Shown: one piece after another, positions 1 through 32,000 of the stretch
Layout: every line of letters begins with the position of its first letter
How positions within the stretch are numbered: position 1 is the stretch's first letter
Source of the DNA: Candidatus Hadarchaeales archaeon
Lineage (GTDB): Archaea; Hadarchaeota; Hadarchaeia; Hadarchaeales; Hadarchaeaceae
Assembly (NCBI GenBank): GCA_038823825.1
Contig: JAWBCC010000001.1
Location: 150,001 to 182,000 of the forward strand
Length of the DNA stretch: 32,000 nt
Reading direction: 5' to 3'
Notes under the pieces: generated by a model
What the model was told of the DNA's origin: nothing
The model's input: the letters and a program-made list of their open reading frames with translations, nothing else
The model's database searches: none
Program-made: the position numbers and the translations under genes

Positions 1-2394
1 AGAACAAATGAGAACGACCTGAGCGAAGTTTGGCTTAGAATCTGGTGGGAGAACATTTATGAAAACAATGTTGTTGAAAATGCCGCCGTGAGATATCGGA
101 TGTCAAAAGAAAGCTCGGATGGGACGTACGAATACTGGGTTACCACAATTCCCGCTCCGGGAAGGCCGGCAAGAATGTGGTATAGGTTCTATCTCGTTGA
201 CAACGGCGGAACGGGCACATACAGCTGGGACATCTGGCAAAATCCGGTGAATATAGGAACGCAGGTGGACATCGATAGTTACGCCGATGACACTTTTCCG
301 AGGAACGGAGGAACAGGAAAAATGTATGATTTTCCGCAAACTAGAACGGAGAGCACAGTTCAGCCTGTGGACAACTATGACTTCATGATCATCTTTTACG
401 AAAACATACCGCCAGCCGCTGTTTCTCTTATTTCGCCAGAGAACGACGCTTTGCTGACATCGGTTCCGACCTTACGCTGGACGGCGTCAGTAGATCCGCA
501 ACCATCCTCCGGTCTCGGATATCGCCTTCAGATTTCTAAAGTTTCCGACTTTTCCACAACTGTTGTTGATATATATGTGAAAGAAAACTCTTATCAGCCG
601 AGCATCGGAGAAGGAGTATACTTCTGGAGGGTTAGAGCAGAAGACTATGATGGAAACGCGAGCAACTGGTCGGAGGTCAGACGCTTTCGGCTAGATCTCG
701 GACCACCACCGGCTCCAACGCCGATTTCTCCGCCCGATAACTTCTGCACAAAAGAAAATCGAATAACCTTAAGCTGGACGAGAGTTCCGGATGCATCAGA
801 GCCGGTTCTGTATCGTGTCGCTCTGAGTGATGATGCAGGTTTTCCATACGAAAACTTCACATCCGGCTGGGTCATGGAGAATAGCTGGCAGGTTGAGCTT
901 CCCGAGGGAATATGGTACTGGAGAGTTTGCGCGAAGGACAACCTCGACCAGATCGGTGAGAATTCCGTGACCAAAAGATTTATCGTCGACATTACTCCAC
1001 CACAACCACCAGAGATCTTGTATCCTGAAAATGGTGAAAGCGTGAATGTGAGGAGACCAACACTCAGATGGTCGACTGTGACCGACGTAAGCATGCCTGT
1101 GACGTACGATCTTCAACTGAGTGGCTCCCCAACTTTCTCTACCCTTATCGTAGACAATTCTGGTCTCACGGAGAACTCGTATACTCTCACAATCGACCTA
1201 GAGGAAAGGGTTTACTACTGGAGAGTGAGAGCGAAGGACAATGCCGGAAATCTGAGTGATTGGGTTGTGTCCTCTTTCATTGTTGATCTCACGGCGCTAC
1301 CAGCCCCCACGGGCCTCTCCCCCACGGGTTTCATCAACACGAAAAGACCGCAGTTCCGTTGGTCTCCTGTACAAAGCATTTTTGATGTGGTGTACATCTT
1401 TGAACTCGATGATAGCCAAGACTTCTCAAGTCCTCTCGTGGTCGAAAACGCTCTAACAGATACTTCTTACCAGCTTCAGTTTGATCTATCAGATGGAAAA
1501 TATTATTGGAGGGTAAGAGCGAAGACAGAATTAAAAACGGGACCAGCGGCCAGCGCATCCTTTACGGTAGATACTATACCCCCATCAGCTCCAGAGATTT
1601 TGACATCCTTGCCGGCCAGCACTAGGGTTAGGAGATGGATGATAGTTGGAACAGCGGAGGCGAATGCAACCGTTCAGTGTTTTGTTAACGATTCCCTAGT
1701 TGCGGAAAATGTGGCAGAGAATGGAAGCTTCACGCTGTGGGTTACCTTCCAACTCGGACAGAATAGCGTAAAGTTCAGAGCCGTTGACAGAGCAGGAAAC
1801 GCGAGCGTCTTTACGTCTTCGATCGGAATTAAGGTTACCGGAGGACTCGGAATTCGTCTGACTGCAGACCGACTCCAAGCAGGAGTTGAGCGTGCCTTCG
1901 CACTAGTCGGATATCAAACAAGCATTCAAGAAATAAGAGTGAAGACAAATAAGGATGTCGCTGCTCCGGCGATTTACGTCGAAGAGCTTATGCCCTGGGA
2001 AAACTGGGTTGAAGTTCCTTTGCCCAAGCGTGCAAAGGTTTACCGAGTCTTCGTCGTGGAGTCTACCGTACCTGCCGGAGATATCGCAGAAGTGAAGTTT
2101 TCTTTCAGGGTCGAGCTCAGCTGGCTCGAGAAGAATGGACTCTCGACACGTGACATAAGGTTATTGCGTTATGACGGAGACTGGAAGGAAATATCCACCA
2201 GTTATGCCGGGAAGGACGCCACTTACGCATATTACTCGGCTAAAGCAACCGGGCTGTCTTGGTTTGCCATCACTTCACCGCCATCAACACCTCTAATAGA
2301 ATACGTCACAATTGCTGTTCTCTTCTGCGTAGGTGCAGTAGTCGGTTTCTTCCTCAGCTCAAAAATTTTCAAAAGGTCGGGAAAACGTCAATAG
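1..2394 (+). CDS. Cell-surface repeat protein, 5'-partial: 4x 'YYWRVRA' beta-sandwich modules, an Ig-like segment, a PGF-pre-PGF-type domain and a C-terminal TM anchor
   Basis: Frame 1 has no stop from nt 1; RTNENDLSEVWLRIWWENIYENNVVENAA precedes the GTG at 88. There is no SD or signal peptide at 88, so the true start probably lies upstream of the window. Four ~97-aa tandem modules each end in [YFW][YFW]WRV[RC]A.D..G..S.W. A PGF-pre-PGF-like block is present (VKFSFRVELSWLEKNGLSTRDIRLLRYDGDWKEISTSY..YAYYSAKATGLSWFAI). A P/S/T linker follows, then a TM helix (VTIAVLFCVGAVVGFFL) and a basic tail (KRSGKRQ). Confidence 0.85.
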   Translation, partial: RTNENDLSEVWLRIWWENIYENNVVENAAVRYRMSKESSDGTYEYWVTTIPAPGRPARMWYRFYLVDNGGTGTYSWDIWQNPVNIGTQVDIDSYADDTFPRNGGTGKMYDFPQTRTESTVQPVDNYDFMIIFYENIPPAAVSLISPENDALLTSVPTLRWTASVDPQPSSGLGYRLQISKVSDFSTTVVDIYVKENSYQPSIGEGVYFWRVRAEDYDGNASNWSEVRRFRLDLGPPPAPTPISPPDNFCTKENRITLSWTRVPDASEPVLYRVALSDDAGFPYENFTSGWVMENSWQVELPEGIWYWRVCAKDNLDQIGENSVTKRFIVDITPPQPPEILYPENGESVNVRRPTLRWSTVTDVSMPVTYDLQLSGSPTFSTLIVDNSGLTENSYTLTIDLEERVYYWRVRAKDNAGNLSDWVVSSFIVDLTALPAPTGLSPTGFINTKRPQFRWSPVQSIFDVVYIFELDDSQDFSSPLVVENALTDTSYQLQFDLSDGKYYWRVRAKTELKTGPAASASFTVDTIPPSAPEILTSLPASTRVRRWMIVGTAEANATVQCFVNDSLVAENVAENGSFTLWVTFQLGQNSVKFRAVDRAGNASVFTSSIGIKVTGGLGIRLTADRLQAGVERAFALVGYQTSIQEIRVKTNKDVAAPAIYVEELMPWENWVEVPLPKRAKVYRVFVVESTVPAGDIAEVKFSFRVELSWLEKNGLSTRDIRLLRYDGDWKEISTSYAGKDATYAYYSAKATGLSWFAITSPPSTPLIEYVTIAVLFCVGAVVGFFLSSKIFKRSGKRQ
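406..1590 (+). repeat. Four tandem protein-level repeats (~97 aa, ~290 nt each) of the YYWRVRA module
   Basis: Repeat cores: PTLRWTAS..YRLQISKVSDFS..GVYFWRVRAEDYDGNASNWS; ITLSWTRV..YRVALSDDAGF..GIWYWRVCAKDNLDQIGENS; PTLRWSTV..YDLQLSGSPTFS..RVYYWRVRAKDNAGNLSDW; PQFRWSPV..YIFELDDSQDFS..GKYYWRVRAKTELKTG. Each is separated by Pro-rich linkers (PPPAPTP, PPQPPE, LPAPTG, PPSAPE). Confidence 0.85.
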
Positions 2395-5300
2395 TTTGAC
2401 CTCCGTAGCCTACGTAATTGGCTCCAATGCTCCATCGCTCGTCGTTTATGAGGGGTTTGAACTCGAATCTCTGACCATCTGGGATTTGGTTCGTCTCCCA
2501 GACCCAGATGTTTCCCTCAGTCCAGGTTGCTGGTAGCCCGACGCTCCAGGAAAGAGGAGGCGTGTCTCCTCTTATGTAGATTGAATTTCCCCACCCAACG
2601 TCGTAGTGAACTCTGATCGTTGTCGTTGAATAAGTCGGCTGCGGAGGTGGAGCACCTCTCGAATAATTCTCGCGTACCACGTTGGAGTAAATCTTTCCTT
2701 CCTTTGCGCTCAAGCTTACAGTTATTTTTCCATCGCTTCCAACTGTCACTTTGTCGTCCGTGTTCAGCAAGTTAACAAGCTCTGTGCCCGGTGGCAGCGG
2801 AACGGAAATGGAGAGAGTTCTGTTACTCCAAGAGTTATTCAAGATGACTATCGCTTGTTCGTTTTGATAAACTCTGCGGTAGGCGTAAACGGAAGTTTCT
2901 TTATAAAGTTCATACTGTGGGCCGCGCGAGATTGCTGGATATCTCTGTCTTATTTCGTTCAACCGTTTTATGTGGAGATATATCGGCGTCATGTTGAAGG
3001 ATGGCATCATCCCCCTGTTGTTTGGATCCGCTCCACCGGAAAGTCCTTGCTCTGTGCCGTAGAAGAGAGAAGGAACGCCACGGCACGTTAGGAGGAACGT
3101 CAGCGCAAGCTTCAGTCTCTGGTTGTCTCCACCTGCTACATACAAGAATCTCTCAATGTCGTGGCTCTCGAAAGATGTAACCAAACGAGATGGATTGGGA
3201 TAGTTGATATCCTGCGCGAGAATCGAAGAAATTCTGTCAAAAGATTGCTCACTGGCGAAGACATCTCTAGCGGCAAACATGAGTGGGAAATCCTGAAAGC
3301 CCCAGAGTGGACCGTCTTTCCAGTGTTGCGCTAGAACTGATGGATCTCCATACCAAGATTCCCCGAAGCACGGAATCCCCACGTTTTCTTGGAATTCTCT
3401 TCTAAAGTTATCCGGTACATGTTTACTCGCATCAAATCTAAACGCGGCAAAGCCGACCTCATTCTTCCAGTAGTTATAAACCTTGAAAAGCTCCAATTTC
3501 ACTTCCGGAATTTCCTGAGCGAGGTCGTCCAGTCCTCCCCACACATTTGGCTGTCTTATGTTGCCTCTGAGGTCATGGTAGATCCTCTGGAATGGGTCAT
3601 CCCAATCTTCAATGTGTCCATAGTTGTGATACCACTGCAAATTGTCGAAGGGTGGAGCAGGCTTGAGTTCCGGTGACCGAGTTTCGTCTCTATTTCTCCA
3701 ACGTCGCGTACCGGGAGCATCATACAGAAAGTCTCCCGTATGATTGGGTATAGCTTCGGTCACAACCGCAATCCCCATATCGCTCGCTTTTCTCACCAGC
3801 TCTTTCAACTTTTCCAAATCTCCGAAGTGAGGCTCGGGTTTATAGAAGTCGTACGGCCAGTAGCCGTGATATCCAGCCGAGTTTCCAGGAACGTCTAGCC
3901 ACTGGTTCCAATGTACGGAAGATATCCAGATCGCAGTTACTCCGAGGTGCTTGATGTACGCCAGCTTGTCTATGATCCCCTGCCAGTCGCCACCCTGATA
4001 GAAGAAGAGGTTGCCGGGACGGTATTCTCCATAACCAAAGTTGTCATTAGATGGATCTCCATTCGCAAACCTATCAGTCATGATCTGATATATCACATCG
4101 CTCTCGTCGAAAATGTTGTCAGATCGGCGCTCGAAGAGGCTTATTCCTCTACATTTGTTTGGTTTTCTTATCCTAAGGAGATCTGCGACCGTCGGTGCAA
4201 TGTCAACGATTTCTGCTCCGAGGACTTTTCTTTTCTCTATGCCCGACCCGGAAACGATGATGGGAATAGCCATGTCTCCAAGTTCTATGCTCCCATGATT
4301 GGTCCCTGTCATCCCATGATCGCTGACAATTATGAGGATTGTGTTTTCATAGAGTCCCAAATTTTTCAGATTCTCCACAAGTATTCCAATCGCCGCATCC
4401 GCTCGCTCTATAGCTTGCCTATACTGTTGGCTTTCATGACCATAACTGTGCCCGGTTGAATCGACCATCGGAAGAAGAACAAACATTAAGGTTGGTTTAT
4501 GCTGGATGAATATCTTGATCGCGTTTTCCATTACTCTGATGTCAGCATATGGATCCCCTATCGCACGGTAGTCCACATCGTTCTTGACCCAAGTTACGCC
4601 TCTTTCCAGTCCAGCTATCCTGCCGCCCTTCCCGTCGAGGAGAGCAGTTCGATAGCCGTAACTTTCAGCAACCTCAAAAATCGTTTCTGCCTCTAAAGTG
4701 TCTCCAGAGGTTTCGTAACAATGATCCTCAGGATATGCTCCTGTGAAGAGTGATGCGTGAGCTACCGGGGTGGTGGACGGGTAAACCGTCACACCGAGCC
4801 AGTTATAGAGAGCGTTTTCGGCGAGCATGTCTATGTAAGGCGTGTTAGCTTCCAGAAGAATATCGGGACGACATCCATCTATGGTGATGATTATGACGTG
4901 TTTTCCAAATTGTAATTGCACATTTTCTGCGAGGACGGTAAAGGTCCAGATCGCCGACCATTCTCGAGCAACATTTTCCACTACCCTCGCAACTCTCCAG
5001 AAGTAAACGCCCGGAGAAAGCTGTAAAATCAGGCTGTTTTCAGCAAGCAGAAGATTCTCGATTGGAACGGAGAAATCGTCAAGTCCGCTGAGCTGGAAGA
5101 GGTAGGAAGCATCATTCTCTCCAACCCACGTGAAGAAAATAGTGTTTTCTGTCAGTATGGAACCGTTTTCAGGCAGAAGCAGGAAGAGAGTTGGAGGAAT
5201 ATTTTCCACAGCCACCCTAAAGTTCCATATGCTTGACCATTTGCCAATTCTACCCGCGTTCTCAATTCTGACCCTCCAGTAGTAGGTGCCGGGGGAAGGC

Positions 5301-5857
5301 AGGCTAATCTGCATTGAGAAAGTGTTTACGAGATTATCCACTATCGGATTCTGGAAGAGAATGGATGTGGCAACTTGAACCCTGAAGGAAACATTTTGCG
5401 GTCCACTCCATCCAAGAGTCACTGTCAGCGAACGAATTTCGGCGGAATTCTCAGGACTTTGCAGAGTTGGTATAACCGGTTCGTAGACAACTATTCTTCT
5501 AACGTCTGACCAGGAGCTGAAATCTTTTCCTTTTTCTGTTCTGACTCTCCAGTAGTAGGTACCCGGTCCAGGTAAGTGTAAGGAGACATTTCCGGTTTCT
5601 AAATCCTCGAATTCCATCAGAATCGCGGAAAAGTTCTGATCTTGGCTGATTTGTACCCTGTATTTCACTCCCTCCATAATCGCCCAACTGAGAGTAATCT
5701 GTTCGTTCTCTGTTTCGAGAAGATCGGGCGTGAGAACATAAGGCGGGGAGAGCGTGACTTTCCCTTTAGACATCAAATAAAAAGAACCGCTGATTGAAGC
5801 AGCGACACAAACCAGCGAAACGGCTATCGCAAGCCATTTCTCCAACGATCTCCCCAC
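2369..5857 (-). CDS. Secreted or membrane-anchored multidomain enzyme: 3x YYWRVR modules, an NPP/alkaline-phosphatase-superfamily phosphodiesterase, a GH13 alpha-amylase catalytic domain and a C-terminal CBM20-like beta-sandwich
   Basis: GTG start followed by an N-terminal hydrophobic signal/anchor (WLAIAVSLVCVAASISGSF). NPP motifs: VIIITIDGCRPD, YPSTTPVAHASLFTGAYPEDH, VDSTGHSYGH, VSDHGM. GH13 regions: YQIMTDRFANGD, EAIPNHTG (I), AFRFDASKHV (II), FGESWYG (III), FESHDIERF (IV). C-terminus: IRVHYDVGWGNSIYIRGDTPPLSWSVGLPATW..NIWVWE..FEFKPLINDERWSIGANY, which resembles a starch-binding module. Confidence 0.85.
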   Translation of the reverse strand: MGRSLEKWLAIAVSLVCVAASISGSFYLMSKGKVTLSPPYVLTPDLLETENEQITLSWAIMEGVKYRVQISQDQNFSAILMEFEDLETGNVSLHLPGPGTYYWRVRTEKGKDFSSWSDVRRIVVYEPVIPTLQSPENSAEIRSLTVTLGWSGPQNVSFRVQVATSILFQNPIVDNLVNTFSMQISLPSPGTYYWRVRIENAGRIGKWSSIWNFRVAVENIPPTLFLLLPENGSILTENTIFFTWVGENDASYLFQLSGLDDFSVPIENLLLAENSLILQLSPGVYFWRVARVVENVAREWSAIWTFTVLAENVQLQFGKHVIIITIDGCRPDILLEANTPYIDMLAENALYNWLGVTVYPSTTPVAHASLFTGAYPEDHCYETSGDTLEAETIFEVAESYGYRTALLDGKGGRIAGLERGVTWVKNDVDYRAIGDPYADIRVMENAIKIFIQHKPTLMFVLLPMVDSTGHSYGHESQQYRQAIERADAAIGILVENLKNLGLYENTILIIVSDHGMTGTNHGSIELGDMAIPIIVSGSGIEKRKVLGAEIVDIAPTVADLLRIRKPNKCRGISLFERRSDNIFDESDVIYQIMTDRFANGDPSNDNFGYGEYRPGNLFFYQGGDWQGIIDKLAYIKHLGVTAIWISSVHWNQWLDVPGNSAGYHGYWPYDFYKPEPHFGDLEKLKELVRKASDMGIAVVTEAIPNHTGDFLYDAPGTRRWRNRDETRSPELKPAPPFDNLQWYHNYGHIEDWDDPFQRIYHDLRGNIRQPNVWGGLDDLAQEIPEVKLELFKVYNYWKNEVGFAAFRFDASKHVPDNFRREFQENVGIPCFGESWYGDPSVLAQHWKDGPLWGFQDFPLMFAARDVFASEQSFDRISSILAQDINYPNPSRLVTSFESHDIERFLYVAGGDNQRLKLALTFLLTCRGVPSLFYGTEQGLSGGADPNNRGMMPSFNMTPIYLHIKRLNEIRQRYPAISRGPQYELYKETSVYAYRRVYQNEQAIVILNNSWSNRTLSISVPLPPGTELVNLLNTDDKVTVGSDGKITVSLSAKEGKIYSNVVRENYSRGAPPPQPTYSTTTIRVHYDVGWGNSIYIRGDTPPLSWSVGLPATWTEGNIWVWETNQIPDGQRFEFKPLINDERWSIGANYVGYGGQTIDVFPTF
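4922..5752 (-). repeat. Three tandem YYWRVR modules at the N-terminus of the amylase fusion, the same family as in the neighbouring gene
   Basis: ITLSWAI..YRVQISQDQNFS..GTYYWRVRTEKGKDFSSWS; VTLGWSG..FRVQVATSILFQ..GTYYWRVRIENAGRIGKWS; IFFTWVG..YLFQLSGLDDFS..GVYFWRVARVVENVAREWS. Confidence 0.8.
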
Positions 5858-5875
5858 AATTTTGTGTTCAGATGT

Positions 5876-5925
5876 TCTATTAATCGTTTCGCAAAATTTT
5901 TCGCAGTTTACTCCATTTTTAAATA
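5876..5925. promoter_or_regulatory. Compact divergent promoter region: two TATA-like boxes flanking a TTTCGCA-N5-TTTCGCA direct repeat
   Basis: 'tctattaat' (5876-5884; reads ATTAATAGA on the minus strand) lies ~23 nt from the GTG at 5857. 'tttttaaata' (5916-5925) lies ~30 nt upstream of the glgA ATG at 5954. TTTCGCA occurs at 5887-5893 and 5899-5905, a 12-nt period. Confidence 0.4.
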
Positions 5926-5953
5926 GGTTTAGCGGTTAGTTTTGTGGAGGATC

Positions 5954-7117
5954 ATGAGAATAGGGGTATTGAGCTGGGAATCCCTTTACACGCTGCAGGT
6001 TGGAGGACTGGGAGTAGTCGCGACAAGGCTCTGCGAAGAGCTGGCAAAAGCCGGCCACGAGGTTTACATGTTCACGCGTGGAGCTCCCGGACAACCGAGC
6101 TACATGTACATAAACGGCGTGAACTATTACATCTGCGAATTTGATCCCGGTATGAACTGTGTGCAGTTTGCATATAACATGTCCATGTCGATGGTGAAAA
6201 CTCTCCGGGAGGTCGAGAAATATGAGGGCAAGTTTGACATAATTCACGGACATGACTGGATGGTTGTCGATGCGCTAGATAAACTCAAGAAAGAGGGATA
6301 TCCCGCCGTGCTTACTTTCCATTCCACAGAATACGGAAGAAATGGTTCAAAGTTTGGTGATTGGTGGGAATTCCGTGAAATCTCGAAGAAAGAGTGGTGG
6401 GGTGGACAGATCTCGGATGTGGTGACTACCGTCTCGAACGCGATGAAAGGCGAGTTGAACTGGTTATATAAAATTCCTATGAACAAAATCGAAGTAATAC
6501 CTAATGCCGTCGATCCGGCAAAGTATCAGCTAAACGTAGATCCGGCTGAAGTCAAAAAGAGATACGGAATAGATCCCTCCTCTCCCGTGATTCACTTTGT
6601 GGGCAGAATGGAATATCAGAAAGGACCGGATCTTCTCGTCGAGGCAATACCGAAAGTCTTAGAGGCCCATCCCCAAGCTAGATTCATATTTTCCGGGAGC
6701 GGTGGCATGAAGGGCTACCTCGAGCAGAGGGCCAGAGAACTGGGAATTTCGCATGCCACCAGATTTCTCGGTTTTGTTCCTTATCGCGAGTTTCTAGAAA
6801 TATTGAACGCCTGCGATATCGTTTGCTTGCCGAGCAGAAACGAGCCATTTGGGATAGCTCTCCTCGAAGCTTGGGCGGCCGGTAAGCCTGTTGTTGCAAC
6901 GGATGTTGGGGGTTTGGGAGAGAATATAGAAAACTTTGTAGATGGTGTAAAAGTATTTCCATGGCCTGAGTCTATTGCTTGGGGGATAAACTATCTGCTC
7001 GAGTCTGCAGACGGAAGGGAATTTGTGGCTCGTGGTGGAAGAGAAAAAGTTAAAAAGTTTTCATGGGCTAACTCTCTCGCTAAATTGCTCAAGGTCTATG
7101 AAAGAGTGCTCGGTTGA
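5954..7117 (+). CDS. glgA: Glycogen/alpha-glucan synthase (GT-B, GT4/GT5-like)
   Basis: [41 protein letters not shown] is an N-terminal (K/Q)xGGL-type motif. The C-terminal EX7E region is [32 protein letters not shown] 5954 is preferred over the track's TTG at 5942. Confidence 0.8.
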
Positions 7118-7121
7118 GAAA

Positions 7122-9035
7122 ATGGCAACCGTGAGGCACGACGTCAGCCGCTTCACGGATTACGACATCTATCTCTTCAAGCAAGGAAATCATTTCAAGA
7201 TATACGACAAACTTGGATGTCATCTGATGGAAGCAGACGGAGAAAAAGGTGCATACTTTGCTGTTTGGGCACCAAATGCTGAAAGGGTTTCCGTAATTGG
7301 AGATTTTAACGGTTGGAAGCCGGGCATCCATCCGCTAGCTCCGCGCTGGGATGCATCAGGGATCTGGGAAGGGTTCATTCCAGGTGTTAAGAAAGGCGAT
7401 CTCTACAAATATCACATTGAGTCAAAGTTCGGTTATAAAGCAGACAAGGCGGATCCGGTAGGTTTTTACCATGAGGTTCCGCCGAAAACCGCCTCGATAG
7501 TTTGGGATCTTGACTACAAGTGGGGTGATGATGACTGGATGAGGGAGAGAAGTAAGAAGAACTCGTTGGATGCCCCGATTGCGATTTACGAGGTTCATTT
7601 GGGTTCTTGGAGACGAGTTCCGGAGGATGGCAACAGATTTCTGACCTACAGAGAGTCTGCCAAACTTCTTGCCGATTATGTCGAGGACATGGGCTTCACT
7701 CACGTTGAACTTCTTCCAGTAATGGAGCACCCACTCTATGGCTCTTGGGGATATGAAATCACTGGTTATTTTGCTCCGACATCGAGGTACGGAACACCAC
7801 AAGATTTCATGTTTTTTGTGGATTATCTCCACCAGCGCGGTATAGGAGTATTTTTGGATTGGGTTCCCTCTCACTTTCCGATGGACGGCCATGGTCTCTA
7901 TTTCTTCGACGGAACACATCTCTATGAGCACGCAGATCCGAGAAAAGGGATTCATCCAGACTGGAAGACGGCAATCTTCAACTATGGTAGATATGAAGTG
8001 AGAAACTTTCTCATAAGCAGCGCTCTTTTCTGGCTTGACAAATATCACGCTGATGGTCTGAGAATAGACGCCGTGGCGTCCATGCTTTATTTGGATTACT
8101 CCCGCAGAAACGGTGAGTGGATTCCAAATGAGTACGGGGGTAAAGAAAACCTAGAAGCGATATATCTCATCAGAAGATTGAATGAAATTGTTTACTCGAG
8201 CTTTCCAGATGTCCAGATGATTGCGGAGGAGTCAACCGCTTGGCCGATGGTCACCAGACCAACTTATGTTGGCGGTTTAGGCTTCGGAATGAAGTGGAAA
8301 ATGGGTTGGATGCATGACACTCTCTTCTATTTCTCAAAGGATCCAATCTATCGAAAATATCATCACGACCAGCTTACTTTCAGCATGTGGTATGCTTATA
8401 CGGAGAATTTCATCCTTCCGCTTTCTCACGACGAAGTGGTTCACGGGAAGAGATCTCTTCTAGAGAAGATGCCGGGAGATGATTGGCAAAAGTTTGCCAA
8501 TCTGAGGCTTCTCTATGCCTACATGTATTCCCATCCAGGAAAGAAGCTTCTTTTCATGGGAGGGGAGTTTGGTCAGAGACGGGAATGGAACCATGAAGAG
8601 AGTTTGGACTGGCATCTCCTTCAATATGAGAGTCATGCGGGAGTCCAGCGATGGGTCAGAGATCTCAACAAATTTTACAGATCTGAGCCAGCGATGCACG
8701 AGTTGGATTTTGACCTCCAAGGATTTGAATGGATAGATTTCAGTGACTGGGAGAAAAGCATAATATCATACATCAGAAAGGGAAAATCTACAGAAGACAT
8801 AATACTGGTGGTTCTCAATTTCACTCCCGTTCCTAGGTATGATTACCGGGTGGGTGTTCCGAGAGGAGGTTTCTGGGAAGAAAAGCTGAACAGCGACGCG
8901 AAAGAGTATTGGGGTTCTGGAGTTGGCAACCTTGGAAGGGTTCAGGCCGAAGAGACCCCATTTCACGGAAGACAATATTCTGTGCGTCTGACCCTTCCTC
9001 CGCTTGCTGCGATTTTCCTAAAATCTTCAGGGTGA
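7122..9035 (+). CDS. glgB: 1,4-alpha-glucan branching enzyme (GH13, CBM48 N-terminal)
   Basis: [21 protein letters not shown] (CBM48-like); [40 protein letters not shown] (GH13 regions I-IV of GlgB). ATG 7122 lies 4 nt after the glgA stop. The track's 7023 start overlaps glgA and adds a non-homologous extension. Confidence 0.9.
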
Positions 9036-9042
9036 TGTTTTC

Positions 9043-11298
9043 ATGAAATACATTTGCATCCATGGTCATTTTTACCAGCCACCCAGGGAAAATCCATGGC
9101 TTGAGGAAGTTGAGACCCAAACTTCTGCGTATCCATATCACGACTGGAATGACAAAATAAACTCCGAGTGTTACGCCCCCAACGCCTTTGCCCGCTTTAT
9201 CGACGGAGATTTTGTGAGCAATTACGAATTCATGAGTTTTGATTTTGGTCCAACCCTCTTGAACTGGCTGGAGAGGCATTCTCCAGAAGTTTATGAGAAG
9301 ATCTTGAGCGCCGACGGAAAATCCCAAAAGAGATTTTCTGGCCATGGTTCGGCAATTGCTCATCCATATTTCCATGTGATTCTCCCTCTTGCCAATGACC
9401 TTGACAAGCGCACAATTGTTGCCTGGGGTGTGCGGGACTTCGAAAGAAGATTTGGCAGAAAACCTGAAGGAATGTGGCTTCCGGAAATGGCTGTGGATCT
9501 GAAGACTTTAGAAATCTTGGCTGATTTCGGGATAAAGTTTACCATTCTCTCACCTCACCAGGCTAAAAGGGTGAAATATGCGGGCAAAGGGTGGCAAGAA
9601 ACAGGTGGTAGAATTAATCCGAGAATTCCGTATGTCTGCAGACTTCCATCAGGCAGGGAAATGTTCATTCTTTTCCGCGATGATGTTATTTCAAACGATG
9701 TCGCATTCGGCGGCCTAGCCAAAAACGGTCAAGAATTGGCTAAAAGACTGGAAAATTCTGTCTCAGATTCTGAAATCGTTTTGGTTGCCGTAGATGGAGA
9801 AACATTTGGTCATCACACGCCCTGCGGTTCTCGGGAACTCTCCAAGTGTGTAGAGGTCCTATCCGGGAAAGATAATGTACAGCTCACGATACCGGCTGAG
9901 TATCTAGAACATAATCCCCCTAGGGCGGAGGTAGAAATTCGCGAGAACACTTCTTGGAGTTGTTTCCATGGCGTGGAAAGATGGAGGAGAAACTGTGGGT
10001 GTAACACCGGCATGCATCCCAATTGGTCGCAGGAGTGGAGGGAGCCTCTGCGTAAGGCGATGGAATGGCTCAACAGGCATCTTATCGAAATATATGAGTG
10101 TTTTTCGTCGGAATATCTCAAGGATTCGTGGGCTGCCAGGGATGATTATATTGAAATATTGGCGGATAGAAGCCCAGAAAACATTGAGAAGTTCTTCTCC
10201 AAGCACGCTCGCAGAAGATTGACCCAAGAGGAGAAGATCAAGGTTACTCTGCTGCTCGAAATGGAGAGGCAGGCGATGCAGATGTTTACAAGTTGTGGCT
10301 GGTTCTTCGATGACATCTCAGATATCTCGTCGATCCAAATACTCTCACAAGCTTCTAGGGCGATGCAGCTGGCGAGGCAGGTTACGGGTATATATCTTGA
10401 GGGAAGCTTCTTGGAAATTCTAAAGGAAGCCAGAAGCAACATTTCACAATTCGGAAACGGTTCCATGATATACCGCAATGTTGTGCTCCCCCTGAAGACC
10501 GATCTGAAAAGAGTTGCGGCAAATTTTGCTCTAATTTTCCTGCAGTCCGAATATCCAAATTCCTTCAAGTTTTATGTTTACAGAATTGAGAACAAGTTGC
10601 ACAATGATGTTCAAAAGGACGGGCATAGGCTAGTGGCTGGCCGGATGAAGATCTCCAGCGAAGCAACCCTCGAGCAGGAGGAGTTAGACTTTGTTGCCTT
10701 GAGAAGCAACACTATGCTCGCCTGGATCTCCAAAGCTGGGAGCTGGAATCTAGACGGAATTCTCGAGCTTTTCTTAGAGAATGGGGCGGGTGCTGTTATC
10801 AGCTATTTCCGCAGATCTGGGGAAAGGGAGCACACCATTTCTGAACTGTTCGACGAGGAGCGAAGAGAGATGTTCACACGTCTTCTCGATTCAGAGCTTC
10901 TCATGGAACTCCGAAAATCTCTCATGAGGTTGAAATTTGTCGAGCAGGGATTTCTCTCCGGAGTTCGTCTGTTGTGGCTACTCGCTCTTCTTTCTGAACT
11001 GAGGGGAGCAGTGGAAAAGCTAGATTTCGAGAAAGCAAGATCTACACTCCTCGAGCTCCGGCAAGCCGGTTTTGAGCCATGCATAGAGCAGGTTTCTCTG
11101 ATGAGACAAAAGCTTCGTGAGTTAATCGCATCCTCGGACGTAGAAAAGTTGGAAAAGATGATCGACCTACTCGACATGGTCCGACCAGGTGTTGACGAAT
11201 GGCTGGTAAGAACTTTTGCCATTCGCAAGCTTCACACCGGAAGTTCCGGAAAAGAGGCTGAAATCCTGCGAAGGATACTGGGTGGTGGCATATGCTGA
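9043..11298 (+). CDS. GH57-family glycoside hydrolase with a long helical C-terminal extension (DUF3536-like architecture)
   Basis: N-terminal CIHGHFYQPPRENPW. Candidate nucleophile region PEGMWLPEMAVD and acid/base region VAVDGETFGHH. The ~350-aa C-terminal region is Leu/Glu-rich. The start is 7 nt after the glgB stop. Confidence 0.8.
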   Translation: MKYICIHGHFYQPPRENPWLEEVETQTSAYPYHDWNDKINSECYAPNAFARFIDGDFVSNYEFMSFDFGPTLLNWLERHSPEVYEKILSADGKSQKRFSGHGSAIAHPYFHVILPLANDLDKRTIVAWGVRDFERRFGRKPEGMWLPEMAVDLKTLEILADFGIKFTILSPHQAKRVKYAGKGWQETGGRINPRIPYVCRLPSGREMFILFRDDVISNDVAFGGLAKNGQELAKRLENSVSDSEIVLVAVDGETFGHHTPCGSRELSKCVEVLSGKDNVQLTIPAEYLEHNPPRAEVEIRENTSWSCFHGVERWRRNCGCNTGMHPNWSQEWREPLRKAMEWLNRHLIEIYECFSSEYLKDSWAARDDYIEILADRSPENIEKFFSKHARRRLTQEEKIKVTLLLEMERQAMQMFTSCGWFFDDISDISSIQILSQASRAMQLARQVTGIYLEGSFLEILKEARSNISQFGNGSMIYRNVVLPLKTDLKRVAANFALIFLQSEYPNSFKFYVYRIENKLHNDVQKDGHRLVAGRMKISSEATLEQEELDFVALRSNTMLAWISKAGSWNLDGILELFLENGAGAVISYFRRSGEREHTISELFDEERREMFTRLLDSELLMELRKSLMRLKFVEQGFLSGVRLLWLLALLSELRGAVEKLDFEKARSTLLELRQAGFEPCIEQVSLMRQKLRELIASSDVEKLEKMIDLLDMVRPGVDEWLVRTFAIRKLHTGSSGKEAEILRRILGGGIC

Positions 11299-12770
11299 AG
11301 AGAGGAAGTGGAATTGTTTTACACGTATCTTCCTTACCTGCAGAATTTGGTGTGGGAGATTTTGGCTCCAAATGCCTAGAATTTCTGGATTTCTTAGCCG
11401 AGGCCGGTCAGAGGATTTGGCAGGTTTTGCCGCTTACGCCAACAGATCCATCAACAGGGAATTCGCCGTACGTGAGCAGTTCCCTCTTTGCAGGAAATGA
11501 GCTTTTAGTTAGTCCAGAACTTTTGGCTCGCGATGGTCTTCTAGATCTCTCACAAATCTCCTATTTACCACACGGACCAGTCGACTATCAGACCGTCACA
11601 GATTTAAAGAGGAAAATCTTAGATAAGGCTTTCTCGAATTTTGGCGAAAAGAAGGAACTGGAAGAATTTGCTGGACAGAACTCCTACTGGTTGGAAGATT
11701 ATGCGCTTTTCACGGTTCTCAAGCGGAAATTCGGGACTGAATGGAGCAGATGGCCAAAGGAAGTTAGAGAGAGAAACTGGAAGGTTCTTCAAAGCATTAG
11801 ACTCGAAAAACAGAAAGAAATAAAACGCGTGATTTTCGGTCAGTACATTTTCTTCAAGCAATGGGAAGAAATTAGGCGAAGGTGTAAAGAATTAGGGATA
11901 AAGATTTTAGGAGACATACCTATATATCCCGCATACGATAGCTGCGATGTCTGGGCTCATCCGGAACTCTTCAAACTTGACGAGAGGCTGCTGCCTACGC
12001 ACATTTCTGGTGTTCCTCCAGATTATTTTTCCCCGACCGGACAACTTTGGGGAACTCCCGTCTATAGGTGGTCGGAACACGAGAAAGATGGTTTCGCCTG
12101 GTGGTTATCTAGAGTAGAGCATGCCTTGAAACTCTTTGATTTGGTCAGAATAGATCACTTTAGGGGTTTGGTGGCGTACTGGGAAGTAGAAGCTGGACAG
12201 ACGACAGCGATCAACGGCAGATGGGTCCCAGCTCCAGCAGAGAAACTTCTCAGTCGTGTCAAACAGAAATTCCCTGAAATGCCGTTTGTAGCTGAGGATC
12301 TGGGCGTGATAACCTCAGATGTCGTTGAGGTCATTAAAAAATTCAACTTACCCGGGATGAGAGTCCTGATCTTTGGATTCGGTGACGATTTTCCAGAGAG
12401 CATTCATTTACCTCACCGCTTTGACGAACACTGTTTGGCGTACACGGGGACCCACGATACGAACACCGTTCGAGGCTGGTTTGAGAATGAAGCGAATCCT
12501 CAAGTTAGGAGCAGAGTTTTCCATTACTTGAGAAAGGAAGTAAAATCAGATGAGCTCCCCTTCGAGTTCATCAAATTGGTCATGTTTTCCAGAGCTCTAG
12601 TCTCAATGATTCCTGCCCAAGATCTGCTTGGACTCGGAAGCGAGGCGAGAATGAACGTTCCCGGAACGGCGAGCGGAAATTGGAGGTGGAGGCTTTTACC
12701 TGGACAGCTGACGAGAGAACTTGCAAAGAAACTTAGAGAGCTAACCGAATCTGCAGGCAGAACGGGTTAA
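11292..12770 (+). CDS. malQ: 4-alpha-glucanotransferase (amylomaltase, GH77)
   Basis: RGSGIVLHVSSLPAEFGVGDFG; catalytic-triad contexts VRIDHFRGL, FVAEDLGV, AYTGTHDTN. ATGCTGA start/stop overlap with the upstream gene. Confidence 0.9.
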   Translation: MLKRGSGIVLHVSSLPAEFGVGDFGSKCLEFLDFLAEAGQRIWQVLPLTPTDPSTGNSPYVSSSLFAGNELLVSPELLARDGLLDLSQISYLPHGPVDYQTVTDLKRKILDKAFSNFGEKKELEEFAGQNSYWLEDYALFTVLKRKFGTEWSRWPKEVRERNWKVLQSIRLEKQKEIKRVIFGQYIFFKQWEEIRRRCKELGIKILGDIPIYPAYDSCDVWAHPELFKLDERLLPTHISGVPPDYFSPTGQLWGTPVYRWSEHEKDGFAWWLSRVEHALKLFDLVRIDHFRGLVAYWEVEAGQTTAINGRWVPAPAEKLLSRVKQKFPEMPFVAEDLGVITSDVVEVIKKFNLPGMRVLIFGFGDDFPESIHLPHRFDEHCLAYTGTHDTNTVRGWFENEANPQVRSRVFHYLRKEVKSDELPFEFIKLVMFSRALVSMIPAQDLLGLGSEARMNVPGTASGNWRWRLLPGQLTRELAKKLRELTESAGRTG

Positions 12771-14137
12771 TCGTTTGATCCTTCAAGTGCTTTAAGAACC
12801 CGAAAGACATCAAGTTCGCCGAGGGGTTTTCCTTGAACCTGTAGGCCCACTGGTATTCCGTCTACTTCTCCTACTTTCACAACACCTCCGCATATTCCGG
12901 CTAAATTTGCCGGAACCGTCAGATAGTCGTAGCTATACATCTCCATTGGCGCAAGTTTGGTTCCGAGTCTATGTGGAAGTTTTGGAACAGTCGGGCCAAC
13001 GATCACGTCAACATTACTGAGAACGCGCATCAGCTCTTCTTTTATTATCGTTCTGACTTGAAGAGCCCGCTGGTAGTATTTCCCCCGGTATTCCTTGCGA
13101 CTTATGTATGAACCGCGTCTTATCCTTCGTAAAACTTCCTCGCCGCAGACTTCTTCTATTCTTTTTCCGTACTTTCTTCCGTCAAACTTCCTAGTAGCCG
13201 AAAAAAATTCGACGGAGACGATGAGATAATATGCCGGTAAAGCTTTCTCGAGATTTGGAAGGTCTACCTCTACGATTTCCGCTCCGAGATCTCTTAACCT
13301 TTCAACTGCTCCATCGATGACTTCCATTATCCGCTCATCCGTGAGAAGGCGGAATTTTTCACTCACGCCGATTTTCATGCCTTTTATGTCGTCAGTCAAC
13401 TTTCCCAAATATTGAACTTTTTTGACATCGAGCATCATACATTCTTTCTCATTTTTTCCTGCCATGACTTCCAGAAGAAGCGCGGCCCCGTCGACGTCAG
13501 TAGCGAGCGGTCCTATTTGATCGAGACTCATGCCCAGATCTATCAAGCCATGTCTGGGAACCAGTCCATACGTTGGCTTTATCCCAACGATTCCACAGTG
13601 GCTTGCGGGATTTCTTATTGATCCGCCAGTGTCTGTCCCGAGGGCCAGATCGCAGAATTCCGCCGCAACCGCCGCTGCACTCCCGCTGCTCGATCCTCCG
13701 GGTATCCTGCCGGGTGCTGAGGGGTTATCTGTCGGACCGAATGCGCTGCTTTCTCCGCTCGATCCGCAGGCGAACTCATCCATGTTGGTCATCCCTATGA
13801 TGATCCCATCCTCTCTCTTGATTCTTTTGATGACCTCCGCATCGTAGGGACAGACGTAATCCTCAAGCGTTTTCGATGCGCATGTTGCTCTGAGACCCAA
13901 AACATTTATGTTTGATTTGACGGCTATCGCCAGCCCGGCCAGTTTACCGATCTTTTCACCTCTTTTTATTTTTTCGTCGATTTTCCTAGCCTCTTCAATG
14001 GCATTTGGGTTGATTTCTATGAACGCGTTTATTTTTCCGTTTAGCTTTTCAATCCTCTCGAGGAATTCTAGAACATTTTCCTCGGCAGAGATCTCCCCAT
14101 TCCTAATTTTTTCCAACTTCTCTAGCGTTCTACCCAA
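12767..14137 (-). CDS. gatA: Asp/Glu-tRNA amidotransferase subunit A (amidase-signature enzyme)
   Basis: GGSSSGSAAAVAA and GTDTGGSIRNPAS amidase-signature motifs. TTG start preceded by GGTGGAGGT. 16-nt overlap with the upstream small gene. Confidence 0.88.
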   Translation of the reverse strand: MGRTLEKLEKIRNGEISAEENVLEFLERIEKLNGKINAFIEINPNAIEEARKIDEKIKRGEKIGKLAGLAIAVKSNINVLGLRATCASKTLEDYVCPYDAEVIKRIKREDGIIIGMTNMDEFACGSSGESSAFGPTDNPSAPGRIPGGSSSGSAAAVAAEFCDLALGTDTGGSIRNPASHCGIVGIKPTYGLVPRHGLIDLGMSLDQIGPLATDVDGAALLLEVMAGKNEKECMMLDVKKVQYLGKLTDDIKGMKIGVSEKFRLLTDERIMEVIDGAVERLRDLGAEIVEVDLPNLEKALPAYYLIVSVEFFSATRKFDGRKYGKRIEEVCGEEVLRRIRRGSYISRKEYRGKYYQRALQVRTIIKEELMRVLSNVDVIVGPTVPKLPHRLGTKLAPMEMYSYDYLTVPANLAGICGGVVKVGEVDGIPVGLQVQGKPLGELDVFRVLKALEGSND

Positions 14138-14364
14138 GTCGCAACCTCCACCCGGATATTACCTTCTTCATCTTTTTTCGGTGCTATAGAGAGAAATCTT
14201 TTTCTGAATTCTGCGAGTTTTTCCTTGTTCGGTGGAGCATCTTCTCTTGTTGTGTTATACATCTCGTAACTGTAGTAAGTTTCCTTGGTCTCCGGTAGAT
14301 CTCGCACCGCCTGCAAGAAGGATTGAATTATCTCCTCCGCGGCCTTTTCGATGTCTTCGCTCAT
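14122..14364 (-). CDS. Small acidic protein, probable GatC-like amidotransferase subunit
   Basis: 80 aa, translationally overlapped with gatA. The C-terminal pattern TREDAPP...SIAPKKDEEGNIRVEV resembles the GatC 'REDxx...NAPxxxxGxFxVP' tail. The N-terminal half is not obviously GatC-like. Confidence 0.5.
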   Translation of the reverse strand: MSEDIEKAAEEIIQSFLQAVRDLPETKETYYSYEMYNTTREDAPPNKEKLAEFRKRFLSIAPKKDEEGNIRVEVATWVER

Positions 14365-14428
14365 CTGATAAACTTCTGTTCACCAATAAAAAACGATGAT
14401 TTAAGGGTGTAGGAAGGAGTTTTACTTG

Positions 14429-14581
14429 ATGAGAAAAGATATTCTCAGTTGTCCGAGGTGCGGTTTCACGTTCAGCAGATCTTATGCTAGGATAACATCT
14501 TGTAGCGGTTGTCCGACCTCAGTATCTGGTTGTCCAATGATAAAGTGTCCAAAGTGCGGGCATGAGTTTAGGGTGACATAA
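14429..14581 (+). CDS. 50-aa cysteine-rich (7 Cys) zinc-ribbon-like micro-protein, absent from the ORF track because it is under 60 aa
   Basis: My translation: MRKDILSCPRCGFTFSRSYARITSCSGCPTSVSGCPMIKCPKCGHEFRVT. AGGAAGGAG lies at 14411-14419, ~10 nt upstream of the ATG. The stop TAA (14579-14581) shares its last A with the ATG of the radical SAM gene (TAATG). Paired CxxC motifs: CPRC, CSGC, CPKC. Confidence 0.6.
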   Translation: MRKDILSCPRCGFTFSRSYARITSCSGCPTSVSGCPMIKCPKCGHEFRVT

Positions 14582-15606
14582 TGAAGGTTGAAGCGAAATT
14601 CTGGGAGAAAATGTCCGGAAAGAAAGTCCGATGTTTTCTCTGTGCGAGAAGATGCGAGATTGCAGATGGGAAAACAGGCGTGTGCAGGGCGAGAATAAAC
14701 GAGGATGGAAAGATGTTCTCGCTCGTTTACGGCTCGATCGTCTCGATGGCCGTAGATCCGATAGAGAAAAAACCGCTTTATCATTTTTGGCCCGGAAGCG
14801 ATGTCTTTTCAATAGCGGCTCCCGGCTGCAACTTCTTCTGCAAGCACTGTCAGAACTGGGAAATTTCGCAGGCCAGCATATTCGACATTCCATGTGAGGA
14901 GATTCCTCCAGAGAGGCTCGTTGACATGACAGAGGAAAGCGGTTCTTCCGGTATCGCTCATACTTACACGGAGCCAACGCTTTGGTCTGAGTACGCGATC
15001 GATGTCGGGAAAATCGCTCACAAGAGAAATCTTTACAACGTTTATGTTACGAACGGCTTCATGACGATTGAAGCTCTGGAAGAAATAGGTAAATACATCG
15101 ACGCTGCAAACGTCGATGTAAAAGCCTTTTCTGAAGATTTTTACCGCAGGATTTGTGGGGTTACAAGCATACAACCTGTGCTCGAATCTTGCGAATGGAT
15201 GGTCGAACATGGGGTTCATCTTGAGATCACATATCTCATAATTCCGGGAGAAAATGATGGACGTGAAGAGATAGAAAAATTCAGCAGATGGGTGGTTGAA
15301 AAACTCGGCGAAAATGTGCCGGTTCACTTCAGCAGATTTTATCCACACTTCAAAATGACGGACAAACCCCCAACACCGGTGGAGACGCTAGAGATGGCCG
15401 TTGAAATCGCGAGGAAAGCCGGTGTGAAGTTCGTGTACATCGGAAATGTTCCGGGCCACGAGTTCGACAACACATACTGTCCAAGCTGTGGAGGTCTGCT
15501 AATCGAGAGGCGCGGCTTCTACATAACCGAGTATAGAGTGAGAAACGGAAAGTGTCCGGACTGCGGGGAAAAAATCCCGATCGTTGGAAGATATTTAAAA
15601 CGATGA
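14581..15606 (+). CDS. AmmeMemoRadiSam-system-type radical SAM enzyme (PFL-activase-like)
   Basis: CNFFCKHCQNW is the CX3CX2C radical SAM cluster. The family-typical N-terminus is KVRCFLCARRCEIADGKTGVCRARINEDGKMFSLVYG...DPIEKKPLYHF. A C-terminal zinc ribbon is present (CPSCGG...CPDCG). Confidence 0.85.
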   Translation: MKVEAKFWEKMSGKKVRCFLCARRCEIADGKTGVCRARINEDGKMFSLVYGSIVSMAVDPIEKKPLYHFWPGSDVFSIAAPGCNFFCKHCQNWEISQASIFDIPCEEIPPERLVDMTEESGSSGIAHTYTEPTLWSEYAIDVGKIAHKRNLYNVYVTNGFMTIEALEEIGKYIDAANVDVKAFSEDFYRRICGVTSIQPVLESCEWMVEHGVHLEITYLIIPGENDGREEIEKFSRWVVEKLGENVPVHFSRFYPHFKMTDKPPTPVETLEMAVEIARKAGVKFVYIGNVPGHEFDNTYCPSCGGLLIERRGFYITEYRVRNGKCPDCGEKIPIVGRYLKR

Positions 15607-15611
15607 AAAAG

Positions 15612-15641
15612 TTGACTTTTCTTGAGCGATGGATCTTTTTT
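15612..15641. terminator. Oligo-T/oligo-A tracts between convergent genes; possible archaeal intrinsic terminators
   Basis: gacttttctt and a T6 run (15636-15641) lie downstream of the + strand gene. An A5 run (15606-10) lies downstream of the minus-strand gene. The gap is only 33 nt. Confidence 0.3.
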
Positions 15642-16986
15642 ACAGTCCACTAAGGCACGACTTTAATTCTCTCATTCCGATTTCTGCCAGTTCTTTTGCT
15701 CTCTCTGGAGTCTTGGCTTCAGCAAAGCATCTGAATATCGGCTCTGTGCCGGATGGTCTGACGATGAACCATCCATCTTCGAAATCCACTCTAACACCGT
15801 CAATCGTGCATATCCTTTCTCCAGAGAATTTATTTCGGAGGACTTCCATGACCTTTTGTTTTAGTTCATGCGGACACTCGATCCTCATCTTTACTTGGTA
15901 GTATTTCGGGAGTGTGTTGTTTAGCTCAGAAACTTTTAGACCGCTTTCTGCCAGCTCGGCGATGAATTGGACAGCAGTCATTATTCCATCCCGACAGGGA
16001 GTCCAGTCAAAGAAAAGAACACCACCGTTTTCTTCCCCTCCGATATCTCCACCATTTCTTTTGTATTCTCCCACGATTTCCGGCTCTCCAACCTTAGTTC
16101 TCACGACGCTACCACCAAGTCTCTCCGCTACATCGTCAATAACGGAGCTCGTTGCCACCGTGGTGATTATTTTAGGATTTCTTCTCCCGCGCAGATAGTG
16201 AAGTGCGGCAATGGCGAAGGTTCTATCGCCCATCAAAATTTCTCCATTTTCGTCCACGATCGCCGTCCTGTCAGCGTCTCCATCATGCGCGATTCCAACG
16301 TCGGCCTCACACGCCACGACTGCTTTTGACAGTTCTCCCAGATTTTCCGGAACTGGTTCGAGTTTTCTCGCTGGAAATGTTCCATCGAGCTGGGAATTCA
16401 TGGAGATAACTTCACATCCAAGATCCCTCAGGATGTATGGAGTGACCAGAGCGCCGACAGCGTTTCCGCAATCAACGACGACTTTCAGCTTTCTCTCAAA
16501 TTTTGGGATTTTGGTCAGAAGATTCCGGACATAGGGCTCAATAGCGTCGGCCGTGGAGCTTTTTCCACATTTTTCCCAGCTCACAGTTTTTCCGTTTTCC
16601 TCAACGATTTTTTCTATCTCCGTTTCGCGTTCTCTTTCGAAACCTGCTCCGTCAGAGCCCAAGAATTTTATCCCATTGTATTCCGCCGGGTTGTGCGATG
16701 CCGTTATGATAACTCCAGCATCACAGGAGAAGTATCTGACAGCAAAAGAAAGAACGGGGGTGGGCGTTAGTCCTAGTCTGAGAACATCACAACCACCAGC
16801 CATAAGACCTGCTGCGACTGCTTGCTCGAACATCTCTCCCGAAGTTCTGTTATCTCTCCCGATCGCAACAGTTCCGGTTCCTCCCAAGTGGGTGGCTAAG
16901 GCGAGACCGAGTTTGTATGCGAGTTCTGGCGTGAGCTCACGGTTCACGATTCCTCTGACCCCAAAGGTTCCGAACAGCTTTCCCAT
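15640..16986 (-). CDS. Phosphoglucosamine/phosphohexose mutase (alpha-D-phosphohexomutase family)
   Basis: MGKLFGTFGVRG N-terminus; phosphoserine loop TASHNPAEYNGIKF; Mg site GIAHDGDADR; sugar and phosphate loops GGEENGG and RPSGTEP. ATG 16986 is preferred over the track's TTG at 16995. Confidence 0.88.
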   Translation of the reverse strand: MGKLFGTFGVRGIVNRELTPELAYKLGLALATHLGGTGTVAIGRDNRTSGEMFEQAVAAGLMAGGCDVLRLGLTPTPVLSFAVRYFSCDAGVIITASHNPAEYNGIKFLGSDGAGFERERETEIEKIVEENGKTVSWEKCGKSSTADAIEPYVRNLLTKIPKFERKLKVVVDCGNAVGALVTPYILRDLGCEVISMNSQLDGTFPARKLEPVPENLGELSKAVVACEADVGIAHDGDADRTAIVDENGEILMGDRTFAIAALHYLRGRRNPKIITTVATSSVIDDVAERLGGSVVRTKVGEPEIVGEYKRNGGDIGGEENGGVLFFDWTPCRDGIMTAVQFIAELAESGLKVSELNNTLPKYYQVKMRIECPHELKQKVMEVLRNKFSGERICTIDGVRVDFEDGWFIVRPSGTEPIFRCFAEAKTPERAKELAEIGMRELKSCLSGL

Positions 16987-17023
16987 TTCAACCAAACTAC
17001 TCGCACGCAGCAGGATTAAATCC

Positions 17024-17032
17024 TTTATGTAA
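17024..17032 (+). promoter_or_regulatory. TATA-like box for the tRNA gene
   Basis: 'tttatgtaa' is centred ~25 nt upstream of tRNA position 1 (17053). Confidence 0.4.
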
Positions 17033-17052
17033 GTACTCGTTGAGATATCTTT

Positions 17053-17151
<99 letters not shown>

Positions 17152-17205
17152 TGCTCATATCAGCTCTATGGCGTTGGTCGGTCCACCAAAGATTTTCCTG
17201 TTTTT

Positions 17206-18012
17206 CTAAATCTTCCTATGCAAAATTTCAAGAGAAATCTCGGCCGCTCGCTTGCCTGAGAGGAGCATTCCCCCAAATATTGCCCCCATTCTTGGGGATC
17301 CGAAAACCGTGTTTGCAGCCATACCAGTTACAATTAATCCCGGCCATATCTCCCTAGTGTTGCTCAGCACCTCTTCTTCAGCTTTTTCAGCCCACATCGG
17401 TCCCTCTCCGATAACCACACCAGTCTTAGTAGGAAATCTAGCCTCAGGGATCTTTTTCTGCACGATTCTAGCTATTGATGCGTCATGACCCGTCGCATCT
17501 ATGACAATCTTGGATTTCACCGCCACCGGGTCGACATGCATGCCGGCAATCTGTACGGCTTTCCAGTTCAGAACGATTCCGCAGATTTTCCCCTCTTCTC
17601 GGACAACAACATCTTCCGCAGCCATCCCTACCATTATGTTTGCGCCAGCGTCTATCGCTCTGGCTGCGAGTTTGCAGATCACCTCGACCGAATCAGCAGT
17701 ATACAATCCACTGCCGGCTTCCTTCATTTTGATTCCTATCTCTTCGAGAATGCTTCGGGCGCTCTCCTGCACGACAACTTTTGGAAAAAGAACTCCTCCG
17801 CCCCACATTCCTCCTCCTATGTGGAGGTTTCTCTCGAACACCCCCACTCTGACTTTTTTCTCCGCCAGATATTTAGCCGCGGTGAGGCCAGAAGGGCCCG
17901 CTCCGACAACAGCAACATCTAGGTCGAGAAGCTTTTGAAAATCGGACGTGAATCGCTCGAGAATCGCTTTGGTTATCGATTCCTCCTCGATGTTTTGAGC
18001 TCTTTTAAACAT
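17206..18012 (-). CDS. thi4: Thiazole synthase Thi4, His-type (sulfide-dependent ADP-thiazole synthase class)
   Basis: DVAVVGAGPSGLTAAKYLA dinucleotide fold; HIGGGMWGGG; IDATGHDAS carries His where the suicide yeast-type enzyme has Cys. Confidence 0.88.
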   Translation of the reverse strand: MFKRAQNIEEESITKAILERFTSDFQKLLDLDVAVVGAGPSGLTAAKYLAEKKVRVGVFERNLHIGGGMWGGGVLFPKVVVQESARSILEEIGIKMKEAGSGLYTADSVEVICKLAARAIDAGANIMVGMAAEDVVVREEGKICGIVLNWKAVQIAGMHVDPVAVKSKIVIDATGHDASIARIVQKKIPEARFPTKTGVVIGEGPMWAEKAEEEVLSNTREIWPGLIVTGMAANTVFGSPRMGAIFGGMLLSGKRAAEISLEILHRKI

Positions 18013-18058
18013 TCATAACCACCCGGTAATTCTAGGATTTCCACTTCTTAATGGGTTT

Positions 18059-18916
18059 CTACTCGAAAATTATCGTTTTATTTTCGTAGACCAAGAGTCT
18101 TCTCTCGCAGTAGAGACGAACGGATTCGCTGAGAATCGTTTTTTCAAGATCTTCGCTCCTTCTCATAATGTCCGCCAGGCTGTCCTTATGAGAAATCCGG
18201 ACGACGTCTTGATAGATAATGGGTCCTTCGTCTATCTCCTCTGTGACGAAGTGAACGGTTGCGCCGATGAGTTTCACACCTCTCCTGTACGCTTGTGTGA
18301 ACGGGTCTTTTCCTGGAAAGGCTGGAAGGAAGGAAGGATGAACACTTATCACTCTGTTTCTGAATTGATTGACGAAATATGACGATAAAATCTTCCCATA
18401 ACGGGCTAAGACGACAAGCTCGACTTTTTCCTTCCTTAGCAGCTCCACTTGCTTTCTCTCACCTTCCTCTCTCCTTGCTGGGTCCACTGGGATGTGATAA
18501 AATGGAACACCGAACATTTTGGCCACATCGCTGGCATCCGTTTTGTCACCTATGATCAAAGGAATCTCACAGCGTAATCTACCCTCCCTCCACTTAGCCA
18601 AGAGGTCGTAAAGGCAATGGAGAAGCCTGGAGACCATGATTGCGATTCTCGGTTTCTCCGAGCTGAAGTGGATTTCCCAATCCGCCTTCAAGTCAGAAGC
18701 AAGCGGCTGAAAAGCCTCTCTAAGTCGCACTTTAGGGATTTTGAAATCTTCGAGCGTCCACTCAACCCTGGCGAAGTATCTTTTGAATTCTTCGTCGACA
18801 TGCTGGTCGAAATGAATGATGTTTCCATCGTTCTGCCATATGAAGTTAGATATTCTTGCGTCTATTCCCCGAGCGTCCGGGCACGACAGAAGGAGAATCG
18901 CCGTTTCCATCCTCAT
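18059..18916 (-). CDS. purU: Formyltetrahydrofolate deformylase (ACT domain + formyltransferase fold)
   Basis: N-terminal ACT-like AILLLSCPDARGIDARISNFI. C-terminal VISVHPSFLPAFPG...GVKLIGATVHFVTEEIDEGPII. Confidence 0.85.
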   Translation of the reverse strand: MRMETAILLLSCPDARGIDARISNFIWQNDGNIIHFDQHVDEEFKRYFARVEWTLEDFKIPKVRLREAFQPLASDLKADWEIHFSSEKPRIAIMVSRLLHCLYDLLAKWREGRLRCEIPLIIGDKTDASDVAKMFGVPFYHIPVDPARREEGERKQVELLRKEKVELVVLARYGKILSSYFVNQFRNRVISVHPSFLPAFPGKDPFTQAYRRGVKLIGATVHFVTEEIDEGPIIYQDVVRISHKDSLADIMRRSEDLEKTILSESVRLYCERRLLVYENKTIIFE

Positions 18917-19003
18917 AAGCTCTCTTTCCCAGTTTTTATTACTTGTTTAGAAATCTCCCAATTGTTTTATTTCTTTGTTTGAGAAAAATAAGGAGGTGAA
19001 TCG

Positions 19004-20542
19004 TTGTCAGAGGCTGAAAAATACGCGAAGTACATGGTCCGCGGAAGCATCACAATCTTCCTATCCTTTGTTCTATCCGGTCTAGCCGCTCTGCTGATCA
19101 GGATAGTCCTGGCCAGAAATCTAACCCCAGAAGAGTATGGAATGGTCTATGCTGCATTTTATTTCGTGAGCTTTTTTGGTTTCTTCAGGGAGCTGGGTCT
19201 GACGGCATCTCTTACGAAATATATCCCCGAGTTTCTGACAAAAAAGGATTATTCATCGATACGTGCATCCATAAAATTCGTTCTGCTTCTTCAAGTGGCC
19301 ATAGTTGGTGCGGTTTCAACAGTTTTATTCTTTCTCTCACCATACATTGCCTCAGGCTTTATCGGACAACCGGGAGCCACCCAAATTCTCCGATATTTCA
19401 CGATATGGCTTTTTCTCTCCATCTTTTATTCAACTTTGCTCAGCATTTTTCAAGGCTTCCGCGATATAGCTGCGCACGGTTTACTGACGGCTGGTTTTGA
19501 AATATCAATTTTGGTTTTTCTGGTTCCCCTCCTATTTCTTTTCAATTTGGGGGCAAACGGCGCCGCTTTAGCCTATCTTTTCGGTACTCTAGTTCTCTCC
19601 GTTATATTCCTTTTTTACCTTAGACTTAAGCACGGCGAAATATTCTCAGTTCCCTCGGCTCAGCTCAAAATCGTTGCACGTCCTCTTCTTCTCTTTTCGA
19701 TCCCGCTCGCGCTAGCGAGCATTTTCTCTATGCTCATGAGTTATATTGACACCTGGGCAGTCACCGCCTTCTGTGGCGTAGAAGAGGTTGGATACTATCA
19801 GGTTGCACAGCCGACAGCACGTCTGCTATACTATGTGGCCGGATCGATCGTTATCCCGCTTTTTCCCTTGATTTCGGAGCTCTGGGCAAAAAACGATAGG
19901 TCATTTTTGAGCGGCGTAGTTTCGTCCATATTGAGTTTTTCATTTCTATTAATGATGCCTTTTGTTTTGGTTTTCATAGCTTTTCCAGAGGTCGTCATTC
20001 GCATCCTTTTCGGAGAAGGATATGTCGCTGGTGCACCCGTTCTTCAAATCTTCGCAGTAACTGCCTTGATATCGCTTTTATACAAAATCTTCAGCACGAC
20101 AGCCGCGGGAATAGGAAAACCGAAGGCAATCTTGACCGTAGCGATCAGCATGGGTGTGGCGGCGATCGCTTTTAACATGACTTTGGTCCCTGTCTGGGGC
20201 ATGAAAGGCGCAGCCTTTTCTCAGCTTATCGCTCACATGGCTGGTTTTGTCGTATACGCTGCATATTTGCGCAGATTTATAAAATTCTCTCTTCCAGTCT
20301 CCCCCATGATAAAAACAATAACTGGAAGCGTTTTTACTCTTCTGATTGTCTGGAGTCTAAAATCGATTTTGATTCTTCCAGTCTTCATTGAGACAGCGAT
20401 CGTTGCGTTCGCAGGTCTGCTATTTTACCTCATCTGGATTATTGCGACAAAGGCCTTGACAAGAGATGACATCGCTCTTCTGGTGAGAGCATTCCCAATT
20501 CCGCGGAGACTTGTTACATGGGCTGCAAGATATTTCAAATAA
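19004..20542 (+). CDS. Polysaccharide/oligosaccharide flippase (MOP/Wzx family)
   Basis: 512 aa, with roughly 12-14 hydrophobic helices throughout and a basic N-terminus. TTG start preceded by AAGGAGGTGA (18990-18999). Confidence 0.8.
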   Translation: MSEAEKYAKYMVRGSITIFLSFVLSGLAALLIRIVLARNLTPEEYGMVYAAFYFVSFFGFFRELGLTASLTKYIPEFLTKKDYSSIRASIKFVLLLQVAIVGAVSTVLFFLSPYIASGFIGQPGATQILRYFTIWLFLSIFYSTLLSIFQGFRDIAAHGLLTAGFEISILVFLVPLLFLFNLGANGAALAYLFGTLVLSVIFLFYLRLKHGEIFSVPSAQLKIVARPLLLFSIPLALASIFSMLMSYIDTWAVTAFCGVEEVGYYQVAQPTARLLYYVAGSIVIPLFPLISELWAKNDRSFLSGVVSSILSFSFLLMMPFVLVFIAFPEVVIRILFGEGYVAGAPVLQIFAVTALISLLYKIFSTTAAGIGKPKAILTVAISMGVAAIAFNMTLVPVWGMKGAAFSQLIAHMAGFVVYAAYLRRFIKFSLPVSPMIKTITGSVFTLLIVWSLKSILILPVFIETAIVAFAGLLFYLIWIIATKALTRDDIALLVRAFPIPRRLVTWAARYFK

Positions 20543-20545
20543 TCT

Positions 20546-21268
20546 TCAGAGAAAACCTCTTTTCATGAGTTCTTCCGCGATGATGAAGTCAAGCTCTGTG
20601 TTTATGTCAAAGGATTCCATTTCATCCATTACCAAAGCTAGGATCTCGTCCCCGGTCACGGATTTTTTCTCCCAAATGGTTTTCGGTCTTATCACGTCTA
20701 TGCAGGCGTTTTGTATGTAAACCTTGGGTAAAATCTGGTATGGTAAGCTGTGTCCATTTTTTGGTTTTTTATCAAGTGGTACGAACGATTTAAGTCTATT
20801 CCCCTCAATTACCCACATCTTGTAAGGATGTTCCTTACATAGCCTGACTGATCGAAGCGAATCCGCGTCTGGATTCTCAAGCATCATCTCTATCGCTTTA
20901 TCGATTGTTGAAGGTTTAAGAAAAGGCGAGGTGGGAAATAGCTTGACCACGAGGTCCGGGATGTACCCCTCATTGTCCCGCAACCAGTTAAGGGCATGCT
21001 CTATGGCGTAAAACTCGGGGGAATCCTCTTTTGCGAATTCTTTTGGACGGTAAAATGGAACCTCTGCTCCACACTCTCTGGCAACCTTGGCAATTTCCTC
21101 GTCATCGGTTGAAACGATTATTCTGTTTATATATTTGGATTTTCTCGCAGCCTGTATTACGTAGTAAATAAGGGGCTGTCCCGCGAGCGGTCTGATGTTC
21201 TTTCTCGGAACCCTTACGGAGCCACCTCTGGCAAGAATCAGTCCCAAAATCTTCATTTCCCGAGCCAT
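20546..21268 (-). CDS. Acylneuraminate (nonulosonate) cytidylyltransferase, NeuA/LegF-like
   Basis: ILARGGSVRVPRKNIRPLAGQPLIYYVI, IIVSTDDEEIAKVA, PFYRPKEFAKEDSP, YQILPKVYIQNACIDV. 16-nt overlap with the upstream transketolase gene. Confidence 0.85.
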   Translation of the reverse strand: MAREMKILGLILARGGSVRVPRKNIRPLAGQPLIYYVIQAARKSKYINRIIVSTDDEEIAKVARECGAEVPFYRPKEFAKEDSPEFYAIEHALNWLRDNEGYIPDLVVKLFPTSPFLKPSTIDKAIEMMLENPDADSLRSVRLCKEHPYKMWVIEGNRLKSFVPLDKKPKNGHSLPYQILPKVYIQNACIDVIRPKTIWEKKSVTGDEILALVMDEMESFDINTELDFIIAEELMKRGFL

Positions 21269-23151
21269 TTCTTCACCTTTTGTTTTATGCTCTCCGCATC
21301 AAGTCCAAAATAAGCCAAAATTTCTCCATTTTCTCCGGATTTCCCGTACCCTTCTATTCCTATTGTGTAGATTCTTCTGCCAAGTATTCTGTTTAGCTCT
21401 TCCGATATCCCACCTTTTGTAGAATGATTTTCTAAACAGATCACAGTTTCAAAGTCTTCCGTCTCTCTCAGGAGCCATTCTTCGTCAATTCTGTTCAGCC
21501 AAGGTAGGTCTATTATTTTGACTTTTATCTCATCTTTTTCCAACATTTGGCGGGCAATCAGAGCCTCGGAAAGCATGGTCGGACCATAACCTATCATAAC
21601 GGCATCTTTCCCATCCGCCAACTTTATTCCCTTGCCAAGTTCGAGTTTTTGTTCTTTCCATGGTATTTGCAACCTTGGAATGTTGTGCTCAAGCCTAAGG
21701 TAACTTGGCCCATCGTAATCGAAGACCAAAAACTCAAAGATTCTTCTCAACTCCTCTTTGCATGAAGGCGCGGAGAGTAGAAGATTTGGAATGTTTCGCA
21801 GGAGGGCTATATCTCTGATTCCTTGGTGAGATTTTCCCGGTTTTGCGGGGAGGATTCCGGCGAGATGACCGACATAGATTATCTTTGAACCCTCAGAGCA
21901 GTTATTGAAAATTTGTTCATTTGCTCTGGAGGTTAGAAATGCGGCATAGGTGTTTACAATTGGAAGCTTGCCGGCGAGAGCGAGTCCACCGGCTATCGAA
22001 ACCATGTCCTGTTCCGCGATTCCGACTTCCACAAACCTCTCGGGAAAGGTTATCTGGAATTCGCGCAGGCCGCAGGACTCCGCGAGATCTGCATCGAGCA
22101 CGATTAACTCTTTTTTCTTTCCTCCTACATCGACCAGAATTTGTGAGAAAGCTTCGACTAGAGACTCTCCGGGTTTTGGAGGTTTTTCTGCTAAATCTGG
22201 GCGGAAGACGGGGAAAGCTATGGGAATTTTATGTCTAGCCAACTTTTTCTTTATTCTCGTTGCAATTTCCCCCCAAGCTTTCCGATATTCTTCTCCGAAG
22301 GGGAGTTTATCGTGCCATTTGTAGAATCCCTTGCCGGACTTGAGAGCCACAGGATGTTCCATGAAAGAAACACCCTTTCCTTTTATCGTGTTGAGAATGA
22401 TGGCTTTCGGTTTACCCCTTATTTTCCTTATTTTTTTCAGAACTCTCAAGATTTTGCCAATATCATGCCCGTTTGTGACCTCAACATGCCATCCGAATGA
22501 TTTCAGTTTTTCTCTGATTGGGGAGATATCGACGACTCTTTCAACAGGCATGTCGGTTTGTACATAGTTTCTATCAATGAGCAGGTAAAGGTTATCGAGT
22601 TTCCAGTGACTCGCTGAGAGAACGGCCTCCCAATTTTGTCCCTCTTGGAGTTCGCCGTCTCCAACCAGAACATAAACGGACTTCTTAACCCCATCCAGCT
22701 TTGCGCTTAAAGCAAATCCCTTCGCTTTTGATATTCCCATTCCAAGCGAACCGGTGTTTGTTTCCACTCCGGGAGCAGATATCTCGGCATGTCCCTCCAG
22801 CCCATTTAACCTTCTAAAGGTTGCCAAACGTTCTGTTGGGAAAAAGCCACAGGATGCCAATGTTGAATAAAGCGCAGCCGCGGCATGTCCCTTGGAGAGA
22901 ATAAAAACATCTCGTTCGGCGTTTTTTGGATTGGTGGGGTCGATTTTCATTTCGGAGTGATATAAAACTGTCAAAATTTCTACGGCGCTGAAGGATGCTC
23001 CTATATGCCCGGATTTTGCGCAGATGATTGTGTTCAAAGCGTTTAATCTGATCATGTCTGCGATAACCGAAAGCTTCTCCTCAAGCTTCATCGTTCTGCA
23101 TTTTTTGACCTCGTCAAAGTCTGATTTCTCGAAAAAGATTTTCATCCTCAA
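21253..23151 (-). CDS. Transketolase-family ThDP enzyme, with the 'split-type' N and C sections fused in one 632-aa polypeptide
   Basis: N section: AKSGHIGASFS, ILSKGHAAAALY, LEGHAE, TGSLGMGIS, GDGELQEGQNWEA (ThDP/Mg motif), DNLYLLIDRN. C section: FPERFVEVGIAEQDMVSIAGGLA, SHQGIRDIALLRNIPN. ATGA overlap with the upstream ALDH gene. Confidence 0.85.
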   Translation of the reverse strand: MRMKIFFEKSDFDEVKKCRTMKLEEKLSVIADMIRLNALNTIICAKSGHIGASFSAVEILTVLYHSEMKIDPTNPKNAERDVFILSKGHAAAALYSTLASCGFFPTERLATFRRLNGLEGHAEISAPGVETNTGSLGMGISKAKGFALSAKLDGVKKSVYVLVGDGELQEGQNWEAVLSASHWKLDNLYLLIDRNYVQTDMPVERVVDISPIREKLKSFGWHVEVTNGHDIGKILRVLKKIRKIRGKPKAIILNTIKGKGVSFMEHPVALKSGKGFYKWHDKLPFGEEYRKAWGEIATRIKKKLARHKIPIAFPVFRPDLAEKPPKPGESLVEAFSQILVDVGGKKKELIVLDADLAESCGLREFQITFPERFVEVGIAEQDMVSIAGGLALAGKLPIVNTYAAFLTSRANEQIFNNCSEGSKIIYVGHLAGILPAKPGKSHQGIRDIALLRNIPNLLLSAPSCKEELRRIFEFLVFDYDGPSYLRLEHNIPRLQIPWKEQKLELGKGIKLADGKDAVMIGYGPTMLSEALIARQMLEKDEIKVKIIDLPWLNRIDEEWLLRETEDFETVICLENHSTKGGISEELNRILGRRIYTIGIEGYGKSGENGEILAYFGLDAESIKQKVKKWLGK

Positions 23152-24632
23152 TCCCTTTTGAACTGGACGTTCTGAACTCCTCCACTGTAGTCTATGTAAA
23201 TCGTCTTAAGCTCGGAGAAGGTTTCGATTGCGGCCCATCCCACCTCCCTGTGGCCACCCGAGTCTTTTACACCGCCGAAAGGTAGATGGACTTCGGAGCC
23301 AAAAGTCGGGGCGTTAACGTAGCAAACTCCAGCCTCCATTTTATCAAGGGCTTCCATAGCTCTGTTGACGTTTCTAGTGAAGATTGATGCAGAGAGACCG
23401 TAGTTTGTTGAGTTGTGGACTTTTATGGCTTCCTCGAAGGAGTCAACTTTCATCACAGCGAGAACCGGGCCGAAGATTTCCTCTCTGGCGATCCTCATCT
23501 CGGGCTTGACCTCGGTGAAAATGGTTGGCTCAAAGTATAATCCTCTTGAATAATCCCCCTCTGTCAACCTTCTTCCCCCGAGGATCAGTTTGGCTCCTTC
23601 TCTTTTTCCTATCTCCACGTATGTGATGATCTTGTTCAGTTGTCTCTCGCTTATCACTGGGCCTATCTCCGTAGTTTCATCTTCTGGATGTCCGACTTTC
23701 ATCTTTTTTGTTCGATCTACAAGTCTTTCGATAAATTCCTCGTAAATTTCTGCGTGGACGATTGCTCTGCTCGTTGCCGTACAACGCTGTCCAGAGACTG
23801 TGAAAGCACCGCGTGCAACCGCATCCACGGCTAGCTCCAAGTCACAATCCTCCATAACTATCGCAGCATTCTTTCCGCCGAGTTCGAGCGAGACCTTGGC
23901 GAGTCTCTCCCCGCAGATGGAAGCGATTTTTCTTCCAACTTCCGTTGATCCGGTGAAAGAGATGAGTCTGACTCTCTTGTTTCTAACGAGAGCCTCTCCA
24001 GCTTCTTCTCCAATTCCCTGTACCATATTGAAAACTCCTGGAGGAAGCTCAGATTCCGCAAAAACTTCCGCTATCTTCGTTGCCGCGAAAGGTGCCTCTT
24101 CCGATGGCTTTACGACAACAGTATTCCCACAGATTAGGGCGGGAAAAACTTTCCAACATATCAGATTAATCGGAAAATTCCAAGGGACGATGATGCCGCA
24201 GACTCCTATTGGAAATCTTCTGGTCATTGCCAGCCTTTTCGGGAGTTCGGAAAAAGTTGTTCTTCCATACAGGCGTCTTCCTTCGCCTGCCATAAAATCG
24301 CACATGTCTATGGCAGCTTTTATCTCGCCCAGGGCATCCCTCATCGTTTTGCCAACATCTTTTACGAGAGCTTTAGCCAGCTCCTCCTTCCTCTTTCTAA
24401 GAAGTTCGCTTATCTGTTGAAGCATTCTTCCCCTAATGGGGGGAGGTGTCTCTGACCATTCCCTGAAAGCCTTCTCGGCCGCCTCCACGGCTTTTTCAAC
24501 GTCTCGTTCATCAGACTTAGGAAAGAGACCGATCACTTCGTCCGTGTTTGCGGGATTTCTTCTCTCAAAGGTTCTGCCGGAAGTTGTCTCGACCCATTCT
24601 CCACCTATGAAGTTGCGGAAAACTTCGGGCAT
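23148..24632 (-). CDS. NAD(P)+-dependent aldehyde dehydrogenase (lactaldehyde/glycolaldehyde/glyceraldehyde-DH-like)
   Basis: FIGGEWV N-terminus, VPWNFP, FTGSTEVG, catalytic LELGGKNA and SGQRCTA. The start is placed at ATG 24632 (MPEVFRNFIGGEW), 1 nt after the SDR stop. The track's alternative is 24656. Confidence 0.85.
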   Translation of the reverse strand: MPEVFRNFIGGEWVETTSGRTFERRNPANTDEVIGLFPKSDERDVEKAVEAAEKAFREWSETPPPIRGRMLQQISELLRKRKEELAKALVKDVGKTMRDALGEIKAAIDMCDFMAGEGRRLYGRTTFSELPKRLAMTRRFPIGVCGIIVPWNFPINLICWKVFPALICGNTVVVKPSEEAPFAATKIAEVFAESELPPGVFNMVQGIGEEAGEALVRNKRVRLISFTGSTEVGRKIASICGERLAKVSLELGGKNAAIVMEDCDLELAVDAVARGAFTVSGQRCTATSRAIVHAEIYEEFIERLVDRTKKMKVGHPEDETTEIGPVISERQLNKIITYVEIGKREGAKLILGGRRLTEGDYSRGLYFEPTIFTEVKPEMRIAREEIFGPVLAVMKVDSFEEAIKVHNSTNYGLSASIFTRNVNRAMEALDKMEAGVCYVNAPTFGSEVHLPFGGVKDSGGHREVGWAAIETFSELKTIYIDYSGGVQNVQFKRD

Positions 24633-24633
24633 G

Positions 24634-25455
24634 TCACCACGCCGTGTAACCTCCATCTATTACGATGTTCGCTCCAGTCATGTACGAGGAGGCATCCGAA
24701 GCCAGAAAGAGTATTGCACCATTATATTCGTCTTTTCTTGCCATTCTTCCAAGCGGAACCTTTGCTGAATAATTTTTCACGAATTCGGGATCCTGATTGT
24801 TGAAAACACCACCAAAAATTAGACAGTTGACCCTGACATTCTTTTTGGCCCAATAAGTTGCAAGATACTTCGTCAGGTTGGAGACGGCTCCTTTGCTCAC
24901 GCAGTATGAAACCGGCTTTACAAAAGTTTGCCCGCTCTTCAGCTCGTATATGCGTTGATCGGGCGAAACTTCGCCGTAAATGGATGAGATGTTTATGATG
25001 CTCCCGCCCCCGCCCCCGGCCATCTTGCTTCCTATGATTTGTGTGCAGAGAATAGTTCCGATGACGTTCACGTCAAGAATCTTGCGAAGCAGATCCTCTG
25101 GGTAATTCTCAAATGTTAGAGTTTTTCCACCATATGTAGGTGGCACGTCTATTGCTGCGGCATTTACCAAGATTTTTGGAAAACCCCATTTTTTGACGAC
25201 GTCTTCGAGGGCACGCTCTATCGAGTCTCTGTCCGTCACATCAACCTTGTAGACGGCAATTCTCTCGCTTTTAAAAAGTTCTCGATATTCCTCAGGGACC
25301 TCGGTTTGAAGGTCAAAGACTGCGACCTTCGCCCCTGCGCCGTGGAGAGTTTTTACGAATTCTCTTCCGAGGAGTCCGGTGCCGCCCGTGACTATGGCAA
25401 CCCTGCCCTCGAGACCAAAAAGCTTGCTTAACATCTCTAAGTCTACTTCCGTCAT
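24634..25455 (-). CDS. Short-chain dehydrogenase/reductase, PtmA ('flagellin modification protein A')-like
   Basis: VAIVTGGTGLLG cofactor motif; YCVSK catalytic Y-x3-K. The ISSIYGEVSPDQRIYE...LTKYLATYWAKKNVRVNCL..GGVFNNQ...FLASDASSYMTGANIVIDGG pattern matches, from memory, the SDR subfamily found in nonulosonate loci. Confidence 0.75.
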   Translation of the reverse strand: MTEVDLEMLSKLFGLEGRVAIVTGGTGLLGREFVKTLHGAGAKVAVFDLQTEVPEEYRELFKSERIAVYKVDVTDRDSIERALEDVVKKWGFPKILVNAAAIDVPPTYGGKTLTFENYPEDLLRKILDVNVIGTILCTQIIGSKMAGGGGGSIINISSIYGEVSPDQRIYELKSGQTFVKPVSYCVSKGAVSNLTKYLATYWAKKNVRVNCLIFGGVFNNQDPEFVKNYSAKVPLGRMARKDEYNGAILFLASDASSYMTGANIVIDGGYTAW

Positions 25456-25476
25456 GCTTCAAAATTGATTTTTCGT

Positions 25477-25531
25477 GTAGATAAATAGAGTTTTCTGTTT
25501 GGGGAAAATTTTTCAAAAATCGTTTTTATTA
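25477..25531. promoter_or_regulatory. Divergent promoter region between the SDR operon and the NANS-like gene
   Basis: 'gataaatag' (TATA-like on the minus strand, ~28 nt from ATG 25455) and 'tttttatta' (25523-25531, ~30 nt from ATG 25557). Neither first gene has a convincing SD, so they may be leaderless. Confidence 0.35.
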
Positions 25532-25556
25532 GAAGAAGTCATCATAATTTGGAAAG

Positions 25557-26615
25557 ATGAAAGAGATAAGAGAGGTCAAGATAGGCAGCAGGTGGGTGGG
25601 CGACGACCATCCATGTTACATCGTCGCTGAAATCGGGAACAACCACAACGGTGAGCTCGAGATTGCTAAAAGACTGATCGAGGCTGCTTATGAGTGTGGG
25701 GCTGATGCCGTCAAATTCCAAAAGAGGGATATCGATTCTCTAATGACAAATGAACTCAAAAACATGCCTTATCTGAAATACGATTCTTTTGGGGCTACCT
25801 ATGGCGAACACAGACAAAAATTGGAGCTTCCTGAAGAAGATTGGTATAGGCTTTTCAACTTTGCCAAGAAGCTCGGAATTGATTTTTATGCAACGCCTTT
25901 TGATTTCAAAAGCGCCGATTTTCTTGAGAAACTGGGTGTCCCTTGCTTTAAGATAGCCTCCTTTGATGTCACAAATTTGCCATTGATCGATTACGTATGC
26001 AAGAAGGGAAAACCGGTTATCCTTTCTACCGGCATGTGCACATGGGAGGAGCTCGATGAGGCGGTCGAAGTCATACGGAGAAATGGAAACGATTTCATCC
26101 TCCTCCACTGTGTTTCGGCCTATCCGCACGACAACGAGATGTCAAATCTCCGGATGATTCAGAAGCTGAAAGAAAGATACAAAGTACCGGTCGGATATTC
26201 AGGGCACGAGAAATCAGGATTTGTCATTTCGCTTGGAGCCAGAATGATGGGTGCATGTATGATCGAAAGACACTTCACGCTCGATAGGACGATGAAAGGA
26301 CCTGACCATGCCGCATCTTTAGAGCCGAAAGGTCTAGCCGAACTGGTTAAAAACATCCGTAAGCTGGAGCAGGCCTTCGGAGACGGTGAGAAAAAGATTT
26401 TGGACATAGAGATGCCTCTGAGGCTTAAAATGACGAAAAGCATAGTAACGACGCGCTACATAAGGGCTGGAGAGGTCATAAGAAGGGAAGATCTCACCGT
26501 TAAATGTCCGGGAACGGGGCTCAAGCCGAAATATATTGACATGCTTGTTGGCAAAGTGGCTAAGAAGGATTTGCCCGAGGATACTATCGTTCCACTTGAG
26601 GCTCTCGAGTGGTAG
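25557..26615 (+). CDS. Nonulosonate-9-phosphate synthase-like NeuB homologue (animal NANS / KDN-9-P synthase type) with a C-terminal SAF domain
   Basis: RWVGDDHPCYIVAEIGNNHNGELEIAKRLIEAAYECGADAVKFQK, GATYGEHRQKLEL, GYSGHE, KGPDHAASLEPKGLAELV. These align closely with my recollection of human NANS (RWVGGQHPCFIIAEIGQNHQGDL..KFQK, GKTYGEHKRHLEF, GYSGHE, KGSDHSASLEPGELAELV). They do not match bacterial NeuB/PseI (K.QT.., SDHT). Confidence 0.8.
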   Translation: MKEIREVKIGSRWVGDDHPCYIVAEIGNNHNGELEIAKRLIEAAYECGADAVKFQKRDIDSLMTNELKNMPYLKYDSFGATYGEHRQKLELPEEDWYRLFNFAKKLGIDFYATPFDFKSADFLEKLGVPCFKIASFDVTNLPLIDYVCKKGKPVILSTGMCTWEELDEAVEVIRRNGNDFILLHCVSAYPHDNEMSNLRMIQKLKERYKVPVGYSGHEKSGFVISLGARMMGACMIERHFTLDRTMKGPDHAASLEPKGLAELVKNIRKLEQAFGDGEKKILDIEMPLRLKMTKSIVTTRYIRAGEVIRREDLTVKCPGTGLKPKYIDMLVGKVAKKDLPEDTIVPLEALEW

Positions 26616-27105
26616 ATTTCTTTGCCTCGTAAATCATATCACAGATTTCTCTTACGGCTCCTCTCCCACCTGGATTTTTTGTCACGTAGTCGGCCTCTCT
26701 CACTACTTCAGGCATGCTACCTTTTGGCGCAATCGACAATCCGGCAAACCTCATGCATTCGAGATCCGGGGTGTCGTTTCCGACGAAGCAAGCTTCCTGC
26801 GGAAGAACTTTCTCTCTTTCCAAGATTTTCTTGAAGGCATTTAGTTTGTTTTTCTCACCCGTCACGCATTCCAATCCTAGTTTTGCGCATCTCTTTTCGA
26901 CAATCGGATTTATCTCCGAGCTTATTACAACGGTTTTGACGCCGATCTCTTTCAGTTTTTGCAATCCAATTCCGTCTGATCTCCAACAGCAGACCATCTC
27001 TCTTCCGTCTTGATCGACGTAAACCTTGTTGTCTGTGAAAACTCCGTCGAAATCGAAGGCTACCAGCTTTATCCTCTTCAGTTTTTCTCTGCTAGGTTTC
27101 TTCAT
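26584..27105 (-). CDS. HAD-IIIA KdsC-family sugar-acid phosphate phosphatase
   Basis: KLVAFDFDGVFTDNKVYVDQDGREMV (DxD nucleophile motif), SDGIGLQKL, VVISSE, NKL.AF, FVGNDTPDLECM, ADYVTKNPGGRGAVREICDMI, which is near-colinear with KdsC/YrbI. ATG 27105 is preferred over TTG 27108. The 3' end overlaps the NANS-like gene by 32 nt. Confidence 0.85.
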   Translation of the reverse strand: MKKPSREKLKRIKLVAFDFDGVFTDNKVYVDQDGREMVCCWRSDGIGLQKLKEIGVKTVVISSEINPIVEKRCAKLGLECVTGEKNKLNAFKKILEREKVLPQEACFVGNDTPDLECMRFAGLSIAPKGSMPEVVREADYVTKNPGGRGAVREICDMIYEAKKSTTREPQVER

Positions 27106-27171
27106 CAAAAGAACTTGATAACCTCATGCTTTTAAGAATCGTTAATAAAATCGAACCTCCTAATTTAATGG

Positions 27172-28596
27172 ATGCGGACAATCTTCATGACGATTCCGGA
27201 TTGGTTTTCGGCCAGAAATATCATCCAAACCGACGCCTTCAGGATATTAAAATCTCAGGAGGACCTGCGGATAGTGGTATTTTCCCCTTTTGCTGGCGGA
27301 AGATCTTGTCTGGAAGATTTGCCGGGCGTGAAAGGGGAGAATGTGATTTTTGAGGATCAGGCCAGATATCTACCAAATTTCGTGGAAAGGCTGTTCAGGA
27401 AGATGCAGGAACTGATCGTTTTCAACATAAATTACGTAGAAAACGTTTGGTTTAAGGAAAAATATCTGATGAGGGAAAATCTTCTGCTCTACTCGTCTTT
27501 TGAGGTTCTCAAAAGAATTCTTGGAAAGAGAAGGTTTCTTCTGAGGTATCTTGACTCTTTAGATTGGCTATTGGCAAGTCCGAAGCACTCGAGATATCTG
27601 GAACTCTTCAGGAAATACAAACCGGACCTTGTTTTTTCAACAAACATACTGAGGCATACAGATTGGAAGCTCGTGCAAACAGCCCGCAGAGCAGGGGTTC
27701 CAGTAATCTCAATGGTTGCGAATTGGGATCATCTCACAAAGGGGATTCTTCCGCCCTCAGATTTCGTCATCGCTTGGAGCGAGTTCAACAGGAAGGAGTT
27801 AATGTCTTACTATGGGTATCATCCGAATCAGATCGCGATTGTCGGAATCCCGCATCAGGATTATTTTGTAAGAGTAAACCCCGAGGAGGCTAAAAGGAAG
27901 ATAAGAACGGAGCTCGGACTCAAAGAGGAAAAACTTATCCTTTACACAACTGCTCGGAGCATATATTACGAGCCTGAAATAGTGGAGATTTTATGCGAGG
28001 CGGTTAGAAAGGGCGAAATCAATTTCCCGGTTCACGTTCACGTCCGCGTTCATCCGGAGGACAACTACGCCAGATATAGGCACATAGAGGAGAAGTATGG
28101 CGATTTTGTGACCTTTGAGGGCGGAGGTAAGACCTTGGTTCCAAGAGTCTATTCCGTGAAGGCTCAGACCGAAATGGATACGAGGGGTAAAATGTGGCTA
28201 CCTGATGAAGGAGATATGATTCACTATGCTGAGCTTCTCTACTCGTGCGATGTTGCTGTCAATATTGCTTCGTCCGTTACCTTGGACTCTGTTGCCGTGG
28301 ACAAGCCAACAGTCAATATAGCCTTTGACGGATATCGGGAAAGGCCATTCATAGAGTCGACGAGGAGATACTTTTACACCACGCACTACAAAGTAGTTGC
28401 GAAGTCTGGTGGGGTTAAAATCGCGAGGAATCCGAAAGAGCTTGTCGATTTCATAAACATGTATCTGGAGAATCCGGAGCTAGACAGGGAAGGGAGAAGG
28501 AAAATTGTCGAGGAAAGCGGGGGACCGATTGATGGGAAATGTGGAGAGAGAATCGCAAAGGCTGTTTTAGAATTCCTAAAGAAGACGAGTGGATAA
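27172..28596 (+). CDS. Hypothetical GT-B-fold protein, TagF/CDP-glycerol glycerophosphotransferase-like; candidate glycan transferase
   Basis: 474 aa with no TM segment. Weak family-like patterns: KPDLVFSTN, GVPVISMVANWDH, KLILYTTARS, VRVHPED, LLYSCDVAVNIASSVTLDSVAVDKPTVNIAFDGY. A TATA-like 'ttaataaaa' lies ~26 nt upstream. Confidence 0.4.
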   Translation: MRTIFMTIPDWFSARNIIQTDAFRILKSQEDLRIVVFSPFAGGRSCLEDLPGVKGENVIFEDQARYLPNFVERLFRKMQELIVFNINYVENVWFKEKYLMRENLLLYSSFEVLKRILGKRRFLLRYLDSLDWLLASPKHSRYLELFRKYKPDLVFSTNILRHTDWKLVQTARRAGVPVISMVANWDHLTKGILPPSDFVIAWSEFNRKELMSYYGYHPNQIAIVGIPHQDYFVRVNPEEAKRKIRTELGLKEEKLILYTTARSIYYEPEIVEILCEAVRKGEINFPVHVHVRVHPEDNYARYRHIEEKYGDFVTFEGGGKTLVPRVYSVKAQTEMDTRGKMWLPDEGDMIHYAELLYSCDVAVNIASSVTLDSVAVDKPTVNIAFDGYRERPFIESTRRYFYTTHYKVVAKSGGVKIARNPKELVDFINMYLENPELDREGRRKIVEESGGPIDGKCGERIAKAVLEFLKKTSG

Positions 28597-28599
28597 GGA

Positions 28600-29592
28600 A
28601 TGCCGTTCAATGTGGTATTTTTCACAGAAGGTGGAGAAAACGCAGGTTTTGGTCACATAACTAGATGCAGGGCTCTTTCCGATGCTTTTGAAGAGGTTGG
28701 TAGGGAGACCACTTTCGTTGTAAAAGGCGATGAAAAAATCGTCAAGTTTCTAAATAGGGACGTAGTTTTGGAAAATTGGATCGATGATTTCGAGACGTTC
28801 AAAAGCTTTCTTTCTTCCGCCGATCTTGTTGTGATAGACTCGTACTTGGCGTCGCTAGACCATTACCGGTGGGCAAGTGAGTTAAAAAGGTGTCTATTTG
28901 TTGACGATTTCAGAAGATTGGACTATCCGCCAAAAAGCATCGTCTTGAATGGAAGCATCTACGCTGAGAAGCTGAGATATCCAAAAAGGAAGGGTGTTCG
29001 ATATTTATTGGGTTCAAAGTTCGCACCGCTTAGAAGGGCTTTCTGGGAGGTTGAAGAAAAAGTTGTAAATCCGGAGATCGAAAAAATTTTTGTCAGTTTT
29101 GGTCTAAATGACACGAGGAGATTGATACCGTCAGTGGTGAAAACTCTTTCCGAGAAATTTCCACAGTGTGAGCTATGCGTTGTCGTAGACCCACAGTCGC
29201 CGAGTGGAAAGAAGTTGCTTTCGATGGATTTGAAAAACGTGAAGATTTTCGGAAACTTATCCGCGGAAGAGATGAAGGAACTCATGCTTGAATGCGATGT
29301 TGCCGTGAGTGCTGGAGGTCAGACTACATATGAACTCGCCAGAGTTGGAGTACCTTCTGTTCTCATAGCCGTGGCGGAAAATCAGCTCTTGAACTGTAAG
29401 GGTTGGCAGGGGGCTGGATTCGCTTATTACGTTGGTTTTGCCGGAAGTGAGAATACACTCCGAAAAATAATCGAGCACCTGAAAAAACTTGAAGACGAAA
29501 AAATTAGGTCAAAGATGAGTAAAATTGGGAGAAAATATGTCGACGGGCAGGGGGCTAGAAGAGTTGTTAAAGAATTTCAGAATAGTGGATGA
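28600..29592 (+). CDS. pseG: PseG/SpsG-family UDP-sugar hydrolase (UDP-2,4-diacetamido-2,4,6-trideoxy-beta-L-altropyranose hydrolase-like)
   Basis: VVFFTEGGENAGFGHITRCRALSDAF (the family's GxGHxxR motif), LVVIDSY, VSFGLNDTRRL, DVAVSAGGQTTYELARVGVPSVLI. Starts 3 nt after the upstream stop. Confidence 0.75.
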   Translation: MPFNVVFFTEGGENAGFGHITRCRALSDAFEEVGRETTFVVKGDEKIVKFLNRDVVLENWIDDFETFKSFLSSADLVVIDSYLASLDHYRWASELKRCLFVDDFRRLDYPPKSIVLNGSIYAEKLRYPKRKGVRYLLGSKFAPLRRAFWEVEEKVVNPEIEKIFVSFGLNDTRRLIPSVVKTLSEKFPQCELCVVVDPQSPSGKKLLSMDLKNVKIFGNLSAEEMKELMLECDVAVSAGGQTTYELARVGVPSVLIAVAENQLLNCKGWQGAGFAYYVGFAGSENTLRKIIEHLKKLEDEKIRSKMSKIGRKYVDGQGARRVVKEFQNSG

Positions 29593-29740
29593 AATCGTTT
29601 TGCTAAAGACTTGAGAAACAGTAGTTGGACTCCGGAAGTGGATGGATAAACTCCAATTTGGCTAAAAAGTCGTAAATCTCAAAAATTTATTGCAAGATTA
29701 ATATAGTCAATTGGTAGACTCAAGTATGGGAGGAATCCAG

Positions 29741-30469
29741 ATGGGTGAGAGCAAAAACATCGTTGTCGCCACAATCAAAAGCTGGAATATTAGGCTGGCA
29801 GAAAAACTTCAAAAAGAATTGGAAGGGAAATACAATGTATATATCATGACAAAGAAAGAGGATTTGTCGCCTGAGAATCTAGAGAACATTCGACCGATTT
29901 ACATCTTTTTTCCCCATTGGTCTTGGATTATTCCACCAGAGGTGTATACGAGATTTGAATGTATAGGTTTTCACATTACAGACTTACCGTATGGTCGAGG
30001 AGGAAGTCCACTACAAAATTTGATTTTGAAAAAGAAATACGAAACAAAAATAACAGCTTTTCGGATCGGCAGAGACATAGATGCTGGGGAAATTTATTTG
30101 AAAGTCCCATTTTACATAGGATTGGGTAGCGCAGAGGAAATTTTTATTAAAGCATCTGAGATCATTTTCACAAAAATGATTCCTCAAATTTTAGAATCCA
30201 GACCAATTCCTGTACCACAAACGGGGGAAGTAGTAATTTTCAAAAGAAGAAGCCCAGAGGAAAGTAATTTAGCAGGAGCAGATATTAAAAATCTCGATGA
30301 TCTTTATGATTTCATAAGAATGTTGGACGCTGAGGGATACCCCAGAGCTTTCATTAAGATAAATAATGTGGTAATCTTGTTTTCAGAAGCACACAAGAAG
30401 GAAGGAAAAGTAGTTGGGAGGTTTGAGGCAGTTGAAGAACAAAATTCTGGCTATAGTAGCGCACCCTGA
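29741..30469 (+). CDS. Formyltransferase-family protein (Fmt N-terminal-domain-like), associated with the nonulosonate locus
   Basis: FFPHWSWIIPPEVY..ECIGFHITDLPYGRGGSPLQNLIL...AFRIGRDIDAGEIY resembles the H-x-S/T-x-LP-x-x-RG and DxG motifs of formyl transferases. ATG 29741 is preceded by GGGAGGA; the track's alternative is TTG 29711. Confidence 0.65.
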   Translation: MGESKNIVVATIKSWNIRLAEKLQKELEGKYNVYIMTKKEDLSPENLENIRPIYIFFPHWSWIIPPEVYTRFECIGFHITDLPYGRGGSPLQNLILKKKYETKITAFRIGRDIDAGEIYLKVPFYIGLGSAEEIFIKASEIIFTKMIPQILESRPIPVPQTGEVVIFKRRSPEESNLAGADIKNLDDLYDFIRMLDAEGYPRAFIKINNVVILFSEAHKKEGKVVGRFEAVEEQNSGYSSAP

Positions 30470-31109
30470 TGATGAAATTTTAGGATGTGGTGGAACTCTA
30501 GCCAAGTTTGCAAAACAGGGATGGGAAGTATATGTGCTGAGTCTTAGTCGCGGCGTAACTTCGCGATACGAAAGTGAAGAAAAAAGTAGCAAAAAAAAGA
30601 TTAGTGAGTTAGAAATTCAGGCTCGAGAGGCAAATAAGATAATTGGCACAAAGCGACTTTTCATGCTCGATTTTCCAGACAATATGTTTGATACAATACC
30701 CCTACTTAAAATTGTAAAATCAATTGAAAAAATTAAAAACATGATACGTCCTAGTTTTGTTTTTACTCACTTCAGAGAGGATCTCAATATTGATCATAGA
30801 ATAACATATGAGGCAACTATTACTGCAATGAGGCCTTTACCTAATGAAACCGTGAAAGAGATACTTTCCTTCGAAATAATGTCTTCAACGGAATGGCGGT
30901 ACCCCACTCGTTTTTCACCAAATGTATTTGTCGATATATCGGATACGATTGATCTAAAGCTTCATGCCATGGAGGCCTACAAAGAGGAGTTGAGAACACC
31001 TCCTCACCCCCGCTCTCTCGAAACTATAAAATTTAATGCGGCAGTTTGGGGAAGTAAAGTTGGTCTAAAATTTGCCGAAGCCTTTGAATTAATACGGAAA
31101 GTATGCTAA
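30432..31109 (+). CDS. PIG-L/LmbE-family N-deacetylase
   Basis: ILAIVAHPDDEILGCGGTLAKFAKQG (the PIG-L signature AHPDDE) and a later HxDH (NIDHR). There is no ATG upstream of the signature, so a TTG start is required. TTG 30432 lies 9 nt after GGGAGGT (30416-22); the alternative is TTG 30414. Overlaps the upstream gene by 38-56 nt. Confidence 0.8.
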   Translation: MKNKILAIVAHPDDEILGCGGTLAKFAKQGWEVYVLSLSRGVTSRYESEEKSSKKKISELEIQAREANKIIGTKRLFMLDFPDNMFDTIPLLKIVKSIEKIKNMIRPSFVFTHFREDLNIDHRITYEATITAMRPLPNETVKEILSFEIMSSTEWRYPTRFSPNVFVDISDTIDLKLHAMEAYKEELRTPPHPRSLETIKFNAAVWGSKVGLKFAEAFELIRKVC

Positions 31110-31125
31110 TTTATGGTCTGATAGA

Positions 31126-31725
31126 ATGAAGCAGAAACACGGAAACTTGGCAAATTTACGTCTGAAAAAATTCAAAATTGATGATATAGAGCTGATTAAT
31201 TTCGTGAATTTAAACAAAGACGAGAAGAACATCGTTTTGAAGATGAGAAATCATGATACAGTGAGGAAGTGGATGTATAATAATAGGATCATCTCGCCGC
31301 ACGAACATTACCGTTTTATTTGGTCTCTCAAAAAAGATTCAAAAAACTTCTATTTTTTGGTCAGGAGGCAAAACAAATTTATGGGGGTAGTGTATCTAAC
31401 CAGAGTGGATTTCATGAACAGAAACGGATATTTGGGTCTGTATGCGAATCCTTTTTTTTCTGAGAAAAAAATTGGAACAATTTTGGGAAATATTCTTCTA
31501 AAACTTGCTTTCGACATTGCGGGACTTCACACTCTGAAGCTGGAGGTCATAGAGGACAACGAGAGGGCGATACATCTATATAAAAAATTGGGTTTTGTCG
31601 AAGAAGGAAGGTTGAGAGAATTTGTCTTCAGAGATGGAAAGTGGAAAGACGTAATTATTATGGGAATGACCGAAGAGGAATATCGGAGAAAGCGTCATGA
31701 AAGTGGAGTTGAAAATAGGAGATAG
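31126..31725 (+). CDS. pseH: PseH-like GNAT N-acetyltransferase
   Basis: LNKDEKNIVLKMRNHDTVRKWM...ISPHEHYRFIWSLKKDSKNFYFLV....GVVYLTRVD..NRNGYLGLYANP...AIHLYKKLGF matches the layout of C. jejuni PseH as I recall it (WRNHP...FM, EEHLRFL..L..D..KKYFLV, FGLYAKP). Confidence 0.75.
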   Translation: MKQKHGNLANLRLKKFKIDDIELINFVNLNKDEKNIVLKMRNHDTVRKWMYNNRIISPHEHYRFIWSLKKDSKNFYFLVRRQNKFMGVVYLTRVDFMNRNGYLGLYANPFFSEKKIGTILGNILLKLAFDIAGLHTLKLEVIEDNERAIHLYKKLGFVEEGRLREFVFRDGKWKDVIIMGMTEEEYRRKRHESGVENRR

Positions 31726-32000
31726 AATAATCGGCGAGGGGCATCCAGTATTCATAGTCGCCGAGCTTTCCGCAAATCATCTTCAAAAGTTGGACTTGGC
31801 GAAAGAAACGATAAAAGCCATGAAAAAGGCGGGCGCGGACGCGGTAAAGCTCCAGACTTACACTCCCGATACGCTTACGATAAACTCAAAAAAGGATTAT
31901 TTTAAAATCAAACAGGGGACGCCTTGGGACGGCCACTATCTCTACGATCTCTACAAACAGGCTTACATGCCTTGGGAATGGCACGAGGAGTTATTTGATC
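31697..32000 (+). CDS. pseI: Pseudaminic acid synthase, 3'-truncated by the window edge (not in the ORF track)
   Basis: My translation from ATG 31697: MKVELKIGDRIIGEGHPVFIVAELSANHLQKLDLAKETIKAMKKAGADAVKLQTYTPDTLTINSKKDYFKIKQGTPWDGHYLYDLYKQAYMPWEWHEELFD. AELSANH, AGADAVKLQTYTPDTLT and LY.LY..A..PWEWH are PseI hallmarks. 29-nt overlap with pseH. Confidence 0.85.
   Translation, partial: MKVELKIGDRIIGEGHPVFIVAELSANHLQKLDLAKETIKAMKKAGADAVKLQTYTPDTLTINSKKDYFKIKQGTPWDGHYLYDLYKQAYMPWEWHEELFD

Follow-up and report, generated by a model that had tools for sequence, protein, structure and literature searches.

The question raised by this locus is why a surface amylase should carry a phosphoesterase in the same chain, and whether the two activities belong together. 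The host is an uncultured, heat-loving archaeon of the Hadarchaeales. In the window (the whole stretch of 32,000 nucleotides that was analysed), positions 2369..5857 form, as the first-pass annotation had claimed, a single uninterrupted frame of 1162 codons plus stop; that annotation gave no strand, and the gene lies on the minus strand, as do all features below unless noted otherwise. Orthologues of 1152-1159 aa from independent assemblies agree with this extent. Two candidate starts are present, GTG at 5857 and, four codons downstream, TTG at 5845, the latter matching the N-termini of the aligned orthologues. The order of domains is an anchor, three repeats, an NPP-like domain of the alkaline phosphatase (AP) superfamily, GH13 domains A, B, and C, and a CBM20-like tail, and the full-length AlphaFold2 model (pLDDT 86, pTM 0.71) is confident at the AP-to-GH13 junction (pLDDT 85-94), with pLDDT below 50 in the linkers between the repeats and the AP domain and between domain C and the tail.

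The N-terminal part appears to be built for surface display. Residues 2-29 (5771..5854) make up a putative signal or membrane anchor, with a charged n-region followed by approximately 21 hydrophobic residues, modeled as a single helix, in support of the earlier assignment. The stalk consists of repeats of approximately 90 aa each, all-beta in the model. The first, a beta-sandwich (residues 41-134; 5456..5737) with the YYWRVR motif at 101-106, is matched by an N-terminal piece of DUF4962 (Pfam, E 1.5e-9), while a sequence search of the PDB gave no match for it. The second (residues 135-226; 5180..5455; YYWRVR at 192-197) represents a module plentiful in the giant surface proteins that related genomes encode, and the third (residues 227-316; 4910..5179) carries the variant VYFWRV at 284-289. 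The three modules noted previously are thus present, but only two of them possess YYWRVR proper.

As to the amylase, the (beta/alpha)8 barrel with domain B occupies residues 585-980 (2918..4105) and is recognized by PF00128 at residues 591-943 (Pfam, E 3.9e-46). The four conserved regions predicted earlier are found (AIPNHTG 702-708, FRFDASKH 806-813, FGESW 831-835, FESHD 896-900), along with the D/E/D triad (nucleophile D809, acid/base E833, stabilizer D900) and H706, R807, and H899, and the catalytic residues do not vary across seven relatives. Domain C is all-beta (residues 983-1060; 2678..2911), with amylase C-domain models (PF22026, PF02806, PF09260) matching residues 983-1057. The starch-binding-like C-terminal domain of the first-pass annotation is upheld as a CBM20-like beta-sandwich (residues 1079-1162; 2372..2623), but its sequence signal is weak: CBM_20 matches residues 1079-1141 at E 3e-3, under the curated cut-off, and a profile of 10 tail copies retrieves starch-binding domains of amylases as the top PDB matches at E of only 0.06-0.6. 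Relatives carry one to three tandem copies of this tail, for which their records list PF00686.

The closest known systems suggest that the GH13 part is most like the GH13_45 amylases and the group of CGTases and maltogenic amylases. The former are represented by Anoxybacillus ASKA/TASKA (5a2a-c), Geobacillus thermoleovorans GTA (4e2o), and Bacillus aquimaris BaqA, and include both the top sequence match (Anoxybacillus alpha-amylase 5a2a, E 1e-67) and the top fold match (Foldseek versus 5a2a/4e2o, target TM-score 0.89), at 31-34% identity, with the triad and the conserved regions identical in kind and a nearly identical CSR-V (GLDDLAQE in this protein, GLPDLAQE in GH13_45). However, the signatures of the subfamily, a Trp-Trp pair, LPDlx, and a C-terminal five-aromatic tail (PMC11301243; PMC11448133; PMC4791539), are only partly kept, with Tyr796-Trp797 in place of the pair, LDDLA in place of LPDlx, and no five-aromatic tail, and the archaeal protein adds the anchor, the three repeats, the AP domain, and the CBM20-like tail. 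The five-domain CGTases and Novamyl (GH13_2; 1cdg, 1pam, 1qho) share the A/B/C arrangement, further beta domains, and a final CBM20, with sequence matches of E 1e-55 to 1e-60 and the best Foldseek E-values over the whole model (approximately 710 columns), but at only approximately 25% identity and with an equivalent of domain D not established here; they themselves lack a phosphoesterase.

The AP domain spans residues 318-580 (4118..4906; approximately 260 aa). It is supported by PF01663 (Phosphodiest; E 2.4e-29), the Pfam check proposed for it, and by a weaker match to PF00884 (Sulfatase) at residues 337-561, by phmmer against the PDB (Xanthomonas NPP 2gsn, E 1.2e-16, ligands aligned), by an NPP profile alignment (E 3e-33), by an AlphaFold2 model of pLDDT 96, and by Foldseek against 2gsn and 7n1s (E approximately 1.5e-17). 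The motifs and the Thr nucleophile claimed from the sequence are all in place (IDGCRPD 326-332, PSTTPVAH 360-367, VDSTGHSYGH 465-474, SDHGM 512-516), and all seven metal or nucleophile residues are kept (D327, T363, D466, H470, D513, H514, H521), the seventh, H521 in TNHGS, having been overlooked before. With no nucleophile or metal ligand substituted, and with the six GH13 residues likewise retained, the view that both catalytic centers of this protein are intact holds. The core, previously called complete-looking, is catalytically complete by its sequence but structurally minimal: the two inserts that form NPP specificity, one of approximately 100 aa separating DHG from the last His and one of approximately 20 aa after the HG motif, are missing in the profile alignment, leaving the domain approximately 120 residues shorter in total than the NPPs, to which it is only approximately 17% identical. 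By sequence alignment the phosphoryl-contacting Asn of the NPPs is not conserved either, T387/S388 standing at its place, which counts against the activity proposed below.

The missing inserts bear on whether the domain acts as a strict NPP, that is, as a phosphodiesterase or pyrophosphatase scavenging nucleotides, dinucleotides, or fragments of extracellular DNA and RNA from the same necromass that would supply glycogen. The top sequence and fold matches are indeed Xanthomonas NPP and ENPP1/3/4/5, the Thr nucleophile and the set of ligands for two zinc ions are those of NPPs (Xanthomonas axonopodis 2gsn; ENPP1-7), and the genome has no 5'-nucleotidase-C match. However, the TM-score falls from 0.79 (query) to only 0.57 when normalized by the target, no genes for nucleoside or nucleotide uptake or salvage are linked to the fusion within the window, and the segments forming the nucleotide-binding pocket are absent, probably leaving a broad, open active site. 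Such a specialization, which would be a sub-case of the broader reading preferred below and compatible with it, thus seems quite improbable. The domain instead belongs to a family of its own, marked by invariant D408, K410, and R413.

Members of this compact family are found as stand-alone archaeal “alkaline phosphatase family proteins” of 270-365 aa (P0123-P0147; MAGs of Hadarchaeaceae, Woesearchaeota, and MSBL1), which are 44-61% identical over the whole domain and share its invariant residues and extracellular location, but have a signal peptide or lipobox and a C-terminal membrane helix of their own and reside in unrelated contexts. By their sequences they look like generic, membrane-anchored ectoenzymes. 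The family is patchy, being present in 10 of 41 related genomes, and is therefore not essential. Elsewhere the module is fused to many unrelated surface scaffolds.

Fusion to an amylase is real and very rare. Among 5.8 billion proteins it is confined to one small Hadarchaeales clade, in four sequence clusters, and it has been assembled independently in the host genome (G000), in genome G003, in a Logan contig of the same synteny, and in a JGI contig. Searches including phmmer against the PDB and Foldseek found no characterized or solved counterpart, in agreement with the earlier statement that no amylase with an in-line phosphodiesterase had been characterized.

A role in degrading phosphorylated alpha-glucans had been proposed on first inspection. 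The AP domain would strip phosphate monoesters (those at C6, C3, or C2 in starch or glycogen, or those on phospho-oligosaccharides) that block amylolysis, and the rigidly attached amylase would then proceed. This would make the protein an AP-superfamily analog of the glucan phosphatases SEX4, LSF2, and laforin (PMC13666283), in which a phosphatase with a starch-binding module clears esters before amylolysis. The likeness is one of proposed logic only, without homology, as these enzymes have a dual-specificity fold with a Cys nucleophile versus the Thr and two zinc ions of the AP superfamily, and are eukaryotic intracellular enzymes without a fused amylase. The catalytic domains abut without a flexible linker in a junction predicted with high confidence, the CBM20-like module is part of the same chain, a site left open by the missing inserts should admit a polymer, and related AP modules are at times joined to carbohydrate-binding parts (CBM96, PA14, CHB_HEX_C, beta-helix). 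However, at none of nine independent loci is the AP family flanked by genes for GH13, GH57, GH77, a synthase, or a branching enzyme, the nearest amylases (P0006-P0017) lack the AP domain, and a 2026 review (PMC13666283) describes the phosphate content of prokaryotic glycogen as very low, with doubt about how general it is.

One orthologue, P0003, has lost 10 of the 50 family-invariant AP residues, including three zinc ligands (D466G, H470R, H521C) and H367, K410, and R413, while its amylase is intact. The joint loss of K410 and R413 with the zinc ligands fits binding of a phosphate monoester, as coupled degradation would require, but a dead AP site beside an intact amylase means that amylolysis is independent of that site. 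Together with the fusions to unrelated scaffolds and the generic nature of the stand-alone relatives, this weakens the proposal of coupled degradation, which we consider unlikely.

The same orthologue raises the possibility that the AP domain is a spacer or pseudo-enzyme that props or positions the amylase barrel, its site being a decaying relic. The domain is retained in P0003 at 68% identity (89% for GH13) and so can persist without catalysis, pointing to an additional structural contribution; the model shows a rigid connection with GH13, and in the amylase-only relative P0006 a fourth repeat occupies the slot of the AP domain, which would have replaced it. However, the catalytic residues are kept in the window protein, P0004, and P0005, with GH13 identity down to 66%, which is unlike the expectation for a relic; one of 50 family-invariant positions is changed in P0004 and none of 35 in the more distant P0005. 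AP dN (0.145 between G000 and G003, dS being saturated) is on the G000 and G003 branches approximately half that of the P0003 branch, and the domain is the sole PF01663 match in the host genome. We regard a mainly structural role as doubtful.

The evidence is best accommodated, at a probability of about one half, by a membrane-anchored ectoenzyme with two functions, an amylase scaffold that also bears a generic ecto-phosphoesterase. That an extracellular, anchored GH13 amylase is fused in line to an NPP-type AP-superfamily domain is supported. The protein would face outward, held by its membrane anchor; the GH13 part, a likely retaining endo-alpha-amylase, and the CBM20-like tail would cut alpha-1,4-glucans outside the cell, namely starch or glycogen derived from necromass. 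The resulting fragments may feed an adjacent island of surface amylases and an ABC importer, the convergent neighbor being a giant GH13 surface protein, as well as the divergent operon for intracellular glucan metabolism, which encodes a GT4/5 (glgA-like) synthase, a GH13 (glgB) branching enzyme, GH57, and GH77. The minimal NPP-like domain, with its predicted two-metal site and Thr nucleophile, would have derived from the stand-alone archaeal ecto-phosphoesterases and been placed behind the third stalk repeat, ahead of the barrel, which it adjoins essentially without a linker, using the anchor and stalk of the amylase instead of its own. It most likely still hydrolyzes extracellular phosphate mono- or diesters, and the phosphate released may be taken up. 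An inventory limited to four families in the host genome (95.8% complete) detected no PhoA, PhoD, or 5'-nucleotidase-C and no other recognizable extracellular phosphatase; a PstS-like phosphate-binding protein is encoded. The two activities would thus be co-located and not obligatorily coupled, though the tight junction in the model could equally signal functional coupling.

The gene shares a divergent intergenic region of 96 bp (5858..5953) with the glgA-like gene. The TATA-like, AT-rich elements in it are candidate promoters: on the minus strand TTAATA (5878-5883), and on the plus strand TTTAAATA (5918-5925).

The gene at window positions 2369-5857, on the minus strand, joins in a single chain an N-terminal anchor, three YYWRVR repeats, a compact NPP-like phosphoesterase domain of the alkaline phosphatase superfamily (residues 318-580, hereafter the AP domain), a GH13 alpha-amylase and a CBM20-like tail, and it represents a new domain architecture, built from known superfamilies and confined to a small Hadarchaeales clade. 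The first-pass annotation had described a single open reading frame, and the frame is indeed unbroken over 1162 codons, with the minus strand to be added to that description; the plus-strand reading was rejected, its translation being full of stops. All of the motifs quoted in that annotation are found at defined positions of the protein, and its observation stands, with corrections to the strand, to the wording of a complete NPP, and to the list of ligands, from which the seventh (H521) had been missed. The start codon is GTG at 5857, and a TTG four codons downstream coincides, in alignment, with the point at which the orthologues begin. The N-terminus consists of a charged stretch followed by approximately 21 hydrophobic residues, modeled by AlphaFold2 as a single helix at residues 2-29. 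Pfam places an N-terminal piece of DUF4962 on the first repeat, and the three repeats of the protein had no match when compared by sequence with PDB. The same YYWRVR beta-sandwich module, of approximately 90 aa, is very abundant across the order (the related genomes G015, G022, G025, G029, G034 and others), where open frames of 2,000-7,900 aa carry it in tandem; it has no sequence match in PDB and only a partial Pfam match (DUF4962/Ig-like), and seems to represent a stalk repeat of archaeal surface proteins that has yet to be named.

Both enzymatic assignments are supported by Pfam. For the AP domain, PF01663 matches with an E-value of 2.4e-29 (103.5 bits, versus the curated cut-off of 23), and the Sulfatase and Metalloenzyme models match the region 337-564 more weakly. 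In alignment with the Xanthomonas NPP (2gsn), D327 corresponds to D54, T363 to T90, D466 to D210, H470 to H214 and D513/H514 to D257/H258, and H521 corresponds to H363 when a family profile is used, so the Thr nucleophile and the six metal ligands of NPPs are all aligned, each invariant or nearly so in the family, with none substituted in the window's protein. The AlphaFold2 model of the domain (29 homologues, pLDDT 96) matches NPP structures in Foldseek with a probability of 1.00, an E-value of approximately 1.5e-17 and TM-scores of 0.79 (query) and 0.57 (target), the latter being low because the family lacks, in profile alignments, both the approximately 100-residue NPP insertion between the DHG motif and the last His and the approximately 20-residue insertion following the HG motif. 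At the column where NPPs have their phosphoryl-binding Asn, the domain has T387/S388. Thus, the NPP core, previously called complete-looking, keeps its seven metal and nucleophile residues but lacks both insertions and the phosphoryl-binding Asn: the catalytic core is complete, but the elements of NPP specificity, which form the nucleotide/leaving-group pocket, are missing. The family has invariant residues of its own, notably D408, K410 and R413 in the DGKGGRI motif, and no characterized close relative of the domain was found. A sulfatase reading was ruled out, as there is no formylglycine motif (neither CxPxR nor SxPxR), the nucleophile site reads P-S-T-T-P-V-A-H, and PF00884 is weaker than PF01663. 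Phosphoglycerate mutase ('Metalloenzyme') and PglZ readings were rejected as well, with matches weaker than PF01663 and with NPPs as the best fold matches.

As to the amylase half, PF00128 covers residues 591-943 (E 3.9e-46, 158.7 bits versus the cut-off of 22), followed by Pfam models for the amylase C-domain at 983-1057. The D/E/D triad proposed earlier is borne out, with the nucleophile D809 in CSR II, the acid/base E833 in CSR III and the stabilizer D900 in CSR IV, along with the His and Arg residues of CSR I, II and IV (H706, R807, H899), these six being unchanged across the seven closest relatives and aligned with the Anoxybacillus amylase. The latter (5a2a/5a2b, E approximately 1e-67 in the PDB search) is the closest solved relative by sequence, followed by the Geobacillus thermoleovorans amylase (4e2o) and then by CGTases and the maltogenic amylase 1qho; the full-length model superposes on 5a2a and 4e2o with a target TM-score of 0.89 and aligns over approximately 710 columns with the five-domain CGTases. 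The signatures of subfamily GH13_45 (PMC11301243, PMC11448133, PMC4791539) include a Trp201-Trp202 pair in helix alpha3 (PMC11301243), LPDlx in CSR-V and an extended C-terminus bearing five conserved aromatic residues. The fusion, in contrast, possesses Y796-W797 in place of the Trp pair, reads LDDLA (L776-D777-D778-L779-A780) in CSR-V, with Asp for the Pro, and has a linker and the CBM20-like domain after domain C instead of the five-aromatic tail. As these signatures are only partly present, the amylase half is classed as GH13_45-like rather than as a member. The starch-binding nature of the C-terminal domain, also proposed earlier, finds weak support in sequence: PF00686 (CBM_20) is sub-threshold at residues 1079-1141 (E 3e-3, 17.7 bits versus 23.3), and a profile of 10 tail copies reaches E-values of 0.06-0.6 against starch-binding domains of amylases and glucoamylases in PDB. 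Related amylases with PF00686 in their records also have the domain, in tandem arrays of one to three copies.

In the full-length model (pLDDT 86, pTM 0.71), confidence falls below 50 in the linkers at 311-317, between the third repeat and the AP domain, and at 1069-1073, between domain C and the CBM, and stays at 85-94 across the junction of the AP domain and GH13. In sequence, the AP domain ends in LFERRS and is immediately followed by DNIFDE, with which the amylase begins in relatives devoid of the AP domain. As the junction confidence stays high and the two domains adjoin without a gap, they likely form one rigid body.

The fusion is both rare and real. In a collection of 5.8 billion proteins, PF01663 and PF00128 co-occur in just four sequence clusters, P0002 (the window's own), P0003, P0004 and the 5'-truncated P0005, and in a library of 50% representatives in a single one; among the proteins found, the joined form has been neither characterized nor solved, even though both halves come from well-known superfamilies, and literature searches on Hadarchaeota amylases, on COG1524 and on fusions of an amylase with a phosphodiesterase gave nothing relevant. 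Of the 41 related genomes, only the window's own (G000) and G003 were found to encode the fusion at full length. It was not found in the two congeneric genomes G001 and G002, in which the glgA neighborhood is arranged differently from the window's. The nearest amylases (P0006-P0017) are 45-61% identical and lack the AP domain, its slot being occupied in P0006 by a fourth stalk repeat. The closest public proteins bear Hadesarchaea or Hadarchaeaceae names, consistent with the placement of the genome in Hadarchaeales. An assembly chimera was ruled out: the architecture recurs in four assemblies obtained independently, in one of which the synteny is identical too.

That synteny is found in the contig of P0003. 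In the window, a tightly packed plus-strand operon, divergent from the fusion gene, encodes a GT4/5 synthase, a GH13/CBM48 branching enzyme, GH57+DUF3536 and GH77 (5942-12770); the operon is conserved in the P0003 contig, likewise divergent, which also possesses a convergent gene for a large surface protein and then a sugar ABC transporter. The convergent neighbor in the window, on the plus strand at 1-2394 and extending upstream (G000:C1:146650-152394), makes up the C-terminal portion of a frame of approximately 2021 aa, with a GH13 match (31% to fusion residues 605-1050) and four more YYWRVR repeats. It overlaps the fusion gene by 26 nt at the 3' ends, and the P0003 contig retains the convergent overlap, there of 17 nt. 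The divergent intergenic region (5858-5953) measures 96 bp and contains TTTAAATA, a perfect archaeal TATA-like element, on the plus strand approximately 29 nt ahead of the ATG of the glgA-like gene (5954), and TTAATA 21-26 nt ahead of the GTG of the fusion; this spacing suggests that both divergent transcripts may be leaderless or nearly so.

The fusion clade offers a view of the selection on the phosphoesterase site. The operon synthases of G000 and G003 share 94% identity despite saturated synonymous sites; per-domain dN/dS was unobtainable, dS being saturated in the neighboring glgA as well, and therefore only dN and residue-level conservation were used. The alignment of the window's domain with 16 stand-alone proteins has 50 invariant positions. 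One of these is changed in P0004, and none of the 35 covered in the more distant P0005, but 10 of the 50 are changed in P0003: H367I, K410T, R413E, D466G, H470R, H521C and four others. The AP domains of P0001 and P0004 are 80% identical, versus 68-69% in pairs with P0003, and GH13 identity is 85-89% in all three pairs. Likewise, AP-domain dN amounts to 0.145 for G000 against G003 and reaches 0.24 in the comparison with P0003, versus 0.07-0.10 for GH13. The AP site of the window's protein is thus no less canonical than those of free-standing enzymes and has been maintained across considerable divergence. The P0003 lineage, in contrast, has let the site decay but retained the domain, next to an amylase that is fully intact, and the amylase therefore does not depend on the phosphoesterase chemistry. 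As K410 and R413 were lost in P0003 together with the zinc ligands, these two residues may be part of the catalytic apparatus. The AP domain probably also has a structural role; that its role is mainly structural is unlikely, with the domain kept in P0003 after decay of the site on the one hand and the canonical site in the window's protein on the other.

The relatives of the AP domain were sampled by an exhaustive HMMER search over 1.84 billion cluster representatives (E <= 1e-10), which returned 2,098 proteins (clusters at 50% identity), the majority of 270-550 aa. The nearest are stand-alone proteins, 44-61% identical, of Hadarchaeaceae, Woesearchaeota and MSBL1 archaea, and they are predicted to be ectoenzymes because they bear an N-terminal signal peptide or lipobox, to which the Hadarchaeal ones add a C-terminal membrane helix. 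Their genes occur in mutually unrelated contexts (a PEP-carboxylase/TIM/RuBisCO cluster, an arginine operon, a beta-helix surface-protein array). Loci for neighborhood analysis came from genome and contig searches, distant bacterial NPPs (25-33% identity) being left out as unsuitable, and tblastn recognized no GH13, GH57, GH77, glycogen synthase or branching enzyme in the flanks of nine independent loci. The module is promiscuous in its fusion partners, which elsewhere include purple acid phosphatase, NosD/beta-helix proteins, CBM96, PA14/CHB_HEX_C, sulfatase, GT2 and BNR repeats. One library protein, P0178 (951 aa), combines the AP domain with a phosphoesterase of another kind, a purple acid phosphatase (Pur_ac_phosph_N and Metallophos), in a single chain, which lends support to phosphate scavenging as the role of at least some family members.

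Overall, the favored reading (probability about 0.5) is that of an anchored ectoenzyme with two functions, whose surface amylase would have captured a minimal NPP-like ecto-phosphoesterase of a generic kind, the two activities being co-located rather than obligatorily coupled. The genome (1.05 Mb, 95.8% complete) encodes a PstS-like phosphate-binding protein but no match to PhoA, PhoD or 5'-nucleotidase-C and no stand-alone copy of the AP family, the domain in the fusion being its only PF01663 match, and this inventory of the four families checked would fit a role in extracellular phosphate acquisition. Strict nucleotide scavenging, a sub-case of the same generic reading, is very doubtful for a domain in which the nucleotide/leaving-group pocket of NPPs appears to be missing. 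A coupled removal of glucan-bound phosphate is rather unlikely: neither the nine-locus neighborhood test nor the decay in P0003 supports a glucan phosphatase, and a phosphoglucan substrate is made less likely a priori, in this habitat, by what is reported for prokaryotes, which lack laforin-type glucan phosphatases, with phosphate in Escherichia coli glycogen at just approximately 0.9 nmol per mg and the generality of glycogen phosphorylation unknown (2026 review, PMC13666283). In its strongest form, in which a new kind of glucan-phosphate esterase, docked rigidly on the alpha-amylase, would strip phosphate and depolymerize phosphorylated alpha-glucans, the proposal is quite unlikely. If true, this would be the first prokaryotic, extracellular, non-DSP glucan phosphatase, phosphorylated glycogen or starch would be a significant substrate in hot anoxic habitats, and the importance of the fusion would rise sharply with a demonstration of such coupling.

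If both sites are active, the fusion would be a natural single-chain enzyme, probably thermostable, for starch depolymerization and phosphate-ester hydrolysis, relevant to the processing of phosphorylated starches, such as potato starch. It would also bear on how streamlined (approximately 1 Mb) subsurface archaea pack several scavenging functions on one anchored scaffold. The clade is a natural experiment, with three lineages in which the AP site is intact and one in which it has decayed, and their comparison can show whether the halves cooperate. The analysis also flags an uncharacterized family of more than 2,000 clusters of minimal NPP-like ectoenzymes, whose small size suits the study of how specificity evolves in the alkaline phosphatase superfamily.

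Two further arrangements were observed in this family. One is a 775-aa protein (L027, JGI 3300037598 contig Ga0314843_0000110, positions 7001-9328) that combines an AP domain (59% identical) with a NosD/parallel-beta-helix part; its gene lies in an array of four to five that encode beta-helix surface proteins, and a stand-alone copy (P0127) and the GH13-fused P0005 come from that metagenome too. The other is a homologue in one related genome (locus L009/L110, G026:C35:3596-4381) that matches as two pieces of permuted order in a single 356-aa frame, query residues 134-262 lying upstream of residues 2-126; circular permutation, a remnant of a tandem pair or an assembly error might each account for this order. 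A similar two-stretch match is found in the stand-alone proteins P0131 and P0132.

Follow-up and report, generated by a model that had tools for sequence, protein, structure and literature searches.

A Hadarchaeales archaeon probably carries, to judge from its sequence, a genuine surface-glycan island in which 2-keto-3-deoxy (ulosonic) sugars are made and activated with CMP in two independent ways. The first, route A, would be a pseudaminic acid (Pse) pathway, and the second, route B, is centered upon a six-gene unit, termed module B, which consists of a NANS-like synthase, a KdsC-type phosphatase, a NeuA-type cytidylyltransferase, an SDR, an aldehyde dehydrogenase (ALDH), and a transketolase (TK). 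In the literature searched, we found neither a description of module B nor a nonulosonate report for Hadarchaeales.

Gene content and authenticity of the island

The window, i.e. the entire 32,000-nucleotide stretch analysed, is contained within a 286-kb MAG contig of an uncultured hot-spring archaeon of the Hadarchaeales. All of the genes named in an earlier sequence-only reading are present as intact ORFs at the coordinates listed below, with their families assigned by profile search. The flippase gene forms the upstream boundary of the island and is preceded by housekeeping genes, while the island extends at least 9.7 kb beyond the 3' edge of the window.

19004-20542, +, Wzx/MOP-type polysaccharide flippase, 512 aa (Polysacc_synt 93.5 bits, cut-off 28.2; Polysacc_synt_3; MatE)
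20546-21268, -, NeuA-type CMP-ulosonate synthetase (CMPtr1), 240 aa (CTP_transf_3 96.6 bits; PseF model 141 bits, cut-off 205.7)
21253-23151, -, fused transketolase-like ThDP enzyme, 630-632 aa (Transketolase_N, Transket_pyr, Transketolase_C)
23148-24656, -, NAD(P)-dependent ALDH, 494-502 aa (Aldedh 606 bits)
24634-25455, -, classical SDR, PtmA-like, 273 aa (adh_short_C2 157 bits; PRK09186 171 bits, below cut-off 255)
25557-26615, +, NANS-like NeuB-family synthase (synthase 1), 352 aa (NeuB 299.8 bits, plus SAF)
26584-27108, -, KdsC/YrbI-family HAD phosphatase, 173-174 aa (TIGR01670 119.6 bits, cut-off 106.95)
27172-28596, +, GT-B glycosyltransferase of the TagB/TagF (Glyphos_transf) / BFO_1060-like group, 474 aa (Glyphos_transf 41 bits; BFO_1060_trans 45.6 bits, below cut-off 200)
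28600-29592, +, PseG-like UDP-sugar hydrolase, 330 aa (TIGR03590 PseG 134 bits, below cut-off 153.55; next model MurG, 35 bits)
29711-30469, +, formyltransferase-like protein, 1ZGH family, 242-252 aa (Formyl_trans_C_2 62 bits; PDB 1zgh 254 bits)
30414-31109, +, PIG-L/LmbE-family N-deacetylase, 225-231 aa (PF02585 PIG-L; BshB1 model 86.5 bits, below cut-off)
31126-31725, +, PseH N-acetyltransferase, 199 aa (TIGR03585 PseH 164 bits, cut-off 93.1)
31697-32000, continuing past the window, +, PseI (synthase 2), first 101 codons of a 350-aa gene (fragment 132 bits on the PseI model)

It might be suspected that assembly or binning had fused sugar genes from bacteria to a contig of archaeal origin, given that bacterial homologues exist for many of the island enzymes and that the GC content drops from ~0.47 to 0.37-0.41 at 29.6-32 kb and again across the downstream glycosyltransferases. 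Such an artefact is scarcely credible, however, as the spacing of GatA, synthase 1, and PseH is identical in three assemblies on contigs of up to 463 kb (NCBI protein accessions), the 10,875 nt of the window that were compared match the public contig at 100% identity, and the synthase, TK, and glycosyltransferase each have their closest homologues in Hadarchaeales. Furthermore, in tetranucleotide usage, module B correlates with the housekeeping part at 0.83-0.90, which is the level observed between housekeeping parts. Hence, the chimera that the sequence-only reading had considered as a potential pitfall left no trace in either the collinearity of the locus among several assemblies or its tetranucleotide composition. 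A GlmM of archaeal type and a tRNA with an intron are also encoded on the same stretch, and the NCBI protein names for the locus read 'Candidatus Hadarchaeales archaeon'.

The pseudaminic acid genes

The PseI gene is completed beyond the window end, where genes for PseC, a second cytidylyltransferase, and a dehydratase resembling PseB also lie within 7 kb. In full length (locus L001), PseI reaches 515 bits with its model (cut-off 340.25) and 355 bits when compared with the solved PseI 8h2c. It had been anticipated that pseB, pseC, and pseF might lie just downstream, which holds for pseC (443 bits, cut-off 423.5) and for a PseB-like gene (316 bits, below the model cut-off), but not for a clear PseF, as neither the module B cytidylyltransferase nor the downstream one (49 bits) reaches the PseF cut-off. 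Because both fall short and the module B enzyme scores higher, it is uncertain which of the two activates Pse. Each route has its own cytidylyltransferase, and these are of differing type.

Presumably, route A follows the standard conversion of UDP-GlcNAc to pseudaminic acid via the PseB-like enzyme, PseC, PseH, the PseG-like enzyme, PseI, and a cytidylyltransferase, with the gene set straddling the window end. The formyltransferase-like protein, which also has weak matches to Fmt, ArnA, WlaRD, and PseJ, would probably act together with the PIG-L deacetylase in an N-acyl group exchange on the route A sugar. In comparison to the Pse pathway of C. jejuni and H. pylori (PseB, PseC, PseH, PseG, PseI, and PseF), the island PseC, PseH, and PseI all exceed their NCBIfam equivalog cut-offs, and the PseB-like and PseG-like genes are located within the expected operons. 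Unlike that pathway, the island lacks a clear PseF, resides in an archaeal host, and includes several extra genes, namely those for the 1ZGH-type formyltransferase-like protein, PIG-L, a second SDR, a Gfo/Idh/MocA oxidoreductase, and a HemL-like aminotransferase.

A second synthase within a conserved module

The two synthases, which share 39% identity, are assigned by sequence comparison to different subfamilies, with synthase 2 being a true PseI and synthase 1 being NANS-like, in agreement with the earlier view of them as non-orthologous. Synthase 1 scores 354 bits on NeuB_NnaB (below the cut-off of 399.65) and 283 bits on the PseI model, and it lies at about the same distance from the solved structures of NeuB, SpsE, and PseI (174-183 bits; 174 bits to 8h2c). 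Its identity to human NANS is 41% with 3 gaps versus 31% for the local PseI, the NANS query sequence having been entered by hand. The phosphatase is below the cut-offs of both the KdsC equivalog (128 < 208) and the KDN-9-P phosphatase model (83.6 < 180), and its KdsC matches in the PDB score ~100 bits. The best PDB matches of CMPtr1 are the NeuA/CMP-Neu5Ac synthetases 9ftb, 6ifd, 1qwj, and 1eyr. The SDR contains TGxxxGxG and YxxxK motifs, while the ALDH contains an ELGGKN motif as well as the catalytic Cys motif; among NCBIfam models, the latter comes closest to those for alpha-ketoglutaric semialdehyde and 2,5-dioxovalerate dehydrogenases, without reaching either cut-off. The CMPtr1 and TK genes overlap by 16 nt, and the SDR and synthase 1 genes diverge from a 101-bp spacer.

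Other Hadarchaeota (L003 and L004) and one MAG of bacterial origin (L005) have module B in syntenic order, and MAGs of Thermodesulfobacteriota and Micrarchaeia, one each, have it beside KpsS-like (Capsule_synth) transferases. A single metagenome scan yielded 61 module-type TK loci. Among the 20 having at least 6 kb of upstream sequence, this interval contained a cytidylyltransferase in 18/20 (usually adjoining the TK), ALDH in 19/20, SDR in 18/20, a NANS-like synthase in 17/20, and KdsC in 9/20, whereas canonical-type TKs had none of the module neighbours. The module is widespread in environmental bacteria, but it is not invariant: L004, from Hadarchaeales, lacks ALDH and KdsC, L048 lacks ALDH, and no recognisable NeuB gene was found in loci L040 and L079. 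A different HAD phosphatase directly follows the TK in five loci, four of which lack KdsC. The KdsC-type phosphatase is tied to synthase 1: the 3' end of its gene overlaps the synthase 1 gene by 32 nt, and the two are likewise linked in L003, in L005, and in 14 of 49 loci containing the module (mostly from the metagenome scan). The conserved core includes no kinase, isomerase, ligase, acyltransferase, or amino-sugar enzyme.

Loss of phosphate-binding residues from the transketolase

The module TK (NF004559 420 bits, below the cut-off of 488; best PDB match human TKT, 250 bits) belongs to the same three-domain fold family as human TKT, yeast TKL1, and E. coli TktA. Like these, it has the GDG...N ThDP/metal motif, the cofactor-activating Glu, and the His residues for the donor C1 hydroxyl, and His37, His77, His110, Asp155, Asn185, His258, and Glu366 (human numbering throughout) are retained in the fused module TKs. 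In contrast to canonical TKs, it carries an insertion ahead of His258 and lacks Arg318, His416, Asp424, and Arg474, which are replaced in the window TK and in every aligned fused module-associated homologue (Arg318 by V/I/A, His416 by L/Y, Asp424 by P, and Arg474 by S/I/H/N). All four residues are retained in 16/16 of the partner-less TK matches. As judged from these alignments, the fused module TKs have kept their ThDP machinery and lost their sugar-phosphate binding residues. Recruitment of TKs is heterogeneous, since the split TK of L005 retains Arg318 and His416, and that of the Solidesulfovibrio carbinolicus nonulosonate island retains all of the canonical residues.

It could be argued that module B yields ordinary CMP-Kdn or CMP-Neu5Ac and that its SDR, ALDH, and TK are metabolically unrelated neighbours, the latter perhaps a pentose-phosphate enzyme. 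All three are from large housekeeping families, their NCBI annotation is generic (e.g. 'transketolase C-terminal domain-containing protein'), and the ALDH is missing from the relatives L004 and L048 mentioned above. Nevertheless, this scenario is quite unlikely, because the three genes accompany the synthase and cytidylyltransferase in 17-19 of the 20 well-flanked loci, canonical-type TKs lack such neighbours, the module genes overlap one another in the window, and the fused TKs are devoid of the Arg/His/Asp/Arg set. The TK gene is bound to a nonulosonate operon, not to pentose-phosphate genes. Rather than the extra tailoring genes they had been taken for, the SDR, ALDH, and TK are a fixed and conserved part of route B.

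Proposed chemistry of route B

Gene content, subfamily assignment, module conservation, and the residue losses in the TK are direct observations, from which we infer the substrates, step order, product, and acceptor of both routes. The phosphate-dependent step of route B is inferred from gene linkage and homology. Firstly, the NANS-like synthase would condense a sugar 6-phosphate with PEP. As the module lacks amino-sugar enzymes, the most economical candidate for this sugar is mannose 6-phosphate, although it may be ManNAc-6-P instead. Secondly, the KdsC-type phosphatase would remove the phosphate, and thirdly, the NeuA-type enzyme would produce the CMP-sugar. Lastly, the sugar would be remodelled by the SDR, the ThDP enzyme lacking a phosphate site, and the ALDH. 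In our preferred chemistry, the SDR would oxidise C8 to create a ketol, the ThDP enzyme would take off C8-C9 as a glycolaldehyde unit, and the ALDH would then oxidise either the glycolaldehyde set free or the aldehyde now exposed at C7, the latter oxidation giving a heptulosaric acid. Our best guess for the product, held with low confidence, is a Kdn-type acid with a shortened or oxidised side chain.

Precedents for phosphate-dependent Kdn synthesis include the Kdn-9-P synthase of Prymnesium parvum (PMC6200933) and, as cited in the same paper, a KDN-9-P synthase and phosphatase from Bacteroides thetaiotaomicron (Wang et al. 2008). Module B resembles the animal NANS-NANP-CMAS and the Kdn-9-P routes in its NANS-like synthase, for which the near gap-free alignment relied upon the hand-entered NANS sequence, as well as in its NeuA/CMAS-type cytidylyltransferase. 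Its HAD phosphatase is likewise of the KdsC/YrbI class, which includes the B. thetaiotaomicron KDN-9-P phosphatase and the CMAS C-terminal domain, though by score it is nearer to KdsC. The module differs in having no GNE, kinase, or other ManNAc-6-P supply, and its SDR, ALDH, and altered TK have no counterparts in the known route.

Another scenario places the SDR, ALDH, and TK ahead of the synthase, where they would create an unusual aldose phosphate (chain-extended or oxidised) for condensation with PEP by the NANS-like enzyme. Accessory enzymes of nonulosonate clusters normally make the hexose precursor, as in the Pse, Leg, and Neu pathways, and in lincosamide octose biosynthesis a transaldolase extends sugar phosphate chains. 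The module also has no other precursor-forming enzyme. Even so, we regard this order as unlikely: the pairing of synthase and phosphatase implies a phosphorylated substrate, yet the module TK lacks the residues that hold donor and acceptor phosphates, the conserved core has neither kinase nor isomerase, and an ALDH acting upon an aldose would destroy the aldehyde required by the synthase.

Transfer, export, and the number of products

A transferase may also belong to route B. The GT-B protein had been regarded as an orphan, but it falls within a TagB/BFO_1060-like family whose members adjoin the same module elsewhere: a homologue (44%) directly follows the synthase in L004, and weaker relatives adjoin module B in other loci. 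Its AlphaFold model (pLDDT 90.9) has a two-Rossmann GT-B fold with Foldseek matches to MshA, MurG, and UDP-GlcNAc 2-epimerases. This protein is a candidate transferase for the module B sugar. GT-B enzymes of the TagB/KpsS-like type would attach the sugars to a lipid-linked glycan, and its export would fall to the Wzx flippase, which has only weak Wzx/MurJ matches in NCBIfam.

Both halves of the island could conceivably build one heavily decorated nonulosonate, with the SDR, ALDH, and TK providing pseudaminic acid with an acyl group such as glycolyl or glyceroyl. Genes of the Pse type do accompany module B in the window and in L048, DegT aminotransferases or PseB/PseH-like genes are near several module loci, and in the S. 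carbinolicus island, pseB, pseC, and pseF stand alongside genes for a TK, an SDR, an ATP-grasp ligase, and methyltransferases. Transketolase-type enzymes also yield a two-carbon glycolaldehyde unit, from which an ALDH could make the acid. A single sugar is nonetheless distinctly improbable, as Pse genes are missing beside module B in L003, L005, L016, L017, L094, L095, and many other loci, the module has its own synthase, phosphatase, and cytidylyltransferase, and its conserved core has no ligase or acyltransferase to attach the acid.

Several nonulosonate pathways can coexist within one bacterial genome, such as those for Neu5Ac, Pse, and Leg in C. jejuni or those of Leptospira, and archaeal nonulosonate clusters are known, e.g. 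for legionaminic acid in a Halorubrum N-glycan. The island shares with these systems its multiple NeuB paralogues, separate cytidylyltransferases, and clustered glycosyltransferases and flippase, but is set apart by its Hadarchaeales host and by a second route of the NANS/phosphatase type with an SDR-ALDH-TK set. This archaeon would more probably make two separate products than a single, heavily decorated one.

The island and its genomic setting

All of the genes that the sequence-only reading had named were recovered where it had placed them by ORF mapping and by Pfam and NCBIfam searches, intact and with the expected motifs. The principal features are as follows.

88–2394 (+): 768-aa protein with a C-terminal PGF-pre-PGF domain
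2369–12770: glycogen/alpha-glucan gene set
17053–17148 (+): tRNA gene
19004 to beyond the window end: nonulosonic-acid island
21253–23151 (-): transketolase-like ThDP enzyme (TK)
25557–26615 (+): synthase 1, a NANS-like NeuB-family protein
27172–28596 (+): 474-aa GT-B protein
31697 (+) onward: synthase 2 (PseI)

Because the genes before 19 kb are housekeeping genes (glycogen metabolism, GatA, an AmmeMemoRadiSam radical SAM enzyme, an archaeal-type GlmM, Thi4 and PurU), the island is taken to start with the Wzx-type flippase at 19004, a member of the MOP superfamily that scores 93.5 bits with Polysacc_synt against a cut-off of 28.2. The window end falls 101 codons into the PseI gene. In the glycogen set, a 1162-aa protein belongs to the amylase family and has an N-terminal part resembling sulfatases/phosphatases; it is accompanied by GlgB (1000 bits), MalQ, a glycogen-synthase-like GT4 protein and a protein of 751 aa that matches a branching-enzyme model only faintly. 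The PGF-pre-PGF protein (67 bits vs 28) is a candidate secreted or surface protein of the S-layer type, and a possible acceptor of the island glycans.

Proteins of this genome are named at NCBI as "Candidatus Hadarchaeales archaeon", Hadarchaeales being an order within the archaeal phylum Hadarchaeota. The archaeal-type GlmM (543 bits vs 439) and a tRNA with an anticodon-loop insertion both fit an archaeal host. For this tRNA, ARAGORN reported a 99-nt tRNA-Pyl (cta), which was rejected as an intron artefact: the Rfam tRNA model scores 54.8 bits and has 2 positions where the gene carries 23 nt, right after CUUCU in the anticodon loop. Its most likely identity is a tRNA-Arg(UCU) that is interrupted at the canonical 37/38 position by an intron of ~21 nt, which is an archaeal trait, and not a suppressor or Pyl tRNA.

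The sequence-only reading had also allowed for a chimeric assembly, yet composition, a public contig and several assemblies gave no evidence of a join. The window and the public contig are identical across the 10,875 nt compared. GatA, synthase 1 and PseH recur with identical sequences in four assemblies; three of these also share the same accession spacing, and contigs reach up to 463 kb. An exact match to PseH places the window on contig JAWBDA010000001.1 (286 kb, GCA_038822855.1), and the locus is present in a second MAG as well. Tetranucleotide profiles of module B (synthase 1, KdsC phosphatase, cytidylyltransferase, SDR, ALDH and TK) correlate with the housekeeping part at 0.83–0.90, compared with 0.90 between the two housekeeping halves, and the correlation drifts to 0.61–0.82 only in low-GC glycosyltransferase stretches. 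GC content is 0.37–0.41 at 29600–32000 (formyltransferase-like gene, PIG-L, PseH) and at 18000–20000 of L001, the extended locus, where the downstream glycosyltransferases lie; elsewhere it is 0.45–0.50. Such low-GC stretches are typical of variable glycan islands and may be horizontally exchanged cassettes.

Two synthases and the pseudaminic acid route

The proposal that the island holds two non-orthologous synthases is borne out by subfamily scores, which put synthase 1 and PseI in different groups; on the same scores, the alternative that the two are duplicates of one pathway was rejected. The local proteins share 39% identity. Synthase 2 matches the solved C. jejuni PseI (8h2c), of the enzyme type that joins PEP to 2,4-diacetamido-2,4,6-trideoxy-L-altrose, with 355 bits. 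Synthase 1 falls below the cut-offs of both the NeuB model (354 vs 399.65) and the PseI model (283 vs 340.25), and is approximately equidistant from solved NeuB, SpsE and PseI (174–183 bits). Compared with a manually entered human NANS sequence, it scores 271 bits at 41% identity with 3 gaps, and together with its relatives it spans 38–46% identity, 250–308 bits and 1–3 gaps, as against 174 bits, 31% identity and 9 gaps for the local PseI and the same NANS sequence. These pairwise scores, with their manually entered reference, suggest that synthase 1 is NANS-like and probably does not belong to the bacterial NeuB, LegI or PseI clades.

The genes pseB, pseC and pseF had been predicted just downstream. 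The sequence was therefore read for 9.7 kb past the window end, to 41.7 kb, where the prediction held for PseC; a PseB-like protein is also present, although below its cut-off, and there is a cytidylyltransferase, although it too lies below the cut-off for PseF.

Genes downstream of the window end, in order
1. Remainder of PseI; the full gene in L001 scores 515 bits with TIGR03586 (cut-off 340.25)
2. HemL-like class III aminotransferase
3. Second cytidylyltransferase (CTP_transf_3)
4. Gfo/Idh/MocA oxidoreductase
5. PseC aminotransferase, 443.2 bits vs 423.5
6. RmlB/LegB-like SDR, 308 aa
7. PseB-like 4,6-dehydratase, 316 bits vs cut-off 407.75
8. BFO_1060-like glycosyltransferase fragment, 118 aa, L001 17793–18149, matching only the C-terminal third of that family; probably what is left of a transferase gene after truncation
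9. GT4 glycosyltransferase
10. Another BFO_1060-like glycosyltransferase

PseI and PseC pass their curated models, as does PseH (164 bits vs 93.1). The PseG-like hydrolase reaches 134 bits against a cut-off of 153.55, with PseG as its best model, and PseB is likewise the best-matching model of the PseB-like protein. With the PseF model (cut-off 205.7), the window cytidylyltransferase, also a CTP_transf_3 protein, which belongs to module B and resembles the NeuA/CMAS type, scores 141 bits, and the downstream one, which resembles PDB 6oew and KdsB, scores 49 bits. Judged by these assignments, the pseudaminic acid (Pse) half of the island, route A, is in its predicted functions the textbook pathway from UDP-GlcNAc to CMP-Pse. 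The formyltransferase-like protein matches 1zgh, a structural-genomics protein, with 254 bits, and Fmt, ArnA, WlaRD and PseJ weakly; when the Asn-His-Asp triad was compared by eye with the E. coli Fmt motif, His and Asp were present and the Asn position was Gly (Val in 1zgh). Together with the PIG-L deacetylase, this protein would swap the N-acetyl for another acyl group.

Between PseI and PseC lies a trio of genes for the HemL-like aminotransferase, the KdsB/6oew-like cytidylyltransferase and the Gfo/Idh/MocA oxidoreductase (L001 11628–14709, ~32.7–35.8 kb on the window scale), and the Gfo/cytidylyltransferase pair is linked to PseB and PseC again in metagenome locus L048. The trio may modify the Pse precursor in its stereochemistry or its amino groups. 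No AglB oligosaccharyltransferase was seen in the island up to 41.7 kb.

Module B is a conserved unit

Two other Hadarchaeota loci contain close relatives of synthase 1, with the gene order TK-ALDH-SDR-synthase-KdsC in one (L003) and cytidylyltransferase-TK-SDR-synthase-GT in the other (L004), the latter having neither ALDH nor KdsC. A bacterial MAG (L005) has the order synthase-KdsC-SDR-ALDH followed by a split TK. Since a single-protein query reaches close relatives only, a scan of species genomes with synthase 1 alone yielded just four loci; the productive route was to scan metagenomes with 20 aligned TK homologues, which returned 80 loci. When window proteins were compared with the metagenome loci by tblastn, a same-strand order recurred: synthase, (KdsC), SDR, ALDH, cytidylyltransferase, TK. 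This linkage distinguishes module-type TK genes from canonical-type homologues, which have no such partners apart from a single KdsC gene.

Partner genes of module-type TK loci (n=20, at least 6 kb upstream) and canonical-type TK loci (n=10, at least 3 kb upstream)
Cytidylyltransferase: 18 module-type, 0 canonical-type
ALDH: 19 module-type, 0 canonical-type
SDR: 18 module-type, 0 canonical-type
NANS-like synthase: 17 module-type, 0 canonical-type
KdsC: 9 module-type, 1 canonical-type

The phosphatase is the more variable component. In the window it is a HAD protein of the YrbI/KdsC family (TIGR01670, 119.6 vs 106.95) whose gene overlaps that of synthase 1, and it is predicted to be the dedicated phosphatase for a 9-phosphate product. 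A KdsC-type phosphatase is linked to the synthase in 14 of 49 module-containing loci. Five loci (L029, L031, L040, L073, L079) carry, directly after TK, a HAD hydrolase of 237–268 aa that is unrelated to KdsC, and in four of these (all except L073) the KdsC-type gene is absent, which suggests that the phosphatase step has been taken over by a non-orthologous enzyme. In L040 and L079, none of the genes could be recognised as NeuB. At the synthase position of these two loci (6469–7533 and 5587–6510, respectively) is a family of 307–354 aa, with no Pfam or PDB match, which is also found in L034 and L045.

Module B was also found in one MAG each of Thermodesulfobacteriota and Micrarchaeia, in both of which it adjoins a flippase and KpsS-like (Capsule_synth) transferases. 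More broadly, synthase 1 homologues of 53–61% identity are accompanied by a cytidylyltransferase together with an SDR and/or a HAD phosphatase, with varying extra enzymes nearby (DegT, radical SAM/SPASM or Gfo/Idh/MocA). These neighbourhoods suggest a recurring core of synthase, cytidylyltransferase, SDR and phosphatase, of which TK plus ALDH is one widespread elaboration. In the literature searched, we found no description of module B, nor of a nonulosonate core tied to an SDR, an ALDH and a TK that lacks the phosphate site; a single paper in which all the relevant terms occur together gives nothing more than a list of KEGG categories.

The module transketolase has an altered active site

Alignment to human TKT, with sequence and numbering taken from the PDB alignment, showed that the window TK and every aligned homologue keep the equivalents of His37, His77, His110, Asp155, Asn185, His258 and Glu366, which include the motif for ThDP and metal binding, the Glu that activates the cofactor and the His residues at the donor C1 hydroxyl. 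Four other positions are changed in the window TK (Arg318 to Val, His416 to Leu, Arg474 to His and Asp424 to Pro). All 50 of the fused module-type homologues aligned are changed at the same positions, such that, with the window TK included, Arg318 is V/I/A, His416 is L/Y, Asp424 is P (once T) and Arg474 is S/I/H/N. By comparison, the four residues are kept in 16/16 partner-less homologues. In yeast, E. coli and human TK structures, Arg318, His416 and Arg474 bind the sugar phosphate, and Asp424 is the stereo-determining residue at the acceptor C2 hydroxyl. With the cofactor residues kept and the phosphate-site residues lost, the module TK very probably still performs ketol (glycolaldehyde) chemistry, ordinary sugar phosphates not being its substrates.

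There are two exceptions. The split TK of L005 retains Arg318 and His416, and the split TK that a Pse-type island encodes on plasmid pDCAR1 of Solidesulfovibrio carbinolicus is fully canonical, which suggests that the recruitment of TK into nonulosonate clusters has been heterogeneous. The pDCAR1 island was the single nonulosonate island in a plasmid search with TK, which returned only TKs of at most 39% identity, and it was rejected as an instance of the same module because its split TK is of the canonical type. It spans 81.5–101.3 kb of the plasmid in strain DSM 3852 (L092) and encodes a NeuB-family protein, PseF, a second cytidylyltransferase, a FabG-type SDR, the split TK, two methyltransferases, an ATP-grasp ligase, PseB and PseC. 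The bacterium is in culture, and the island could provide an experimental handle on the role of transketolase in such pathways.

A proposed route B and its transferases

Gene linkage is the basis for the following scheme. Synthase 1 would condense PEP with a sugar 6-phosphate to give a 9-phosphate, the phosphatase would take off the phosphate, and the cytidylyltransferase would form the CMP-sugar. No gene for ManNAc-6-P supply, whether GNE, a kinase or another, was found in the 22.7 kb of island that were annotated (19.0–41.7 kb) or in the conserved module core. Mannose 6-phosphate, a substrate of the Kdn type, would require no extra enzyme, and it is used by the Kdn-9-P synthase of Prymnesium parvum (PMC6200933). 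The SDR could then give an 8-keto, 9-hydroxy ketol from which TK would remove C8–C9, and ALDH would either oxidize the new C7 aldehyde, yielding 3-deoxy-heptulosaric acid, or detoxify the released glycolaldehyde. If a ketol is made, C8–C9 removed and the aldehyde oxidized, the three enzymes form a chemically coherent trio. That the island makes two separate CMP-ulosonates, the second of them remodelled by the SDR/TK/ALDH trio, seems to us reasonably probable; this specific chemistry of the trio is a tentative suggestion, with the odds well against it.

Candidate transferases for the route B sugar can be proposed in both archaea and bacteria. The 474-aa protein adopts a GT-B fold (pLDDT 90.9; Foldseek probability 1.0 to MshA, MurG and epimerases), scores far below cut-off with the BFO_1060 model (45.6 vs 200) and TIGR04396 (22.8 vs 125), and had no sequence match in the PDB, the fold search giving only generic GT-B matches that carry no donor specificity. 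Its family occurs in Hadarchaeales, Ranarchaeia and Patescibacteria. The protein had been described as an orphan, a description contradicted by a homologue of 44% identity directly after the synthase in L004, and this placement suggests that it is likely the route B sugar transferase. Separately, a 570-aa family with borderline similarity to Capsule_synth (KpsS/KpsC-like) is encoded no more than ~3 kb past the module TK gene in eight loci from bacteria (L017, L023, L027, L031, L034, L040, L058 and L079), directly after the TK or HAD gene in six. This family is the likely transferase of the module sugar in bacteria.

Implications

Nonulosonic acids shape the recognition of microbial surfaces, and few routes for their biosynthesis are known. 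Bacterial genomes with several nonulosonate routes and archaeal nonulosonate clusters are both familiar, and thus a composite island as such is not surprising. The Pse half extends a known pathway to a host group that is new for it, the Hadarchaeota, which are archaea of the deep subsurface and hot springs and for which we know of neither a cultured representative nor any glycan data. The NANS/phosphatase/NeuA core of module B agrees with the phosphate-dependent route of the animal, haptophyte and Bacteroides type, and what appears to be new relative to known routes, judged by the literature searched, is the fixed tie of that core to an SDR, an ALDH and a phosphate-site-less transketolase.

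Module B is of wider interest than the Pse half: this compact and strongly conserved operon occurs both in archaea, namely Hadarchaeales and Micrarchaeia, and in bacteria from soil, sediment and freshwater. It couples a synthase step of the animal type (NANS plus phosphatase) with a thiamine enzyme that has a visibly repurposed active site. In its fullest form, the proposal is that module B is an undescribed, widespread bacterial and archaeal pathway in which the phosphate-site-less TK would act on a nonulosonate of the Kdn type, either as such or as the CMP ester, with the SDR and ALDH excising or rebuilding C8–C9, to produce CMP-activated C7 acids, ulosonic or ulosaric, that would form a new class displayed on cell surfaces; we regard this as unlikely to be correct in full. 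If the product is indeed a new ulosonic acid, module B would add a sugar to those known and put transketolase chemistry to a new use, on a sugar that is acidic or nucleotide-linked; it would explain some of the unassigned nonulosonate-like signals of environmental surveys, and its six small genes would be directly testable in E. coli.

Follow-up and report, generated by a model that had tools for sequence, protein, structure and literature searches.

Within the window, by which we mean the whole 32,000-nucleotide stretch of Hadarchaeales DNA that was analysed, open reading frame calls and reading of the sequence place four genes on the minus strand. They encode an SDR, an aldehyde dehydrogenase (ALDH), a fused transketolase (TK), and a CMP-ulosonate synthetase, and their junctions overlap or abut. 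A NeuB-family gene on the plus strand diverges from this SDR operon, and a KdsC-type phosphatase gene adjoins NeuB. We refer to these six genes as the cassette.

19004..20542, plus strand: Wzx/MOP-type flippase, peripheral (Pfam Polysacc_synt, 2e-26)
20546..21268, minus strand: CMP-ulosonate synthetase, acylneuraminate cytidylyltransferase family (Pfam CTP_transf_3, 2.5e-27)
21253..23145 (or 21253..23151), minus strand: fused divergent TK (Transketolase_N, Transket_pyr, and Transketolase_C in one polypeptide)
23148..24632 (or 23148..24656), minus strand: NAD(P)-dependent ALDH (Pfam Aldedh, 4.4e-182)
24634..25455, minus strand: SDR (Pfam adh_short_C2, 5.8e-46)
25456..25556, no strand: intergenic spacer separating NeuB from the divergent SDR operon (101 bp, AT-rich)
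25557..26615, plus strand: NeuB-family, NANS-like ulosonate-phosphate synthase (PEP + aldose-phosphate; Pfam NeuB, 1.8e-89, plus SAF domain)
26584..27108, minus strand: KdsC/YrbI-type HAD phosphatase (TIGR01670, 119.6 bits)
27172..28596, plus strand: TagF-like/BFO_1060-like glycosyltransferase, peripheral (Glyphos_transf, 1.4e-10; partial BFO_1060_trans, 5e-12)

The SDR/ALDH junction reads TGAcATG; should ALDH start at the upstream ATG at 24656 (giving 502 aa), the two genes overlap by 23 nt. If the TK starts at the TTG at 23151, ALDH and TK overlap in TTGA; with the ATG at 23145, the TK start in 630-aa public gene models, the junction is TGAggATG. The TK and cytidylyltransferase genes overlap by 16 nt when the latter starts at the ATG at 21268, or in ATGA when it starts at the ATG at 21256. 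The junction types listed in the original prediction hold in substance, except that the ATGA sits at the TK/cytidylyltransferase junction and the ALDH/TK junction has none. Judged from these overlaps, the four genes are probably translationally coupled. As also predicted, the NANS-like synthase is divergent from the four-gene unit, across a spacer that may act as a promoter, and its gene converges with that of the phosphatase, their 3' ends overlapping by 32 nt. The flippase gene is convergent with the cytidylyltransferase gene, and Polysacc_synt genes also flank the cassette in three other loci (L003, L005, and L089). Downstream, the window also has PseG-like, PseH, deacetylase, and formyltransferase-like genes.

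NeuB scores 354 bits against TIGR03569 (cutoff 400) and 284 bits against PseI (cutoff 340). It is 41% identical to a manually entered human NANS sequence (271 bits), compared with 183 bits for the NeuB of N. meningitidis, whose Arg314 is a Cys here; the motifs VKxQKRDN and GATYGEH are common to the cassette NeuBs. The phosphatase exceeds the TIGR01670 cutoff of 106.95 and matches KdsC (NF007019, 2.3e-37) and KDN-9-P phosphatase (NF058599, 1.6e-23). The CMP-synthetase reaches 141 bits against PseF (TIGR03584, cutoff 206) and about 50 bits against KdsB models.

A NANS-like synthase together with a KdsC phosphatase points to a probable phosphorylated entry and a non-amino route. In the KDN and animal-type sialic acid routes, NANS or KDN-9-P synthase is followed by a KdsC-family KDN-9-P/Neu5Ac-9-P phosphatase and a CMP synthetase, as for Bacteroides thetaiotaomicron KDN and vertebrate NANS/NANP/CMAS. 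The cassette likewise combines a PEP-condensing enzyme of the NANS type with a KdsC-family phosphatase and a CTP_transf_3 enzyme, with no amino-sugar enzymes needed, but its synthase and cytidylyltransferase fall below equivalog cutoffs and the three extra enzymes strictly linked to them (SDR, ALDH, and TK) fit nowhere in those routes. The canonical routes to Neu5Ac, Leg, Pse, and KDN make no use of TK or ALDH, just as the original prediction stated.

Conservation of the gene set

We distinguished cassette-type TKs (signature P[AGST]xPGxSHQ) from canonical ones (GEDGxxHQ) in public genomes. NeuB is also encoded in 28 of 40 loci with the family-signature TK, compared with 0 of 36 loci with a canonical TK. 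The usual order beside the signature TK is colinear (NeuB-phosphatase-SDR-ALDH-TK), and colinear NeuB-HAD-SDR-ALDH-TK runs occur in Micrarchaeia, Thermodesulfobacteriota, Nitrospirae, Auribacterota, and other lineages; a Methylobacter MAG also has the family TK within the cassette. Overall, the same gene set is found beside this TK family in archaea and more than twelve bacterial phyla. Most of the thirty-six TK-anchored loci contain the cassette, and only its six families are broadly conserved there. Orthologues of the CMP-synthetase (39–80% identical) occur in most cassette loci, and the phosphatase gene is colinear with NeuB and SDR in most related loci. Searches anchored on the SDR retrieve the same operon, with homologues 58–62% identical from three bacterial lineages, all in NeuB-HAD-SDR-ALDH-TK operons.

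The gene content varies around this core. Most cassette loci have ALDH, but it is absent at L001, L002, and L058, and the first two, from close Hadarchaeales relatives, have no KdsC phosphatase nearby either; the TK of Hadarchaeales relatives shares an operon with transaldolase and heptose-pathway genes. Two bacterial loci (L022 and L024) carry a class-III aminotransferase in place of ALDH. Two Anaerolineae loci (L011 and L027) have NeuB, ALDH, CMP-synthetase, and TK, but neither an SDR nor a KdsC phosphatase lies within 10 kb. The TK family is not exclusive to the cassette, since at three Ignavibacteria loci and one Gaiellaceae locus a TK of this type has none of the cassette genes within 10 kb. 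The original prediction described the TK as a fusion of normally split N and C sections: it is indeed one chain here, but the fused form is the rule in this family, and one Nitrospirae cassette has a split TK. Among peripheral genes, KpsC/KpsS-type (Kdo-transferase family) genes flank the cassette in L003 and L005, and homologues of the glycosyltransferase at 27172..28596 adjoin it in L001, L002, L008, L009, L011, L032, L036, and L091. With low confidence, we consider this glycosyltransferase a candidate transferase for the activated sugar.

One explanation for the locus is that TK, ALDH, and SDR are central-metabolic genes lying by chance beside a KDN- or Pse-type cluster. Public annotations of the cassette genes are all generic, and a few family TKs stand alone in Ignavibacteria, both of which fit this idea. 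However, the gene arrangement is far beyond chance expectation, and the recurrence of the same gene set in archaea and so many bacterial phyla rules out chance adjacency. The operon is conserved whether searches are anchored on TK or SDR, its genes overlap, and the TK lacks the canonical substrate ligands and fails all curated TK cutoffs. The synteny statistics already contradict the chance explanation, which we regard as extremely improbable. The four genes and the NANS-like synthase recur together across archaea and bacteria, as expected of the single unit first proposed, and the linkage of TK with NeuB and a cytidylyltransferase is widely conserved. A literature search found no published description of the cassette, which is apparently new to the literature; the proposal of an undescribed branch of ulosonic-acid biosynthesis marked by TK and ALDH is supported.

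Active sites of the transketolase, SDR, and ALDH

The TK falls below every curated TK and DXS cutoff in NCBIfam (for NF004559, 420 bits against 488). The motifs GDG...N, SGH, SKGH, EGH, and WH are present, and the ThDP-binding and catalytic histidine residues are retained, with equivalents of His26, His66, His100, Asp155, Asn185, Glu411, and His473 (E. coli numbering). Arg358 of the E. coli enzyme has no counterpart, Asp469 is replaced by Pro436, which is invariant across the family, and Arg520 by His487 (630-aa numbering). In E. coli TK these three residues bind sugar phosphates. All of these ligands are present in split TKs recovered by the same scan. In the split TK of the Nitrospirae cassette, which was recruited independently, both Asp469 and Arg520 are Ala, so that the same two ligands are lost. 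By its residues the cassette TK is evidently no pentose-phosphate-pathway enzyme; with the sugar-phosphate-binding residues gone and the NeuB synteny conserved, it is not simply the housekeeping TK. The loss of the phosphate site in the TK speaks against an unusual ketose-phosphate precursor, which the original prediction offered as an alternative.

The SDR has Y184xxxK188 and the Gly-rich motif TGGTGLLG, and belongs to a highly conserved, cassette-specific subfamily. Its best NCBIfam match is PRK09186 (171 bits, cutoff 255), followed by gluconate 5-dehydrogenase and D-mannonate oxidoreductase, and its PDB neighbours include gluconate 5-dehydrogenase 1vl8. The catalytic Cys and Glu of ALDH are intact, as had been noted (GQRC, Cys284; ELGGK, Glu250), and its best NCBIfam matches are alpha-ketoglutaric semialdehyde and 2,5-dioxovalerate dehydrogenases (557 and 532 bits, below cutoff). 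The nearest characterised families of the SDR oxidise the penultimate carbon of hexonic acids, and the nearest curated families of the ALDH act on omega-aldehydes of 2-keto acids. We count these as suggesting C8 oxidation and tail oxidation, respectively; similarity of this kind is a weak guide to substrate. The exchange of ALDH for a class-III aminotransferase implies an aldehyde intermediate.

The original prediction favoured an acyl unit (glycolyl, lactyl, or glyceroyl), in which a ThDP-bound C2 would be passed to an amino-nonulosonate before CMP activation, with SDR and ALDH processing the acyl unit (e.g. glycolaldehyde to glycolate). Noncanonical TKs that pass C2 units to unusual acceptors exist, such as Rif15 of rifamycin L formation (PMC6002545), and the PseG-like, PseH, deacetylase, and formyltransferase-like genes suggest amino-nonulosonate chemistry in this organism. 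Yet the conserved core has no N-acyltransferase, carrier protein, lipoyl/E2, or CoA ligase, and no aminotransferase of the PseC/LegC kind that would provide a site for N-acylation. Only the two variants have an aminotransferase, the class-III enzyme; its substitution for ALDH makes no sense for an acyl donor, and would better fit an omega-aldehyde on a sugar. In addition, dozens of genomes carry the cassette without Pse or Leg genes nearby, and the phosphatase and NANS-like synthase indicate a non-amino, phosphorylated route. We consider an acyl donor very improbable.

Candidate pathways and their closest relatives

The reading we favour, at somewhat below an even chance, is that the product of the six-gene core is a non-amino 3-deoxy-ulosonic acid, CMP-activated and remodelled at its tail through an aldehyde, with C8–C9 removed from KDN to give a C7 diacid. 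It builds on the observed gene identities, conserved synteny, altered TK active site, and ALDH/aminotransferase exchange, and the KpsC/KpsS-type genes flanking L003 and L005 also count in its favour; we infer which substrate is used, how the steps follow one another, which way the TK works, and what is finally made. The families conserved in the TK-anchored loci include no aminotransferase for sugars, no dehydratase, and no epimerase, which would make a central aldose phosphate the simplest NeuB substrate. NeuB would join PEP to an aldose-6-phosphate, most simply mannose-6-P, to form KDN-9-P, and the KdsC-type phosphatase would remove the omega-phosphate, freeing the C9 hydroxyl of KDN. The SDR would then oxidise the penultimate C8-OH to a HOCH2-CO-CHOH- tail, which by our stereochemical bookkeeping would be D-threo, as in a normal TK donor. 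The TK, with no sugar-phosphate site, would take off C9–C8 as ThDP-bound glycolaldehyde to leave a C7 aldehyde, ALDH would turn this aldehyde into a second carboxylate (3-deoxy-hept-2-ulosaric acid), and the diacid sugar, once activated by the cytidylyltransferase, would be transferred onto a surface glycan. Sister variants with the class-III aminotransferase would instead transaminate the aldehyde, and those with no ALDH would leave or reduce it.

A gluconate 5-dehydrogenase, a TK, and a semialdehyde dehydrogenase convert gluconate via 5-keto-gluconate to L-tartrate in a route that was proposed earlier (PMC7970118) and whose TK and SSADH steps were validated experimentally (PMC13527115). The enzyme triad and its logic are the same as those proposed here: penultimate oxidation, C2 removal by TK, and conversion of the aldehyde to a carboxylate. 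The tartrate route uses a housekeeping TK, promiscuous on a free hexonic acid, in primary/specialised metabolism, whereas the TK of the cassette is dedicated, has had its substrate site rebuilt, and stands in a nucleotide-sugar setting, acting on a predicted substrate.

Several points count against chain cleavage. With the phosphate site lost, the model assigns no acceptor to the C2 unit. It is wasteful to assemble a C9 sugar only to trim it to C7; L011 and L027 lack SDR and phosphatase, L001 and L002 lack ALDH and phosphatase, and TKs of this family occur outside the cassette (Ignavibacteria and Gaiellaceae).

Alternatively, the TK would only supply an aldose phosphate (such as erythrose-4-P or ribose-5-P) for NeuB. 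After dephosphorylation the SDR would oxidise the terminal CH2OH, and ALDH or the aminotransferase would produce a carboxylate or amine, yielding an ulosaric or omega-amino ulosonic acid with no chain cleavage. The gene order NeuB-HAD-SDR-ALDH, with TK last or apart, fits this order of steps, the ALDH/aminotransferase exchange fits equally well, and the operon shared by TK, transaldolase, and heptose-pathway genes in Hadarchaeales relatives is consistent with supply. But a supply TK should retain its sugar-phosphate ligands, and the family has lost all three and the independent split TK has lost Asp469 and Arg520. A second, strictly linked TK would be needless in bacteria with a housekeeping TK, yet the linkage is 28/40 against 0/36, and classical SDRs act mostly on secondary alcohols. 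We judge terminal oxidation with TK supply to be unlikely. It is comparable to the Shewanella Kdo8N pathway, in which the KdnB oxidase/dehydrogenase and the KdnA aminotransferase act on Kdo. Like the proposed cassette pathway, this remodels the tail of a 3-deoxy-ulosonic acid via an omega-aldehyde before CMP activation, and the aminotransferase variant (L022 and L024) resembles it; unlike the cassette, it uses an Fe-ADH and a different aminotransferase, with no TK and no chain shortening.

A third possibility is that an ulosonate aldehyde is extended by the TK with a C2 ketol drawn from hydroxypyruvate or a ketose, and that the SDR reduces the new ketone to give a C10–C11 ulosonic acid. TKs are reversible, and a hydroxypyruvate donor needs no phosphate site. 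Yet ALDH or the aminotransferase would compete for the aldehyde and have no role, and with the SDR working as a reductase, the core has no enzyme to produce the acceptor aldehyde. Magnetospirillum sugars reported in a preprint show a difference of +14 Da, equal to one carbon and not two; by word count, ‘transketolase’ has zero occurrences in that preprint. We regard chain extension as quite improbable.

Other noncanonical TKs include the glycolyl-forming split TK pairs and the TK of the sulfo-TK pathway. These, like Rif15, resemble the cassette TK as cases of a TK fold recruited to substrates outside the pentose-phosphate pathway, and we know of none linked to NeuB or CMP-sugar genes.

By our bookkeeping, chain cleavage of KDN would give the L-arabino isomer, which counts against the favoured model; we know of no natural sugar that is the L-arabino 3-deoxy-heptulosaric acid. 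Dha, a component of plant RG-II and prasinophyte scales whose biosynthesis and activated form are unknown in the literature, is 3-deoxy-D-lyxo-hept-2-ulosaric acid. The predicted product would thus differ from Dha in configuration (L-arabino against D-lyxo) while belonging to the same class, the C7 3-deoxy-2-ulosaric acids.

Layout and conservation of the cassette

Four ORFs in a row on the minus strand (20546-25455) encode an SDR, an ALDH, a transketolase (TK) and a cytidylyltransferase, and a NeuB-family gene diverges from them across an AT-rich spacer of 101 bp. A sixth gene, for a KdsC-type HAD phosphatase, had been missing from the gene list of the original prediction. Names in the public annotation of this Hadarchaeales MAG are generic for all six.

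Table. Genes of the cassette in the window, with their Pfam matches.
24634-25455, minus strand: SDR, 273 aa (adh_short_C2, 5.8e-46)
Minus strand, second in the row: ALDH, 494 or 502 aa (Aldedh PF00171, 4.4e-182)
Minus strand, third in the row: TK, 630 or 632 aa (all three TK domains in a single chain)
Minus strand, fourth in the row: CTP_transf_3 cytidylyltransferase, 240 aa (PF02348, 2.5e-27)
25557-26615, divergent from the SDR operon: NeuB-family gene (PF03102, 1.8e-89, and a C-terminal SAF domain, PF08666, 1.8e-10)
26584-27108, minus strand, convergent with the NeuB 3' end: KdsC-type phosphatase

Reading the sequence directly, the SDR/ALDH junction is TGAcATG or a 23-nt overlap, the ALDH/TK junction a TTGA overlap or TGAggATG, and the TK/cytidylyltransferase junction a 16-nt overlap or an ATGA overlap. 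The junctions had been described correctly before, save that the ATGA was put at the wrong one. The 3' ends of the NeuB and phosphatase genes overlap by 32 nt on opposite strands (26584-26615).

Relatives of the cassette were surveyed with a TK-alignment scan of one genome per species, followed by tblastn with the window proteins as the primary test. TK homologues in Micrarchaeia and Thermodesulfobacteriota lie in a colinear NeuB - KdsC-like HAD - SDR - ALDH - TK arrangement with a CTP_transf_3 gene nearby. The set was also found in Deltaproteobacteria, Elusimicrobia, Anaerolineae, Melainabacteria, Vicinamibacterales, Chloroflexaceae, Polyangiaceae, Phycisphaerales and Verrucomicrobiota, in Gammaproteobacteria (among them a Methylobacter MAG) and in several Actinomycetota and Dehalococcoidales. 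When all ORFs at 36 TK-found loci were clustered, the only broadly conserved families were the six of the cassette. Accessory genes differ among these loci and include TylF-type methyltransferases, carbamoyltransferases, sulfotransferase-like proteins, radical-SAM enzymes, KpsC/S-type and TagF-type transferases and GDP-heptose genes. As a guard against bias from anchoring on the TK, the SDR served as a second anchor; the three distant contexts inspected (a bacterium, Nitrospirae and Auribacterota) all showed NeuB-HAD-SDR-ALDH-TK.

The TK can be recognized by the signature P[AGST]xPGxSHQ, which is usable for annotating the cassette. NeuB is present at 28 of 40 loci with this signature. At the 36 loci where the TK is of the canonical GEDGxxHQ type, no cassette gene occurs at all. 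The TK is thus not a housekeeping enzyme lacking conserved synteny, the outcome that the original prediction had named as counting against its own proposal. Chance adjacency of the TK, ALDH and SDR genes to a NeuB cluster is likewise contradicted by the synteny, and we regard it as extremely improbable. The remaining twelve signature loci are mostly on short contigs or still have another cassette gene. Four signature TKs stand alone, with no cassette gene within 10 kb (public-genome loci L015, L016 and L030, from Ignavibacteria, near position 10000, and L039, from a Gaiellaceae genome with the TK match at 4726-6633), and their neighbours are unrelated (histidine kinase, transposase, solute symporter, VWA protein). 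At two Anaerolineae loci the SDR and KdsC phosphatase were not found near the TK. In MAGs with high GC or frameshifts (e.g. L013 and L032-L038), genes were broken up or hidden during ORF calling, and absences there are unreliable.

The transketolase active site

The window TK has the Transketolase_N, Transket_pyr and Transketolase_C domains, the ThDP/Mg motif GDGE...N from residue 162 and the cofactor-activating Glu378 of IAEQ. Residues were compared with human TK and E. coli TktA. Catalytic histidines are present at SGH47, SKGH87, EGH119, WH278 and SH440, the references being E. coli His26, His66, His100, His261 and His473. MAFFT displaced His461, Ser385 and His261 by a column or into a gap, and their positions were set by motif inspection; the equivalence of His261 with WH278 is by motif rather than by alignment column. 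Placed in this way, His461 (H427) and Ser385 (S357) are probably kept.

The residues that bind the sugar phosphate and aldose, Arg358, Asp469 and Arg520 in E. coli (Arg318, Asp424 and Arg474 in human TK), are lost. Arg358 has no counterpart in the TK family, where the window protein reads GESLVEAFSQ against the canonical ATRKAYGQ; the Asp469 position is Pro436, a proline invariant in the family; and the Arg520 position is His487 in the window, other members having I, S or N. Together with Pro436 and His487, Lys438 and Arg444 are candidates for what takes the place of this site in the window protein. The same scan also recovered split TKs (Clostridia, Fusobacterium, Streptococcus), and these retain ATRxxYG, T/SHAG, GEDG and the Arg520 equivalent. 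The window TK also falls below the curated NCBIfam TK cutoffs (NF004559, 420 vs 488 bits; NF004556, 295 vs 575; TIGR00232, 231 vs 682) and that of the DXS model TIGR00204 (202 vs 466 bits). Five more family members are likewise under cutoff, so that every family member tested scores below all curated TK and DXS cutoffs.

Since the ThDP and catalytic residues are kept while the phosphate ligands are lost, we conclude that the window TK should be a real ThDP-dependent ketol-transfer enzyme with a second substrate other than an ordinary sugar phosphate. Supply of S7P or E4P to the adjacent heptose genes of Hadarchaeales relatives is an unlikely role for it, because the phosphate ligands are gone and heptose genes are missing at most loci with the cassette. 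In the Nitrospirae cassette (L090:11469-13233) the TK is split into chains of 297 and 311 aa that resemble ordinary split TKs, with Thr-Ala replacing Glu-Asp469 and Ala replacing Arg520. It seems to have been recruited independently and to have lost the same residues convergently.

The original prediction had drawn an analogy with glycolyl-forming TKs, by which a ThDP-bound C2 unit would be passed on as a glycolyl, lactyl or glyceroyl group to the nonulosonate. The analogy did not hold up: the families that recur beside the TK include no E2/acyltransferase or carrier protein. With every required partner missing from the conserved core, we give such an acyl-donor branch very little credence.

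Entry enzymes, and the proposed tail chemistry and product

The NeuB homologue falls short of the curated cutoffs for TIGR03569 (354 vs 400 bits) and PseI TIGR03586 (284 vs 340). It appears closer to human NANS (provisionally 41% identity and 271 bits, with shared motifs) than to N. meningitidis NeuB (183 bits). NANS accepts ManNAc-6-P or Man-6-P. Meningococcal Arg314 contacts the N-acetyl group; the window NeuB has Cys at this position, and almost all the other NeuBs of the cassette have Ser, Ile or Cys. The phosphatase passes TIGR01670 (119.6 bits vs a cutoff of 106.95), and its translation contains the HAD nucleophile motif DxDGV (FDFDGVFTD). The cytidylyltransferase has the N-terminal loop elements ARGGS from residue 13 and PRKN from residue 21 and belongs to no specific equivalog (PseF, 141 vs 206 bits; KdsB models, at most 54 vs cutoffs of at least 155).

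Neither the canonical Pse/Leg set (UDP/GDP-sugar 4,6-dehydratase, aminotransferase, N-acetyltransferase) nor a Neu5Ac 2-epimerase is in the conserved core. Sugar aminotransferases, dehydratases, epimerases and N-acetyltransferases are all missing from the core of the 36 clustered loci, and the simplest course for the entry steps would be from Man-6-P and PEP to KDN-9-P and then KDN. We are confident that the genes form a cassette dedicated to a non-amino CMP-ulosonic acid with a remodelled tail.

The nearest characterized relatives of the SDR are gluconate 5-dehydrogenase and mannonate oxidoreductase, which oxidize the penultimate carbon of a sugar acid to leave a HOCH2-CO- tail. Its earlier 'PtmA-like' label is weak (PRK09186, 171 bits vs a cutoff of 255), and a published table that names PtmA a 'flagella modification protein' assigns it to the first (GDP-GlcNAc) segment of the CMP-Leg pathway without stating a catalytic activity. 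The label therefore offers no mechanistic lead. At 273 aa the SDR is as long as a classical member, yet its Gly-rich motif, TGGTGLLG, has the TGxxGxxG spacing typical of extended SDRs.

In the ALDH, the catalytic Cys284 (GQRC) and general-base Glu250 (ELGGK) are present. The protein stays below every curated equivalog cutoff (best match KGSADH, 557 vs 770 bits), and the curated families that match best act on omega-aldehydes of 2-keto acids. One Bacteroidota locus and one Polyangiaceae locus, in the order TK-AT-SDR-HAD-NeuB, have a class-III (GSA-aminomutase-like) aminotransferase (AT) in the place of the ALDH (L022:11916-13250 in a Bacteroidota MAG and L024:5013-6845 in a Polyangiaceae MAG). 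A pathway with a terminal aldehyde as intermediate would be expected to allow such a swap of an ALDH for an omega-type transaminase, and these cassettes probably make an omega-amino version of the sugar. Upstream of them are a CTP_transf_3 gene of another type and an Epimerase_2-like protein. Dehalococcoidales and the closest Hadarchaeales relatives have neither ALDH nor AT nearby.

One known route has a comparable logic: 5-keto-gluconate is cut by a TK to a C4 semialdehyde, which a semialdehyde dehydrogenase converts to tartrate (PMC13527115, PMC7970118). Applied to KDN, the same scheme of dehydrogenase, TK and semialdehyde dehydrogenase would have the SDR oxidize C8, giving a tail that by our own bookkeeping is D-threo at C7/C6 seen from C9, as TK donors require. 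The TK would then cleave C8-oxidized KDN to a C7 aldehyde, the ALDH would convert this to 3-deoxy-hept-2-ulosaric acid, and the cytidylyltransferase would activate the product. We put this forward tentatively as the best explanation, one that would give all six genes a role. It would explain the ALDH/aminotransferase swap, and the loss of the TK phosphate site would follow from the phosphatase acting first. Weighing against it are the two Anaerolineae loci with no SDR or phosphatase close by, and the poor economy of building a chain and then cutting it.

A reading in which the SDR and ALDH oxidize the terminus and the TK serves only to supply an aldose phosphate fits the gene order but sits badly with the TK active site and the strict linkage, and we think it unlikely. 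Extension of the chain to a higher-carbon sugar would leave the ALDH without a role and seems very unlikely.

Under the cleavage of KDN, the predicted product is an L-arabino C7 diacid, and we know of no such sugar from nature. The only familiar ulosaric acid is Dha of plant RG-II, for which reviews still list the pathway and activated form as unknown. Dha was rejected as the specific product here, as the bookkeeping from KDN leads to L-arabino and not D-lyxo, and NeuB-type facial selectivity argues against a Kdo-like configuration.

A search of the full-text literature found no paper linking a TK to a NeuB or nonulosonic acid cluster; a Clostridium butyricum paper that matched the search was coincidental. 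We see the cassette as a form of ulosonic-acid biosynthesis that would include an unprecedented module for editing the carbon skeleton. More speculatively, this could be the first known route to a nucleotide-activated 3-deoxy-2-ulosaric (dicarboxylic) sugar, in which a KDN-type acid is shortened by two carbons by a TK adapted to a non-phosphorylated sugar acid, then oxidized and CMP-activated, with sister versions giving omega-amino or omega-aldehyde/alcohol C7 sugars, and with a wide distribution in uncultured archaea and more than twelve bacterial phyla.

Microbial and host surfaces carry ulosonic acids (sialic acids, Kdo, Pse, Leg) as caps, and these govern how immune systems and phages recognize them. 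To our knowledge, the known routes to them all build the carbon skeleton once and decorate it afterwards. A cassette with a dedicated TK, if true, would add carbon-skeleton editing to this chemistry and a new substrate class for TKs. It would also predict that many uncultured archaea and bacteria display a new CMP-sugar family (C7 diacid, omega-amino) on their surfaces, and would supply a defined set of enzymes, open to test, for the production of ulosaric acids.

Neighbouring genes

After the cassette, the window contains a Pse-type gene set (28600-31725) of a PseG-like protein, a formyltransferase-like protein, an LmbE/BshB1-like deacetylase and a GNAT. The PseG-like protein scores 134 bits against a cutoff of 153.6, and the GNAT is above the PseH equivalog cutoff (164 vs 93 bits). 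No PseB, PseC, PseI or PseF was found in the window, the PseB/PseC types being sought among ORFs of at least 150 aa. The PseG-like and PseH genes (28.6-31.7 kb) are specific to the window and missing from the related loci examined. The block recalls the pairing of deacetylase and formyltransferase reported for the Leg cluster of Ca. Kuenenia. It may have been acquired horizontally, since G+C drops to 0.37-0.41 over 29-32 kb from about 0.46 elsewhere in the window.

In the closest Hadarchaeales relatives (example L001:10867-13471), an SDR-TK-cytidylyltransferase operon without ALDH runs on into genes for a SIS isomerase resembling GmhA, a HAD protein resembling GmhB and a short transaldolase/FSA. 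With an NTP-transferase and an epimerase adjoining, the arrangement resembles a pathway to NDP-heptose. Several bacteria, too, have GDP-mannose-dehydratase-like and NTP-transferase genes close to the cassette.

Elsewhere in the window, 5942-12770 is a glycogen/alpha-glucan block as read from ORF translations: a GT4/GT5-like glycogen synthase, a GlgB-type branching enzyme, a DUF3536 protein (read as GH57-type) and a 4-alpha-glucanotransferase, with the DUF3536 name alone confirmed by annotation. The listed TTG start of the branching enzyme overlaps the preceding gene by about 95 nt. At 88-5857 there are two very large convergent ORFs (768 and 1162 aa) with repeated Fn3-like modules and a recurring 'YYWRVRA'; their products are probably secreted or surface proteins. 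The translation of the second has apparent alkaline-phosphatase-like and alpha-amylase-like regions.
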